Shown here: positions 1-50,871 of the stretch, in pieces
How the letters are laid out: every line of letters starts with the position of its first letter
How positions within the stretch are numbered: the stretch's first letter is position 1
Source of the DNA: a virus
Lineage: Duplodnaviria; Caudoviricetes
Strand: one strand, 5' to 3'
Virus record (IMG/VR): IMGVR_UViG_3300025502_000029
Coordinates: 1-50,871 of that record
DNA length: 50,871 nt
Notes under the pieces: generated by a model
What the model was told of the DNA's origin: nothing
What the model saw: the letters and a program-made list of their open reading frames with translations, nothing else
Database searches by the model: none
Made by a program: the position numbers and the translations under genes

Positions 1-125
1 ATTAATACGGAAGCACCAGGAGCTGGAGAGTTTGGCAGTGTTACAGATATAGGAACAATACTAGTATCTATTAGCAATTTTTCGTTTGCTGATGCTGTAT
101 ATGTGTTATTAATTAGTGTCCACAT
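1..125 (-). CDS. 5' end of a tail fibre protein, runs off the window edge
   Basis: ATG at 125 after AGGA; reads MWTLINNTYTASANEKLLIDTSIVPISVTLPNSPAPGASVL, resembling the DTS...VTLP.SP..G repeats of T4 gp34-like fibres; not in ORF track. Confidence 0.55.
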   Translation of the reverse strand, partial: MWTLINNTYTASANEKLLIDTSIVPISVTLPNSPAPGASVL

Positions 126-139
126 TTATTGAATCCTAC

Positions 140-493
140 TTATGTTTTAATTATTTTCATGGCAGCAGCTTGCCTAGATTTTTCTAGTTTTAAATATTCT
201 GAATCAGAAAGACTTGTTGCAATCCCTAGAGTAAGTTGCCTCATATGACGTAAAATCATCCAATCGGTAGAATTTAAATACGCTTGCGACTTATTGCTAG
301 AATCCATGGAATCCAATATTTCCTTTTTTACCGCTTTTGTTTTTTTATCAATAGAGTCGTAATATCTTTTACCTTGATTTAATTCTTCTGCTTCCAAATC
401 AGAAATTTCCAATACTTCAACACTTTTGGGAACATTGGGCACATAATCAAGCATTGATATTACTTTGCCGTCTTCAATACATAGATATTTCAT
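140..493 (-). CDS. Tail fibre assembly chaperone-like protein
   Basis: C-terminal YLNSTDWMILRH...RQAA motif; lies directly downstream of a fibre gene. Confidence 0.6.
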   Translation of the reverse strand: MKYLCIEDGKVISMLDYVPNVPKSVEVLEISDLEAEELNQGKRYYDSIDKKTKAVKKEILDSMDSSNKSQAYLNSTDWMILRHMRQLTLGIATSLSDSEYLKLEKSRQAAAMKIIKT

Positions 494-494
494 G

Positions 495-1847
495 TTAACT
501 CCTAGTCCATATTGCTAACCAGTTTGCAGCTGGTGCTGATCTCTGTTCAGTATTTTGAACATACACGCGTATTCTATCTGAAAGAAAACCATATGTGTTG
601 CGCATTGAATCATCGCTATTTACATCACCGCCAAAATGTATCACGTGTATCGAAGGTATAAACGCTACGAGATTACTCATGGTCCTACCTGCCGGTGGAA
701 ATATATCAAAATAATTCGATCCATCATTAAATGACCCGAGTTGATTTGTAAAACCTATTGCGTGCGCCGCGCCAGATATAAATTCAAACGGAATTCTTGC
801 AGTGCTAAAAATACCGGCATTAATTTTTGATGCGTTTAAATTTGGTATTATAGAAGCGCTTATAGCCCCAGTTAAATCCGAAGAGTTTAATGAGCCAGAA
901 AAGCTAGTTGCTGATATAGCACCACCAGTAAAAGTATGGCCGCCGGCGGCATGGTATTGTAATGCGCCGTTGCCGACCGAAGCATTACCGCCGTATGCGA
1001 TGATTCTGCTATCGTAGTCAATGTTGTTACCACTTGAATGAAAATCAATAAACGGCGAGGAAGCAACTCCGTCTATTCTACCATGTTCTATTGCAGCGTT
1101 AGTCGTGGGTCTAATTGTTAGTGAACCAGTTAATGCAGCATTAGCAAAGTTAACATTGCTTGTAGTTGCTACTGGTTGGCCGATAGCTATAACACCGGTT
1201 GAGTTATTATATGTTACACCAGTGCCACCAGAAAGTGCAGCTCGTGCTCCAGCATTTGTAAAATAACGATTAGTTGAACCTTCGGGGAGGCCATCAGTTG
1301 TATGATTGGCTATGCTACTTACGGTGCCTGTTACATCGCCTATTACATCGCCTATTATATCACCTTCTAAAGCGGTTACTGTTAGAATACCCCCAGTAGT
1401 TAATCTTAGTTGTGGGTTTACACCAGTACCAGTTCTTATTACAAATGGAGAACTTGCATCGGAAGTTTCTACTGCTACTTCCCATTTTCGATTGGCACCA
1501 TTTGTGAGTCCTACTATAGGTCTGAAACCAGCATTGGTTTTCAAGTCAAGTATAGTTTCACTAGATCCTGGGGCATTAATCTGTACTGGAGAATTTATAG
1601 CAATAAAATCTGTTGGGTTTGTTTCCCGTGTTATTGTGCTTAGAGTAACATTAGATAATGTTGCAGCATCACCTATAAATGCATCTGCAGTAAATATCCC
1701 TTGTATTTCGGCATTTCCTATCCGTGGGTTGGCAGCACCGGCGGATACAAGTAATGCATTATCATTTATAGTGTCAATTACTTCGTTTGTGCGATTTAGC
1801 CAAACCTGAAATGTATCAGAAATTACAACGGGATTAATTGTAGACAT
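495..1847 (-). CDS. Tail fibre / receptor-binding protein
   Basis: N-terminal SDTFQVWLNRTNE anchor; Gly/Thr-rich beta repeats; PFIDFHSSGNNIDYDSRI fibre motif; followed by a chaperone-like gene. Confidence 0.75.
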   Translation of the reverse strand: MSTINPVVISDTFQVWLNRTNEVIDTINDNALLVSAGAANPRIGNAEIQGIFTADAFIGDAATLSNVTLSTITRETNPTDFIAINSPVQINAPGSSETILDLKTNAGFRPIVGLTNGANRKWEVAVETSDASSPFVIRTGTGVNPQLRLTTGGILTVTALEGDIIGDVIGDVTGTVSSIANHTTDGLPEGSTNRYFTNAGARAALSGGTGVTYNNSTGVIAIGQPVATTSNVNFANAALTGSLTIRPTTNAAIEHGRIDGVASSPFIDFHSSGNNIDYDSRIIAYGGNASVGNGALQYHAAGGHTFTGGAISATSFSGSLNSSDLTGAISASIIPNLNASKINAGIFSTARIPFEFISGAAHAIGFTNQLGSFNDGSNYFDIFPPAGRTMSNLVAFIPSIHVIHFGGDVNSDDSMRNTYGFLSDRIRVYVQNTEQRSAPAANWLAIWTRS

Positions 1848-1851
1848 TTAA

Positions 1852-2028
1852 TTACCTGCTCTCTATTCGCAAAACGGTTTGTTCGATTCTATTTATACAC
1901 TCACTAAGCATCTTTACTTCCGTCCTAAGATCTTGTAGTTCTCGTTCCCTTCGTTTATCTGCTCTATACCGCTTTAGTTCTTGAGTGTCGGTTTCTAATA
2001 ATGCTTTTGAATTAATATCTCTAATCAT
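1852..2028 (-). CDS. Small coiled-coil hypothetical protein (58 aa)
   Basis: MIRDINSKALLETDTQELKRYR...IESR; ATGA overlap with the upstream gene's stop; fills the gap exactly; below ORF-track cutoff. Confidence 0.7.
   Translation of the reverse strand: MIRDINSKALLETDTQELKRYRADKRRERELQDLRTEVKMLSECINRIEQTVLRIESR
1890..1897 (-). promoter_or_regulatory. T4-type late promoter TATAAATA for the tail fibre gene
   Basis: Exact gp55 consensus about 45 nt upstream of the ATG at 1847. Confidence 0.6.
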
Positions 2029-5000
2029 TCGAACGAAATACCTCTGTAATCTAGTAGTTTAGGTACACTTGCAACATTATCGGAAAGAAGATCAATTCGT
2101 ATTGCAAAGGATCTATATCCTAAATATGTGCCAGTGTCATTTGTATATTTTACTACTCCATTTTGCTTTTCACCATATGGCAAGAATTCCTCTGGTATTT
2201 CGTATACAAATTCCTTGTAATCATTTACATTTGATCTGCTGGAAAATAGCGCCGAACCTTCTATTTTAGTCAATTCGATCCATTCATTATTACGTAGTGA
2301 TACTGGATCTGCTTCATTTTTTAACTTGATGAAGGCTTTAATGTCAGTACCTACAGGTCTATAGCCTGTTACATATAATCTAAAGTCTTCAGCACCAAAG
2401 CCTTCCTGCAGCTCAACCTTTTTGGATACATATTTTGATGACGTATCTACGCTTTCTGTTACGTTATAAATGTATGTAAATAGCTGGGCAGTTTCAACAT
2501 CTACTAGGGGTGTAGTTGTAGGAACACTATCCTTTTCCAGTGTTAAAATAATTCGTAGATTTTTTTCGCTTGCTGTATCATTTGACTTACTGAATACTAA
2601 GCAACCAATTTCGTTAAATGATTTTTTGTTTGCAAAGTCAAATTCTTGTACATAAGGAACATTAGTAGGAGCTGTTGGATCAATTGCTTTAATTGCAATC
2701 TTTACGTTATTGTCTGCATCTGTAATTCGGTTAATCATTGCTTGTATATAGCTAAGCTCTACGTTATCGACGGAAGCAATTGTAGTTCTTGCATCACTGT
2801 TAATGCCAAAAATAATACCAGAAGGTAAAAAGATACGTGTTTCCCTTGCAGATGAACCTTCAATTACCATAAAATCTGGCTTTCTAGTATTAAAATAGTT
2901 CAACCTTCCAGCTACTACAGGTCTTGAGCCAAAAGTACCTGCAAAGGCCGGTATTTTATCAACTATAATTTCAGTGCTACTTGTTACCGAAACAACTCGC
3001 AGCAGATCTCTTTCAGCGGAAAGATTTTCAACATAGAAATAATCGCCCGCACTATAAGCATTTAGCGCAGATCCGGTTACGATATTATCGGTGGAATTAA
3101 GTATAACTTGATATGTAGTTATCTCTGGTGCCGTGAACATATATAGCAATTCATTACTGTTAAATTGACCTACTGTATTTTCCACGGAAAGGAATTCAAC
3201 ATTATCAGTTTCCAATTCTGCTATACCGGAATCAACATTGAAATTATAGCGATAAAGATCGAATTTTATATCTTCATCCTGATATGATTTCCAAGCGCGG
3301 TTATTTGTAGATGTAAATAGCACACCATCACCCCAGTCGGAGTTTACATCCTGACCAGTAATTAAGTCACGGCCACCTACCTTTTGAGTAAAGATTAGAT
3401 AATCGGGGTCATTTGCATCAGGCATTACAACTAGAGCATATTCTTTTTCTGCATCAAGTCGGATAGGAGCATCAAAGATAATAGATGTTGCGACTGATGC
3501 ATCATCCGAAACATTCACGTCTACTGATCTTAGGTGTTTCTTCGCAAAAGGTAAGATCTCAAAGCTAGGATATCCGTTTTCAACTTCACGAATCATTATT
3601 GTAACGCCGTTAGTTAGACTTTTTCGCTTAAAGAAAACATCTACTCTTCCGAGGAACAATGTATCAGCACCTTGAGTCATAACATCTTTCACAAAGAATG
3701 TCTGTGAAAGCGGATCGGTTGGGCCTTGGCGAGGCCTTGCTGGTGGTGGTGGCGGCGGAACCGTTCTAGTGGTAACCGAATTATTGGTAGTAACAGATCT
3801 TGTTGTTTCAACATCAAACTCAGGTCTTCTGGTAGATATAGTTAGACCTGTTTTATCTATGCTGAAGTTGTAAGCATTGTATTTTAATTTGCCACTAGAT
3901 GCAGATGCAGTATCAATATTTTCAAATGTTTCCACATCGGCAATTATCAATTCTCTTTCGCCTACAATAAAGGTGTTTTCTGGTATATTGAATACTGCGA
4001 AGATTTCACCGTTGACATTTGATACAACCGGTGAACCAAACGCACCTGCCCTACGGACAGTCGCGCCAGCAGATATACCAGATAGATCCTGATTTAGAAT
4101 TCCAGGTGCTATGAAGGTATCTACATTTACTTCATCAAAGAAGAAATAGTGTGTAGTATTTGGACGAAGTCCGAACATCTGAATTGATACTTCAATGGAG
4201 CGAATAAACGGCCGCAACTCAAAATTTGTTACAAAGTCGCCAACAAATTGTTCCTGAGTGACACCTTCATTTACGGTAAGTTCTCTAAAGATATTTTCGA
4301 ATGATTGGCTTGTAGTGGTAGTAGTTGTTCTTCCGGTTGTTGTTGCAGAAACAGCAGTGCTCAATAGATTTCTCTGGGTAGAGGTCAAAGGTACGAATTC
4401 ACTCAGTGCCTCCGTAAATTCGGAAAATGGTGTTACAAGATCAATCTCAAAATTTACTGGTGTAGTTACTGTATCATATCCAACATCATAGTCAGGTGTT
4501 ATGAAACCAGTTCCTTTGTATGAATAAAAGTTACTGGTACATGATCTGAAGTTTGTTGCATACTGCTGTCTTAAGAATCGCACGAGTTGATTCGCACCAA
4601 GTGTTACAACTCTATCATTAACATCAAAAGATTGTGTATCTGTTAATTGTTTTACCTTTAGATTTAGTGGGAATTGCTTAACACTTGGGTATAGTGTAGT
4701 TTCTGTGAAGTCAACAGATGAGTTGAAAATAGGGTCGGTAACATCTGCAATTGAAAGATCGTTAAATGGATCCACTACAATGCCATTTTTAAATCTGTTT
4801 AAACCGTTTTCATCTTGGATTAGAAGATTTCTAGTTGCAGATTCTAGTGCACTAAGTTTTGTGTAATACATTAGACGATCTATCTTATCAGATATGTTAT
4901 GTATATCTTTCATAGTGTATGTTTTTATCATCTTTCTTTTTATCTGTAGAGTTTCATTTCTACGATTTAATTTAGATGCTTTTTCTGGCGAAAGAAGAGG

Positions 5001-7469
5001 ATAACCAGGCACAATAATTTCAGCAATTATTGAATTTTCAGTTTTATCAATTTTACCTATTGGTGTTCCCGTGATGTCACCTACGATGTATTTAAATCGA
5101 CCGTAAGAACTTCCTACTATATGGTCAACTCTACTGCCATAATATTCGATATCGATTGATGCACTTGTATCAACCGCTGGGACTATATGATTAATATCAG
5201 TTGAAAACAGTTCAGCATTATAGTCAGGCAATGAAACTCCACCAGTAAGTAGAGTTGCACCGGTGGTTGTTGTGGAATATGCAGATATAGGTAGCCTATA
5301 AGGTCTGAAGTCAAGTGATGATTTTAGATCATAAATTTGACCATCTTCTGTCTCGAAGTAGGTAATATAATCACTATCAATATTTGCATAACTATCTACT
5401 GTAAAGAAGTTTATTTCTGTACTAGTATCTACCTTGAAAACCCGCAAGTTTATAGTAAGTACTTCGGTATCAGCAGGTAATGGTCTGCCTGGTATACTTT
5501 CTATATATGAATGATCATAAAAATCATCCTTTTGATTTTTTTGAAGTCGGAAGCTATTCGTAAAATCATTACCTAATGAATCTTCGATGCTTATAATTTC
5601 AGCAACATCTGGCAAGCCAAGTTTATATTGTGTTTCAATAGTAGAATAAGTAGTTTTTACATATACTTCAAGAAGCTGTTTTAATCTGTGTTCGGCATTT
5701 GTAATTGTAGCATTATAATATACAGTAATCTCTTCTGTGCCAGATGAAGCTGTTATAACAAGATTACCGCTAGTAAGTACAGCATCAGTAATTGTCGCCG
5801 GGTTATTATCACTGCTTTGAATTACCAAAAGATTAGCTAGTGTGTTAGCATCAAAAACCTCTTCTGCTGATGGCTCTACTGTTATGGTGCCCGCTGAAGA
5901 AGGTGTTATTTTACTTCTTCTTACCGAAAAGGAAATATCAGATACCGATTTAACAAACGATTTATTTGCGTCAAACACAAGTCTAGATTCTGATGAATTA
6001 ATTACCCGAGGTAGAATTTCAATTTCACCTTGAGTCGTTCCTTCTTTTACATATACAACATCATCAAATGTTTCACCTGCATCCATTCTTATACCAAAAA
6101 GATATATTCTTTCTGGTGTATAGTTCTTTACGGTAGCCGATCCTATTACACCGAAACCTGAATCTAGCAATGATACATTTTGCATACTTCCTATTGTAAC
6201 ACTACCAGTTGCTGCGATAACATTACAGTAGCCGCCATAATTAAAGTTAACAGGTTGGTTGTTTACATCAAATGTTGTTGTGTTAGCATTCGGCACCTCA
6301 AATAATCTTTTTGAGTCATTAGATACTCTGTAACCCTTTGAGTATGCAACGCCCTCCCCCATTTCCACGAAGAAAGTATCGGTGACATCATTCTTTAAGA
6401 TCTCAAATTGAAATTGATTTTTTGTAAAATCACCGCTTATTTCATAGGTTCTTCTAGCAAGTTCTTTACCAATTGAGTTAAAGTCAGAAACATTTCGTGT
6501 TTCAACCGCAAATCCGTTCTCGTATCTACGCAAAATAAAGAACTCAGGGTCTGTTTCTGCGGTAGGTGTATCTCTTGCAATAAGTCTAGGTACCAATAGT
6601 AATCTATCAGCACCAGGTGCATTTTCATTTGGAGAACCATTGGCATTATCTAATAGTGATGTATCTTGCTGCGAGTTTACAACTGATTCATCTACTGCAT
6701 AACCCACAGAAATATCATTTGGCTGTATTGTGAAGGGATCTATGGAATCAGTAAGATATTTCTTAACAACAATGGTTTGGTCATCAACAAATAGGAAGTA
6801 ACCGCGCTGGAAGATAATACCTTCAGATACGTTTAAGCCGAAGGATGCACCAATTGGAGTTGAAAAACCCGCGACCGCAGTACTAGCAATAATACCGTTA
6901 TCAATAACAGTTTCCAGAACTTCTTCATCGATAGTTTGTGTACGTAAAATGTACTCTCTTATATTTAAGGTATCATTTGGCTCATAGACTTTCTTTTCTA
7001 TGGTACCATTTACCAAGGCGGTATTAAGATACACAACAAAGAATGTATTTAGATCTGGTGCACGGCTTTGAAAACCTGCACTTCCCTGTATGATTAAGGA
7101 CTTCAATCCATTTTCGTCTTCTATTTCATAATAGTATTCATCGATAGTACCATCTTCTTGTATAACAGTGCGCTCGATAAATTCCTCTGGTCTTGCCCTA
7201 CTGGAATCTTCCTCAAATAGAATATTATCAACTACTTTAATATATTGCAAATTTTTCAATTCTGTAAAGGTACAACCCTTGATAATCGAGCCTTCCTTAT
7301 AGACATTTTCACCAAATTGCTCAATTTGGTTTTGAAGACTAGTCTGTAATTGTGTTAATTCTCTTGCCTGAACTGCAAAGCCAGGCTTGAAAAGCACTCG
7401 ATAATATTTGTTTGCAATATCGTAATCATCAAAATACGGCGCAATATTAAGATCTGTTTTAATGCCCAT
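2025..7469 (-). CDS. VrlC-like (DUF4815-type) large virion structural protein
   Basis: LNIAPYFDDYD...LFKPGFAVQARELTQLQ start; APGADRL, LARRTYEISGDF, RFKNGIVVDPF and DPLSQTF motifs; 1814 aa. Confidence 0.8.
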   Translation of the reverse strand: MGIKTDLNIAPYFDDYDIANKYYRVLFKPGFAVQARELTQLQTSLQNQIEQFGENVYKEGSIIKGCTFTELKNLQYIKVVDNILFEEDSSRARPEEFIERTVIQEDGTIDEYYYEIEDENGLKSLIIQGSAGFQSRAPDLNTFFVVYLNTALVNGTIEKKVYEPNDTLNIREYILRTQTIDEEVLETVIDNGIIASTAVAGFSTPIGASFGLNVSEGIIFQRGYFLFVDDQTIVVKKYLTDSIDPFTIQPNDISVGYAVDESVVNSQQDTSLLDNANGSPNENAPGADRLLLVPRLIARDTPTAETDPEFFILRRYENGFAVETRNVSDFNSIGKELARRTYEISGDFTKNQFQFEILKNDVTDTFFVEMGEGVAYSKGYRVSNDSKRLFEVPNANTTTFDVNNQPVNFNYGGYCNVIAATGSVTIGSMQNVSLLDSGFGVIGSATVKNYTPERIYLFGIRMDAGETFDDVVYVKEGTTQGEIEILPRVINSSESRLVFDANKSFVKSVSDISFSVRRSKITPSSAGTITVEPSAEEVFDANTLANLLVIQSSDNNPATITDAVLTSGNLVITASSGTEEITVYYNATITNAEHRLKQLLEVYVKTTYSTIETQYKLGLPDVAEIISIEDSLGNDFTNSFRLQKNQKDDFYDHSYIESIPGRPLPADTEVLTINLRVFKVDTSTEINFFTVDSYANIDSDYITYFETEDGQIYDLKSSLDFRPYRLPISAYSTTTTGATLLTGGVSLPDYNAELFSTDINHIVPAVDTSASIDIEYYGSRVDHIVGSSYGRFKYIVGDITGTPIGKIDKTENSIIAEIIVPGYPLLSPEKASKLNRRNETLQIKRKMIKTYTMKDIHNISDKIDRLMYYTKLSALESATRNLLIQDENGLNRFKNGIVVDPFNDLSIADVTDPIFNSSVDFTETTLYPSVKQFPLNLKVKQLTDTQSFDVNDRVVTLGANQLVRFLRQQYATNFRSCTSNFYSYKGTGFITPDYDVGYDTVTTPVNFEIDLVTPFSEFTEALSEFVPLTSTQRNLLSTAVSATTTGRTTTTTTSQSFENIFRELTVNEGVTQEQFVGDFVTNFELRPFIRSIEVSIQMFGLRPNTTHYFFFDEVNVDTFIAPGILNQDLSGISAGATVRRAGAFGSPVVSNVNGEIFAVFNIPENTFIVGERELIIADVETFENIDTASASSGKLKYNAYNFSIDKTGLTISTRRPEFDVETTRSVTTNNSVTTRTVPPPPPPARPRQGPTDPLSQTFFVKDVMTQGADTLFLGRVDVFFKRKSLTNGVTIMIREVENGYPSFEILPFAKKHLRSVDVNVSDDASVATSIIFDAPIRLDAEKEYALVVMPDANDPDYLIFTQKVGGRDLITGQDVNSDWGDGVLFTSTNNRAWKSYQDEDIKFDLYRYNFNVDSGIAELETDNVEFLSVENTVGQFNSNELLYMFTAPEITTYQVILNSTDNIVTGSALNAYSAGDYFYVENLSAERDLLRVVSVTSSTEIIVDKIPAFAGTFGSRPVVAGRLNYFNTRKPDFMVIEGSSARETRIFLPSGIIFGINSDARTTIASVDNVELSYIQAMINRITDADNNVKIAIKAIDPTAPTNVPYVQEFDFANKKSFNEIGCLVFSKSNDTASEKNLRIILTLEKDSVPTTTPLVDVETAQLFTYIYNVTESVDTSSKYVSKKVELQEGFGAEDFRLYVTGYRPVGTDIKAFIKLKNEADPVSLRNNEWIELTKIEGSALFSSRSNVNDYKEFVYEIPEEFLPYGEKQNGVVKYTNDTGTYLGYRSFAIRIDLLSDNVASVPKLLDYRGISFE

Positions 7470-7484
7470 TGTGTGCCTTTATCC

Positions 7485-9062
7485 TTAAAAGTCTATTATA
7501 AGACGTATTTGTTCAACTTTATCTTCTGTTCTTTGTATTGGTACTGAATCCGCAATAAAAAGAACATCTCCCGTATCACCTATATATGGCGAATATTCTA
7601 TTGTATTTATACTAATACCACCAGTACCGATATCAATGGGCGCCGTATCAACGAATGTTTCCGAATAGGGCCCTGTATAATCTGAAACATATATTGTATT
7701 TGTACCAGTGTCTACTTCATGGACAATACCCTGAACATTGCCTTGCCTTACTGTTTGTCCGACTGAAATGGCAGCAACACTAGAGTTTGATGTAAGTTTA
7801 ATTCGATTATCAAATGTCGATGAATCAAATTCTGTTTCAAACACTGGCTTTTTAACAACGGCTATTTTACTATATGTACCGACAGAAGGTATATCAAATC
7901 CCACACCGCTTGATATGCTTTTAGCAATACCAATTTGTTTGCATTTAAGTTCTCTAAAGATATTTGTGCCATGACCGTCGTCTGGTGATATAATCGCGCG
8001 TAATGTTGCGCGGGCAGCGCCCTGGGTAACATCAAATGCCTGTGTTGGATCTACTATCGTTGCTGTAGCTCTAGTATATCCCGTTCCGTAAGATAACATT
8101 CTTGTTGATACAATTCTTCCAGCCTCAAACACGGGCATTGCAATAGCACCGGTGCCATTTCCTCTTATCTGGATTGTAGGGGCTATTTGAATGATGTCAA
8201 ACGCTTCAATAAATGTGTTCGGTTGTACTCTAATAAATGGTCTCGAATTTAGTATACCGGATTCGATAATCTCAAAAACTTCAGTTTCTAAAATAGAAGA
8301 GGTTTCATTTTTTCTTATATATAGAGATCTATTTAGATAAAAGTTAGGTGTAGAAAAATCAAATGCTTGTATAGAAGAAAACTGCGACCCGTCGGATGAA
8401 TCTAATTTTGCAGTTGAGTTTATGTATACAATGCCAGTTATGCTGTCAAAACTTTCGACGGTACCTGCTATTAATTCATAACCTTTATTTGTGTTTGTAT
8501 TTTCAACTACTACCGAAAAGATGCCATCATCAGCTACTGCTTCTACACTGGCGTTTCTTACTACGGGCATCAAATTTCTAGCAGAAAATCTTCTAAAACT
8601 AACAAATGGCGTCGATGACATATATTTCCATATATAACCGTCTGGCAATTCATAGATACCGTCCGCAATGTTATTTGTAAATTCTGGTTTATTTACTGAG
8701 GTAGTATTTCTTGCGTTTGAAATACACTTAAAGATATGATAGTCGCCGCCGTCAATTTCTGGCTCAACTACGACATAGAAATTTGTGCCATCTAGAATAG
8801 CTTGATCATCATATGCAGCATATACTACATCTTGTCTCCACACAATAATGGGCAGCATAAATGAAAGATCTCTTGGTTCTATTTGTATACCAAAGATTGT
8901 TTTATCTATAAAATCTCTTGCTGTTTTTGGGGCATTTGTTGAAAGCGGTTTAACACTCACGCCTGCAAATGAACCAAACAACCAAAAATCATTTTCTATT
9001 AGGTTTTTAAGATAATAGTTTTCTGTGAGATCATAATCGAATTTATCTAATTTTGTTGCCAC
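7485..9062 (-). CDS. 8: Baseplate wedge subunit gp8-like
   Basis: FYVV...IFKCISN and DGYIWKYM motifs, IISPDDGHG, C-terminal PIQRTEDKVEQIRLIIDF; GTG start. Confidence 0.75.
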   Translation of the reverse strand: MATKLDKFDYDLTENYYLKNLIENDFWLFGSFAGVSVKPLSTNAPKTARDFIDKTIFGIQIEPRDLSFMLPIIVWRQDVVYAAYDDQAILDGTNFYVVVEPEIDGGDYHIFKCISNARNTTSVNKPEFTNNIADGIYELPDGYIWKYMSSTPFVSFRRFSARNLMPVVRNASVEAVADDGIFSVVVENTNTNKGYELIAGTVESFDSITGIVYINSTAKLDSSDGSQFSSIQAFDFSTPNFYLNRSLYIRKNETSSILETEVFEIIESGILNSRPFIRVQPNTFIEAFDIIQIAPTIQIRGNGTGAIAMPVFEAGRIVSTRMLSYGTGYTRATATIVDPTQAFDVTQGAARATLRAIISPDDGHGTNIFRELKCKQIGIAKSISSGVGFDIPSVGTYSKIAVVKKPVFETEFDSSTFDNRIKLTSNSSVAAISVGQTVRQGNVQGIVHEVDTGTNTIYVSDYTGPYSETFVDTAPIDIGTGGISINTIEYSPYIGDTGDVLFIADSVPIQRTEDKVEQIRLIIDF

Positions 9063-9081
9063 TTGTAATCCTCGATCAGTG

Positions 9082-11661
9082 TTAGGTTGTTAGGTATTGG
9101 AAACTGGTATTTGCTACATATATAGCATCGTCTGTAATATAATCATCACCGATAATCAAATCTACTTCCGTTATTCTCCCCTGTGGTGTCGTAACAGTAA
9201 CATCAATTATATCTGTTTTAGTAAACTTTGTAAATAACTTCATTCCGGATGGATGTAATAGTTCTCTATATTCTTTTTCATAAACCTCTGGCGACACATC
9301 TGTATTTATTTCATATGAATAATCCTGGTAGAATAAACTATCCTGAATTACTTTATTGCCATTGATATTTGAAATAAAACTTACCCACTTACCTTCAGTT
9401 AATCCTTGGTCTCTGGATCTTGCAAATCCCACAGAATCTACCCTGCCTTCGTCAATGATAAATAAATCGGTATTTTCTTTAAACCATTCTGTGTTGATCA
9501 GCGGCGGTACAATTACATCATTCCACCTGGAAATAAATCTTACAGGTGCAGTTCCCGCCGCAATTTGCTCGAAGATTGCTGCATCGGCTGATGTGAATTT
9601 TCCAGTCTGATCGATGTCACCATATGAATATCCATCTAATGAAATCGATTTTAAGAATAGATCCAATTCTTCAGATTTACTAGGATCATCTGTTATAACC
9701 TTAAGAACCTCTTCAGTAAATGTGCCACCGTCTGATTGGGGTATTGGTACAACCGGATTTATATTGTCCCGAACTGCTTTTGTAAGATTGTAAATCTCTA
9801 CTGTCGATTCATCAGCATACCCGAAACCACTGTCAATGATATCAATTTCTTCAATTTTACCAGTAATGGTCTCTACTGTACCGTTTATTTTTGCATTTAA
9901 ACCTATAGGTAATGATTCAGTATCCTTTGAAATTGTCAATACAGTTATAGGATTCGGATTACCTAGTTTAAATATAGGCTCTGACAAGATAAATGATTCA
10001 AATGTCAATTGGGTAACATATAGGTTACTACCCTCAATTTTAACTACTCTACCCTTTACTTCAGTGTTTACAGTTCCGCCTACAAATGTTTCAATTGTTT
10101 TAAATTGTCTGATCTCATCACCTTCAAATAAAATTATGCCTGCTACTGGTATAATTCTAATGATTTGATCTCTAAGGTTAAATCTGCTTATGATGTTCTC
10201 CCGCGCGGAAACAAATGTATCGCTGAAGTAATCTATTCCAGGATTTATATTAGAAAGAGATGATATGACACCTAGTGTAAAATCTTCTGGTACGAAAGCT
10301 TCATTTAAAGCAGTAGTTAGTGAAGGTATAACACTGTTAACTCTAGTTCCGCTCATTTCTAGTAGTGCTGGTGGTACTGTGGAATAGTTTAATGAGTCTA
10401 AAGTAACATCAAGATAATTTCCAATACGATCCACAATTATAGAAATATCTTCTGTATCTCTTATAGTACCTATGTCAGCCGCTGCTGTATCATTTGCCTC
10501 AGTTATAAAAACTGGCTCTACCGAGATATTGTCTAATCTATCAATTGTTGCAATTTCAATACCACCCTCAAAGAAATATGTATTTGTCGAGTTTGCGGCT
10601 TCTGGGGTGGATAGATCTAATTTAAGACCTACTGATGTTGAATTTAAGCCTATTACAGATCCAGTTACTAGTGTGCCTTGGCTATTAGTTTGCTGCACTG
10701 TTTCACCTACTATAAACACTACGTCAGTATTCGCTGCTGCTGTTTCTGGGTCAGCAAAAAATAATGTCTGATTTGATAATTCAATAACTGTATTTGCTAA
10801 TGTATAGCCATATCCACCGGACACAATCTGGAAATCAATTTCACCTGATAGCTCCTGTGAAATTTTTGACACCCGACCTTTAGCTCCATAGCCAGTCGGT
10901 GAGCTGATATCTACAATATCACCTATTCTATTACTGCCAGAAACAAGAGCGGTATTGTCGATGTCCACACTTCTAAGGGAACCATATACTCTACCATATG
11001 TTACATCTGGATCTCTGCTGTAGATTATATCAAACCCACTGAAGCGACCGCGAACATCACTAATGAACAAAATAGGTATAGTTGATTTGTTTATCTTGAT
11101 AAAATATATATTATCAACAAAAGCTTCAGCCTGGCTTTTATCGCCGAATATTTTCTTATTTGCAATATCTTTAAATACGGCTTTATTATCTACCGCATAA
11201 AGTTGAATAAAGGTACCAACATTCCATTGTGATGAAGAAGGCTTGAATATATCTTCTGATGGGTAATATATCTCGACTTCAGTATCAAAGAATAATTTAA
11301 AGAATAACTCAATACCTTCCTTAGAGCCTTTTCTTCTATAAAGATCTAATATATTTTTTACTAGGAATCTAGTATCTTCTTCAAGAAAAAGACCATTCAT
11401 ATATTTGTTCTTGAAGAAGATTAACATTCTATCAAGTGTTGTATCTATGTTTCTGTAATCATATATTCTTCTAATATTATATGATGATTGGTTTGTTTGC
11501 GTCTCAAGGAACTCATAATAGGATTTTACGAGCTCAATTAGATCTCTGCCCTCTTCTCTGTATATTGCAGGAAATTGATTTTCTACAAAAAATGATGTTA
11601 TTTTTGATTCTGATAATGCATAATCTGCAAGTCTAACATCGTTTATATCTTCTATTATCAT
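9082..11661 (-). CDS. Baseplate wedge protein, gp7-like
   Basis: QFPAIYRE...YYEFLE, LYRRKGSKEGIELFFKLFF and IQDSLFYQDYSYEI...LLHPSGMKLF motifs; lies between gp6 and gp8. Confidence 0.7.
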   Translation of the reverse strand: MIIEDINDVRLADYALSESKITSFFVENQFPAIYREEGRDLIELVKSYYEFLETQTNQSSYNIRRIYDYRNIDTTLDRMLIFFKNKYMNGLFLEEDTRFLVKNILDLYRRKGSKEGIELFFKLFFDTEVEIYYPSEDIFKPSSSQWNVGTFIQLYAVDNKAVFKDIANKKIFGDKSQAEAFVDNIYFIKINKSTIPILFISDVRGRFSGFDIIYSRDPDVTYGRVYGSLRSVDIDNTALVSGSNRIGDIVDISSPTGYGAKGRVSKISQELSGEIDFQIVSGGYGYTLANTVIELSNQTLFFADPETAAANTDVVFIVGETVQQTNSQGTLVTGSVIGLNSTSVGLKLDLSTPEAANSTNTYFFEGGIEIATIDRLDNISVEPVFITEANDTAAADIGTIRDTEDISIIVDRIGNYLDVTLDSLNYSTVPPALLEMSGTRVNSVIPSLTTALNEAFVPEDFTLGVISSLSNINPGIDYFSDTFVSARENIISRFNLRDQIIRIIPVAGIILFEGDEIRQFKTIETFVGGTVNTEVKGRVVKIEGSNLYVTQLTFESFILSEPIFKLGNPNPITVLTISKDTESLPIGLNAKINGTVETITGKIEEIDIIDSGFGYADESTVEIYNLTKAVRDNINPVVPIPQSDGGTFTEEVLKVITDDPSKSEELDLFLKSISLDGYSYGDIDQTGKFTSADAAIFEQIAAGTAPVRFISRWNDVIVPPLINTEWFKENTDLFIIDEGRVDSVGFARSRDQGLTEGKWVSFISNINGNKVIQDSLFYQDYSYEINTDVSPEVYEKEYRELLHPSGMKLFTKFTKTDIIDVTVTTPQGRITEVDLIIGDDYITDDAIYVANTSFQYLTT

Positions 11662-13442
11662 TTACTAGACTCTATTACATTTATGTTAACATCTTCGTCA
11701 CGAAGCATAAGAACTCTTACCTTAGGAGCAGAAACATTTCTTTCTTTTGTATTTGCTGACACCCTAATACCATTGTCTTGATAGGAATCTACTATAAAAT
11801 CAGATAGACGCGCAATACCTCTTTCATAATCAACGGTGCCTGCTTTTCGCCTGATAATTTCAAATATACCTTCAGCTCTTCTGCTGGCATTTATGATGTT
11901 AATTTCACCCAGACCGTTGTCTTCAAAAATTGCATTTGTGCCCTCGTAAACAAAAACACTGCTGCGTATAAATGAGTTGTAGCTTTCAGTTCTATTTGCT
12001 TGTGCAAATCTACATGGACTTTCTAGTGAGGATCCAAAGTCGAAAATAGGGTTATCTTTTAGATTAAATTGCGGTGAATATAGAATGTATGGAGTAGCAT
12101 CCATTGTATTACTTGAAATTGCTATATTACTTTCATCTATTAATGAAGAAACTCTTGACACTTCTAATACCGCGCCGAATTTTTCAAGTGTAGAGATATT
12201 ATATTCACGCAATACATCGCGGACTGCATGCTCAAGTTGATCCTTGGATTGAGTAGTTTGATTTTGCGAATAGAATACATTGATGACAAGAGACACATAC
12301 ATAAATGTTGGGGGAATAAAGATCGGCTGAATTGCAACCGGTGTCTTATCTCGCAAATATTCTTCATATGTTGCCGCAGCAACATCAGACAAACCACCAT
12401 CTAGATTTACTGCAATTGCAACTTTTCCGAAGCGCGGTGGGTCTAATTCATCACCACCGAATACTGAAATATCTCTAATCTCATTAAACCGTTGTTTCAA
12501 AAGAACTTCATAGTCGCGTGACGTAACTGCGCGCTCCTGTATCTGAATTGACCGAGGTGCAAAAAACTTTATATCCTCTAGTGATTCCTTTTCGGCGCCG
12601 CCAATTGCATTTGATGTAGTAATAACCGGTGCATTTTGTCTAAACGATGTAGAGAACCTACAAGCGCCATTAGCTTCAATTCCGCTTGAAATTCTATAGA
12701 AAACTCGTATCTGCTCATTTTCCGCTGGAGTTCTACCGAATCTATTATTGCCGAATAAAACCTCGTATGTTCCATCAAAGCTTGGTTCAATGTAAAATAC
12801 AGCATCTTCAGATTGAACACCAAACACATCGCCCTTGTACACATATTCGATACGATCTAGTGGCTGATCAAATGACTCGAAAACCTTTATGCTTGATGTA
12901 TCGATATTTTGATTTAACAGTCTGATTGATTTTCTGTTTCCAGTAATTAGAAAAGCTTCATCTAACAATTCACCTTCAAATATTTCAATTCCGGAGGCTA
13001 CAAAAACACCAGCAGATGTTCGTCTTGCAATGTATGTCTGATTAGTAAAGAAATTAAATCTTGCACCCTCATGTGTCGTAGAAAATCTTGTATTTTCTGG
13101 AATTGCAATTGTGGATGCCGTTTCGGTTAGATCATTAATTGTTACTGTAACTACTGCCTTTGCCGATTTCGCAGATCTGGGCAGATAATTTAATTCTTTT
13201 GCATGAGATACAACTGAATTTTCCATTTGAGCACTATCAAGAAACATCTCCGAGATTGCCATGTTTGTATAAAAGTTGTTTTGATAAGTATTGTATGCAA
13301 GCACATCAAGTAATACTGACATGTTGGAGCCTTCAAAGTCAAAATCTTTGAAGCGACCAGCGGGGTCGGCTCTTAGGTAATCTTTTAGCTGAGTTTTTAC
13401 TCTAAAGAAGTCTAACTCTGTGATTGGTGTCTTCAATGCCAT
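11658..13442 (-). CDS. 6: Baseplate wedge subunit gp6
   Basis: ITELDF, FKDFDFEGSNMSVLLDVLAYNT, EMFLDSAQ and QERAVTSRDY motifs. Confidence 0.92.
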   Translation of the reverse strand: MALKTPITELDFFRVKTQLKDYLRADPAGRFKDFDFEGSNMSVLLDVLAYNTYQNNFYTNMAISEMFLDSAQMENSVVSHAKELNYLPRSAKSAKAVVTVTINDLTETASTIAIPENTRFSTTHEGARFNFFTNQTYIARRTSAGVFVASGIEIFEGELLDEAFLITGNRKSIRLLNQNIDTSSIKVFESFDQPLDRIEYVYKGDVFGVQSEDAVFYIEPSFDGTYEVLFGNNRFGRTPAENEQIRVFYRISSGIEANGACRFSTSFRQNAPVITTSNAIGGAEKESLEDIKFFAPRSIQIQERAVTSRDYEVLLKQRFNEIRDISVFGGDELDPPRFGKVAIAVNLDGGLSDVAAATYEEYLRDKTPVAIQPIFIPPTFMYVSLVINVFYSQNQTTQSKDQLEHAVRDVLREYNISTLEKFGAVLEVSRVSSLIDESNIAISSNTMDATPYILYSPQFNLKDNPIFDFGSSLESPCRFAQANRTESYNSFIRSSVFVYEGTNAIFEDNGLGEINIINASRRAEGIFEIIRRKAGTVDYERGIARLSDFIVDSYQDNGIRVSANTKERNVSAPKVRVLMLRDEDVNINVIESSK

Positions 13443-13446
13443 TTTC

Positions 13447-13887
13447 TTACCTTACTCGCTCTATAAACACAGTAACTGATATAGGATCTTCGCTATTCTT
13501 TACATAAAAGTATATAGTAACTTGTACTCTATTATCATCATATATAGAAGTAACATCAACATCAATTAGTGATACCCTAGGTTCAAAGTTATTTATAACA
13601 TCTCTTATGCGTTCTTCTAAAATCTTTAATGTAACTGGAGTTGCATTTTCAAATAAGGAAGCTCTTACATCAGATCCAAGATTTGGTTGAAATAGTCTCT
13701 CACCTCTGTCGGTAAGTATTAAATTTTTTAATGATTCTTTTATGGACTCTTCGTTTGTCTTTAATGCGATATCAGCCGACAAAGGATTAATGGTAAGATT
13801 TTTATGAAAATCGGTATAGATTATCCGCTTTCTTCTAAGCGGGGATACTCTAGGTATTGGGCTGAATGGATCATTTAATGTAGACAT
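13447..13887 (-). CDS. 25: Baseplate wedge subunit gp25
   Basis: SIKESLKNLILTDRGERLFQPNLGS...FEPRV motif. Confidence 0.92.
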   Translation of the reverse strand: MSTLNDPFSPIPRVSPLRRKRIIYTDFHKNLTINPLSADIALKTNEESIKESLKNLILTDRGERLFQPNLGSDVRASLFENATPVTLKILEERIRDVINNFEPRVSLIDVDVTSIYDDNRVQVTIYFYVKNSEDPISVTVFIERVR

Positions 13888-13892
13888 TGGTT

Positions 13893-16115
13893 TTAATTTC
13901 CTTTAGTGCCCGCAGGACCAGATAAGTTATAATAGTTGAAATTTCCCCATGCTCTAGTACTTCCTGTGTCAATGTGAGTAAATGTTCCGTATGAACCAAA
14001 CCCTCTAAAACCTACTTGATATGCAAGGTTCATAAATTGTATCTGATTTGATCTGCCTGAGATACTACAATCAAATGCCTTTCCGGCAAAATGTTGACCT
14101 CTTCTACCGGTTCCACGCCCATATATTGCTTCTTGTGCTTGAATGTTTCTATATGCGCTATTTATAATTATTGTTTGACCCCATCTGGTTGCAAGTAAGT
14201 ATAGCATATATAGTGCATCTACATCTACTCCGCCACCTACAGACTTCGGAGTAAAACCTGCTTTACCGGATAAACTAGATGCCGGCCCAGGATTATATCG
14301 CACACCGTTTCTGCCTGCAATTGCATCGTCATAAGAAGGAAATTGATAACCCGATGGCAATTTTGGTGTAGGGCCATAACCGTCATACGGCACAGTACCT
14401 TGGGGTACATTCGCAATTCCGCCATTAGCTGTAGTTGCAGGTATCAAGCCAGACTGCCTAGAAGCATCTGATCTTGCTTGAGTATCAAATCTAGTCGCGC
14501 CACCATTTATTGCTTTTAGTGTATTGTTATTGCCGGCAGCAGATAAAATTCTATCTGTTTCTCTGAATTGGGTGTGCACTCTTTCTAATGGCTTTGCTGA
14601 TTGATCAAATAATCGCTCTACTTCTCTTGCAAGGCCACCGAATCTTAGAACTACAAAATCAACTTCTTCCTTTTTAGGATCTCTATATCTTTCTGACGCA
14701 ATCACAATCTGGCCCTGTATCACAATCTTCATCTGATCAGCTGTTTCATCACTTGCTGCTTTTTCTGTTGATGCAACTAACCCAGCATTTTTACTATAGA
14801 TAGGACCCATATTAAAATTAAAATTGTTATTAAGTAATTCCGATGTAAAAAAATACAATTTTGATTTCAACTGCGATGAAGAATTATCAACTACTGAAGA
14901 TAACTGTTGCTCTAGATTATTCAAAACACCAACCGCTGCAAACGCACGCATTAATTCTCTGGTATTATCTAAATCAATTTCTAATAGCAATCCCATCTGC
15001 TTCGATGTTTTCCCAAGTGTTGAGAATGTATCTGATAAATCCCCGTTCATAGTTTGTTTTACCAAAGTGCTTATCTCCTGTGTTCTTGCAGGATTTGAAA
15101 CCGACACACTTTCGGCTTCTGCATATAGGCTTATAGTAAGATTATCAAACGTAGTTGAAACATTAACATAATCACTGTACATTTTTGTATTTAATTGTGC
15201 GGTAAGATTAGAAAGTTGAGTTAATTGTGATAATATTGAATTAATACTAATTTTCGAGATTGGGCATGTGCCGTCTTTATTAATATCCTTTACACTCTCT
15301 ATGAATGAGATGATATTGTTTACAATAGATATTAACTGTATTGCTTCTGCAAGACCGAAATCCGATGCAAAAATACCACCTAAAGAAGCAATAACGGTTT
15401 GTATACTCTGCTGGATATTTAATAATAATTCCTGTGCAGTTTGTATTAGTGCTATTATGTCCTGAATCAAATTAAGCAGATTGCTAAGTTTCGCACCTAT
15501 TGAGTTTATAAATGCAGAAAATTTGTCAACAAAGCTACCTGCATTGTTAAATGGGTCTGTTTGCCCAACAGTTTTGGAGTAAACATTATTAACCGTAAAA
15601 CATGAACCAACTATATCAATTCCGTTGTTTCCTAAATTTTCAAGATACTTTTCAGTAAGCCTAAAAATGCTTATAGGGCTCAACCGTACTTGTACTTCCA
15701 CCGTTCTTGGATTCAGACCGTTGGATGTAATAATTTCAGATACTTCCGCACTTGTCAAGTCACTTAATCTAACGCGTCTGTCGATATAAGGAAAATCAGA
15801 ATCAAATGTTCTGAGTTCTGTTCTTCTTTGATTGTCTATAGTTTGAGTGATATGCTGCGGTATTGATATTATCGGCCCAAAAGCTGTTGTAGTTCCAGGG
15901 CGGTCAAGTGTCTCTGATCCTTGCAATTTTGATATTGCAAGGTTATTTCGTGTATTTCTATACTTTTTAATTTCGCTATTAATGGCAGCTGTATTTTTAT
16001 TTAACAGCTCCGCATCTATATTGCCCACACCTAAGGGCACCGATAGCAATTGTTCAGATGCTGCCTGTAAGCTTTGAACTAACTCTTCGGAATATTTGCA
16101 ATCATTTATGGTCAT
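13893..16115 (-). CDS. Long helical virion protein with C-terminal peptidase M15 (Zn D-Ala-D-Ala peptidase-like) domain
   Basis: C-terminal INSAYRN...QHFAGKAFD...GFRGFGSYGTFTHIDTG (H-x6-D...HxD zinc ligands). Confidence 0.75.
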   Translation of the reverse strand: MTINDCKYSEELVQSLQAASEQLLSVPLGVGNIDAELLNKNTAAINSEIKKYRNTRNNLAISKLQGSETLDRPGTTTAFGPIISIPQHITQTIDNQRRTELRTFDSDFPYIDRRVRLSDLTSAEVSEIITSNGLNPRTVEVQVRLSPISIFRLTEKYLENLGNNGIDIVGSCFTVNNVYSKTVGQTDPFNNAGSFVDKFSAFINSIGAKLSNLLNLIQDIIALIQTAQELLLNIQQSIQTVIASLGGIFASDFGLAEAIQLISIVNNIISFIESVKDINKDGTCPISKISINSILSQLTQLSNLTAQLNTKMYSDYVNVSTTFDNLTISLYAEAESVSVSNPARTQEISTLVKQTMNGDLSDTFSTLGKTSKQMGLLLEIDLDNTRELMRAFAAVGVLNNLEQQLSSVVDNSSSQLKSKLYFFTSELLNNNFNFNMGPIYSKNAGLVASTEKAASDETADQMKIVIQGQIVIASERYRDPKKEEVDFVVLRFGGLAREVERLFDQSAKPLERVHTQFRETDRILSAAGNNNTLKAINGGATRFDTQARSDASRQSGLIPATTANGGIANVPQGTVPYDGYGPTPKLPSGYQFPSYDDAIAGRNGVRYNPGPASSLSGKAGFTPKSVGGGVDVDALYMLYLLATRWGQTIIINSAYRNIQAQEAIYGRGTGRRGQHFAGKAFDCSISGRSNQIQFMNLAYQVGFRGFGSYGTFTHIDTGSTRAWGNFNYYNLSGPAGTKGN

Positions 16116-16132
16116 TAGATTATAAGTATCCT

Positions 16133-18430
16133 CTATGCAAAACTTGTCTGGTCAGGTGATATTATTGATCTTACGGGCGGCTCAGCTACACCATCCTGCT
16201 CTGGCGTTGTTGCTTCAATTGGTAGTTCTGCATCCTCTGCACTCTCCGATGAGTTAGCTGGATCATATTTAAATTCGGGTGCTTCGATTTTCTCCTTAAC
16301 CTCAGCAGCTATAGCACCGTTATTTGCTAGCTGCACGATATCATCAACATAAACTATAGGTGCACGGACATGCACATTACCATCACCAGTTAATCTTAAT
16401 TCAGATCCTGCATTAGCATGTAATGAGCCACCGCCAGAATCAAGGAACATAGTGGACGATTTAACCGAAAGTATTCCACTGGAATTTATGTTTGTAGTCG
16501 TCTTCGAATCTAAAATCATTGTGGATTCTGAACTCAGTGACATGAAACTTTGAGAATTCATTACTATAGCCTGTCCGGCATTTATACGCAGATTACCTTT
16601 TGACTGCAACGAAATAGCACCTTCACCTGAATTTAAATATAGATTTTGGTTAGGGCTCATGAAAATATTACCCTTGGATTTTACATGAACACTATCATCG
16701 GATTGTAGATATATACCCTGAGCACCTGTGATGCTAGTCCATTCTCCACCCAATCGAACATTTTTGGATTTCATGTTTATAGAATCAGTTGATTGCATTA
16801 CTATATTTTTTGCCGTTCTGATATTTAAATTTTCTACATTTGCATCTATTCCTATAGAAGCACTTCTGATATCAGTTCGGTCGGCGCCGTTTAGTTCAAT
16901 TTTACCTGCACTACCTATCATAATATTGCCATGAACAATTTGCTTATAATCACCTTGAATTTCTTCGATCTTGTTTCCCTTTACTAGAACATGACAGTCG
17001 CCATCTATAGTAACAAGGTTATTGCCACGAATATAAACATGGTGGTTTCTCTCATGGATATCATATGTATCACTTACATTCTTATGTGTTGTACTTGTTG
17101 CTGCTATTTGGATATATGAACCATTTTGATGCCATATCATAATTCGCTCGGCACCTGGTGTATCATCCAACTCGACCGAGTGGCCGGCAGCTGTTTCGAT
17201 TACTCTGTTATATGGATACTGCGCGGCATATGCTGACGGCGGTTCCTCCCACGAATTTGTTTCAACCTCCGGTGCTGGTGTAGAGTCCATGTATCCAGCA
17301 TACGGCTCACTTGATGCAACTTGAGTACCAGCAACGGCTGTGGGCTGACTACTACCATCTTTACTTGGTGGGTTTTTTCTAGTGTAATATGCATTTATAC
17401 TATTTACAGTAATTCGACCGTCAGTACCTCGCCAGCCTGGATTATTGCGCCAAGCGGAAGAATTTATCGGATATACCTCGGTATTACCGGAAGATGATGC
17501 AAACGCGGGGGCGGCTTGCATAACACCTAGACCCGATGTATTTTCAAAATTCCATCTATCTAGATACTTGTCATAAACCTTTAGTTGTTCTGCCGGGGCT
17601 AATTGAGCAACTGACTGCGGAGTGTAGCTTGTACCGTTTTGTTGGTTTATATCATTCAGCGCATCAGCACCAAGCTGGAAGAAACCGGCATATCCAAATC
17701 TGTTTATTACAGATGGATTATAGCTGCTTTCACCTGCAATAATACCATAAACTTGCTCTCTAGTAACACCGTGTCTTTGCCGTATGATTGATAGTTCTCT
17801 TTGGAAATCTGGGTCCGAATCTAGTGCATCTATTTTTGCTTGTGTGCTAGCATTTGTCGTTGATCTAGAACCAGCTGATTGGCCCTCATTCTCACCTAAA
17901 TCATTTTCCCAAGCATTTCCGTTACCTATGCTATTATGGTTTTTAATCTTACCCCCACCGATAGCAATATCACGGGCTCTATTTGTTTCTAATGCTTCAT
18001 TGTATGTTTCATTCAGGAATTCACCCGATGCAAGTTTTGATATAGGTGATAACCCAAGATCTCTTGGCCGAGAGCCCTGAGCCTGTCTGTCGTAGTTATC
18101 TAATGGTATCGCACCCCAACCCGTTGTTGCAGGATCAATTACGGCTGTCAACTGTGTAGGTATCAAGCCTAGTATCATCGGCTGTTGTGCATCACGACCA
18201 TCAATAAAGAAACCAAATACCCAAGCATTAAGCGGAGGTATGTTGAAATTAACATCATGGCTTCCTATAATTAATGTTGCCCACGGCAAATCTTCTGTGG
18301 GTACATCTTGATTGGAACCGTGTACACCAAATGCTCTTACCTGTACTCTACCTTCCGCTCTAGGGTCATCTCTGTTTTCGATAACACCTACAAAGAAAAG
18401 TGGTTGAATAAATCCTAAACCTGTGTCCAT
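16133..18430 (-). CDS. 5: Baseplate hub/puncturing protein gp5 with lytic transglycosylase-like domain
   Basis: OB-fold FFVGVIENRDDP..GRVQVRAFGVH..LPWA; GESSYNP...GFFQL domain; YPYNRVIETAAGHSVELDDTPGAERI; beta-helix repeats. Confidence 0.88.
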   Translation of the reverse strand: MDTGLGFIQPLFFVGVIENRDDPRAEGRVQVRAFGVHGSNQDVPTEDLPWATLIIGSHDVNFNIPPLNAWVFGFFIDGRDAQQPMILGLIPTQLTAVIDPATTGWGAIPLDNYDRQAQGSRPRDLGLSPISKLASGEFLNETYNEALETNRARDIAIGGGKIKNHNSIGNGNAWENDLGENEGQSAGSRSTTNASTQAKIDALDSDPDFQRELSIIRQRHGVTREQVYGIIAGESSYNPSVINRFGYAGFFQLGADALNDINQQNGTSYTPQSVAQLAPAEQLKVYDKYLDRWNFENTSGLGVMQAAPAFASSSGNTEVYPINSSAWRNNPGWRGTDGRITVNSINAYYTRKNPPSKDGSSQPTAVAGTQVASSEPYAGYMDSTPAPEVETNSWEEPPSAYAAQYPYNRVIETAAGHSVELDDTPGAERIMIWHQNGSYIQIAATSTTHKNVSDTYDIHERNHHVYIRGNNLVTIDGDCHVLVKGNKIEEIQGDYKQIVHGNIMIGSAGKIELNGADRTDIRSASIGIDANVENLNIRTAKNIVMQSTDSINMKSKNVRLGGEWTSITGAQGIYLQSDDSVHVKSKGNIFMSPNQNLYLNSGEGAISLQSKGNLRINAGQAIVMNSQSFMSLSSESTMILDSKTTTNINSSGILSVKSSTMFLDSGGGSLHANAGSELRLTGDGNVHVRAPIVYVDDIVQLANNGAIAAEVKEKIEAPEFKYDPANSSESAEDAELPIEATTPEQDGVAEPPVRSIISPDQTSFA

Positions 18431-19908
18431 TATCTTCCGCCCCTAGATCTTCTTATATCAATTGCTTGGGACCAATCCTTTTTAATTAACACATAGTAAT
18501 TTTTCATTTCTTCCTGCTCCATAATATGATTAACTGATTTAACAATATACTTACCGCTCAAGTGCTTATTTTGCTCAGGCTCGCTTGAACTTTTGCCATC
18601 TGGTTGTTGAAACTTTTTTACATCTAGATCAATAATGTCACCAGCTGTAATGTCAAGCCTGCCCGGACCTGTTGCATTTACAGTTATACTTTCGATATGT
18701 TTTGAATATGCTTGTCTGTTTGATATAATTTCGGAATAATATGTTTCAGCAGTCAAAGCACTTTGGTCCTCGGAATTTTCTCTATTTTTATCATAGTTTA
18801 CTATAACAAGAAACCGCTTTTGTATATCTTCATCACGACCACTAGATGAAAGTGCTCTATGGGATTCGTCAATGAACTGTCTTGTGTGTCTATCTTCTAA
18901 CTGCTGGAATGCTTTAACATCAAAATACTTTCTTCTATTCACAAAGTAATTATACTGACCATCTTCATTGAGTAGGTTTGTTTGTCTTCTTAAGATATCA
19001 AGTTCGATTACTTTATTGCGATATGCCCCATTATATAGATCATCAAGACTGTTTACTCTATGTGTGTTATCAATTGTTTCTATATTATTAAGTTGAAGAT
19101 CAAAGTTATCCAATGTATCTGGTATTGCATCAAGAAATGTAAACTCAAATAGCCTTGTTGGGTCATAATCTGGGTCAGTAATATCCTCTGACATTCTAAA
19201 TAAATGCTCGTCTGTAACGAAATGGTAACCACGTGACGACTCAAAGAATCTATAGGTGCAAGATGGACTTTCAGATGCAGAATATGCTCTTCTGGAAAGA
19301 AATTGCATTGCTTCTTCCGGTCTCATTCTTGGGATAACACATCTTGTTCTGCCATTGGTTTCTTCTACTATCAATTTTCTTTTTTGATCTGCCGATAAAA
19401 ATGTATCAGCTACATTATCAAAGTAATCGTTAAAAATATTTCTGGCGATATCCGAGACTTGGACATCGCGAAAGGGTCTAACTACCTGATATGTGCCTGC
19501 CTGATAAGATTGATATGAAATAAAGTGTATATCGTATTGTAAACCGTCATTTGTATCTTTAGTAGAAACATTATCAATTTTGTATATAAACCCTACGAAC
19601 CGATACGGTTCTGATACTATACCACTAGTGACTCCTCCATTTTCATTTATTAATCTAGAATCTGCAATCTCCAATATGATTTGTTCCTCACCACGTAAAG
19701 GAGGATTTTCATCTATACCTTCCAATAGACCAACAGAATCAATAATCCTAGCTGTTCCGTACATTGTTTCGCTATCAATAGATGATGTTATGCTAAACGA
19801 TGGGATTAAGACAGTAATATCAAGATCAATTTGAGTTGGAGTAAATTCAAATCTTAATGTTGCTTTTTGAAGATTATAGTATGTAGGATTTACAAATGTC
19901 TTACTCAT
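18430..19908 (-). CDS. Baseplate hub protein (gp27-like)
   Basis: YRFFESSRGYHF, PGRLDITAGDII and LSGKYIVKSVNH motifs; immediately upstream of gp5. Confidence 0.65.
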   Translation of the reverse strand: MSKTFVNPTYYNLQKATLRFEFTPTQIDLDITVLIPSFSITSSIDSETMYGTARIIDSVGLLEGIDENPPLRGEEQIILEIADSRLINENGGVTSGIVSEPYRFVGFIYKIDNVSTKDTNDGLQYDIHFISYQSYQAGTYQVVRPFRDVQVSDIARNIFNDYFDNVADTFLSADQKRKLIVEETNGRTRCVIPRMRPEEAMQFLSRRAYSASESPSCTYRFFESSRGYHFVTDEHLFRMSEDITDPDYDPTRLFEFTFLDAIPDTLDNFDLQLNNIETIDNTHRVNSLDDLYNGAYRNKVIELDILRRQTNLLNEDGQYNYFVNRRKYFDVKAFQQLEDRHTRQFIDESHRALSSSGRDEDIQKRFLVIVNYDKNRENSEDQSALTAETYYSEIISNRQAYSKHIESITVNATGPGRLDITAGDIIDLDVKKFQQPDGKSSSEPEQNKHLSGKYIVKSVNHIMEQEEMKNYYVLIKKDWSQAIDIRRSRGGR

Positions 19909-20156
19909 TCACGAAGCGACCTTCTAAATTCCTCTACTACCTGATTGCGATGTAATTTATCGATCAATATAATTTCTCTTTTATTTTCGTTTATCTGTTT
20001 TTCGTATTCATAAACTCTAATAGGTCTCCATTCCTCAGGTATTATCTGACGAATTGTCATTCTTCTACCTTCCTCAGTTACTATAATAACCTCATCTTCT
20101 CTGCGCAGGAAAAGTGTTCTAAATGACTCAGGGCTAATTCTTACTACATCAACCAT
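19905..20156 (-). CDS. C-terminal portion of baseplate wedge gp53, encoded as a separate ORF
   Basis: ATG at 20156 with AAGGA 8 nt upstream; WRPIRVYEYEKQINENKREIILID...EEFRRSL matches the usual gp53 C-terminus. Confidence 0.65.
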   Translation of the reverse strand: MVDVVRISPESFRTLFLRREDEVIIVTEEGRRMTIRQIIPEEWRPIRVYEYEKQINENKREIILIDKLHRNQVVEEFRRSLRE

Positions 20157-20535
20157 TATCAATTTCCTTATAGTAGTATACGATATTTTCTGTGCTATTT
20201 TCGTTTTGCCCCCACTGAAGAACATCAAGTCCTTCACGGCGGGAAATCTTAGCATATTTGTTTATAAAATATTGATTGAATTCTTCTTCATTCATAGGCC
20301 ATTGAGTGTAGGGATCAGTTATGTTATTTGAGAACAAGACTAACCAGGTATCATCTACCGATCCGTAATAATAATATGCAATATCTTCTGGCTTTTCACC
20401 TTCTCTAACCGTATATGGCAAAAAGATATAAGGGTCGCGAAGTGTTTCATCAATTACTTTACTGCGTCTAGTAATATCACGTACTGCTTGCCCTTGATAT
20501 TGTATAATGGGATAATTTGAAAAATATTTTGACAT
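20149..20535 (-). CDS. 53: Baseplate wedge gp53, N-terminal LysM-like portion
   Basis: MSKYFSNYPIIQY, YTVREGEKPEDIAYYYYGS..WLVL..NNITDPYTQWP. Confidence 0.85.
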   Translation of the reverse strand: MSKYFSNYPIIQYQGQAVRDITRRSKVIDETLRDPYIFLPYTVREGEKPEDIAYYYYGSVDDTWLVLFSNNITDPYTQWPMNEEEFNQYFINKYAKISRREGLDVLQWGQNENSTENIVYYYKEIDNG

Positions 20536-20566
20536 TTATACCTCTAAATTTTTATCATTATGGCTA

Positions 20567-21490
20567 TTAAGCATCGGTGTTTACGTCAATGCTGGAACCA
20601 CCATAATCTTCTGATGTGTGTATATCAGACTCAATAAGATTCATTTGCATCTGCACCGCAGCTGGACGGCCGCCACGTAACACAGCATTACCGTTAGGAG
20701 TAAAGTTAACTGAGAACGTTTGTATCATAGCAGTTTTAAAATGGAAATAATATCCTGGATCAATACCCACGAAAAAGATGTCAACCATGGCAGGATATTT
20801 AAACATAGCCCTTTGAATTACTGATGTGTTTACATAACTAGGTAACATATTTCTTTTTATTGTATCAGATATAAGTTGAAGATTAACGGACTCTTGAGAA
20901 TTCTTAGGTACCAATGACCAATCAAAGCTATGAGTTTTCATTTCAACTCCATCAAATGAAAGAGCGGCCTTGGGGTTTACTAATGTTCCTGTGCCAGCAT
21001 CTATATTTCTTCCTTGATTAGGAAATGCTTGATCAATACCCTTTCTTGCTAGAAAAGCAAGATCCTTTGATAAATTACCAGTTATTTCTTCCAGATTAGA
21101 ACCTTGTACTGATGGCATATTTCTTAGTGCACCTGTAGTTATTGCACCTGTTATATTGCCTACACTAAGATCATCAATATTTATTCCAGAAATCAAGCTA
21201 GAAATAACATCTCCCGTAGTACCTTGTTCAAATCTTTGTACTCTAACATTAAATGTATCTGCTATATTAGCAGGCAGCGGCAAAAAGATTGTATCAGTCA
21301 CGTTTGATCCTGCGCTATTTATTTGCGAAAATCCTCGTTCTGATGAGGTACGATACTGATATTCCCTGAACATTAACAGCATACCATAATCGTTATCTTC
21401 TATTGGGAATGAAAGATTAGCAGACACCTTTGTTCTTGCCGCTATTGCAATTTCGTCCCTTATTGGCTTAAACCGTATTCTATCTGGCAT
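20567..21490 (-). CDS. 48: Baseplate tail-tube cap gp48-like
   Basis: IFLPLP, NPKAALSFDGVEMKTHSFDWSLVPKNSQES and YPAMVDIFF motifs; start at 21490 or 21499 uncertain. Confidence 0.7.
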   Translation of the reverse strand: MPDRIRFKPIRDEIAIAARTKVSANLSFPIEDNDYGMLLMFREYQYRTSSERGFSQINSAGSNVTDTIFLPLPANIADTFNVRVQRFEQGTTGDVISSLISGINIDDLSVGNITGAITTGALRNMPSVQGSNLEEITGNLSKDLAFLARKGIDQAFPNQGRNIDAGTGTLVNPKAALSFDGVEMKTHSFDWSLVPKNSQESVNLQLISDTIKRNMLPSYVNTSVIQRAMFKYPAMVDIFFVGIDPGYYFHFKTAMIQTFSVNFTPNGNAVLRGGRPAAVQMQMNLIESDIHTSEDYGGSSIDVNTDA

Positions 21491-21507
21491 TTGATCCACT
21501 GTACTGT

Positions 21508-21539
21508 TATAAATAGTTTTATTAGTAATTCTATTTATA
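21508..21539. promoter_or_regulatory. Pair of late promoters for the divergent gp4 and gp48 operons: TATAAATA + at 21508-21515 and - at 21532-21539
   Basis: Two exact consensus copies in the short intergenic region; the transcripts would overlap at their 5' ends. Confidence 0.8.
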
Positions 21540-21553
21540 CAGAAAGATTTGAT

Positions 21554-22018
21554 TTGGCTTACCGAGGAAGATTTAGACCTAAGAATCCTAGTAAATATAA
21601 AGGCGATCCTACGAAAATCATTTACAGATCACTATGGGAATTAAAAGTATTTAGAAAATGTGATGAACATCCTGATATAATAGAATGGCAATCCGAAGAG
21701 ATTGCAATACCGTATTTGAACCCAGTAAAGGGCAAGACTAGTAGATATTTTCCAGATATTGTAATTAAAAAGAGAACTAGCCCGACTACATATGATATGA
21801 TAATGATTGAAATTAAACCTAAAAGTCAGACGAAGCCACCTGACCCATCAACCAGAAATAAAACACCAACTGGAAGGGTTTCTCGAAGATATATAAATGA
21901 GGCCGCTACATACGCAGTAAATGAGGCAAAGTGGAATGCTGCTCAGAGATATTGCCGAGACAGAGGTTGGATTTTTCATATTATGACCGAAGACGAAATA
22001 AAGCCATTGGGGAAATAA
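21554..22018 (+). CDS. 4: Head completion nuclease gp4
   Basis: TTG start giving MAYRGRFRPKNPSKYKGDPTKIIYRSLWE; RYFPD and IEIKP motifs. Confidence 0.9.
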   Translation: MAYRGRFRPKNPSKYKGDPTKIIYRSLWELKVFRKCDEHPDIIEWQSEEIAIPYLNPVKGKTSRYFPDIVIKKRTSPTTYDMIMIEIKPKSQTKPPDPSTRNKTPTGRVSRRYINEAATYAVNEAKWNAAQRYCRDRGWIFHIMTEDEIKPLGK

Positions 22019-22019
22019 A

Positions 22020-22616
22020 ATGCCAGCATCATTATTTGATGATCTATTACTAAAAGGTGTTCGTGCAGGACAGATCCCTGCTCGTACTTCTACTGCTCGT
22101 GAATGGTTCCGCGACAAGGCAAGGGACCTCGGGAAGGTATCTGAAAACACAATAGCTAAAGATGATAAAAGCAGACTTAAAAATAGATTTGCAATAGGCA
22201 AAATGTATTTCTTTATGTATGACCCAAAGCATAAGAAAAGTCTACCATATTATGATACGTTCCCATTGATCTTTCCAGTCGACCGCGCCGAAGGTGGTTT
22301 TTATGGGTTGAATTTGCACTATCTGCCACTGCAACTACGCGCACAATTAATGGACTCGCTATATGATATTACTACAAATAGCAGATATGATGAGAGTACA
22401 AAATTGAAACTTTCATATGGTGTGCTAAAAGGTGCTGAAAAATTTAAATTATTTCAACCTACATTTAAGCGATATCTAAGTAGTAATGTAAGAAGTAGAT
22501 TTATTCAGATTCAACCATCTGAGTGGGACATTGCGCTATTTCTAAATACAGAACAATTCGTTGGTGCTTCTAAGACAAAAGTCTGGGCAGATTCTAAGAA
22601 AATCATAAGAGGATAA
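22020..22616 (+). CDS. 2: DNA end protector protein gp2
   Basis: YDPKHKKSLPYYDTFPL, GLNLHYLP and FKRYL motifs. Confidence 0.9.
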   Translation: MPASLFDDLLLKGVRAGQIPARTSTAREWFRDKARDLGKVSENTIAKDDKSRLKNRFAIGKMYFFMYDPKHKKSLPYYDTFPLIFPVDRAEGGFYGLNLHYLPLQLRAQLMDSLYDITTNSRYDESTKLKLSYGVLKGAEKFKLFQPTFKRYLSSNVRSRFIQIQPSEWDIALFLNTEQFVGASKTKVWADSKKIIRG

Positions 22617-22621
22617 CGGGT

Positions 22622-23344
22622 ATGTTTAATATATCTGAATTCAAGGCAAGAATGGATAGACACGGGGGACCTGGTAGATCAAGCCTTTTTGAAGTTGCGA
22701 TATCAGCAACTAACCGAAGAGGAGAGGTCATCGTACCTGGTGTTATCTCAACAGATGATCTTAGATTTTTCTGCCAAACTGTATCAATGCCAGGCATTAA
22801 CTTGGAGGTAATGTCCTACAAGCCAAGTGGAATTGGGTTTTCGGAATCAATGCCGATGAATTCATCGCCAGACCAATTAAATGCTGTCTTTATGTTGGAT
22901 AGCAATCACCGAGTTATAACATATTTCCATAGATGGATTTCATCTGTAGTTAATATTAGCGGAAACCGTGGCGATAATACCAACGGCCTGGCGCCGAAAC
23001 TTATTGAATATAAGGATGCCTACTCAGCATCAGAACTTACTATACGGCATTATTCTACACATAATCCTTTTCAGTTTTATGAATGTCGGTATGAAGGAGT
23101 TTACCCTACTCAGGTAAGCCCAATTGATCTTAGTTGGGCCTCAAACGACTCGCCGGCAACAACTACAGTCAATTTTTCATACAACCGAATGATATACTCT
23201 GGCTTTTCTGATACAAATTTTGAAACATCAAGCACATTTATAGGAAGACAAAGATCTCAAATAAGAGGCAATACAATAGCCCAAACAATACAATCGTTTA
23301 ACAGCAGTTTAGTAGATGATCTAACCTCTGTACCATTTTCGTAA
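22622..23344 (+). CDS. Tail tube initiator gp54 / tail-tube (gp19) family
   Basis: LFEVAI, FFCQTVSMPG and GVYPTQVSPIDLSW...VNFSY tail-tube fold motifs. Confidence 0.7.
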   Translation: MFNISEFKARMDRHGGPGRSSLFEVAISATNRRGEVIVPGVISTDDLRFFCQTVSMPGINLEVMSYKPSGIGFSESMPMNSSPDQLNAVFMLDSNHRVITYFHRWISSVVNISGNRGDNTNGLAPKLIEYKDAYSASELTIRHYSTHNPFQFYECRYEGVYPTQVSPIDLSWASNDSPATTTVNFSYNRMIYSGFSDTNFETSSTFIGRQRSQIRGNTIAQTIQSFNSSLVDDLTSVPFS

Positions 23345-23362
23345 TAAAGGAGACTACATATA

Positions 23363-24064
23363 ATGGCACTACCTAAAATTGACCTTCCAGTTTACCAATG
23401 TGAACTTCCATCCACTGGCAAAAAGATTAAGTTCGTACCCTTTACCGTAAAGGAAGAAAAAATACTTCTCACCGCGCAGGAATCTGGCGAAACCGAACAG
23501 ATGATGATTTCAATTAAGCAAATTTTAAATAACTGCTTAGTTGAAAACACTATAGATGATCTTTCTGTTTTTGATATTGAATATCTCTTGATCCAACTAA
23601 GATCAAAATCAGTAGACAATGAGATTGAATTCGAAATAAAGGATCCTGAAACTGATGAAACTGTGAAACTTAAATTAGATCTTGGTTTAGTAAAAGTATA
23701 CAGAAATGAAGCGCATACCAATAAAATTAAAATATCAGATCAATATACCTTATTTTTAAAATATCCAACCATCGATCAATTTGGTGAATTACTAGGCAAT
23801 GAGCAACAAACAGCCGAGGATAGTTACACTATAATGATTGCATGTTTAGATAAACTTGCTTCTGAAGAAGAGGTATATAACTTTAAAGATTTTCCTCAAA
23901 CTGAAATTAATGATTTTGTAGAAAGTCTACATGCAGATACCATAAAGAATATTAAAAAATTCTTTGATACTATGCCTAAAGTAAGACACGAAATCGCATA
24001 TAAAAACTCAAAAGGTGTGAATAAGATTTTTGTAATGGAAGGAACGCAAACTTTTTTTATCTAA
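23363..24064 (+). CDS. 26: Baseplate hub assembly protein gp26-like
   Basis: MALPKIDLPVY..ELPSTGKKIKFVPFTVKEEKILL, FDIEYLLIQLRSKSV, LKYPT, FFDTMPK. Confidence 0.85.
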   Translation: MALPKIDLPVYQCELPSTGKKIKFVPFTVKEEKILLTAQESGETEQMMISIKQILNNCLVENTIDDLSVFDIEYLLIQLRSKSVDNEIEFEIKDPETDETVKLKLDLGLVKVYRNEAHTNKIKISDQYTLFLKYPTIDQFGELLGNEQQTAEDSYTIMIACLDKLASEEEVYNFKDFPQTEINDFVESLHADTIKNIKKFFDTMPKVRHEIAYKNSKGVNKIFVMEGTQTFFI

Positions 24065-24240
24065 TGTTGAGTCATACTAATTTGTCATTGTATTATCAGA
24101 AGATTTTTGCCATGGCTCAACATCATAAATATAGTATTACAGAATTAGAACAAATGATCCCATATGAAAGAGACATTTATTTTGCGTTGTTGGTTGACTT
24201 CATAGAAAAACAAAGAGAAGAACAAAGGAATAAGCAATAA
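24064..24240 (+). CDS. 51: Baseplate hub assembly catalyst gp51-like (58 aa)
   Basis: MLSHTNLSLYYQKIFAMAQHHKYSITELEQMIPYERDIYFALL; TAATG overlaps at both ends; missing from ORF track. Confidence 0.85.
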   Translation: MLSHTNLSLYYQKIFAMAQHHKYSITELEQMIPYERDIYFALLVDFIEKQREEQRNKQ

Positions 24241-26066
24241 TGGCCGAACCGACATTGAAAGACGTAATAGAACGGCTAAAAACCGAAGGTCAGCTCGTAC
24301 GTAATACTGGTACTAATTCAATTAAAGCAGCAAAAGATATTTTAGTTGATATATCAGCATCATTATTTGACCAAACAAATATACTACGAGAGATGTTGGA
24401 TCTCAATAAGCTTGTGTATGAAGAAGCCGAGCAAAGAAGAAGACTTGGGGTAGCAAATAGAAGCGATATACTACCAAGCCCAGCACCTGCTGCAGCAAGC
24501 GACTCACCCGCACCTGCGGCAACACCTGGTCTTGGCTTTGATAGTTTGCTTGGCAATCTTTCAAAATTAGGTCTAATATTAGGTGGTCTTGCAGTAGGTA
24601 TCGGTGCCACAATTGGTGTAGTTAGCGGACAATTAAAAGCAATACAAGCATTTTTCCCAAAAACATCTGCTGCAATAATAAAATTATTTGATGATCTAAG
24701 AATATCAATTGCATCTCTTTTCACTAGATTTAGATCATCAATTTCTAATCTTTTTACAAGAACTATTAAGATATTTGATGATTCACTTGCGTTTATTAGA
24801 GGTATTTTTGCAGTCGACTCAGATTCTAGAATAGCAAAGATACTAACCTCAATAAAAGGCTATATCAGCAGTATCATAAGGCCGTTTATAGTCGCGGCCG
24901 ATGTTTTAAAAGATATAGTAAAGACCGTTACGCCTCTATCTGGTGTATTTTCTTCTATTCGTTCATTATTTTCAACATTCGGAAGTAGCATTGCAGGAGT
25001 TGCAGGTACAGTGGGTAAGTTATTTGCGCCTATTGCGATTATAATAACAGTATTTGATACAATTAGAGAAGGTCTGAAAGGATATGCTGAGGGGGGTATT
25101 TTAGGCGGCCTAGAAGGTGCGCTTCGCGGCTTTCTTAATTCATTGATTGGTGCTCCACTGGATCTCTTAAAGAATATTATATCATGGGCCACGCGCAAAT
25201 TAGGCTTTGAAAATTTTTCAACTATATTGGATAGTTTTAGTTTTGGGGAGCTGTTTACTAATATGGCGGCGTCACTCTTTGACGGTATTGCAAAGGCTTT
25301 TAGTGTGATAGGCGACCTATTCTCATTCGGTGAAGATGACTTCACTGCCCTGGGTATGTTAGGAAAATTGACGGATTTGGTTTTTGCACCTGTAAATATG
25401 GCAATAAATTTTGTAAGAGGTATATTCGGATTTGATGACTCTGAAGAGCCATTTAAATTACAGGACTGGATAAATGAAAAGGTAACTGAAATATTCGATT
25501 GGGTAAAAAACCTGTTTTCATTTTTACCTTCAGTTGAGGATATTAAAGCAACACTACTTTCATATCTACCAGAATGGATGAAGCCAGATTCAGTTAATCA
25601 ACAGAGACAGGAAATTGCACAGGAAATAAATCAGCAGCGCCAAATGATTGCCGAAGGCGATGAGCGTAATTGGCGAGGCAAAAAAAGGGAAGCAATTATA
25701 CAGGAACTAGAGGAAGACCTTTCATCGCTGCCTCAGTATAATAAGGGTAGCCAAGGGTTTGTAGATTTTGGTATGGGAACACCTGCTGTTCTGCATGGCA
25801 TAGAAGCTATAGTACCCAAAAATACACCTGCTGGTGCTTTTTTGTCTACTAATTTTGATGAAAATTTTAAACCAATTACACAGCGAATTGAAACCGTGCA
25901 ATCATCTGCAATATCTAATACATCAGCACCTATTATTATTGCATCAGCACCTACCATAGCCCCGGTCAATAATAATGTTAGGGGAAATACCAACTATAGC
26001 AGCCAGAGAATAACATCTGTTGGCAATGGTCCGGGAAGCTCTGGACTTGGTAGATTTGCAAATTAA
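24240..26066 (+). CDS. Tail length determinant / tape-measure-like protein (gp29-like)
   Basis: 608 aa of amphipathic Gly/Ala/Phe-rich helices; directly after gp26/gp51. Confidence 0.6.
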   Translation: MAEPTLKDVIERLKTEGQLVRNTGTNSIKAAKDILVDISASLFDQTNILREMLDLNKLVYEEAEQRRRLGVANRSDILPSPAPAAASDSPAPAATPGLGFDSLLGNLSKLGLILGGLAVGIGATIGVVSGQLKAIQAFFPKTSAAIIKLFDDLRISIASLFTRFRSSISNLFTRTIKIFDDSLAFIRGIFAVDSDSRIAKILTSIKGYISSIIRPFIVAADVLKDIVKTVTPLSGVFSSIRSLFSTFGSSIAGVAGTVGKLFAPIAIIITVFDTIREGLKGYAEGGILGGLEGALRGFLNSLIGAPLDLLKNIISWATRKLGFENFSTILDSFSFGELFTNMAASLFDGIAKAFSVIGDLFSFGEDDFTALGMLGKLTDLVFAPVNMAINFVRGIFGFDDSEEPFKLQDWINEKVTEIFDWVKNLFSFLPSVEDIKATLLSYLPEWMKPDSVNQQRQEIAQEINQQRQMIAEGDERNWRGKKREAIIQELEEDLSSLPQYNKGSQGFVDFGMGTPAVLHGIEAIVPKNTPAGAFLSTNFDENFKPITQRIETVQSSAISNTSAPIIIASAPTIAPVNNNVRGNTNYSSQRITSVGNGPGSSGLGRFAN

Positions 26067-26093
26067 AAAGGGGAGCATATATGCTCCCCTTTT
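26066..26093. terminator. Bidirectional intrinsic terminator
   Basis: Palindrome AAAAGGGGAGCAT-AT-ATGCTCCCCTTTT between two convergent genes. Confidence 0.9.
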
Positions 26094-26094
26094 C

Positions 26095-26532
26095 TTATTC
26101 TGTGAGAAACTTCTTATCGGCTAGCTTTGTGATAGGAATTTTTTGGGGCTTCTTTTCATCTGGGATATTGTCGACTAACTTAACAATCAACATGCCTTTA
26201 TCAAGTGACACAGATTCAACTTCTATTGCATCAGATAGCGTGAACTTTCTTTCAAAAGCTCGTTCAGCAATACCTTTGTGAATGAAATTGATACTCGGAC
26301 CTGCATCCTGTACCGAACCTTTGATTGTAAGTATGCTATTATGCAATTCAATATCAATCTGATCTTCATCAAAACCAGCCACCGCTATCTGGATTGTATA
26401 ATGGCCTCTAGCTGCCTTTATAATGTTATACGGGGGATATTTTTGTGATATTGGCATTTGCTCATTTGCGCGGCCAAGTAATTTATCAAACCCAATGAAA
26501 AATGGGTCAAGTTCTGTCTTTAGATATGTCAT
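26095..26532 (-). CDS. hsp20: Small heat shock protein Hsp20 (IbpA-like)
   Basis: DPFFIGFD, YPPYNI, IAVAGF, HKGIAERAFERKFTL; ATG at 26532 has an AAGGAG RBS. Confidence 0.93.
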   Translation of the reverse strand: MTYLKTELDPFFIGFDKLLGRANEQMPISQKYPPYNIIKAARGHYTIQIAVAGFDEDQIDIELHNSILTIKGSVQDAGPSINFIHKGIAERAFERKFTLSDAIEVESVSLDKGMLIVKLVDNIPDEKKPQKIPITKLADKKFLTE

Positions 26533-26632
26533 CAGTTTTCTCCTTATTAAGCGAGTTTTGTTAGTATGGGCCGTCATATAACCAGCCCGTGATAAAGCAG
26601 GAACCCCTAAGGCATTCCTGCAATTATTTATA
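26530..26632 (-). promoter_or_regulatory. Late promoter (26625-26632) plus structured ROSE-like 5' UTR of hsp20
   Basis: TATAAATA followed by three hairpins; the last is CUCGCUUAAUAAGGAG, pairing UCGCU with the SD. Confidence 0.65.
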
Positions 26633-26637
26633 TCAGT

Positions 26638-26883
26638 TTAGTCTTTTTTGTTGATAAAACCGTAAAGTTCTTGTGCTTTATCCATGATCTCTTTTGGAGA
26701 GTACATCGCAGGCTTTACTGCTTGGGTTTGCTTGATAAGTTCCTCAGCAGATTTGCCCCAGTTCTCAGCCATGCTATTGATAGTACTCCAATAAGCATTC
26801 GATGTCTCATTGTATTGCTGATCCATCATTTCCTTGGCCATTTTTAGAACTTCAAGGCGTATTTCATATGCATTCTTATTCAT
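26638..26883 (-). CDS. Hypothetical phage protein
   Basis: MNKNAYEIRLEVLKMAKEM...EIMDKAQELYGFI; overlaps the end of the upstream ORF. Confidence 0.75.
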   Translation of the reverse strand: MNKNAYEIRLEVLKMAKEMMDQQYNETSNAYWSTINSMAENWGKSAEELIKQTQAVKPAMYSPKEIMDKAQELYGFINKKD

Positions 26884-27076
26884 TTGTATCACCCTTCATT
26901 TTCATACCAAGCTGTTCTACTTTCTGGTCCATTTCCTTAAGCTGTGCTTTGAAGAAATTACCAGTGTATTCGTTTAGTGCTGCTGAATAGGTATTCCAGC
27001 CAGTTACCTTTAGATCAATAAAGGCATCTGTAAATTTTTTGTTGTGCTTCATAAGCTGATCAAAATTGTAGATCAT
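26876..27076 (-). CDS. Hypothetical helical protein (66 aa)
   Basis: Strong AAAGGAG RBS; same orientation as neighbours. Confidence 0.7.
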   Translation of the reverse strand: MIYNFDQLMKHNKKFTDAFIDLKVTGWNTYSAALNEYTGNFFKAQLKEMDQKVEQLGMKMKGDTNE

Positions 27077-27136
27077 TATAGTCTCCTTTGTGTGTATTTG
27101 TGTTGCGGATGAGAAGGCACCGGCGACCTATTCTAT

Positions 27137-27649
27137 TTATGCGACTCCGGTTGAGCCCATGCCGCCATCACGATCAGTCTTTTGCTTTGGCTTTGTCTTG
27201 CTTTCGGATAAGGTATATGTCACAGTCTTTTCCAAAATACCTTGTGCGATTCGATCGCCATGATATAGATTGATAGGAGTATCACCCATGTTATATAACA
27301 TAATATATGTAGGGTCGATATAATCTGAATCGATGATTGCAACATTATTTGCAAGGGCCAGCCCAAACTTTAGAGCCATACTCGAGCGTATATATAGTTT
27401 CAATACATGCTTAGACGGTATATCAAAAATTAGCCCAGTAGGTACTAGTGTTCTGAATTGTGGCTGAATCTGAAATGTCATCTTTCCATTGGATGCCATA
27501 CGAACAGGTAGATTCATTTCTTTATTATGTGGATTAAATGCCTTAATTAGGCTACCTTCGGTTAGACACGCACGAAGATCAAACGCGGCTGATCCTTCAG
27601 TTGCAAATGCAGGCAATTCAGCTGCGGGATTATCAATGTAAACTTTCAT
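27137..27649 (-). CDS. dut: dUTPase (trimeric)
   Basis: GSAAFDL, RSS, IIDSDY, GDRIAQ and RDGGMGSTG motifs. Confidence 0.95.
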   Translation of the reverse strand: MKVYIDNPAAELPAFATEGSAAFDLRACLTEGSLIKAFNPHNKEMNLPVRMASNGKMTFQIQPQFRTLVPTGLIFDIPSKHVLKLYIRSSMALKFGLALANNVAIIDSDYIDPTYIMLYNMGDTPINLYHGDRIAQGILEKTVTYTLSESKTKPKQKTDRDGGMGSTGVA

Positions 27650-27662
27650 AGTGTAGTTCCTT

Positions 27663-28079
27663 TCAACGTTTCTTTCCGATATTATATTTTGACTCTAAAG
27701 ACCATTCGGCTTTTTCTTTATGAGATAGTATCTTGATTTGGCTTAATGGGGCAATAGGATCTTCAATCCGTGAGGAATCCAGAACCTCTAGTAACTTCCA
27801 TTCTTCTAATAGATTCACAATTGTATTGCGGCGAGCAATATCATCGTCGGTAAGATTATTTTCCTTACCATCTAGGATGAACAATTCCTTAAAATGCAAA
27901 ATTGAATATCTGCCCTGTTTGTGCAGAATATGACAGGACTGATATAGCTTTTTGTCTTTTTTGGATGCTATACCCACACGAGTTAATGTTTCTTTTATTT
28001 TTAGAAAATTATCAGGGGACGGCAATATAATCTCTACACCTACCCCTCTGAATATATCTTGGCCCATTGTATTGATCAC
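27663..28079 (-). CDS. regA: Translational repressor RegA
   Basis: FLKIKETLTRVGIAS...LYQSCHILHKQGRY.ILHFKELF. Confidence 0.96.
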   Translation of the reverse strand: MINTMGQDIFRGVGVEIILPSPDNFLKIKETLTRVGIASKKDKKLYQSCHILHKQGRYSILHFKELFILDGKENNLTDDDIARRNTIVNLLEEWKLLEVLDSSRIEDPIAPLSQIKILSHKEKAEWSLESKYNIGKKR

Positions 28080-28100
28080 CTTTATTTTTATTGTTATAGA

Positions 28101-28598
28101 TCACTTATTTGTTCCACCTTTGGATACCTTGTTATTTATAACTATAAGTTCTTCGGGCGGCAGAACCTTGATATATTGCTTAGCGATCAACCTATTGCAC
28201 TGATAATATTCTTGAATTGCATCGAGATCACTATCCTTTTCCAATTTGTGCCATTTTGACCTGCGGTCGCGAGCTCTAAGTGAGCCTAGGTAATAATGAT
28301 ATTGAGCACCTTTAAACAAGTGATGCCGCATATTCATTTCGTTTGCATGTAGAACAGTATCACTATGTAAAGCAAAGCCTCTATTTACAATATATGGGTT
28401 GTATTGTTTTTCGATTACATCAGGCTGATCATCTGATAAAATTAGGTTTTTCTTATTCTGTGATACGCTATTAATAAAGTCAAAAGGTGTGTACTTAGTA
28501 GTAATTCCAACCTCTTCATCGAATTTATCACGTTCAGCCTGTTTAATCTTTGCTTCTTCGATTGCTGCTAGCATATCATATTCGTCGTGGTTCATCAT
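28101..28598 (-). CDS. 62: Clamp loader small subunit gp62
   Basis: PFDFINS, YNPYIVNRGF..H.DTVLHANEMN; lies between gp44 and regA. Confidence 0.88.
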   Translation of the reverse strand: MMNHDEYDMLAAIEEAKIKQAERDKFDEEVGITTKYTPFDFINSVSQNKKNLILSDDQPDVIEKQYNPYIVNRGFALHSDTVLHANEMNMRHHLFKGAQYHYYLGSLRARDRRSKWHKLEKDSDLDAIQEYYQCNRLIAKQYIKVLPPEELIVINNKVSKGGTNK

Positions 28599-28770
28599 AT
28601 ACTTCCTCTACATTATCTGCCAATTGATTTAGATCCTTGGAACAATCCTCGCAAAGCTGCACATTACCCATTCCATCCGCAGCAGTGTACTGCAAGGTAA
28701 ATGCCTTCTTTCCATCGACCTTTGTTTTGCAATAAAAACACTTTACAAATACTCGCCGAAAGATACTCAT
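28576..28770 (-). CDS. Small putative zinc-binding protein
   Basis: CFYC...CEDC; overlaps both gp44 and gp62. Confidence 0.6.
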   Translation of the reverse strand: MSIFRRVFVKCFYCKTKVDGKKAFTLQYTAADGMGNVQLCEDCSKDLNQLADNVEEVYDEPRRI

Positions 28771-29723
28771 TTAAAACTACATTCAACCATAATGCTTGTA
28801 AGGAATGCCATAAGATTAATCTCTGGATCAGCAACAAAAGCATGCTTATATTGATAATCTGCAAGCTCTACCACAAAGCCAGGCATACTTTTTAATTCGA
28901 TGCGATCTAGTGACTCATCATAGAATTTACGAAATAGCTCGGTTGCATCCTGGTCACTGTTATCGGCAACCCACTTACGCATTTCAGTAAACTTTTTTGC
29001 CTTTAGGAACCCAAATAATTCATCTAGGGATTCAGTTTTCTTTGCTGAGAGAATACCCTCATCAATAGTACCAATGGCAGCATATTTCTGAAGTTCGTTT
29101 AGCACACGCCGAAAATCTGGAAAATACTTTTCGATGATCTTGGCAACTACCTGTGGATCAGCCTCAATGTTTTCATTTTTCAGTATGGTCATAACACGCT
29201 TAAAAAACTGTGCTGCAAGTTTAGGGCGTTCTGATTTTTCAACCGCAAAATCTACTACAGAGAAACGTGACCCGCGAAGAGGTTCAATGATTCTGTTTTT
29301 AAAGTTGCAGGTAAAGATGAAACCGCAATTTTTGCTATAGTCTTCAATGAAACCACGAAGCGCAGTTTGAGTATTAATAGTAAGATAATCTGCCTCATCA
29401 ATAATAACATATTTGCGCCCGCCGCTGAATGAAACGGCAGACGCAAAGTTAGAAATTTCAACCCTAAGAGTATCAATACCGCCGCTTAATGAGCCGTTAA
29501 TCTTTATGTAATCACAGCCAAGTTGATCTAGCATTGCAATAGCGGCAGTAGTTTTACCAGTTCCAGGTGAGCCGGCAAGCAACAAATTAGGTACATTCTT
29601 ATCGTCGACAAATTTCTGGAAGATATTCTTAGTCTTTTCGGGAAGGATAGTATCGGCGACTACCTGTGGGCGGTAGCGTTGAGCCCACAGGTATTCGTCT
29701 TCTTTCATTTTCATAGCAGTCAT
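28767..29723 (-). CDS. 44: Clamp loader large subunit gp44
   Basis: LWAQRYRP, GSPGTGKTT, IIDEAD, FPDFRR. Confidence 0.96.
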   Translation of the reverse strand: MTAMKMKEDEYLWAQRYRPQVVADTILPEKTKNIFQKFVDDKNVPNLLLAGSPGTGKTTAAIAMLDQLGCDYIKINGSLSGGIDTLRVEISNFASAVSFSGGRKYVIIDEADYLTINTQTALRGFIEDYSKNCGFIFTCNFKNRIIEPLRGSRFSVVDFAVEKSERPKLAAQFFKRVMTILKNENIEADPQVVAKIIEKYFPDFRRVLNELQKYAAIGTIDEGILSAKKTESLDELFGFLKAKKFTEMRKWVADNSDQDATELFRKFYDESLDRIELKSMPGFVVELADYQYKHAFVADPEINLMAFLTSIMVECSFK

Positions 29724-29745
29724 AATATAAGTTTCCCTTGCAATT

Positions 29746-29946
29746 TTATTCAGTTACTTCTTCAGTTTTTTCTTCCACTGTTTCCTCGGGTGCGTTTGCT
29801 TTGATAAATGCATCAAATTTATCACGAAGTTTACCCACGGAAGTAAGTTCCTCACCCTTAAAGGCACCTCTCTGCGAACAAGCATCAATAATGTTGACGA
29901 CAATGACAAAATCGTTTAGTGCGATATTTGTAGGTTGGTCAGCCAT
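29746..29946 (-). CDS. Conserved-looking hypothetical protein
   Basis: IIDACSQRGAFKGEELTSVGKLRDK; between gp45 and gp44 with an RBS. Confidence 0.75.
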   Translation of the reverse strand: MADQPTNIALNDFVIVVNIIDACSQRGAFKGEELTSVGKLRDKFDAFIKANAPEETVEEKTEEVTE

Positions 29947-29948
29947 GC

Positions 29949-30617
29949 TTAGTTTCCTTTCTTATATGTTGATTTCGATTCGATTGCAATAAAGTATTTA
30001 ATGCCATTGCCTTCGAATTTGGAAATACCCTTGGAACAAAGAGTGACTTTATAGTCCTGCGGCAATAGCTTTAGGTTTTCAGTCTTAATAACCAACTGGA
30101 AGGTATCATCAGTAGCACCGATTTCAATCTCGTGATTATCTGATGTGGGGTTTGCACTATCAACCGCACTGATGTAACAAGCACCATCACGACCAACAAA
30201 CGCAATCTCTGGCAGATTAAGAACACCGGCCGCTTTTAGAACTGATTGGATATCATCCCAGGCAACATTAACTTTTACATCCTCAGATGGAACATTAATT
30301 TCCTTTTCAGGTGGTACAATTACCATTGAGATATCAGCAAACACATATTTGGTTTTACGCTTACCGTCTTTGATATAGCAAACTTTGCTATCTTGAAAGT
30401 CAATTTCGGGATTTTCGTATAGACTACACATAGACAAAAAGCGTGATGTGTCATAAATGCACGCTTGTATCGGAAATTCATCAGTAATAGATGCAATTGC
30501 CATAACTGTTTTCTGTGGACTGATTGTGCGAAGTTCCGAACCTGGCTTGAATACAACCGATGGGTTGATTGTTGCAAAATTCTTTAGAATTGTGAGCGTC
30601 TGTTCTGAAAGTTTCAT
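29949..30617 (-). CDS. 45: Sliding clamp gp45
   Basis: MKLSEQTLTILKNFATINPS...ENLKLLPQDYKV...YFIAIE. Confidence 0.95.
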   Translation of the reverse strand: MKLSEQTLTILKNFATINPSVVFKPGSELRTISPQKTVMAIASITDEFPIQACIYDTSRFLSMCSLYENPEIDFQDSKVCYIKDGKRKTKYVFADISMVIVPPEKEINVPSEDVKVNVAWDDIQSVLKAAGVLNLPEIAFVGRDGACYISAVDSANPTSDNHEIEIGATDDTFQLVIKTENLKLLPQDYKVTLCSKGISKFEGNGIKYFIAIESKSTYKKGN

Positions 30618-30666
30618 AGTTTCTCCTTATTCACTTTTTCATAATATAGGCAATTGCCTTAGGTTT

Positions 30667-30695
30667 ATAATATAACATTTGTATATAGATGTCAA
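30667..30695 (-). promoter_or_regulatory. Sigma70-type early/middle promoter for gp45
   Basis: TTGACA-17 nt-TATTAT. Confidence 0.7.
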
Positions 30696-30699
30696 TCAT

Positions 30700-31038
30700 T
30701 TAGTTCATGAAGACATCTATATTTACTTTGGTCGAAGTTTTATTAAACTTTTGCTTTACAGCTTCTTCTAGATCAATGCCGTAGCAACTAGCTAGTAGAT
30801 CAAGAGTTATAAGAACATCGCCCATTTCTTCCAGTAGGTTTTCGAGTAATTCTTCTTCTGTATTTTTATTCCCGATAATACCATTTCGAGCTCTATAGAG
30901 TTTCTTTACTGCATTTAGTAGTTCACCAGCTTCACCTGAGAATTCGACGGCCCTGAATAGCACATCTACTTTATCAGAACCTACCCAGTGCTTTTGCCGT
31001 TCTGCATTCTTTTCTCGCAGTTCACGTAGAATACTCAT
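30700..31038 (-). CDS. MazG-like nucleotide pyrophosphohydrolase
   Basis: GEAGELLNAVKK...EEMGDVL acidic motif. Confidence 0.85.
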   Translation of the reverse strand: MSILRELREKNAERQKHWVGSDKVDVLFRAVEFSGEAGELLNAVKKLYRARNGIIGNKNTEEELLENLLEEMGDVLITLDLLASCYGIDLEEAVKQKFNKTSTKVNIDVFMN

Positions 31039-31907
31039 GGTCTAATTCCTAACTTTTTCTTTTTGTAATTTTTTGGATTTGATTTTTTAGTCGAAGTAGG
31101 TGACGCACCTAGTTTTGCAATTGAGGACATATCACCCCTAAAGATATATGTACCTACATGGTTTAGTTTAATCCATGGGCACATATAAACTGAAAGACCA
31201 ATTTTTCGTGTATTCCAACAAAAGAAATAATCCTCTGATAGATATCGGCGAGTTTCAGGATCGATTCCGCAATCAAAATATGCCATAATATCCTTAGAGC
31301 CATCAAAGTGTGCAGTTCGTGCATGGTCGGGCTTGTAGTTTAGTTCAGGATAAGCATTTTCATATATGTTAAAAGTAGTTTGTGGAATTAGCATGAAACC
31401 AGTACCTGCCTCTGCAACTTCAACTGGTTCATCAATTCTAAATGAAGATCCACCTACTACAGGATTAAAAACAAAATCTGATGCATATGTGCTTAGTTGA
31501 AACGGATTATCAGTAATCTTCTTCTCTACTGCTGCCTGAATCTTTTCCCACGCAATTGTTTTCTTAGGATATGGGGCAGTTATCACATGATATTTGTCTG
31601 GGTAGCTTACTTGAATGCCGAGCATGGAAAGCACATCATTGGCATTAAAACCAATATCAGAATCAATGAACATTAAATGTGTGTAGTCAGAACGTAGGAA
31701 TTCATCGACGCAATAATTGCGCGCGCGGGTAATTAAGCTCTCATTAAAAAGATAATAGAAATTTACCCTAATACCATATTTAGCACACAGAGTAGCAAGA
31801 TCGGTAGTAGACTTTGCAAAAAGACCTGAACAATTCCCACCAAACATTGGTACTCCAACGAACAAAGAGTACTTCCTAAGTTCTTCTACGGTTATTTCTA
31901 ATTTCAT
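31035..31907 (-). CDS. GT-A fold glycosyltransferase-like protein
   Basis: ESLITRARN, THLMFIDSDI (DxD), GTGFMLI, YLSEDYFFC, LNHVG. Confidence 0.8.
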   Translation of the reverse strand: MKLEITVEELRKYSLFVGVPMFGGNCSGLFAKSTTDLATLCAKYGIRVNFYYLFNESLITRARNYCVDEFLRSDYTHLMFIDSDIGFNANDVLSMLGIQVSYPDKYHVITAPYPKKTIAWEKIQAAVEKKITDNPFQLSTYASDFVFNPVVGGSSFRIDEPVEVAEAGTGFMLIPQTTFNIYENAYPELNYKPDHARTAHFDGSKDIMAYFDCGIDPETRRYLSEDYFFCWNTRKIGLSVYMCPWIKLNHVGTYIFRGDMSSIAKLGASPTSTKKSNPKNYKKKKLGIRP

Positions 31908-32536
31908 CGAGTAATCATTTCCAAATCAGCCTCTGCTCGCAGGATTGCTTGTATTCTTAATATATCTGCTAGGATATCCCACGAACTGTCATGTAACTGA
32001 AACACTTGTTCCCAGAACTTTTCATCCTGAATAGGAATAAACGAGTTTACTTTAGGGAAGTCAAGTTTTGCATCAATAAATGTTCTTGTGTCTCGTACCT
32101 TCCAATGCGGCAGATACTCCTTTAAATGTAGTTCTTTCTGTTGCGACTCAAATAGTCTCCAAAGAATAGGAGGGTCAAATGAGTTCGAACGAGACCACCA
32201 ATAGTTAATCTTGCCAGCATCAGTTAGATATGATAGAAAATCCAAGGTAAACTCTGACACAGTTTTATCAGATTTCAGTGGTAAAATCTTCTTTTGAATC
32301 TCGGGCGGTTGATCCTGCCAGAATTGTATAGTGCTATCATATACCTTCCATTGATATTTGTCAACCTGTTCCTTAACGGAAAGTTTGGATTTTTGCATAT
32401 CGGCAATTGATCTTGTCGTATATGGGTTCGCTGAAATCATTTTATCAGTATCAAATACAAAATATGAGCAGTCAATAACTGCACAATCATATACATTAGT
32501 ACCGAAAGTTTCAAAGTCGATGATGGCATGGCGCAT
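31904..32536 (-). CDS. dexA: DexA-like 3'-5' exonuclease (DEDDh)
   Basis: IIDFETFG, WSRSNSFDPPIL, WKVRDTRT, HDSSWD. Confidence 0.75.
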   Translation of the reverse strand: MRHAIIDFETFGTNVYDCAVIDCSYFVFDTDKMISANPYTTRSIADMQKSKLSVKEQVDKYQWKVYDSTIQFWQDQPPEIQKKILPLKSDKTVSEFTLDFLSYLTDAGKINYWWSRSNSFDPPILWRLFESQQKELHLKEYLPHWKVRDTRTFIDAKLDFPKVNSFIPIQDEKFWEQVFQLHDSSWDILADILRIQAILRAEADLEMITR

Positions 32537-32549
32537 TTATTTAATTCCT

Positions 32550-33740
32550 TTATGTACCGAAGAATCGTTCAATATTATCTTCCTCAACTACAGTAGCATG
32601 CTTCGTAATAGCAGCCGCGAAGATAGTTTCTAGTTTATGTTTAAAGTTTATATCTGAATTCTGTGCATAAGCCCTATCGGCGAGATCTTGCCTATCTGTA
32701 ATAGTCAAGTTGCTAAATTCAGCAACAGCTTTGATGAACTCTTGCTTTGTTCTTACTACCCGTATGTACCGTTTTTTCATTACATCGTCGCACATCTCTA
32801 GTGCTGGATGATTGTTTCCCTTAGTACCAAAAACAATTAATGGCACACCTCGTACTAGCGATTCAAACGAAGTAATTGTAAATGTATCATAAGGTGCCAG
32901 CCCGACGAATGTACACAAAGAAGTAGAGATATGATTCATTATGACATCGTGTGGTTGATCAAAGAGTGTTACTCTAAGTGGGTCGGAAGCAAACTTAGCA
33001 AGATTTTTTTTACCATATTCTTTTATCTTTTCGTCTGATGAAAGATAAGCTGTCGTAGTAAATACTTCTGATTTATATTCAGTACCACTAAGAACTTCAT
33101 GTATACCAAATGTTTTCTTGCCGGGATTCATTGCTGACACGTGTCGGATAATATCATCCGATACCTTTGCAATATGCTTTTGCTCGGTATAGATACTATG
33201 CAGAACATCGTCAGCTTTTAACTCGTCAAAATCCCATTCAGATCTGGTCTTTGCATAATATTTTTCAAACTTTGTTTTATGAAAGTCTGAAACACATAGC
33301 GCATAAATTGATCTTCTAGTAAGTTTATAGAATAGATTTGCATTGTTCAGATCGGTAAAAAAACCTGGCATTGCATGATTTTGGTATATAATAGGCACAT
33401 CGACAATAGATGTGAGTTTAGAATATACCGAATTTACATCGTGATTTGAGAAGATTAGATCGGGCTTATACTTAATGATATCAGCATATAAAGACTCGAG
33501 TATTTCTTTCCTGCGAGTCTTATAATATGCTTTTACACCAGATGCTTCTAAATCTTTATTGTAAATAAAAACATTATGTTTAGTTTCATCTAAATTACTT
33601 GCTAGAGCAAATACGCGAGTATCATGCCCCATAGCAGAAACAAGTTTCATAGTACTCATCATAGAAACATCAATTCCACTATGGAACTTAGTTTCGGAAA
33701 GGTATGTTTTTAGGGTATATGGTATGAAATAAATTTTCAT
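32550..33740 (-). CDS. GT-B fold glycosyltransferase
   Basis: GHDTRVF, KPDLIF, DTFTITSFESLVRGVPLIV (GT4-like signature); ATGA overlap with the upstream gene. Confidence 0.7.
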   Translation of the reverse strand: MKIYFIPYTLKTYLSETKFHSGIDVSMMSTMKLVSAMGHDTRVFALASNLDETKHNVFIYNKDLEASGVKAYYKTRRKEILESLYADIIKYKPDLIFSNHDVNSVYSKLTSIVDVPIIYQNHAMPGFFTDLNNANLFYKLTRRSIYALCVSDFHKTKFEKYYAKTRSEWDFDELKADDVLHSIYTEQKHIAKVSDDIIRHVSAMNPGKKTFGIHEVLSGTEYKSEVFTTTAYLSSDEKIKEYGKKNLAKFASDPLRVTLFDQPHDVIMNHISTSLCTFVGLAPYDTFTITSFESLVRGVPLIVFGTKGNNHPALEMCDDVMKKRYIRVVRTKQEFIKAVAEFSNLTITDRQDLADRAYAQNSDINFKHKLETIFAAAITKHATVVEEDNIERFFGT

Positions 33741-34393
33741 TTTGATTTTAACCAAGCATCATATTGTTCACGCCATTCTGGATATTCGTCTTTCAGTAGG
33801 ACCCATTGCAGTTTAGTATCAGTATGTTCTGCCTTTTTATTCCAAATTACCCACATATAACTTATCATGCCGCCTATCTGTTCTTCCAAATTAACCGGCT
33901 CAATTTCTTTGCTACCAAAATTAACCCGATCCGATAAGATAATTATATCACTGGGTGGGTTATTTGTAAACAACTTATATCGTTTCATACCTTCCAAAAA
34001 TGTCAATCTGACAAAGAAAGCAACGTAGTCATATTCGGCAACAAACTTTTCAGCAAGTTTCCTAGGTAAGTCTTTATGATAAGGGGGGTTTGTGACAACG
34101 CCATCATAATCTTCTATTTTAGGAAGAAGCATTGCATCATAACTAGTTTTGATCGGAAGCAATGCTTCTTTATAATAGTTTAAATCTGAGCAATGTAATG
34201 TATGTCCGTTGCGTTCTAACTCTATAGCAATATTGCCAAAGCCAGCACAAGGCTCGACTATTTTCTTGGGTACTTTTGTGTATTTGCAAAGAATATAAGT
34301 AGCAAGAGGCGGGGTTCTATACAAATCATTTTTATTTCTATTAGGGTCAGATTGATCTACACCAGAATAGATATGCTTCAAGGTCTTTGTCAT
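33737..34393 (-). CDS. Amino-methyltransferase (N6-adenine/N4-cytosine DNA MTase-like)
   Basis: DLYRTP, EPCAGFG (motif I) and VTNPPY (motif IV). Confidence 0.85.
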   Translation of the reverse strand: MTKTLKHIYSGVDQSDPNRNKNDLYRTPPLATYILCKYTKVPKKIVEPCAGFGNIAIELERNGHTLHCSDLNYYKEALLPIKTSYDAMLLPKIEDYDGVVTNPPYHKDLPRKLAEKFVAEYDYVAFFVRLTFLEGMKRYKLFTNNPPSDIIILSDRVNFGSKEIEPVNLEEQIGGMISYMWVIWNKKAEHTDTKLQWVLLKDEYPEWREQYDAWLKSK

Positions 34394-34415
34394 AATATAT
34401 CCATCATAAAGAAAC

Positions 34416-34423
34416 TATTTATA
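34416..34423 (-). promoter_or_regulatory. Late promoter TATAAATA before the methyltransferase
   Basis: Exact consensus 23 nt upstream of the ATG at 34393. Confidence 0.65.
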
Positions 34424-34429
34424 TAGATC

Positions 34430-34675
34430 TTAGTCTAGTTTATCTGAGTTCATAAACGTAACTGAAATATCCCCTACCTCTGATAACATTGGTCTTGAGA
34501 TCTCATCCCACTTGATAGTCCATTTGGTATTGTGGGTATAAGGATCTGGTGAAACTACAACTCTTTTTATTCCAGATTGGATTATTGCTTTAGTACAATC
34601 TGGACATAGTGGCAGACCCAAAACATATATTGTCGAATCTTTAACTGATACACCACTACGAATCATATTTTTCAA
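34430..34675 (-). pseudogene. Orphan C-terminal half of a second dCMP deaminase
   Basis: GVSVKDSTIYVLGLPLCPDCTKAIIQSGIKRVV retains PxCxxC but has no HAE half and no good start. Confidence 0.75.
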
Positions 34676-35066
34676 TTTTCAACCCTAGCTTTCTTAGAAG
34701 TTTTATACCACTATCATCTCTATACTCTATATCATAATATACTTCTTTTATCCCAGCAACATAAATTTGCTTTGCACATTCGATACACGGAGAATGTGTT
34801 ACAAAAATTATGGCACCTTCCGAACTTTCATTAGATTTCGCAAGTTTTGCAATACAATTTGCTTCTGCATGCAATACTTCTATCTTAGTATTTCCATTTT
34901 CATCTTCACAGCTATTATCAAAACCTGATGGAGTCCCATTATAACCAATTGATAAAATTCTATCATCTTTTACTGCAATTGCACCAACTTTCAGTCTTTT
35001 TGCTTTTGATAATTCGGAAAATATATATGCAACTTTCATAAACGAAGCCTTAACCTCTTGTTTCAT
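34656..35066 (-). CDS. cd: dCMP deaminase
   Basis: VGAI, GYNGTP, HAEAN and SPCIECAK motifs. Confidence 0.93.
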   Translation of the reverse strand: MKQEVKASFMKVAYIFSELSKAKRLKVGAIAVKDDRILSIGYNGTPSGFDNSCEDENGNTKIEVLHAEANCIAKLAKSNESSEGAIIFVTHSPCIECAKQIYVAGIKEVYYDIEYRDDSGIKLLRKLGLKIEKYDS

Positions 35067-35161
35067 TTTTTAAGTCTACCCCTGACAAATGATTCTGGTA
35101 TTGTATCATCTTTGGGTATTTGTCTTTCAATTATATCAGTTATAAGTATAAGCTTGCTCAT
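35063..35161 (-). pseudogene. 32-codon chimeric remnant ending in a homing-endonuclease-like tail
   Basis: MSKLILITDIIERQIPKDDTIPESFVRGRLKK; the tail resembles the IPENEIPNDYIRGR repeat of the HNH at 39799-41004. Confidence 0.5.
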
Positions 35162-36013
35162 TTAGATATCATAATCAAATTTTACATTCATTTGCTTTTC
35201 GCGGTCAAGTGGCTCGCCATATGAGTTTCGATAGTCTTGATTGCGCCGGATTGTTTCCTCTAGTAATGTAAAATCCCTGTCCTGTCCTCGAGCAAACATA
35301 ACAAATGCAGCGGTATCTTTCACGAAGCAACTTCCACCGAAACCGGATCTTCCATCATGGCCTGGTACCATAGTATGTGAGGGTCCGATCCTTGGGTCAG
35401 TGCCTATGGCCTTTATAATGGTAGAATAATTGCTACCAAACTGTTCTACAATATCATGGAACTGGTTAAAGAATAGCACCTTCGAAGCAAGAAATGAATT
35501 CATACCATATTTTACAAAACTGGCTTCATCGGCCGTCATGTGATATACTGGGCAGGGTTTGCACGCACTATACTTCTCATAGATCTTTTCTAGTTCTTCA
35601 GTCCTAGCAGGCGACCCACCAAATACATGCATAATTGGATTTACAAAATCTTCATTTGCTGATTTTTCAGTAAGAAATTCTGGGTTGTAGATCACTCGGT
35701 CACTCTTTGCAAGTTCTTGTATGATGCTAGGTATAACGGTAGATTTTACTACCACGAGTCCTTCTGTGTGTAAAAGCAATTTTGAAATAGTATCAATTAA
35801 TATACTAGCATCAATACTTGCATCATTACCCATTGGAGTAGGAACACATACAAATGACACCTGTATACCAAGTCCAACTAGACTATCTACGGCGGTGCCA
35901 TATTTTGGATCAATGATAATTTTATCGCAATTGGTATCTGTAAAGCCATAATCAACCGCAGCCCCGACAAAGCCATGGCCGACAATCGCCATTTTCAATT
36001 TTTTCTTGCTCAT
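35162..36013 (-). CDS. UDP-glucose/GDP-mannose dehydrogenase family (short form)
   Basis: GHGFVG, CVPTP, VVKSTV, NPEFL, KYGMNSFLA, DPRIG and GFGGSCFVKD (catalytic Cys). Confidence 0.9.
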   Translation of the reverse strand: MSKKKLKMAIVGHGFVGAAVDYGFTDTNCDKIIIDPKYGTAVDSLVGLGIQVSFVCVPTPMGNDASIDASILIDTISKLLLHTEGLVVVKSTVIPSIIQELAKSDRVIYNPEFLTEKSANEDFVNPIMHVFGGSPARTEELEKIYEKYSACKPCPVYHMTADEASFVKYGMNSFLASKVLFFNQFHDIVEQFGSNYSTIIKAIGTDPRIGPSHTMVPGHDGRSGFGGSCFVKDTAAFVMFARGQDRDFTLLEETIRRNQDYRNSYGEPLDREKQMNVKFDYDI

Positions 36014-36876
36014 ATATTCCATCCGTTTTGTTTCAATATATTAATATAGTCGAATAATTCTCTAGTAGGTTCCCAACCCAGGGCTTTAGTCTTATTACTT
36101 ACCACTGGAGCTGACATTCGGTTACCTCTGCGTTCTGGTAGATGTTCGATTGGTTGCTCAAATAGCTCTGCAACTTGCTGAATAGTAAACCCTGATGGAT
36201 TACCGATGCCGTATTCATCACCGTGACCATTTTCACCGATTAGAACTAGAGCATCAACGATATCATCAATGTGTGTAAAATTGCGGGCTTGTGTCCCAGG
36301 AAGAACTACCGGTAAAGGCTTATTTTGTCTAGCCAATTCTTTGTATTTAGCAATAAGTGTAGCATATTTTCCATCACTTATTTCACGTCCACCATATACA
36401 TTATAGAAATATGTTATAGCATAATCAAACCCATACCACTCAGCATATTGTTTTACTAACTCAGTATTTGATGCCTTTGACCAAGTATAGGGGCTTTGTA
36501 CATAACCTGGGGTATGATCTGCATATTTAGTCGATGAACCAGCATAAATTAATTTAGACTTATTTTTCTGCACATATTTTAGTACTTCATATGTGCCAAG
36601 TTTATTGTATTGCCATACCAAGTTAATATCATCGAAGCTTTGTTCTACTCGTGAATATTCACCTAAATGAAATATAATATCGAACCGTATAGTTCTAAAA
36701 ATATTATTAATCAATTCAGTAGACCCAGAAATATAGTTCACGCCTGGTACATGATTTCTTGTACTTCCAGTAAAATAATTATCCAATGATGTTACCGAAT
36801 GACCCATTGAATATAGACGCTCACAAAGGTGGCTGCCAACAAAGCCGGCGCCACCAGTTACGAGTATTTTACTCAT
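36010..36876 (-). CDS. NAD-dependent nucleotide-sugar epimerase/dehydratase
   Basis: MSKILVTGGAGFVGSHL, YTWSK (YxxxK), YNVYG, RNFTHIDD. Confidence 0.92.
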   Translation of the reverse strand: MSKILVTGGAGFVGSHLCERLYSMGHSVTSLDNYFTGSTRNHVPGVNYISGSTELINNIFRTIRFDIIFHLGEYSRVEQSFDDINLVWQYNKLGTYEVLKYVQKNKSKLIYAGSSTKYADHTPGYVQSPYTWSKASNTELVKQYAEWYGFDYAITYFYNVYGGREISDGKYATLIAKYKELARQNKPLPVVLPGTQARNFTHIDDIVDALVLIGENGHGDEYGIGNPSGFTIQQVAELFEQPIEHLPERRGNRMSAPVVSNKTKALGWEPTRELFDYINILKQNGWNI

Positions 36877-38086
36877 GAATATTATTCCTTCCTTCTGGAT
36901 AATGTTTGATCTGAAACTCTGGAATTTCCTTTTGTTCAGGTGTATCAAAGTTAGCTACCAATTTCATGCCATAATTATTTACATCATGTACAATATCAAC
37001 GTCTTTTTTAAGAATGGGTACATTTTGTCTAGCCGGTTGGCCGGTGTGTTTATTTACAATCTTATCTAGATTTACAAAGTGATGTATTCTACCATATCGT
37101 TCCATCAATTCAACACAGTCTGGGTGCATTTCGTAGAGCATCTGTGATTTACGCATTGCAGAATCGTCGGAATAATTATTATAGATTTCGGCGGTGTTGC
37201 CGCCTTTAACTGAACCAGTCTTAAGTTTACCACACAAGCCAAAATAGAATAACATTGTGCACATGCCTTCTTTTAGAGCACGAATTGAAAGATCTACGTC
37301 TTCGTTATATTTGCCCCGCCAACGGATATCAATATCATTATCAATCAAGAAGCATGACATGATACGAGTGTTTAGAATATAAGGAGGGTAGTCACATTTA
37401 TCAACAGCAAAGAATTTATATTGTAGCCCCGCGAGTGCTATATTCTCAAACCGATCAACAAAATCTTCAGTAGAACTAAAAAGGCTACCGCCCTCGTCAA
37501 CTCTATATCGCTTATTTCTGTGAAGCCTCCAGAACTCTGACATATTATCATCCATTAGCCAGTGGCGCTTAAAGCCATTTGCTCTAGAGTGTTCCCAGCA
37601 CCAGTTACGAGCAGGACCTGATCCTTTACCGTGGTTGCTGAATGGTAGTTTCAACACCTTTGCTGGGTCAATGACAGCACAGTAGTTGTCATATTCTTGG
37701 GGCTCTACTGCAATATAGTATGGCACACCCATATTTTCTAGCGCTCTAGAGGTGTGGCGTGTTTCCCAGCGACCTTTGGAAATGATGTAAATAGGGTATC
37801 TTGGCAGATATTGATCTTTTTTGTCCTCAAGAATATATCGCTTAGACATGTTCTTTTCACGCTCTCTTACTGGAAACCAAACTGAATTGGTTCGGTCAGT
37901 AAGGCTTAAATTAAGCTTATCAGAAAACTCTTGTCGTGCCGCCTTTGTGCGAAATTTTATATCTAATTGTCTGCCCTCTTTTTGTTCCTTCTGTGAGAAA
38001 CCTGGCATACCCGCAGCATACCATTGAGCATATGGATCGCGCCACATGTTCTGTAATTCTTCTACTGTATCAATTGTAGTTAGCAT
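36869..38086 (-). CDS. GREB1/TAGT/JGT-like glycosyltransferase with N-terminal accessory domain
   Basis: YPIYIISKGR, RNWCWEH, WLMDDN, RIMSCFLI, WRGKYNEDVDLSIRAL, KGGNT; N-terminal GMPGFSQ...TNSVWFP domain. Confidence 0.75.
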   Translation of the reverse strand: MLTTIDTVEELQNMWRDPYAQWYAAGMPGFSQKEQKEGRQLDIKFRTKAARQEFSDKLNLSLTDRTNSVWFPVREREKNMSKRYILEDKKDQYLPRYPIYIISKGRWETRHTSRALENMGVPYYIAVEPQEYDNYCAVIDPAKVLKLPFSNHGKGSGPARNWCWEHSRANGFKRHWLMDDNMSEFWRLHRNKRYRVDEGGSLFSSTEDFVDRFENIALAGLQYKFFAVDKCDYPPYILNTRIMSCFLIDNDIDIRWRGKYNEDVDLSIRALKEGMCTMLFYFGLCGKLKTGSVKGGNTAEIYNNYSDDSAMRKSQMLYEMHPDCVELMERYGRIHHFVNLDKIVNKHTGQPARQNVPILKKDVDIVHDVNNYGMKLVANFDTPEQKEIPEFQIKHYPEGRNNIHE

Positions 38087-38090
38087 ATGT

Positions 38091-38414
38091 TTAATCACCC
38101 ATAAAGTTAAAGATACCACTGTTACTGTTATCGTTTTCTGTTTCATATATTATAGTTTTTGTTTTAGGAGACACGACGATACCAGATTGTTTGACGAATT
38201 CCTTGACATCTTCCTCAGTATCAAAGCTCATGAAAAGGCTTTGCCATTCCTCTGGAAACTCAGGGTCAACATTTTTAGGTTTTACAGATGGCTTGTATTC
38301 TTCAGGAACATCACCGAGAAAATCCCCTAGTGAGTTCTTGGAAAGATTATCTGCGGAAACGTATCCGACAAAATCTTCGTATTCTTCTGACGTATCAATT
38401 TCGTAATTCTTCAT
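38091..38414 (-). CDS. Acidic protein resembling the N-terminal domain of the adjacent glycosyltransferase
   Basis: FDTEEDVKEFVKQSGIVVSPKTKTIIY aligns by eye with FRTKAARQEFSDKLNLSLTDRTNSVWF. Confidence 0.7.
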   Translation of the reverse strand: MKNYEIDTSEEYEDFVGYVSADNLSKNSLGDFLGDVPEEYKPSVKPKNVDPEFPEEWQSLFMSFDTEEDVKEFVKQSGIVVSPKTKTIIYETENDNSNSGIFNFMGD

Positions 38415-38425
38415 GTAATATATCC

Positions 38426-38454
38426 TTTATATACCGATTTTCTCTATATGTCAA
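38426..38454 (-). promoter_or_regulatory. Sigma70-type promoter heading the glycosyltransferase cluster
   Basis: TTGACA-17 nt-TATAAA with AATCGGTA immediately before the -10. Confidence 0.7.
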
Positions 38455-39449
38455 CTAAAGAAATCCTCAAGTGTATCAATTTTCTTTGATGACCAGTTAA
38501 GTGCGTCTAGGATGTTTTCGAGTGGTTTAACGAAAACCTTTTCAAACTGCAACTCATGATCAATATATTTGTCAAGTCCAAGTTCCTTTGGTAGGAAGCC
38601 AGGGAATGAAATAATATTTTCCATCAAAGGATTTGGTGTTTTCAGATAAACAAACTTTACCTTATCACCTGACTGAATTAACTCGTATTTCTTATTGAGA
38701 CCTTTTTCTTTCATCATTTTATTGTATAGAATTGCACCACGTACGTGTATTGGACAACCTTTGAGATAAGATCCTGTTCTATCAGTATATTTAGCAATAT
38801 CATCAGTACCAGAAACTTTACCAACCTGCTCTGGCGCCAAAGTAACAAATCGCTGTCTAAAGTCTTCAATAAAAGCCTGTGCTGTTTTTTCGTCCGAATT
38901 AAGAATAATACCAAAGGATTCCTTCAGCGCATCCCTGCATACTTCAGGTGTTGATGATCTAACCGATTCAATACCAGTGACTGAAATCTTGGGTGTTTCA
39001 TAATGAACACCTTCCGAGTTTAAAACACTCATAATATAGCGCTTTTTAGCAACGAATAACGTTCTGTCGGTTATCTTTTCACGTTTCATTGACATTGCGT
39101 TTCTATATGCACCCATATAGTTAGCTAATTCTTCATAGCCATGCTGAATTGCCTTTTCAATCTTTTCCTTACAGACACTATCAATAAAGTCTTCACCGGC
39201 TTTTCGATCAATATCGGCACTGCCGAAAACCTTTACAATCAGTGGCTCAAGATTAACATAAGCGGAGTCTGTATCGCAGTAATAAACATAGTCAATGTCG
39301 TCTGTTTTTAAAACTTTATTAAGATATCCGTTAATTGACTTCTCAGCATATCTGATTGAAAGCTGACCTGATGTAGTAATTGCTTCTGCCATTTCTGCAA
39401 TATAGTATAGGAAGTAACGGTTCGCGACGGCGCCGTATAAACTATTCAT
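38451..39449 (-). CDS. 43: DNA polymerase gp43B, exon 2
   Basis: MNSLYGA, AITTSGQ, YCDTDS (motif C), KKRY, GIESVRSSTP; C-terminal clamp-binding TLEDFF. Confidence 0.93.
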   Translation of the reverse strand: MNSLYGAVANRYFLYYIAEMAEAITTSGQLSIRYAEKSINGYLNKVLKTDDIDYVYYCDTDSAYVNLEPLIVKVFGSADIDRKAGEDFIDSVCKEKIEKAIQHGYEELANYMGAYRNAMSMKREKITDRTLFVAKKRYIMSVLNSEGVHYETPKISVTGIESVRSSTPEVCRDALKESFGIILNSDEKTAQAFIEDFRQRFVTLAPEQVGKVSGTDDIAKYTDRTGSYLKGCPIHVRGAILYNKMMKEKGLNKKYELIQSGDKVKFVYLKTPNPLMENIISFPGFLPKELGLDKYIDHELQFEKVFVKPLENILDALNWSSKKIDTLEDFFS

Positions 39450-39697
39450 CTTTTTGTTACGACAGTCGCAAACTGTCTCCAGCATTTCTACTGGTATCGG
39501 ACTATATCATCATCTTTATAAAGATGTTCCGCGCTTCGAGTTACCATTAGCTTGTAACCCTACTCCATATAGGATAGTCTCTGAACCTTCCCTTTCGGGC
39601 TTGGATGCTGATTGGCATATGATCTATAATCACTTAGCTTTCCAGCAGTTCACGGAATTTTCGACACGGGTCACCCCGTGAAGCCTCATGAATGTTT
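39450..39697 (-). ncRNA. ORF-less group I self-splicing intron (248 nt)
   Basis: Exon ends CCUU pairing with GAGG (P1, U-G at the splice site); AUUCAU pairs with 3' exon AUGAAU (P10); P3 UUCCGUG/CGCGGAA; P4 UGCUGG/UCAGCA; CAGAGACUA and GAUAUAGUCC (P7); terminal G; removal restores KIL|MNSLYG in frame. Confidence 0.93.
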
Positions 39698-39811
39698 AAG
39701 GATTTTTATTGACATCTGTTTATTGTGCAGGCGTGTTGATATCTGTTTTTTATTTTCGATAAGTTCCTCTAGTTCTTCCAATGTTAAGTCTTCCAATGTT
39801 AAGTCTTCCAA
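39698..39811 (-). CDS. 43: DNA polymerase gp43B, exon 1 (38 codons)
   Basis: TTG start; LEDLTLEDLTLEELEELIENKKQISTRLHNKQMSIKIL supplies the Q...K of motif B; an in-frame TAA lies 6 codons upstream. Confidence 0.85.
39774..39811 (-). repeat. 15-nt tandem repeat TTGGAAGACTTAACA, about 2.5 copies
   Basis: Directly visible; spans the HNH stop codon and the gp43B start. Confidence 0.9.
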
Positions 39812-41004
39812 TATATTTCTTTCCCTTTATGTTTTTTAAGATCAAAGTCCGTGAGTTTATAGAAAAATATACCCAAATCATTTAGAGTTTTGCCTTGATT
39901 TTTCTTTCTGAATTCGTTTATCTCATTTTTACAGTTAAAGTGAGGTTTTTTGATTATCATATGGTTCAGTGCATTTAATGTATTATTACCTCTTTCTATG
40001 GTTATATAATAACCGTTGCCATGTAAAAAGTCAACTAAGATTTTTATGTTTGTAAAGATCTTATCATTAAAAACTGCAACTACAGTTTTTTCAGTACTTC
40101 TACCAGATTCAGGCCCGTGCCGGGTTTTATCTATTACGGTAGTTTTTGTTGCTTTTTGCTCTATTATATCTACAACACCCATCATTGCGTTTGCCTTGTC
40201 AATTCCCGGGTTATTTTCTAAGATCCTACCTCTGATATAATCATTTGGTATTTCATTTTCAGGTATACGTATTTGATGTTTTGTTTTTGGGTTGTAACAC
40301 CATATACTATTCGAAAAATACTCTGAGATCTTTTGATTGGGACCACCTCCAATACGAAAGCCATCCGGTATAGAATCAACATCTTCTACATATTTTATAG
40401 TATTGGTTTCTTCATTATAACAGCATATTTTTCCCGGTCTTCCAATCTTTAACTTAGTTTCTTCGCTATGTTTATAACCGGTCCTATAAAATAAATGTAT
40501 TTCTGGGTCATATTTTTCATCATCTTTGTTGATCCTAAAGCAGTTACGATCAGTGTCATTACAATCGAATACTATAATTGTGTTTTCTGTTCTTTTACCT
40601 ATTGCATCTCTTACATCTTTAGTTCTTTTTCTTCCTTTATTAGATTTGCCTATGATGGAAGAAACATCTTCCCTAAGTTCTTCATATAATCTACTTGTTA
40701 CTGTGACACCTCCGAAGTTTCTCATCATATTCAAGGCAAATGTCATAGAAACATTCCTATAAACTTTCCATAGAATAAGATGTGCTATAAAGTGTTGTCT
40801 CTCCGTGAGCAATATTTTATTCCAAGGATTTTTCCTGAAACATTCATATTCCTTGAACATTTCTGCGGCTCTTGGACAAATATGATGCCCAATATTTCTA
40901 TCGGCATCATTACTTTCTCTACAGTGCTCTATAAACTTTATATATCTTTCTAATTGTCTTTTATCGTGTGGTTTACTTTCTAGTATTTCTTTATAAACAA
41001 CCAT
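39799..41004 (-). mobile_element. Free-standing HNH homing endonuclease (MobE-like, with NUMOD3-type repeats)
   Basis: HHICPR...NKILLTERQHFIAHLILWK; KGRKRTKDVRDAIG and GYKHSEETKLKIG; IPDGFRIG and IPNDYIRGR repeats; likely start ATG 41004. Confidence 0.88.
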
Positions 41005-41010
41005 GTGTTT

Positions 41011-41062
41011 CCCTATTATGTATAGTAGAATAGTATTTATATACAATAGAACCATAATAGGA
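41011..41062 (-). promoter_or_regulatory. RBS-sequestering hairpin with a late promoter (41034-41041) in its loop
   Basis: UCCUAUUAUG...CAUAAUAGGG stem covers the AGGG SD; TATAAATA lies between the arms. Confidence 0.8.
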
Positions 41063-41067
41063 GTTTA

Positions 41068-42564
41068 TTATAACATTTTTTTTCTTCTTTGTATTTCTTT
41101 TTTTATCTCTTCGATTTCAGATTCAACTCGCAACATTTCCTTTTTGATTACTGAACGATTTGCATAATATTCTTGAATGATCTCTGGGATGATACCAAGT
41201 TTCTTATTAGTAAAATGTACACCATTTGCGCAAACTGAATAATCTTTATCATCGTTTTGATACTCGTCATTAAGAACCATGTCCTGTGAAACATATGCAC
41301 GCTTATCCGCAACAAATGTTTCAGGTGACATATTATATTGTAACATTAGGTGTGGATACAAACTGTTAAGGTCAAACGAGACTACCCAGCGATGAACACC
41401 TGTGACTGGATCCTTTACATATCCACCTACCAATTCCCCTAGTTTGTCACCAGGACTACTTTTAACTGGTGGGATTAGTGACTTTTCCATAAGCTTACGA
41501 TATAATGTTGCTTCCCAGATACCAACAGTACCAAACGCATCAGAATAGTTCACACCGCCGCCATATGCAACAGTAAGCACAAGTGCCAGCAAAGCGGTTT
41601 CTTCTTCCATACGTTGAATGAGATGCGTATCCACAAGATTATAATCAAGATACAGTTGTGGATTTTTGTTATACAATTCAGTGAGTGAGCCATATTGTGA
41701 ATAGTCAAGTTTCTTAGTACCTAACACTGTATGCGCGATATGATCAAGTTTATATGATTCCTGAGTGCCATATTTATAGCCAAACTTTTTAAAGGCATCC
41801 ATATAGTCAATAATAGTTACACCGGAGATATTATATGTTGATTGTTTACGGTTAAAGATCTCTCTGCTTGTCTGTCGGATATTACCCCAAGGCGATAATT
41901 CTCTAGCCTTGGCTTCACCGAAGAGACGTATGATACGAGTTACAATATATTGAATATCAAAATATTCTACATTCCAACCAGTGACAATATCTGGATAATC
42001 ATTTTTCCAAATTTGCATAAATCTACTCAATAGTTGTAATTCAGTATCAAACTTCATAAATTGAATATTATCTGGATCAATACCTGACAGAGTTATAGTT
42101 TTATCATAATCCTTGCGACCTAATAGATGATATGTATCTGATTTTGATGATTTGATTGCAATAGAAGTAATTTCATTATCGGCTGTTTCCATATTTGGAA
42201 GTTTTTCTGAAATATCAACCTCAATGTCGAAGTTAAAGATATTAATCTGGCTCATATCAAAGTCAATATGCCCAGGATATTGTTCCTGTATGAACTGTGT
42301 AACATAATTAGAGGTACCGTAAATTTCAAGCCCATGAACGTCTTTATACCGCTCAACAAAGTCCTTGGCATCGTTCATACTATCAAATTTTTTGGGAGCT
42401 AGATATCTTTCACCGAGCAATGACTTGAAATTAGTCTCTTGTTTTGCATATTGATAAAGTGTAGGCTCAAATGTTATCTTTTTAGAGAAGCGACGACCAT
42501 TATCATAACCTCTCCATAATATGTTACTACCATAGCGTTCGACTGATGTGTAGAATTTAGACAT
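41068..42564 (-). CDS. 43: DNA polymerase gp43A (exonuclease domain and motif A)
   Basis: FDIEV, TGWNVEYFD, YNLVD, GGYV, SFDLNSLYP; stops in the fingers helix; ATG 42564 with AAGGA RBS. Confidence 0.95.
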   Translation of the reverse strand: MSKFYTSVERYGSNILWRGYDNGRRFSKKITFEPTLYQYAKQETNFKSLLGERYLAPKKFDSMNDAKDFVERYKDVHGLEIYGTSNYVTQFIQEQYPGHIDFDMSQINIFNFDIEVDISEKLPNMETADNEITSIAIKSSKSDTYHLLGRKDYDKTITLSGIDPDNIQFMKFDTELQLLSRFMQIWKNDYPDIVTGWNVEYFDIQYIVTRIIRLFGEAKARELSPWGNIRQTSREIFNRKQSTYNISGVTIIDYMDAFKKFGYKYGTQESYKLDHIAHTVLGTKKLDYSQYGSLTELYNKNPQLYLDYNLVDTHLIQRMEEETALLALVLTVAYGGGVNYSDAFGTVGIWEATLYRKLMEKSLIPPVKSSPGDKLGELVGGYVKDPVTGVHRWVVSFDLNSLYPHLMLQYNMSPETFVADKRAYVSQDMVLNDEYQNDDKDYSVCANGVHFTNKKLGIIPEIIQEYYANRSVIKKEMLRVESEIEEIKKEIQRRKKML

Positions 42565-42598
42565 CAAATTCCTTTCAATAATGTATGTAATTTGTTCC

Positions 42599-42627
42599 AC
42601 CATAACCCATGGATAGGGTTAAGTCAA
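42599..42627 (-). promoter_or_regulatory. Sigma70-type promoter for gp43A
   Basis: TTGACT-17 nt-TATGGT; contains the inverted repeat TAACCC-N7-GGGTTA. Confidence 0.5.
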
Positions 42628-42632
42628 CTACT

Positions 42633-44345
42633 TTATGCCACCAACTGAGTAAAATTCTTGACTTTTTCAAATCGTATGTGATTGTCAAATTTTTCACCAA
42701 AGGTTTCACCGCGGTGACTAATGACGAAAATGTTATCAGTGGCATGTGTCTTATGGAGAATATCGATCAGAGCCTCAACTCCCGCAGAATCTGAAGCGGA
42801 ATCTAAAGTTTCGTCCATTATTAATAAATTAGTTGATACTGAGTTCCTGAGCTTTGCAATTGCTCTCCATGTAAACATAATACTCAAACTTATGCGCATC
42901 TTCTCACCTTCAGAGAACGAAGCAAACGAGAACGCATCTCTAAATCTACTCTTAATAGTTTCATTAAAATTCTCATCAAGGTTAAAGTCAACGAAAAGTT
43001 CAAACTCAGAAAGATACTGATTTATAAGTTTATTCATAATTGGTATGTATGTTCTAATGATACTAGTCTTAATTCCGCCATCCTTAAGCATAGAAGCAAC
43101 AATACCCAGAGTTTCTCTTTTTTCGTATAACTCAGTTTGTTCGATTTGTTTTTCCGATAAATGTTTATTAAACTCTAGTATTTTACTTTGATCAATTTCT
43201 TCTACCTCTTTTTCGGCACCTTCTAGTTCTTTTTTATATACCTTTAATTGATTCATAATTATCTTAACCTGTAGACGGTGTTCATTTGCCTTATTATGAA
43301 ATTTCTGAATTTCATCTTCTATATTTGATATCTCAGAAAGTCTAGTTTCTACCTCTAGTTTCTTCTGGGATAATTGTTCTAGACCAGTATGTATCTCCGA
43401 GGATTTGAGATTACGCTCGGTTACTATTTCAGACTTAAACTCATGATCAATACCTTGCTTACATGTCGGGCAATTATCATGCTTAGAATAAAAGTCAATT
43501 TCCTTTTTATATTCTCGCTCTTTTGTTTCCAATTCCAAAAGAAGAGTTTTTACTTTTTCATGAAGTTGCTTTTGTTTCTGTTTATCATTTATAGTGGAAC
43601 TTAGTTCTGTTATCTGCGCTTCAAACATTTCAGTATGAGATTGCTCTGTTTCAATTTCAACTAGATTTTTTGATATTTTTGACTTAATCTTTTCTACTTC
43701 TGTTTGTTTCATTCGTTGAATTTCTTCATTATGATCTTTAGCAGAATCTATTTTGGTCTGAACCAAATCAATCTGGTAATTATTTTCAGTTATAAGTGCT
43801 TTATTTTCACTGATTCGTTCCTTAAGCAAAGTATTCATCGTGCTAAATACTTGTATGTCCAATAGATCTTCAATGATTTCTCTGCGTTGTCCAGTTGGTA
43901 GTTCCATAAAAGGAACATATGTAGCACTACCAAGAATTACAATCTGCGAGAACGATTTAAAACTCATCTTAAGAATATTTTGTTCTAGATAAAGTTGATA
44001 ATCTTTAGATGCTGCATCTTTATTTAAGAGATCATTGTTCTTCCAAATCTCAAAAATTCCTGGCTTCATACCGCGACGAATCATATACTTATCCGAGCCA
44101 ATTGTAAAATCAAGTTCTACTAATAGTTCCTTACCATTAACGCTATTTACTAACTGTGGCTTGTTGATCCTACGGAACGGTTTATTGAATAATGCAAAAA
44201 CAATTGCCTCAATAAATGTTGACTTGCCCGCACCATTTGATCCTGATGTAAGTGATGTTTTATACTTGTCAAGTTCTAATTCAATAAAATTATTACCTAC
44301 TGACATAATATTTTTATATCGTACTTTAGTAAATTGTATGTGCAT
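42633..44345 (-). CDS. 46: Recombination endonuclease subunit gp46 (Rad50/SbcC-like)
   Basis: GSNGAGKST, CPTC zinc hook, FSEGEK, LLIMDE, VISH. Confidence 0.96.
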   Translation of the reverse strand: MHIQFTKVRYKNIMSVGNNFIELELDKYKTSLTSGSNGAGKSTFIEAIVFALFNKPFRRINKPQLVNSVNGKELLVELDFTIGSDKYMIRRGMKPGIFEIWKNNDLLNKDAASKDYQLYLEQNILKMSFKSFSQIVILGSATYVPFMELPTGQRREIIEDLLDIQVFSTMNTLLKERISENKALITENNYQIDLVQTKIDSAKDHNEEIQRMKQTEVEKIKSKISKNLVEIETEQSHTEMFEAQITELSSTINDKQKQKQLHEKVKTLLLELETKEREYKKEIDFYSKHDNCPTCKQGIDHEFKSEIVTERNLKSSEIHTGLEQLSQKKLEVETRLSEISNIEDEIQKFHNKANEHRLQVKIIMNQLKVYKKELEGAEKEVEEIDQSKILEFNKHLSEKQIEQTELYEKRETLGIVASMLKDGGIKTSIIRTYIPIMNKLINQYLSEFELFVDFNLDENFNETIKSRFRDAFSFASFSEGEKMRISLSIMFTWRAIAKLRNSVSTNLLIMDETLDSASDSAGVEALIDILHKTHATDNIFVISHRGETFGEKFDNHIRFEKVKNFTQLVA

Positions 44346-45406
44346 TAAAGATTCATTGCCTCTATATAAAGTTCGTCAACTACACTCTTAATTCGTTTTT
44401 TATCTATATTAGTTTCTACGGAGTCTATGTATGAATGAAGTATATCTTTGGTATCTTTTGCTTCTTCCATCAATTCATCAAGGCCTGCGCCTGAAAGGTT
44501 CAATGTATCTTCTACAGATTTAATATCAGCTGCGCCGCATTCATTCAAGCGGTTGAGAAACATATCATACAAGTAAGGATTTGATCGGTTCTTTACAAGA
44601 ACCTTGATGTAACAGTCCTTTAGCATAGAAGTATCTAATGCAGCTATATCATCAATAGCTAGATCCGTATCATCATAGTCGATCTTATGATATATCCTAT
44701 CACTGTTTTCAACGAATGTCAACTCTCTTGTTTCAGTATCTAATACATGAAACCCCTTCTTACAAGCATAGTCTGACCAGTTCATCTCGTACTGCGCACC
44801 AAGATACTTGACATTTCCATACTGGGATTGATGGTGGTAATGGCCGGAATATACAGCTTCAAAGTGATCAAACTGCTTATAATCAAAGCCATGGTCACTT
44901 ACTACACCTTTCATCATTTCAAAGCCCTTGAGATCAAAATGACCACATAGTATATGAGCAGTTGATTTTTTTATTTTAGTAAGAGCAACTTCAGTTGTTT
45001 CTTTTACTAACCATGGGCACATCATAATTCTAGTAGTACCGAATTCAAGCTCGACTGGCTCGTTTTCGTAAACTTGAATATTATCATATTCTTTTAGTAG
45101 CAGTGAAACCGAGTTTACTTCGTTTGATGTAGTCCAGAAAGTATCGTGATTGCCTAAGATTGCATGCATCTGAATATTTTGCTCTTTTAGAACATCAAAA
45201 AAGAATTCACGGGAACGTTTTAATGTATAGAAATTGATATACTTTCTACGATCAAAAATATCACCCAGATGAAGCACTGTATCAATTTTATGTTCTTCAA
45301 GATAAGGAAAAAATTGATTTGTAAAAAAATTATCTTGATGCTGTAGAAATATTTTTGAGTCGCTGCGGGCACCTAGGTGTGAATCGCAAAGTAGTGCTAT
45401 TTTCAT
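44345..45406 (-). CDS. 47: Recombination endonuclease subunit gp47 (Mre11/SbcD-like)
   Basis: DSHLG, LGDIFD, GNHD, SGHYH. Confidence 0.96.
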   Translation of the reverse strand: MKIALLCDSHLGARSDSKIFLQHQDNFFTNQFFPYLEEHKIDTVLHLGDIFDRRKYINFYTLKRSREFFFDVLKEQNIQMHAILGNHDTFWTTSNEVNSVSLLLKEYDNIQVYENEPVELEFGTTRIMMCPWLVKETTEVALTKIKKSTAHILCGHFDLKGFEMMKGVVSDHGFDYKQFDHFEAVYSGHYHHQSQYGNVKYLGAQYEMNWSDYACKKGFHVLDTETRELTFVENSDRIYHKIDYDDTDLAIDDIAALDTSMLKDCYIKVLVKNRSNPYLYDMFLNRLNECGAADIKSVEDTLNLSGAGLDELMEEAKDTKDILHSYIDSVETNIDKKRIKSVVDELYIEAMNL

Positions 45407-45424
45407 ATTGTGTGTTACCGCCTT

Positions 45425-45916
45425 TCATTTTTTATTATTTAACTTATCTTCATAATCTTGAATAAAGTTATTGATATAATCCACATCAGTATTTAAATAC
45501 AATGAAACATCATCACCTTCGTATGTGCCACCATTTGAAATCATCGATTGTGATGATTTATAGCGAACATACATTTGTTTCTTTTCCTTTGCGATCCTGC
45601 GAAGAAATGCATACCAAATAATCTGAGTAAAGTATGCAAATGGATTTTCAGTTTTTTCTGGATTAAAGTTGTGCATATATAATAGGCAGTTCTCTACTCC
45701 GTCCATAACCATGTCTTCTTTATATGTGTAGCCACTGAAGTTGGGTTTTGATGCAAGTCGGGTTGCTATTTGCCATATACAATCACCTATATAGTTAGGC
45801 ACCCGAGGTTTTTCGTCGTCGGCGTCCTCTGCTTCCTTGCATGCTTTCTGGTAGGCAACCAATGCCTCAAAAAAATCGCGGTTGTTCACATAATTCTTTT
45901 TTGCTCGTCTAGCCAT
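45425..45916 (-). CDS. 55: Late sigma factor gp55
   Basis: NYVNNRDF, PNFSGYTYKEDMVMDGVENCL, NPFAYFTQIIWYAFLRRIAKEKKQ; ATG 45916 with AAGGA RBS. Confidence 0.96.
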   Translation of the reverse strand: MARRAKKNYVNNRDFFEALVAYQKACKEAEDADDEKPRVPNYIGDCIWQIATRLASKPNFSGYTYKEDMVMDGVENCLLYMHNFNPEKTENPFAYFTQIIWYAFLRRIAKEKKQMYVRYKSSQSMISNGGTYEGDDVSLYLNTDVDYINNFIQDYEDKLNNKK

Positions 45917-45937
45917 TATTATATCCTTTTTCTTTAT

Positions 45938-45966
45938 ACTATATACCAATCTATATGATTTGTCAA
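45938..45966 (-). promoter_or_regulatory. Sigma70-type promoter for gp55
   Basis: TTGACA-17 nt-TATAGT. Confidence 0.75.
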
Positions 45967-46013
45967 CCAAAAGAAACACTTAGAAAAAAGTTCAGTTGGT
46001 GTGCATTATTTTG

Positions 46014-46107
46014 TTGACACAAGCTCAACATATGTTATAATTGAATTAACATTCATATAATGGAATTCATATAACTTTAGTTATCCTTTATAGATATGTT
46101 GAGCTTG
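46014..46107 (+). promoter_or_regulatory. Consensus promoter with no downstream + strand gene, overlapping a 14-bp inverted repeat
   Basis: TTGACA-16 nt-TATAAT (46014-46041); CAAGCTCAACATAT (46020-46033) / ATATGTTGAGCTTG (46094-46107). Confidence 0.55.
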
Positions 46108-46123
46108 CTCTGGAATATAGTAT

Positions 46124-47611
46124 CTATAGATTAATGTTGTAAATTTTGAATGGGAATTGCTCAGCCGCGTACATTTCAATTCTTGTTCTAAAATGCTTCA
46201 GCGTGTAGTTGATGAATGAACCACCAGAAAGGTCATCGGCAATATCATATAATGTTGCGTCGTCAGACCCATTGCCCTTGCGCAATGTTCTACCAATTGA
46301 TTGTAGGGTACGAATTTCAGACTTGCCGCCTGATACAAAGATAGCTACATCTAGACGCTTCAAATTAACTCCAGTAGAAAAGGTACCCGAAGACGCTAAA
46401 ATGTTGTGTTGTTTGATAGGATCATTTTCCACTAAATGTCTGATTCGTTCTCTATCATCGCCTGATGTAGAGCCGTGTATATAGTGAAGTACTCTGCCTT
46501 CTTTTTCTAGTAATGGCTTGAGTATATCACCTTGATTTTCAATCTGATCAAACAAAATTAAATTATTTGTTTGATCAAGCGACCAAACAAGATTTCGTAT
46601 AAACATATTACGTTTGTGATTTGAAAACAAAAATGCTCGTTCGGCGGGATAACGTTTGGCATTATCAGTTTTCTTTATTGCCTGGTTAAAGGCTTTTTTT
46701 GTTTCTTTGTCATAGGTAAGAACAAGTGCCTTTACATTGAAGTTTGCTACGGTTCCTTGATCGATAAGATCCTTTGTAGTAACAAATCTGCGTATCGGCC
46801 CGAAAACACCTTCTAAGATAAGTCGGTGTGTCTTTGAATCGGAACTTATAGTACCAGTAAACCCGTGGCGGTAATATGCTTCATCTAACTTGGACATAAT
46901 AGTCTGAAGTGATTTTGCAGCAAACAAATGGCATTCATCACCAAGTATCACGCGAAATTGATCGAACCATTCCTTGGGTTGCTTTATCAAACTTTGCCAC
47001 GTGCTTATGACGATCTGCTTTCGGGTGTTTTTGTCGACTCCGCCTTGTATCTTATAGATAGTGTCTGGATCACATCCATAGTCTATGAAGTCGCCTGCCA
47101 TTTGGTGCACAAGACCAATTGTAGGCACAATTATTAAAGTTCTGTGGCCATATACATTATAGTAGTGTTGTTGAATTAGATACTGAATAAAACTTTTGCC
47201 ACTACTTGTTGGGCTTAATGAAAGTGATCTGTTTGATCGTAGTGCATTGAGTACATATTCAATTTGATAATCACGGGGCTTTAATTTTGCACCTATTTCT
47301 TTTACGAGTTCTTCTACATATCCATCATGTATTTCTTCTGTAGGATTGAAGTCTTTTTCTATTTCAAGATCATAGTCTCGGTCATCACAGAACTTTTTAA
47401 GATATTCTGTAAGACCAGCCAACAAGTAAGGCTTCATGGGATTATATAAGCGGATATATCCATCCCAAACTCTACTTTTATATTTTGGAGAGAACTGATA
47501 GCCTTCCGGTCTAAAGGCAAAGTAATTCATGAGTTCTTGGCGAATACCTGGATCAGCAGTTACTCGCATATTTACCGCATCAACTTTTTCAATCTTTACT
47601 ATATCTCTCAT
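46124..47611 (-). CDS. uvsW: UvsW helicase
   Basis: PRDYQ, SPTSSGKS, DECH, GFTGT, LQSIGRTLR. Confidence 0.95.
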   Translation of the reverse strand: MRDIVKIEKVDAVNMRVTADPGIRQELMNYFAFRPEGYQFSPKYKSRVWDGYIRLYNPMKPYLLAGLTEYLKKFCDDRDYDLEIEKDFNPTEEIHDGYVEELVKEIGAKLKPRDYQIEYVLNALRSNRSLSLSPTSSGKSFIQYLIQQHYYNVYGHRTLIIVPTIGLVHQMAGDFIDYGCDPDTIYKIQGGVDKNTRKQIVISTWQSLIKQPKEWFDQFRVILGDECHLFAAKSLQTIMSKLDEAYYRHGFTGTISSDSKTHRLILEGVFGPIRRFVTTKDLIDQGTVANFNVKALVLTYDKETKKAFNQAIKKTDNAKRYPAERAFLFSNHKRNMFIRNLVWSLDQTNNLILFDQIENQGDILKPLLEKEGRVLHYIHGSTSGDDRERIRHLVENDPIKQHNILASSGTFSTGVNLKRLDVAIFVSGGKSEIRTLQSIGRTLRKGNGSDDATLYDIADDLSGGSFINYTLKHFRTRIEMYAAEQFPFKIYNINL

Positions 47612-47627
47612 ATCATACCTTTTAGTT

Positions 47628-48071
47628 TTACATGCCGCCAGCTTGGAACTTGGCCCAATCTATAGCGGCGCGGATGTAGAAGTTACGACTATTTATTTGC
47701 TTTATGATATCTTCTAGATAGGAAGCAGTCTGAACAAAATAATCAATTTTAAGACTTAGATCAATGATGTCTTGATCGGCATCAATATATCGTGAAACTT
47801 CTGATTTCATAATCTTCAGTGGGTTTGGCTTCCAACCTCTTACTTTAAGATCTTCCTCAGCCATTGTGCCAGTGTAATACTCATGCTTAGCCATTTCAAG
47901 TTCTTTTAATTGAGCACGATATTTTTTAACCCTAAGCATTTCTTTTACATAAAAGGTGTAATATTTGTTATGCAATTTTGGTATTTTAAGTGCTTCATTA
48001 CCAAGATCAATTTCGTTAATCTTGGCATCAATTGACCACATCTCATTTATATCTTCAAGTGTTAGTGCCAT
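47628..48071 (-). CDS. uvsY: Recombination mediator UvsY
   Basis: WSIDAKI, IPKLHNKY, RNFYIRAAIDWAKFQAG. Confidence 0.92.
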   Translation of the reverse strand: MALTLEDINEMWSIDAKINEIDLGNEALKIPKLHNKYYTFYVKEMLRVKKYRAQLKELEMAKHEYYTGTMAEEDLKVRGWKPNPLKIMKSEVSRYIDADQDIIDLSLKIDYFVQTASYLEDIIKQINSRNFYIRAAIDWAKFQAGGM

Positions 48072-48102
48072 GCTATAATAGTCTCCATTACAATCAAATT
48101 AC

Positions 48103-48131
48103 ATTATAATACTAAGTGTTTGAGATGTCAA
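48103..48131 (-). promoter_or_regulatory. Sigma70-type promoter for uvsY
   Basis: Perfect TTGACA-17 nt-TATAAT. Confidence 0.8.
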
Positions 48132-48617
48132 TTAAAGTTTGTTGATACTGAATGAATCGTACTGAAAAGTTGCCGTTACTTCAGGATAAATTAGATCAGA
48201 TTGTGTCGTATCAAGAGCAATATCAGATATACTAATTGGAAAACAGTTAACAAACCTTACTTCTAGATTTAAATTTTTATGACTATTAAGAATCTGAATT
48301 GTGATATCTGAATCAAGACCCCCGTCAGATTCACTTATTCGTTTGAATTCATTAAAGTCTCGTGGAAATGTCGTGTCACTAATCCAATTATATATCTCAA
48401 GATAGTTGCTCATATTTTCATCAATAATAAATGTAAGATCAAGATTTGAATAATCCAACTGATCGGGTGATCTAAATGTCTTACGGAATGGGTTTTGAAC
48501 TTCAACCGGCTGTGCACTTATACCAGGGATATTTGCTCTTTGGACAAAAAACTCAACATTCGGAAGTCGCTTTATTGCTACTCTGAACTCTAACGGGGAG
48601 AGAAAATTTGTAATCAT
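48132..48617 (-). CDS. 3: Tail completion / sheath stabilizer gp3
   Basis: NFLSPLEF, PNVEFFVQRANIPGI, FIIDENMSNYLEIYNWI, FPIS; ATG 48617 with AGGAG RBS; late promoter TATAAATA at 48663-48670 (-). Confidence 0.85.
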   Translation of the reverse strand: MITNFLSPLEFRVAIKRLPNVEFFVQRANIPGISAQPVEVQNPFRKTFRSPDQLDYSNLDLTFIIDENMSNYLEIYNWISDTTFPRDFNEFKRISESDGGLDSDITIQILNSHKNLNLEVRFVNCFPISISDIALDTTQSDLIYPEVTATFQYDSFSINKL

Positions 48618-48631
48618 TGCAAAAACTCCTG

Positions 48632-48660
48632 TTGACATTTTAACCGAATCGGTATATGTT
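48632..48660 (+). promoter_or_regulatory. Early promoter
   Basis: TTGACA-17 nt-TATGTT containing CCGAATCGGTA. Confidence 0.75.
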
Positions 48661-48687
48661 ACTATTTATAAACAAAAGGATAACATT

Positions 48688-49050
48688 ATGATTTACCGAC
48701 TTTTTATAGATGACGAACGAGATCCACGAGATGTGACATGGGGTAAGACCTGGCAAGAAAATGCAATGTATCGCCAGGATGATTGGGTTATTGCACGAAA
48801 TTGGTTTGATGTGATTGATATTGTTGTATCTTCAGGGTTTCCGGAAACCATCAGCTTTGATCATGATCTAGGTAAGGATGAGCGGACAGGATTTGATATA
48901 GCCAAGCGTCTTTGTGAAATGATTATGGATGGTGTTCATATACCAGATGATTTCCGCTACTTTGTTCATTCTAAGAACCCAGTAGGTGCAGAAAACATTC
49001 ACGGGTATATGGATAACTTTTTGGAACAATATAATTCTGTTGACACCTGA
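48688..49050 (+). CDS. Cyclic-phosphate-processing receiver-like domain protein (RNA repair associated)
   Basis: LFIDDERDP, ISFDHDLG, TGFD and VHSKNPVG motifs. Confidence 0.75.
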   Translation: MIYRLFIDDERDPRDVTWGKTWQENAMYRQDDWVIARNWFDVIDIVVSSGFPETISFDHDLGKDERTGFDIAKRLCEMIMDGVHIPDDFRYFVHSKNPVGAENIHGYMDNFLEQYNSVDT

Positions 49051-49068
49051 TCCGAATCAGTATATGTT
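49040..49068 (+). promoter_or_regulatory. Early promoter, near copy of the one at 48632
   Basis: TTGACA-17 nt-TATGTT containing CCGAATCAGTA; followed by the same TAAACAAAAGGA leader. Confidence 0.75.
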
Positions 49069-49094
49069 GATCATATAAACAAAGGAATAAAATC

Positions 49095-49289
49095 ATGAAA
49101 TATGTAACAATTACAATTGCAATTCTTCTGTCTGCTTGCTCAACATACGATAATGATCTTCAAGCGCATCTTAAAGCTGAACAAGATTTTGCTGCACACC
49201 AAGCCTATCTTGAATACCTCTACACTAATTATGATCCTGAATATGTTGATGATTGTTTATACTACGAGCTTGAATGTGAATTTAATTAA
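49095..49289 (+). CDS. Small putative lipoprotein
   Basis: MKYVTITIAILLSAC lipobox; AAGGA RBS. Confidence 0.65.
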   Translation: MKYVTITIAILLSACSTYDNDLQAHLKAEQDFAAHQAYLEYLYTNYDPEYVDDCLYYELECEFN

Positions 49290-49325
49290 CACTTGGCATG
49301 AATCGGTACAGATTAGGAGTTTTCA

Positions 49326-50543
49326 ATGACAATATCTAAATTTCTAGTCGGCGGTGCAGTGCGCGACATGCTGATGGGCAAAGATCCAGAAGATCGCGAT
49401 TATGTTGTCGTTGGTTCTACCCATGATGAAATGGCTGCAGCCGGCTTTGAAAAAGTCGGCGCTGACTTCCCAGTTTATCTCCATCCAGAGACAGGGGATG
49501 AATACGCCCTTGCGCGCAGGGAAAAGAAAACAGGTACTGGTTACCTGGGCTTTACTTCGGAATTTTCGTCTGATGTAACTTTAGCCGACGACCTTGGTAG
49601 AAGGGACCTTACGGCCAACTCAATGGCAATGGACGAAGATGGTAATGTTGTTGATCCTTTCAATGGTGCTGTTGATATCAAAAATAAAGTTCTACGTCAC
49701 ACTTCAGACGCTTTCAAAGAAGACCCAGTTCGTGTTCTGCGACTGGCTCGCTTCCGTGCTCGCTTCGGTCCAGAATGGAAAGTTGCTCCCGAAACTGCTA
49801 CTCTGATATCCCAGATGGCAAAAGCAGGTACTCTGAATGAACTGACTTCCGAGCGCGTCTGGAAAGAACTGAGCCGCGCAATGATGGAACCCCATCCTCG
49901 ATTGTTCTTTGATACTCTGCTGGAAACAGATGCTCTGCATGTAGTATTTCCAGAAGTATACAGACTGAAGACTGCGCTGGAATCATTCCGTTGGCATCCA
50001 GAAGGTGACGCGATGGAGCATTCACTTTTAGTTCTGACTGCTGCTGCTCGTGCAGGGTTTGATTTGGAAACTCGTATGGCTGCTCTGGTACACGACTTTG
50101 GTAAAGGTCTTACCCCACGTGATAAGTTGCCTAAGCACTTCGGCCATGATGTAAAGGGAGTTCCTGTAGTAGAGTACTTCTGCAACCGGCTGAGTGTGCC
50201 TTCTAAGATGCGACAGAGGCTAATGGCAGTGACAAAATTCCACATGAATATGCACCGCCTGGATCAACTGAACCCAAAAACCTATGTGAAAATGTTCACT
50301 GAGATGGGTGCTTTCAACGACCCAGTAGTAGTAAATCTGCTGCACCGATTGGGCCAAGTAGATGAACGAGGTCGTCTGGGTAGTCAAGATGCTAATGTAG
50401 ATCATCTGGTAAAAGTAGTGAATGTGTTCAATGCTGTTCGTGCAGTAAAGTTTGCTGATGTCTTTCCTGATGGCGAGACTAATGTGAATAGAATCAAGGA
50501 CGGTATGTTCCGTGCTCGTGTTCAGGCAGTTAAGTCCGCCTGA
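49326..50543 (+). CDS. cca: tRNA nucleotidyltransferase (CCA-adding) with HD phosphohydrolase domain
   Basis: LVGGAVRD..DRDYVV, RRDLTANSMA, EDPVRVLRLARF, ERVWKE, HPEGD..EH, LVHDFGKG. Confidence 0.93.
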   Translation: MTISKFLVGGAVRDMLMGKDPEDRDYVVVGSTHDEMAAAGFEKVGADFPVYLHPETGDEYALARREKKTGTGYLGFTSEFSSDVTLADDLGRRDLTANSMAMDEDGNVVDPFNGAVDIKNKVLRHTSDAFKEDPVRVLRLARFRARFGPEWKVAPETATLISQMAKAGTLNELTSERVWKELSRAMMEPHPRLFFDTLLETDALHVVFPEVYRLKTALESFRWHPEGDAMEHSLLVLTAAARAGFDLETRMAALVHDFGKGLTPRDKLPKHFGHDVKGVPVVEYFCNRLSVPSKMRQRLMAVTKFHMNMHRLDQLNPKTYVKMFTEMGAFNDPVVVNLLHRLGQVDERGRLGSQDANVDHLVKVVNVFNAVRAVKFADVFPDGETNVNRIKDGMFRARVQAVKSA

Positions 50544-50582
50544 ATATAAATAGAAAGAAATAATTGGAAAAGGAGTTACTCT

Positions 50583-50871
50583 ATGCTTTCTTTCAAGCAA
50601 CATATCACTGAGAACTATAAGAACTTTATCGGTGCAGAATCAAAGCCGCAAAGAGAACAGTGGGTAGATCAAGCTTGGAATATTTTACAGAAATCTTATG
50701 CGCCAATTGGTGGTATTAAAGGTTCTGGCTTTGGCTCTAAGCAGGATATGATCGATAAGTTGCCGTTTTGGAAACTATATACAAAAGGTGACAAGCTTGT
50801 TGCAGCTGCTTTTTACAAAGACAAAGGTGGCCGTAAGAGTGTTGCAATTGCCACAGATGGTTCTGATCTTG
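50583..50871 (+). CDS. Late-expressed hypothetical protein, runs off the window edge; possible internal head protein
   Basis: TATAAATA at 50545-50552; AAGGAG RBS; MLSFKQHITENYKNFIG...LQKSYAPIGGIKG is open to the end of the window. Confidence 0.75.
   Translation, partial: MLSFKQHITENYKNFIGAESKPQREQWVDQAWNILQKSYAPIGGIKGSGFGSKQDMIDKLPFWKLYTKGDKLVAAAFYKDKGGRKSVAIATDGSDL

Follow-up and report, generated by a model that had tools for sequence, protein, structure and literature searches.

A DNA polymerase gene of an uncultured T4-like phage divided by an HNH endonuclease gene and a predicted self-splicing intron

A polymerase gene that is broken by a nuclease gene, and again inside motif B by a putative intron, raises two questions: whether a working enzyme can be made from the pieces, and whether the two interruptions travel together. 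The locus lies in the window, which is the whole stretch of 50,871 nucleotides analyzed here (IMG/VR record IMGVR_UViG_3300025502_000029). This uncultured T4-like phage carries its predicted DNA polymerase in two genes, 43A and 43B; a selfish nuclease gene separates them, and 43B is itself interrupted by an intron predicted to be self-splicing. All parts are encoded on the minus strand (Table 1).

Table 1 Features of the divided polymerase locus (positions in the window)
Feature	Positions	Strand	Basis
43A, 498 aa: N-terminal and exonuclease regions plus palm motif A of a T4-type family B DNA polymerase	41068..42564	-	PHROG, Pfam, PDB alignment
Basic amphipathic C-terminal extension of 43A, candidate assembly tail	41071..41112	-	Pattern and net charge +3
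Motif B DNA look-alike over the 43A stop, spacer and late promoter; candidate operator of the endonuclease or candidate mimic of its target	41030..41077	-	Profile score
Late-promoter consensus TATAAATA upstream of the HNH start	41034..41041	-	Sequence
Possible RNA hairpin in long transcripts, overlapping some of the HNH ribosome-binding site	41011..41062	-	Folding; weak
Free-standing HNH homing-endonuclease gene, 401 aa	39799..41004	-	PHROG, invariant residues
43B exon 1, 38 codons: acidic Leu-rich head and fingers helix up to the motif B Lys	39698..39811	-	Counterpart in L100
IA2-like group I intron of 248 nt with no ORF, inside motif B	39450..39697	-	Rfam, P1/P7/P10, terminal G
43B exon 2, 332 aa: remainder of motif B, then motif C, thumb, C-terminal clamp-binding-like tail	38451..39449	-	PHROG 262/1918, motifs

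Anatomy of the divided polymerase

The initial annotation had proposed a 43A stop at the fingers, an HNH gene after it, a hidden first exon of 43B, an intron, and a second exon. Open reading frame coordinates, the Rfam match, and the splice signals bore this layout out, and its coordinates hold; the 43A stop is a TAA at 41070-41068 read on the minus strand. Misassembly was looked for among the available assemblies. The same arrangement is present in three IMG/VR contigs; the near-identical Logan contigs from runs X1 and X8 each cover the whole stretch unbroken, and a contig from run X16 with 35 differing letters covers 38300-42094 without gaps, so the locus is not a misassembly.

43A starts with ATG and ends at the fingers tip, where 43A and 43B separate as in Aeromonas phage 25. 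It matches PHROG 262/2062 (E < 1e-140) and Pfam DNA_pol_B_exo1, aligns with residues 1-502 of gp43 in PDB 9e5y and 1clq, and contains the exonuclease motifs and motif A. Exon 2 of 43B has its closest cultured-phage match at 52%, and there is no close cultured phage. The polymerase motifs are complete in the two halves, all catalytic motifs included.

Exon 1 begins with a TTG that overlaps the HNH stop, and it has an ATG-started counterpart in the same place in L100, a separate phage with a 43A 75% identical, the same layout, and compensatory changes in its intron. The final HNH codons likely hold the ribosome-binding site and the start of 43B. Exon 1 opens with a 15-nt tandem duplication that is polymorphic: one of the three IMG/VR contigs, L002, does not have it, and its exon 1 counts 33 codons. 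The exon is an annotation trap: gene callers overlook it, and 43B consequently seems to have no motif B lysine.

The proposed covariance-model search for a group I intron returned Rfam RF00028 with 88.3 bits (E 2.7e-21; threshold 50 bits), the sole Rfam match in the window. At the 5' splice site, the last exon U pairs with a G in P1; the 5' end of the intron pairs with the bases at the beginning of exon 2 (P10), the P7 guanosine-binding helix is present, and the final base of the intron is G. P7.1 and P7.2 form between P7 and P3, the feature that defines the group IA2 subclass. The comparison with L100 revealed 5 compensatory pairs among 68 predicted pairs, two of them in P7.2. Of the listed U/G joins that are open and in frame, the predicted junction yields K-x-x-x-N-S-x-Y-G spaced as in uninterrupted relatives, as the initial annotation had expected of the splice. 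Seven of seven related introns have U at -1, a terminal G, a P1 helix, and an invariant P7, and every splice in them restores K-x-x-x-N-S-x-[YF]-G; P10 is weak in the introns of L308 and L326. This comparison with related phage genomes, which had been suggested as a check, supports both the anatomy and the splice junction. Matches to the intron in the phage collection covered at best ≤66% of its length. By its covariance score and splice-site signals this is a group I intron, and self-splicing is predicted.

An active enzyme would thus require splicing plus assembly of two subunits, a claim of the initial annotation that sequence and homologues support. It had also suggested that the basic tail of 43A and the acidic head of 43B zip the subunits together. 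This is plausible, given the positively and negatively charged tails with a known assembly role in NrdA-a/NrdA-b of phage Aeh1 (PMC3045599, in its accessible parts), but tail and head differ strongly in charge in just two of the five split alleles compared, and a pure charge zipper was rejected as a general rule. Net charges of tail and head are +3/-9 in the window, +5/-6 in L100, +2/-3 in L123, +1/+1 in L042, and 0/-1 in L166. What the compared split alleles have in common is a hydrophobic pattern; the tail pattern I..IK.E...R occurs in 4/5 aligned split alleles, with L100 diverged, and uninterrupted relatives have a short loop at this position.

The HNH gene and a copy of its probable target

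The start of the HNH gene is probably the ATG at 41004 and not the one at 41055, because close homologues start there. The protein matches PHROG 655 (E 1e-25) and PHROG 12434 ("HNH endonuclease"); no match was found to Pfam HNH, NCBIfam, or PDB sequences. Its N-terminal domain carries the metal-finger residues HH...N...H...H of a MobE-like, free-standing HNH homing endonuclease, and H40, H41, N62, H71, and H75 are invariant in 16/16 aligned homologues.

Upstream of the gene stands TATAAATA, which we take to be the T4 late-promoter consensus and which has 13 exact copies in the window. The copy at the HNH gene is overlapped by a look-alike of motif B DNA. With a profile built from 90 motif B alleles, run over about 101,600 positions and 300 shuffles, 41077-41030 ranked second, and 0/300 shuffles reached its score: 8.2 bits, with 23.9 at the true site and -5.6 at the next-best minus-strand position. 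The remaining 12 late-promoter regions in the window all scored below -32. The look-alike is out of frame with 43A and covers the intron site plus the codons on its 3' side. It matches foreign intron-less alleles at 20-26 of 39 nt and its own exon 2 at 17/39, lower than 88/88 of them. Exon 2 itself is recoded in motif B, with TAC and GGC, which are rare in the gene (8/57 Tyr and 9/48 Gly codons), and agrees with the motif B consensus at 25/39 nt, equal to the lowest among the 88 foreign alleles (L100: 22). Since the look-alike is nearer to all 88 foreign alleles than to its own exon, motif B is likely the target of the nuclease, which points to collaborative homing; the position of the look-alike over the predicted promoter of the nuclease suggests that nuclease and intron spread together.

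Ten spacers were tested for the mimic, which is clear in the window and L100 only (p 0.003-0.007) and partial in L123, L042, and L308; with the full profile, L326, L278, L313, L287, and phage 25 scored no better than shuffles. The mimics of L042 and L123 showed no preference for foreign over own alleles. The possible hairpin over the HNH ribosome-binding site (-11.9 kcal/mol, z = -0.54) is no better than shuffles in the window, while its counterpart in L042 has z = -6.0; on the late transcript, the ribosome-binding region is still predicted to be partly paired.

In all six loci where the HNH match reaches at least residue 326 (L100/L164, L278, L291, L313, L308, and L326; five distinct sequences), the HNH gene follows a 43A-like ORF and motif B holds a group I intron. 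Besides the window, four distinct phage sequences have this HNH family ahead of a motif B intron; the polymerases are 25-75% identical, and the intron occurs at two sites. L100 also carries a split intein, which gives four coding pieces, and L291 has the L100 layout as far as the N-part of the intein, where its contig ends. In L042, L166, and L287, gp43 is split by the same HNH family without any intron, so the intron is not required for the split.

Grouping the close clade's four split alleles as one clade, and with it a single origin for them, was rejected (AU p = 0.0067); the window and L100 as a clade were not (p = 0.58), and the 58-row tree is a quick tree only. For the variant contig from X16, 24 differences are listed just beyond the cassette, but within 39271-41138 there is none on the list (at most two of its 26 are unlisted), and the same run holds an uninterrupted gp43 relative (joint 39417/41140). 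The uniform-null P of 3e-8 overstates this pattern, because it comes from one contig and two or three recombinant patches. Protein identity between the window and L100 did not peak broadly around the cassette; only over the 12 residues that precede the intron is the window closer to L100 (11/12) than to four uninterrupted relatives (8-10).

Mechanism and alternatives

We propose that one transcript covers 43A, HNH, and 43B, from which the intron would splice itself and rebuild motif B. 43A and 43B would be translated separately, 43B from its TTG as the L100 counterpart suggests; TTG is weak as a start, given that the subunits are required in equal amounts. The halves may reassemble through two fingers helices lengthened by the new amphipathic ends, by analogy with phage 25 and Aeh1. 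The HNH protein, whose late production probably depends on the TATAAATA promoter, would introduce a nick or cut into the motif B DNA of uninterrupted alleles, either at the intron site or just 3' of it, and repair would copy the 43A tail, HNH, the 43B head, and the intron as a single block. The donor would be shielded by its intron and recoded motif B codons, and the look-alike over the promoter would likely be a binding site for self-repression, comparable to the I-TevI operator.

We judge this model as a whole, with a split and spliced polymerase, an HNH enzyme aimed at intron-less motif B, homing of the block as one, and a self-repression mimic, to be quite probable. It seems unlikely to us that the polymerase is split and spliced while HNH and intron came independently, the look-alike being a worn relic of a duplication from cassette insertion and not an operator. 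Split alleles with this HNH family and no intron do exist, the mimic is patchy across loci, and it sits directly after the fingers tip in gene order, the place in which to expect a displaced fragment of motif B; yet a fresh duplication should match its own allele best, and this one matches it least and is out of frame with 43A, while the full-length members of the HNH family have the motif B intron in every one of their loci. A relic that predates the recoding would fit too, and in that case motif B would again be indicated as the target.

Ribosomal bypass in T4 gene 60 and intron-borne HNH genes are known, and the insert between 43A and 43B could in the same way be bypassed, or removed from the RNA, to give one continuous polymerase. 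This is barely conceivable here: a search for a second intron or RNA family gave no Rfam match at E ≤ 1 in 39700-41400, the 63-nt spacer and the overlap of HNH with the 43B start leave no room for a ribozyme core, the gap to bypass is about 1.26 kb, and the relatives L100, L042, L123, and L166 have their own 43B ATG starts. It is very improbable, too, that the gene is dead or that the locus arose as an artefact of assembly. The 15-nt duplication does differ between assemblies, and the record is about 26% complete, so that a second polymerase is possible; against this stand the three IMG/VR contigs and the diverged X16 contig, the intact catalytic motifs, and L100, which retains the layout with compensatory intron changes.

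Known systems and meaning

The initial annotation took the combination of splicing and a split polymerase to be undescribed, which is wrong. RefSeq NC_008208 annotates 43A, a homing endonuclease, and a 43B "split by group IA2 intron" in Aeromonas phage 25, and this tripartite gene 43 (43A, seg43(25), and 43B with intron 25.g43B) is described in the accessible parts of PMC2988022 and PMC2993671. As far as these sources go, both loci share the split at the fingers tip, a free-standing endonuclease between the halves, a 43B that starts right at the nuclease stop with an L(S/T)xxEL head, and an ORF-free group I intron in motif B. The nuclease, however, is segD-like GIY-YIG in phage 25 and HNH here; the phage 25 intron lies at the Leu codon after NSLYGA, whereas that of the window lies 22 nt further upstream, and the introns are 49% identical over aligned columns. 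The polymerases are 33-35% identical, with the window from an unrelated lineage, and the late promoter has a target mimic in the window, whereas no mimic was detected in phage 25. The window locus thus appears to work like phage 25 gene 43, yet with different elements.

Collaborative or trans homing is described, in the accessible parts of the sources, for a cyanophage psbA intron with a free-standing endonuclease and for T4 mobE with the nrdB intron (PMC3984707; PMC2790892). Here, too, an ORF-free group I intron adjoins a free-standing endonuclease whose probable target is the intron site, well inside the co-conversion range of about 2 kb; unlike those nucleases, that of the window also splits its host gene, and its cleavage site is deduced from the mimic. 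In Aeh1 nrdA-a/mobE/nrdA-b, an HNH gene likewise splits an essential gene whose products have a basic C-tail and an acidic N-tail, but the host gene is another one, there is no intron, and the tail function, shown there, is a candidate here (PMC3045599, same parts). In the T4 td intron, a look-alike of the homing site overlaps the late promoter of I-TevI, as in the window; that enzyme is an intron-encoded GIY-YIG nuclease with binding shown, whereas ours is a free-standing HNH protein known from sequence alone (PMC2988022, accessible text). Acinetobacter Lazarusvirus genomes (NC_049493, NC_049511) have the 43A/43B split with a related HNH between (27-29% over residues 6-224), but on the opposite strand, with five more small ORFs in the gap and an intron-free 43B.

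The architecture is therefore already known, and this locus is an independent, widespread instance of it with a concrete predicted nuclease target. New relative to phage 25 are the HNH nuclease family, the intron position, and the apparent target look-alike over the predicted promoter of the nuclease. The supplements of the phage 25 paper may already treat other gene 43 introns.

The locus offers a compact test system for self-repression of a free-standing HNH nuclease through a target mimic (binding being shown for the intron-encoded I-TevI in the source parts cited), for joint homing of intron and nuclease at motif B, and for assembly of a split polymerase through short terminal helices. We put forward tentatively, as a possibility we would not yet favor, that the HNH gene, mimic operator, two clasp peptides, and ORF-less intron form one self-regulating mobile module that turns intact polB genes into enzymes of two subunits that depend on splicing; it would have spread among polymerases only 25-75% identical, with two or more intron sites in motif B. 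The literature searched, to which the primary phage 25 paper and its supplements did not belong, gave no description of such a module or of a free-standing HNH operator. If true, making the L100 polymerase out of its four coding pieces would take RNA splicing, protein trans-splicing, and non-covalent assembly.

Structure and authenticity of the interrupted polymerase gene

The two halves of the DNA polymerase gene (43A and 43B) and the elements that interrupt them are listed below. In the PDB, 43A aligns with residues 1-502 of T4-type gp43; it also matches PHROG 2062, a 502-column family, and 43B exon 2 matches PHROG 1918. Motif A, motif C, the exonuclease motifs, and the C-terminal tail were all found in the split polymerase. 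The stretch from 43A to exon 1 gave no RNA-family match, which makes the first break a true gene split.

Features of the interrupted gene 43 and of the split intein in the relative L100
Feature	Position	Strand	Size	Remark
43A	42564-41068	minus	498 aa	gp46 precedes on the same strand
Spacer, 43A to HNH		minus	63 nt	
HNH ORF	41004-39799	minus	401 aa	
43B exon 1	39811-39698	minus	38 codons	
Intron	39697-39450	minus	248 nt	
43B exon 2	39449-38451	minus		
L100 intein, N-part	8537-8836			TIGR01445
L100 intein, C-part	10073-10171			TIGR01443

The second break had been attributed to a group I intron, and the covariance model search agreed: such an intron was the sole Rfam match in the window (88.3 bits). 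In P1 the U at the exon end pairs with G, the terminal intron base is G, P7 is canonical, and exon 2 pairs with the 5' end of the intron. The predicted splice product, K-I-L/M-N-S-L-Y-G (slash, junction), rebuilds motif B as the initial annotation proposed, with the motif spacing of uninterrupted relatives.

Misassembly, which that annotation named as a possible flaw, was not borne out. The gene arrangement was identical in three IMG/VR contigs, and contigs from runs X1 and X8 cover the whole stretch; one from run X16 covers 38300-42094 with 35 differences. The stretch was present in 20 of the 23 listed runs (labeled salt lake metagenome), and seven are flagged as possible sources. We regard the interrupted gene 43 as a real feature that is probably functional.

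Three other observations concern the surrounding DNA. Across gp47 and some of gp46 (43650-45406), the three IMG/VR contigs, L001-L003, share about 85% identity with the window, which rises to nearly 100% from about 43650 downward; the change marks either a chimeric join or a sharp border of recombination. At the HNH stop and 43B start (39782-39811), a tandem duplication of 15 nt supplies five extra codons and an additional TTG; the window, L001, and L003 have it, and L002 lacks it. Downstream of the polymerase, 31035-38414 resembles, judged by motifs only, a sugar and DNA-modification cluster, presumably encoding glycosyltransferases, an epimerase, a UDP-sugar dehydrogenase, a dCMP deaminase, and a methylase.

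The HNH family and the distribution of split alleles

Residues H40, H41, N62, H71, and H75 were invariant in 16 of 16 HNH homologues. A search with an alignment of 16 HNH proteins gave 77 new loci, 15 of them with a polymerase or intron match. All six loci (five distinct sequences) whose HNH match reached residue 326 or beyond had the 43A/HNH/motif B intron layout, with polymerases 25-75% identical; partial matches lay mostly in other genomic contexts. The contig of L007, a close relative, encodes a related HNH (L280:3489-4535; 39% over the N-terminal 165 residues) about 4 kb from, and on the opposite strand to, its continuous gp43, which has no intron.

Rfam detected introns in 5 of the 10 loci tested. 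L326 and L308 share the window's site, the introns of L278 and of L291 and L313 lie 10 nt downstream, and that of the Aeromonas phage 25 lies 22 nt downstream. The U at -1, the terminal G, and P7 were kept, and motif B restored, in seven of seven aligned introns. L291 (4967-5506) and L313 are distant polB loci with 43A, HNH, and intron; the intron is followed by an intein N-part that ends in a stop directly after motif C, and both contigs break off shortly beyond this point.

In the 209 fetched loci whose 43A match was 60% or more, a redundant set, gp43 was continuous in 189, split in 19, and cut by an edge in one; distinct sequences at all identities numbered 119 continuous versus five split. 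The five comprise the window type, L100, L042, L166, and L123. L100 (43A 75%, HNH 48%) carries an intron 89% identical to the window's at the same site, and its 43B has an ATG start at the HNH stop. Split gp43 without the intron was found in L042 and L166, with the window's HNH family, and in L123, with an EDxHD/Vsr-like nuclease (assigned by motif). A one-clade origin of the close clade's four split alleles was rejected (AU p = 0.0067, with 29 of the 58 rows selected for the test), and the split was therefore gained or lost more than once. In L123 (6488-7540), the split gp43 is nested among continuous alleles and the spacer holds a motif B look-alike, K-I-V-M-N-S-L.

Inteins accompany two of these alleles. 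In L100 (5001-10771), a window-type cassette is joined by a split intein in 43B whose two parts flank a 398-aa ORF; with four coding pieces, this polymerase would depend on RNA splicing, on protein trans-splicing, and on the assembly of its subunits. In L042 (1-3972), the intron-free 43B is interrupted in motif C by a split intein, and a Vsr/EDxHD-like ORF separates the two intein parts. PMC2677866 treats fractured genes that carry split inteins.

A motif B look-alike and signs of movement

Against a DNA profile of motif B built from 90 distinct alleles, including two intron-free split ones, positions 41077-41030 ranked second of about 101,600. They scored 8.2 bits, whereas the true site scored 23.9 and the next-ranked position of the same strand -5.6; none of 300 shuffles reached 8.2. 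The look-alike overlies a T4 late-promoter consensus at 41041-41034; the remaining 12 late-promoter regions of the window all scored below -32. L100 has a look-alike of the 3' half, and L123, L042, and L308 have partial versions; no full-profile look-alike was found in L326, L278, L313, L287, or phage 25. A hairpin predicted to cover the ribosome-binding site of the HNH gene scores strongly in L042 (z -6.0), whereas its counterpart in the window does not (z -0.54).

With both intron-free split alleles removed, the look-alike agreed with each of the 88 foreign alleles at 20-26 of the 39 nt compared but with the window's exon 2 at 17, fewer than with any foreign allele; this exon is in turn as distant from the motif B consensus as the most divergent allele. 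This is the pattern that a homing-site mimic with donor immunity would predict, with motif B as the likely target of the HNH nuclease. PMC2988022 describes I-TevI binding a homing-site-like operator over its own late promoter. Third-position base composition may contribute, and the look-alike is possibly a relic of an old duplication.

The X16 variant differs from the window at four positions in 39261-39270 and 20 in 41139-41377, and no listed difference falls inside this interval (of 26 differences, two at most were unlisted). L195 has the same upstream patch, and run X16 also contains an uninterrupted gp43 relative. These few events are consistent with homing of differing tract lengths, and ordinary recombination could produce the same pattern. 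Trans and collaborative homing are defined in PMC2790892 and PMC3984707.

Comparison with known split genes

Split alleles have helix-like extensions on both new ends, I..IK.E...R in 43A and L(S/T)..EL..L in 43B; only the window and L100 show a strong charge contrast between the two ends. The primary study of the phage 25 gene reportedly used phage 44RR to show co-purification and activity of split halves. The NrdA tails of phage Aeh1 have opposite charges and are essential for activity, according to PMC3045599.

The combination of a split gp43 and an intron had been thought undescribed, a claim that does not stand: RefSeq annotates phage 25 with 43A, a homing endonuclease, and a 43B interrupted by a group IA2 intron. 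PMC2988022 describes seg43(25) and says that the split halves are active and purify together; PMC2993671 describes the intron 25.g43B as having no endonuclease of its own and predicted to rely on the free-standing enzyme, and also notes that phage JSE has an intron in gene 43. The window locus is made of different elements, and its gene 43 appears to work like that of phage 25 with other building elements.
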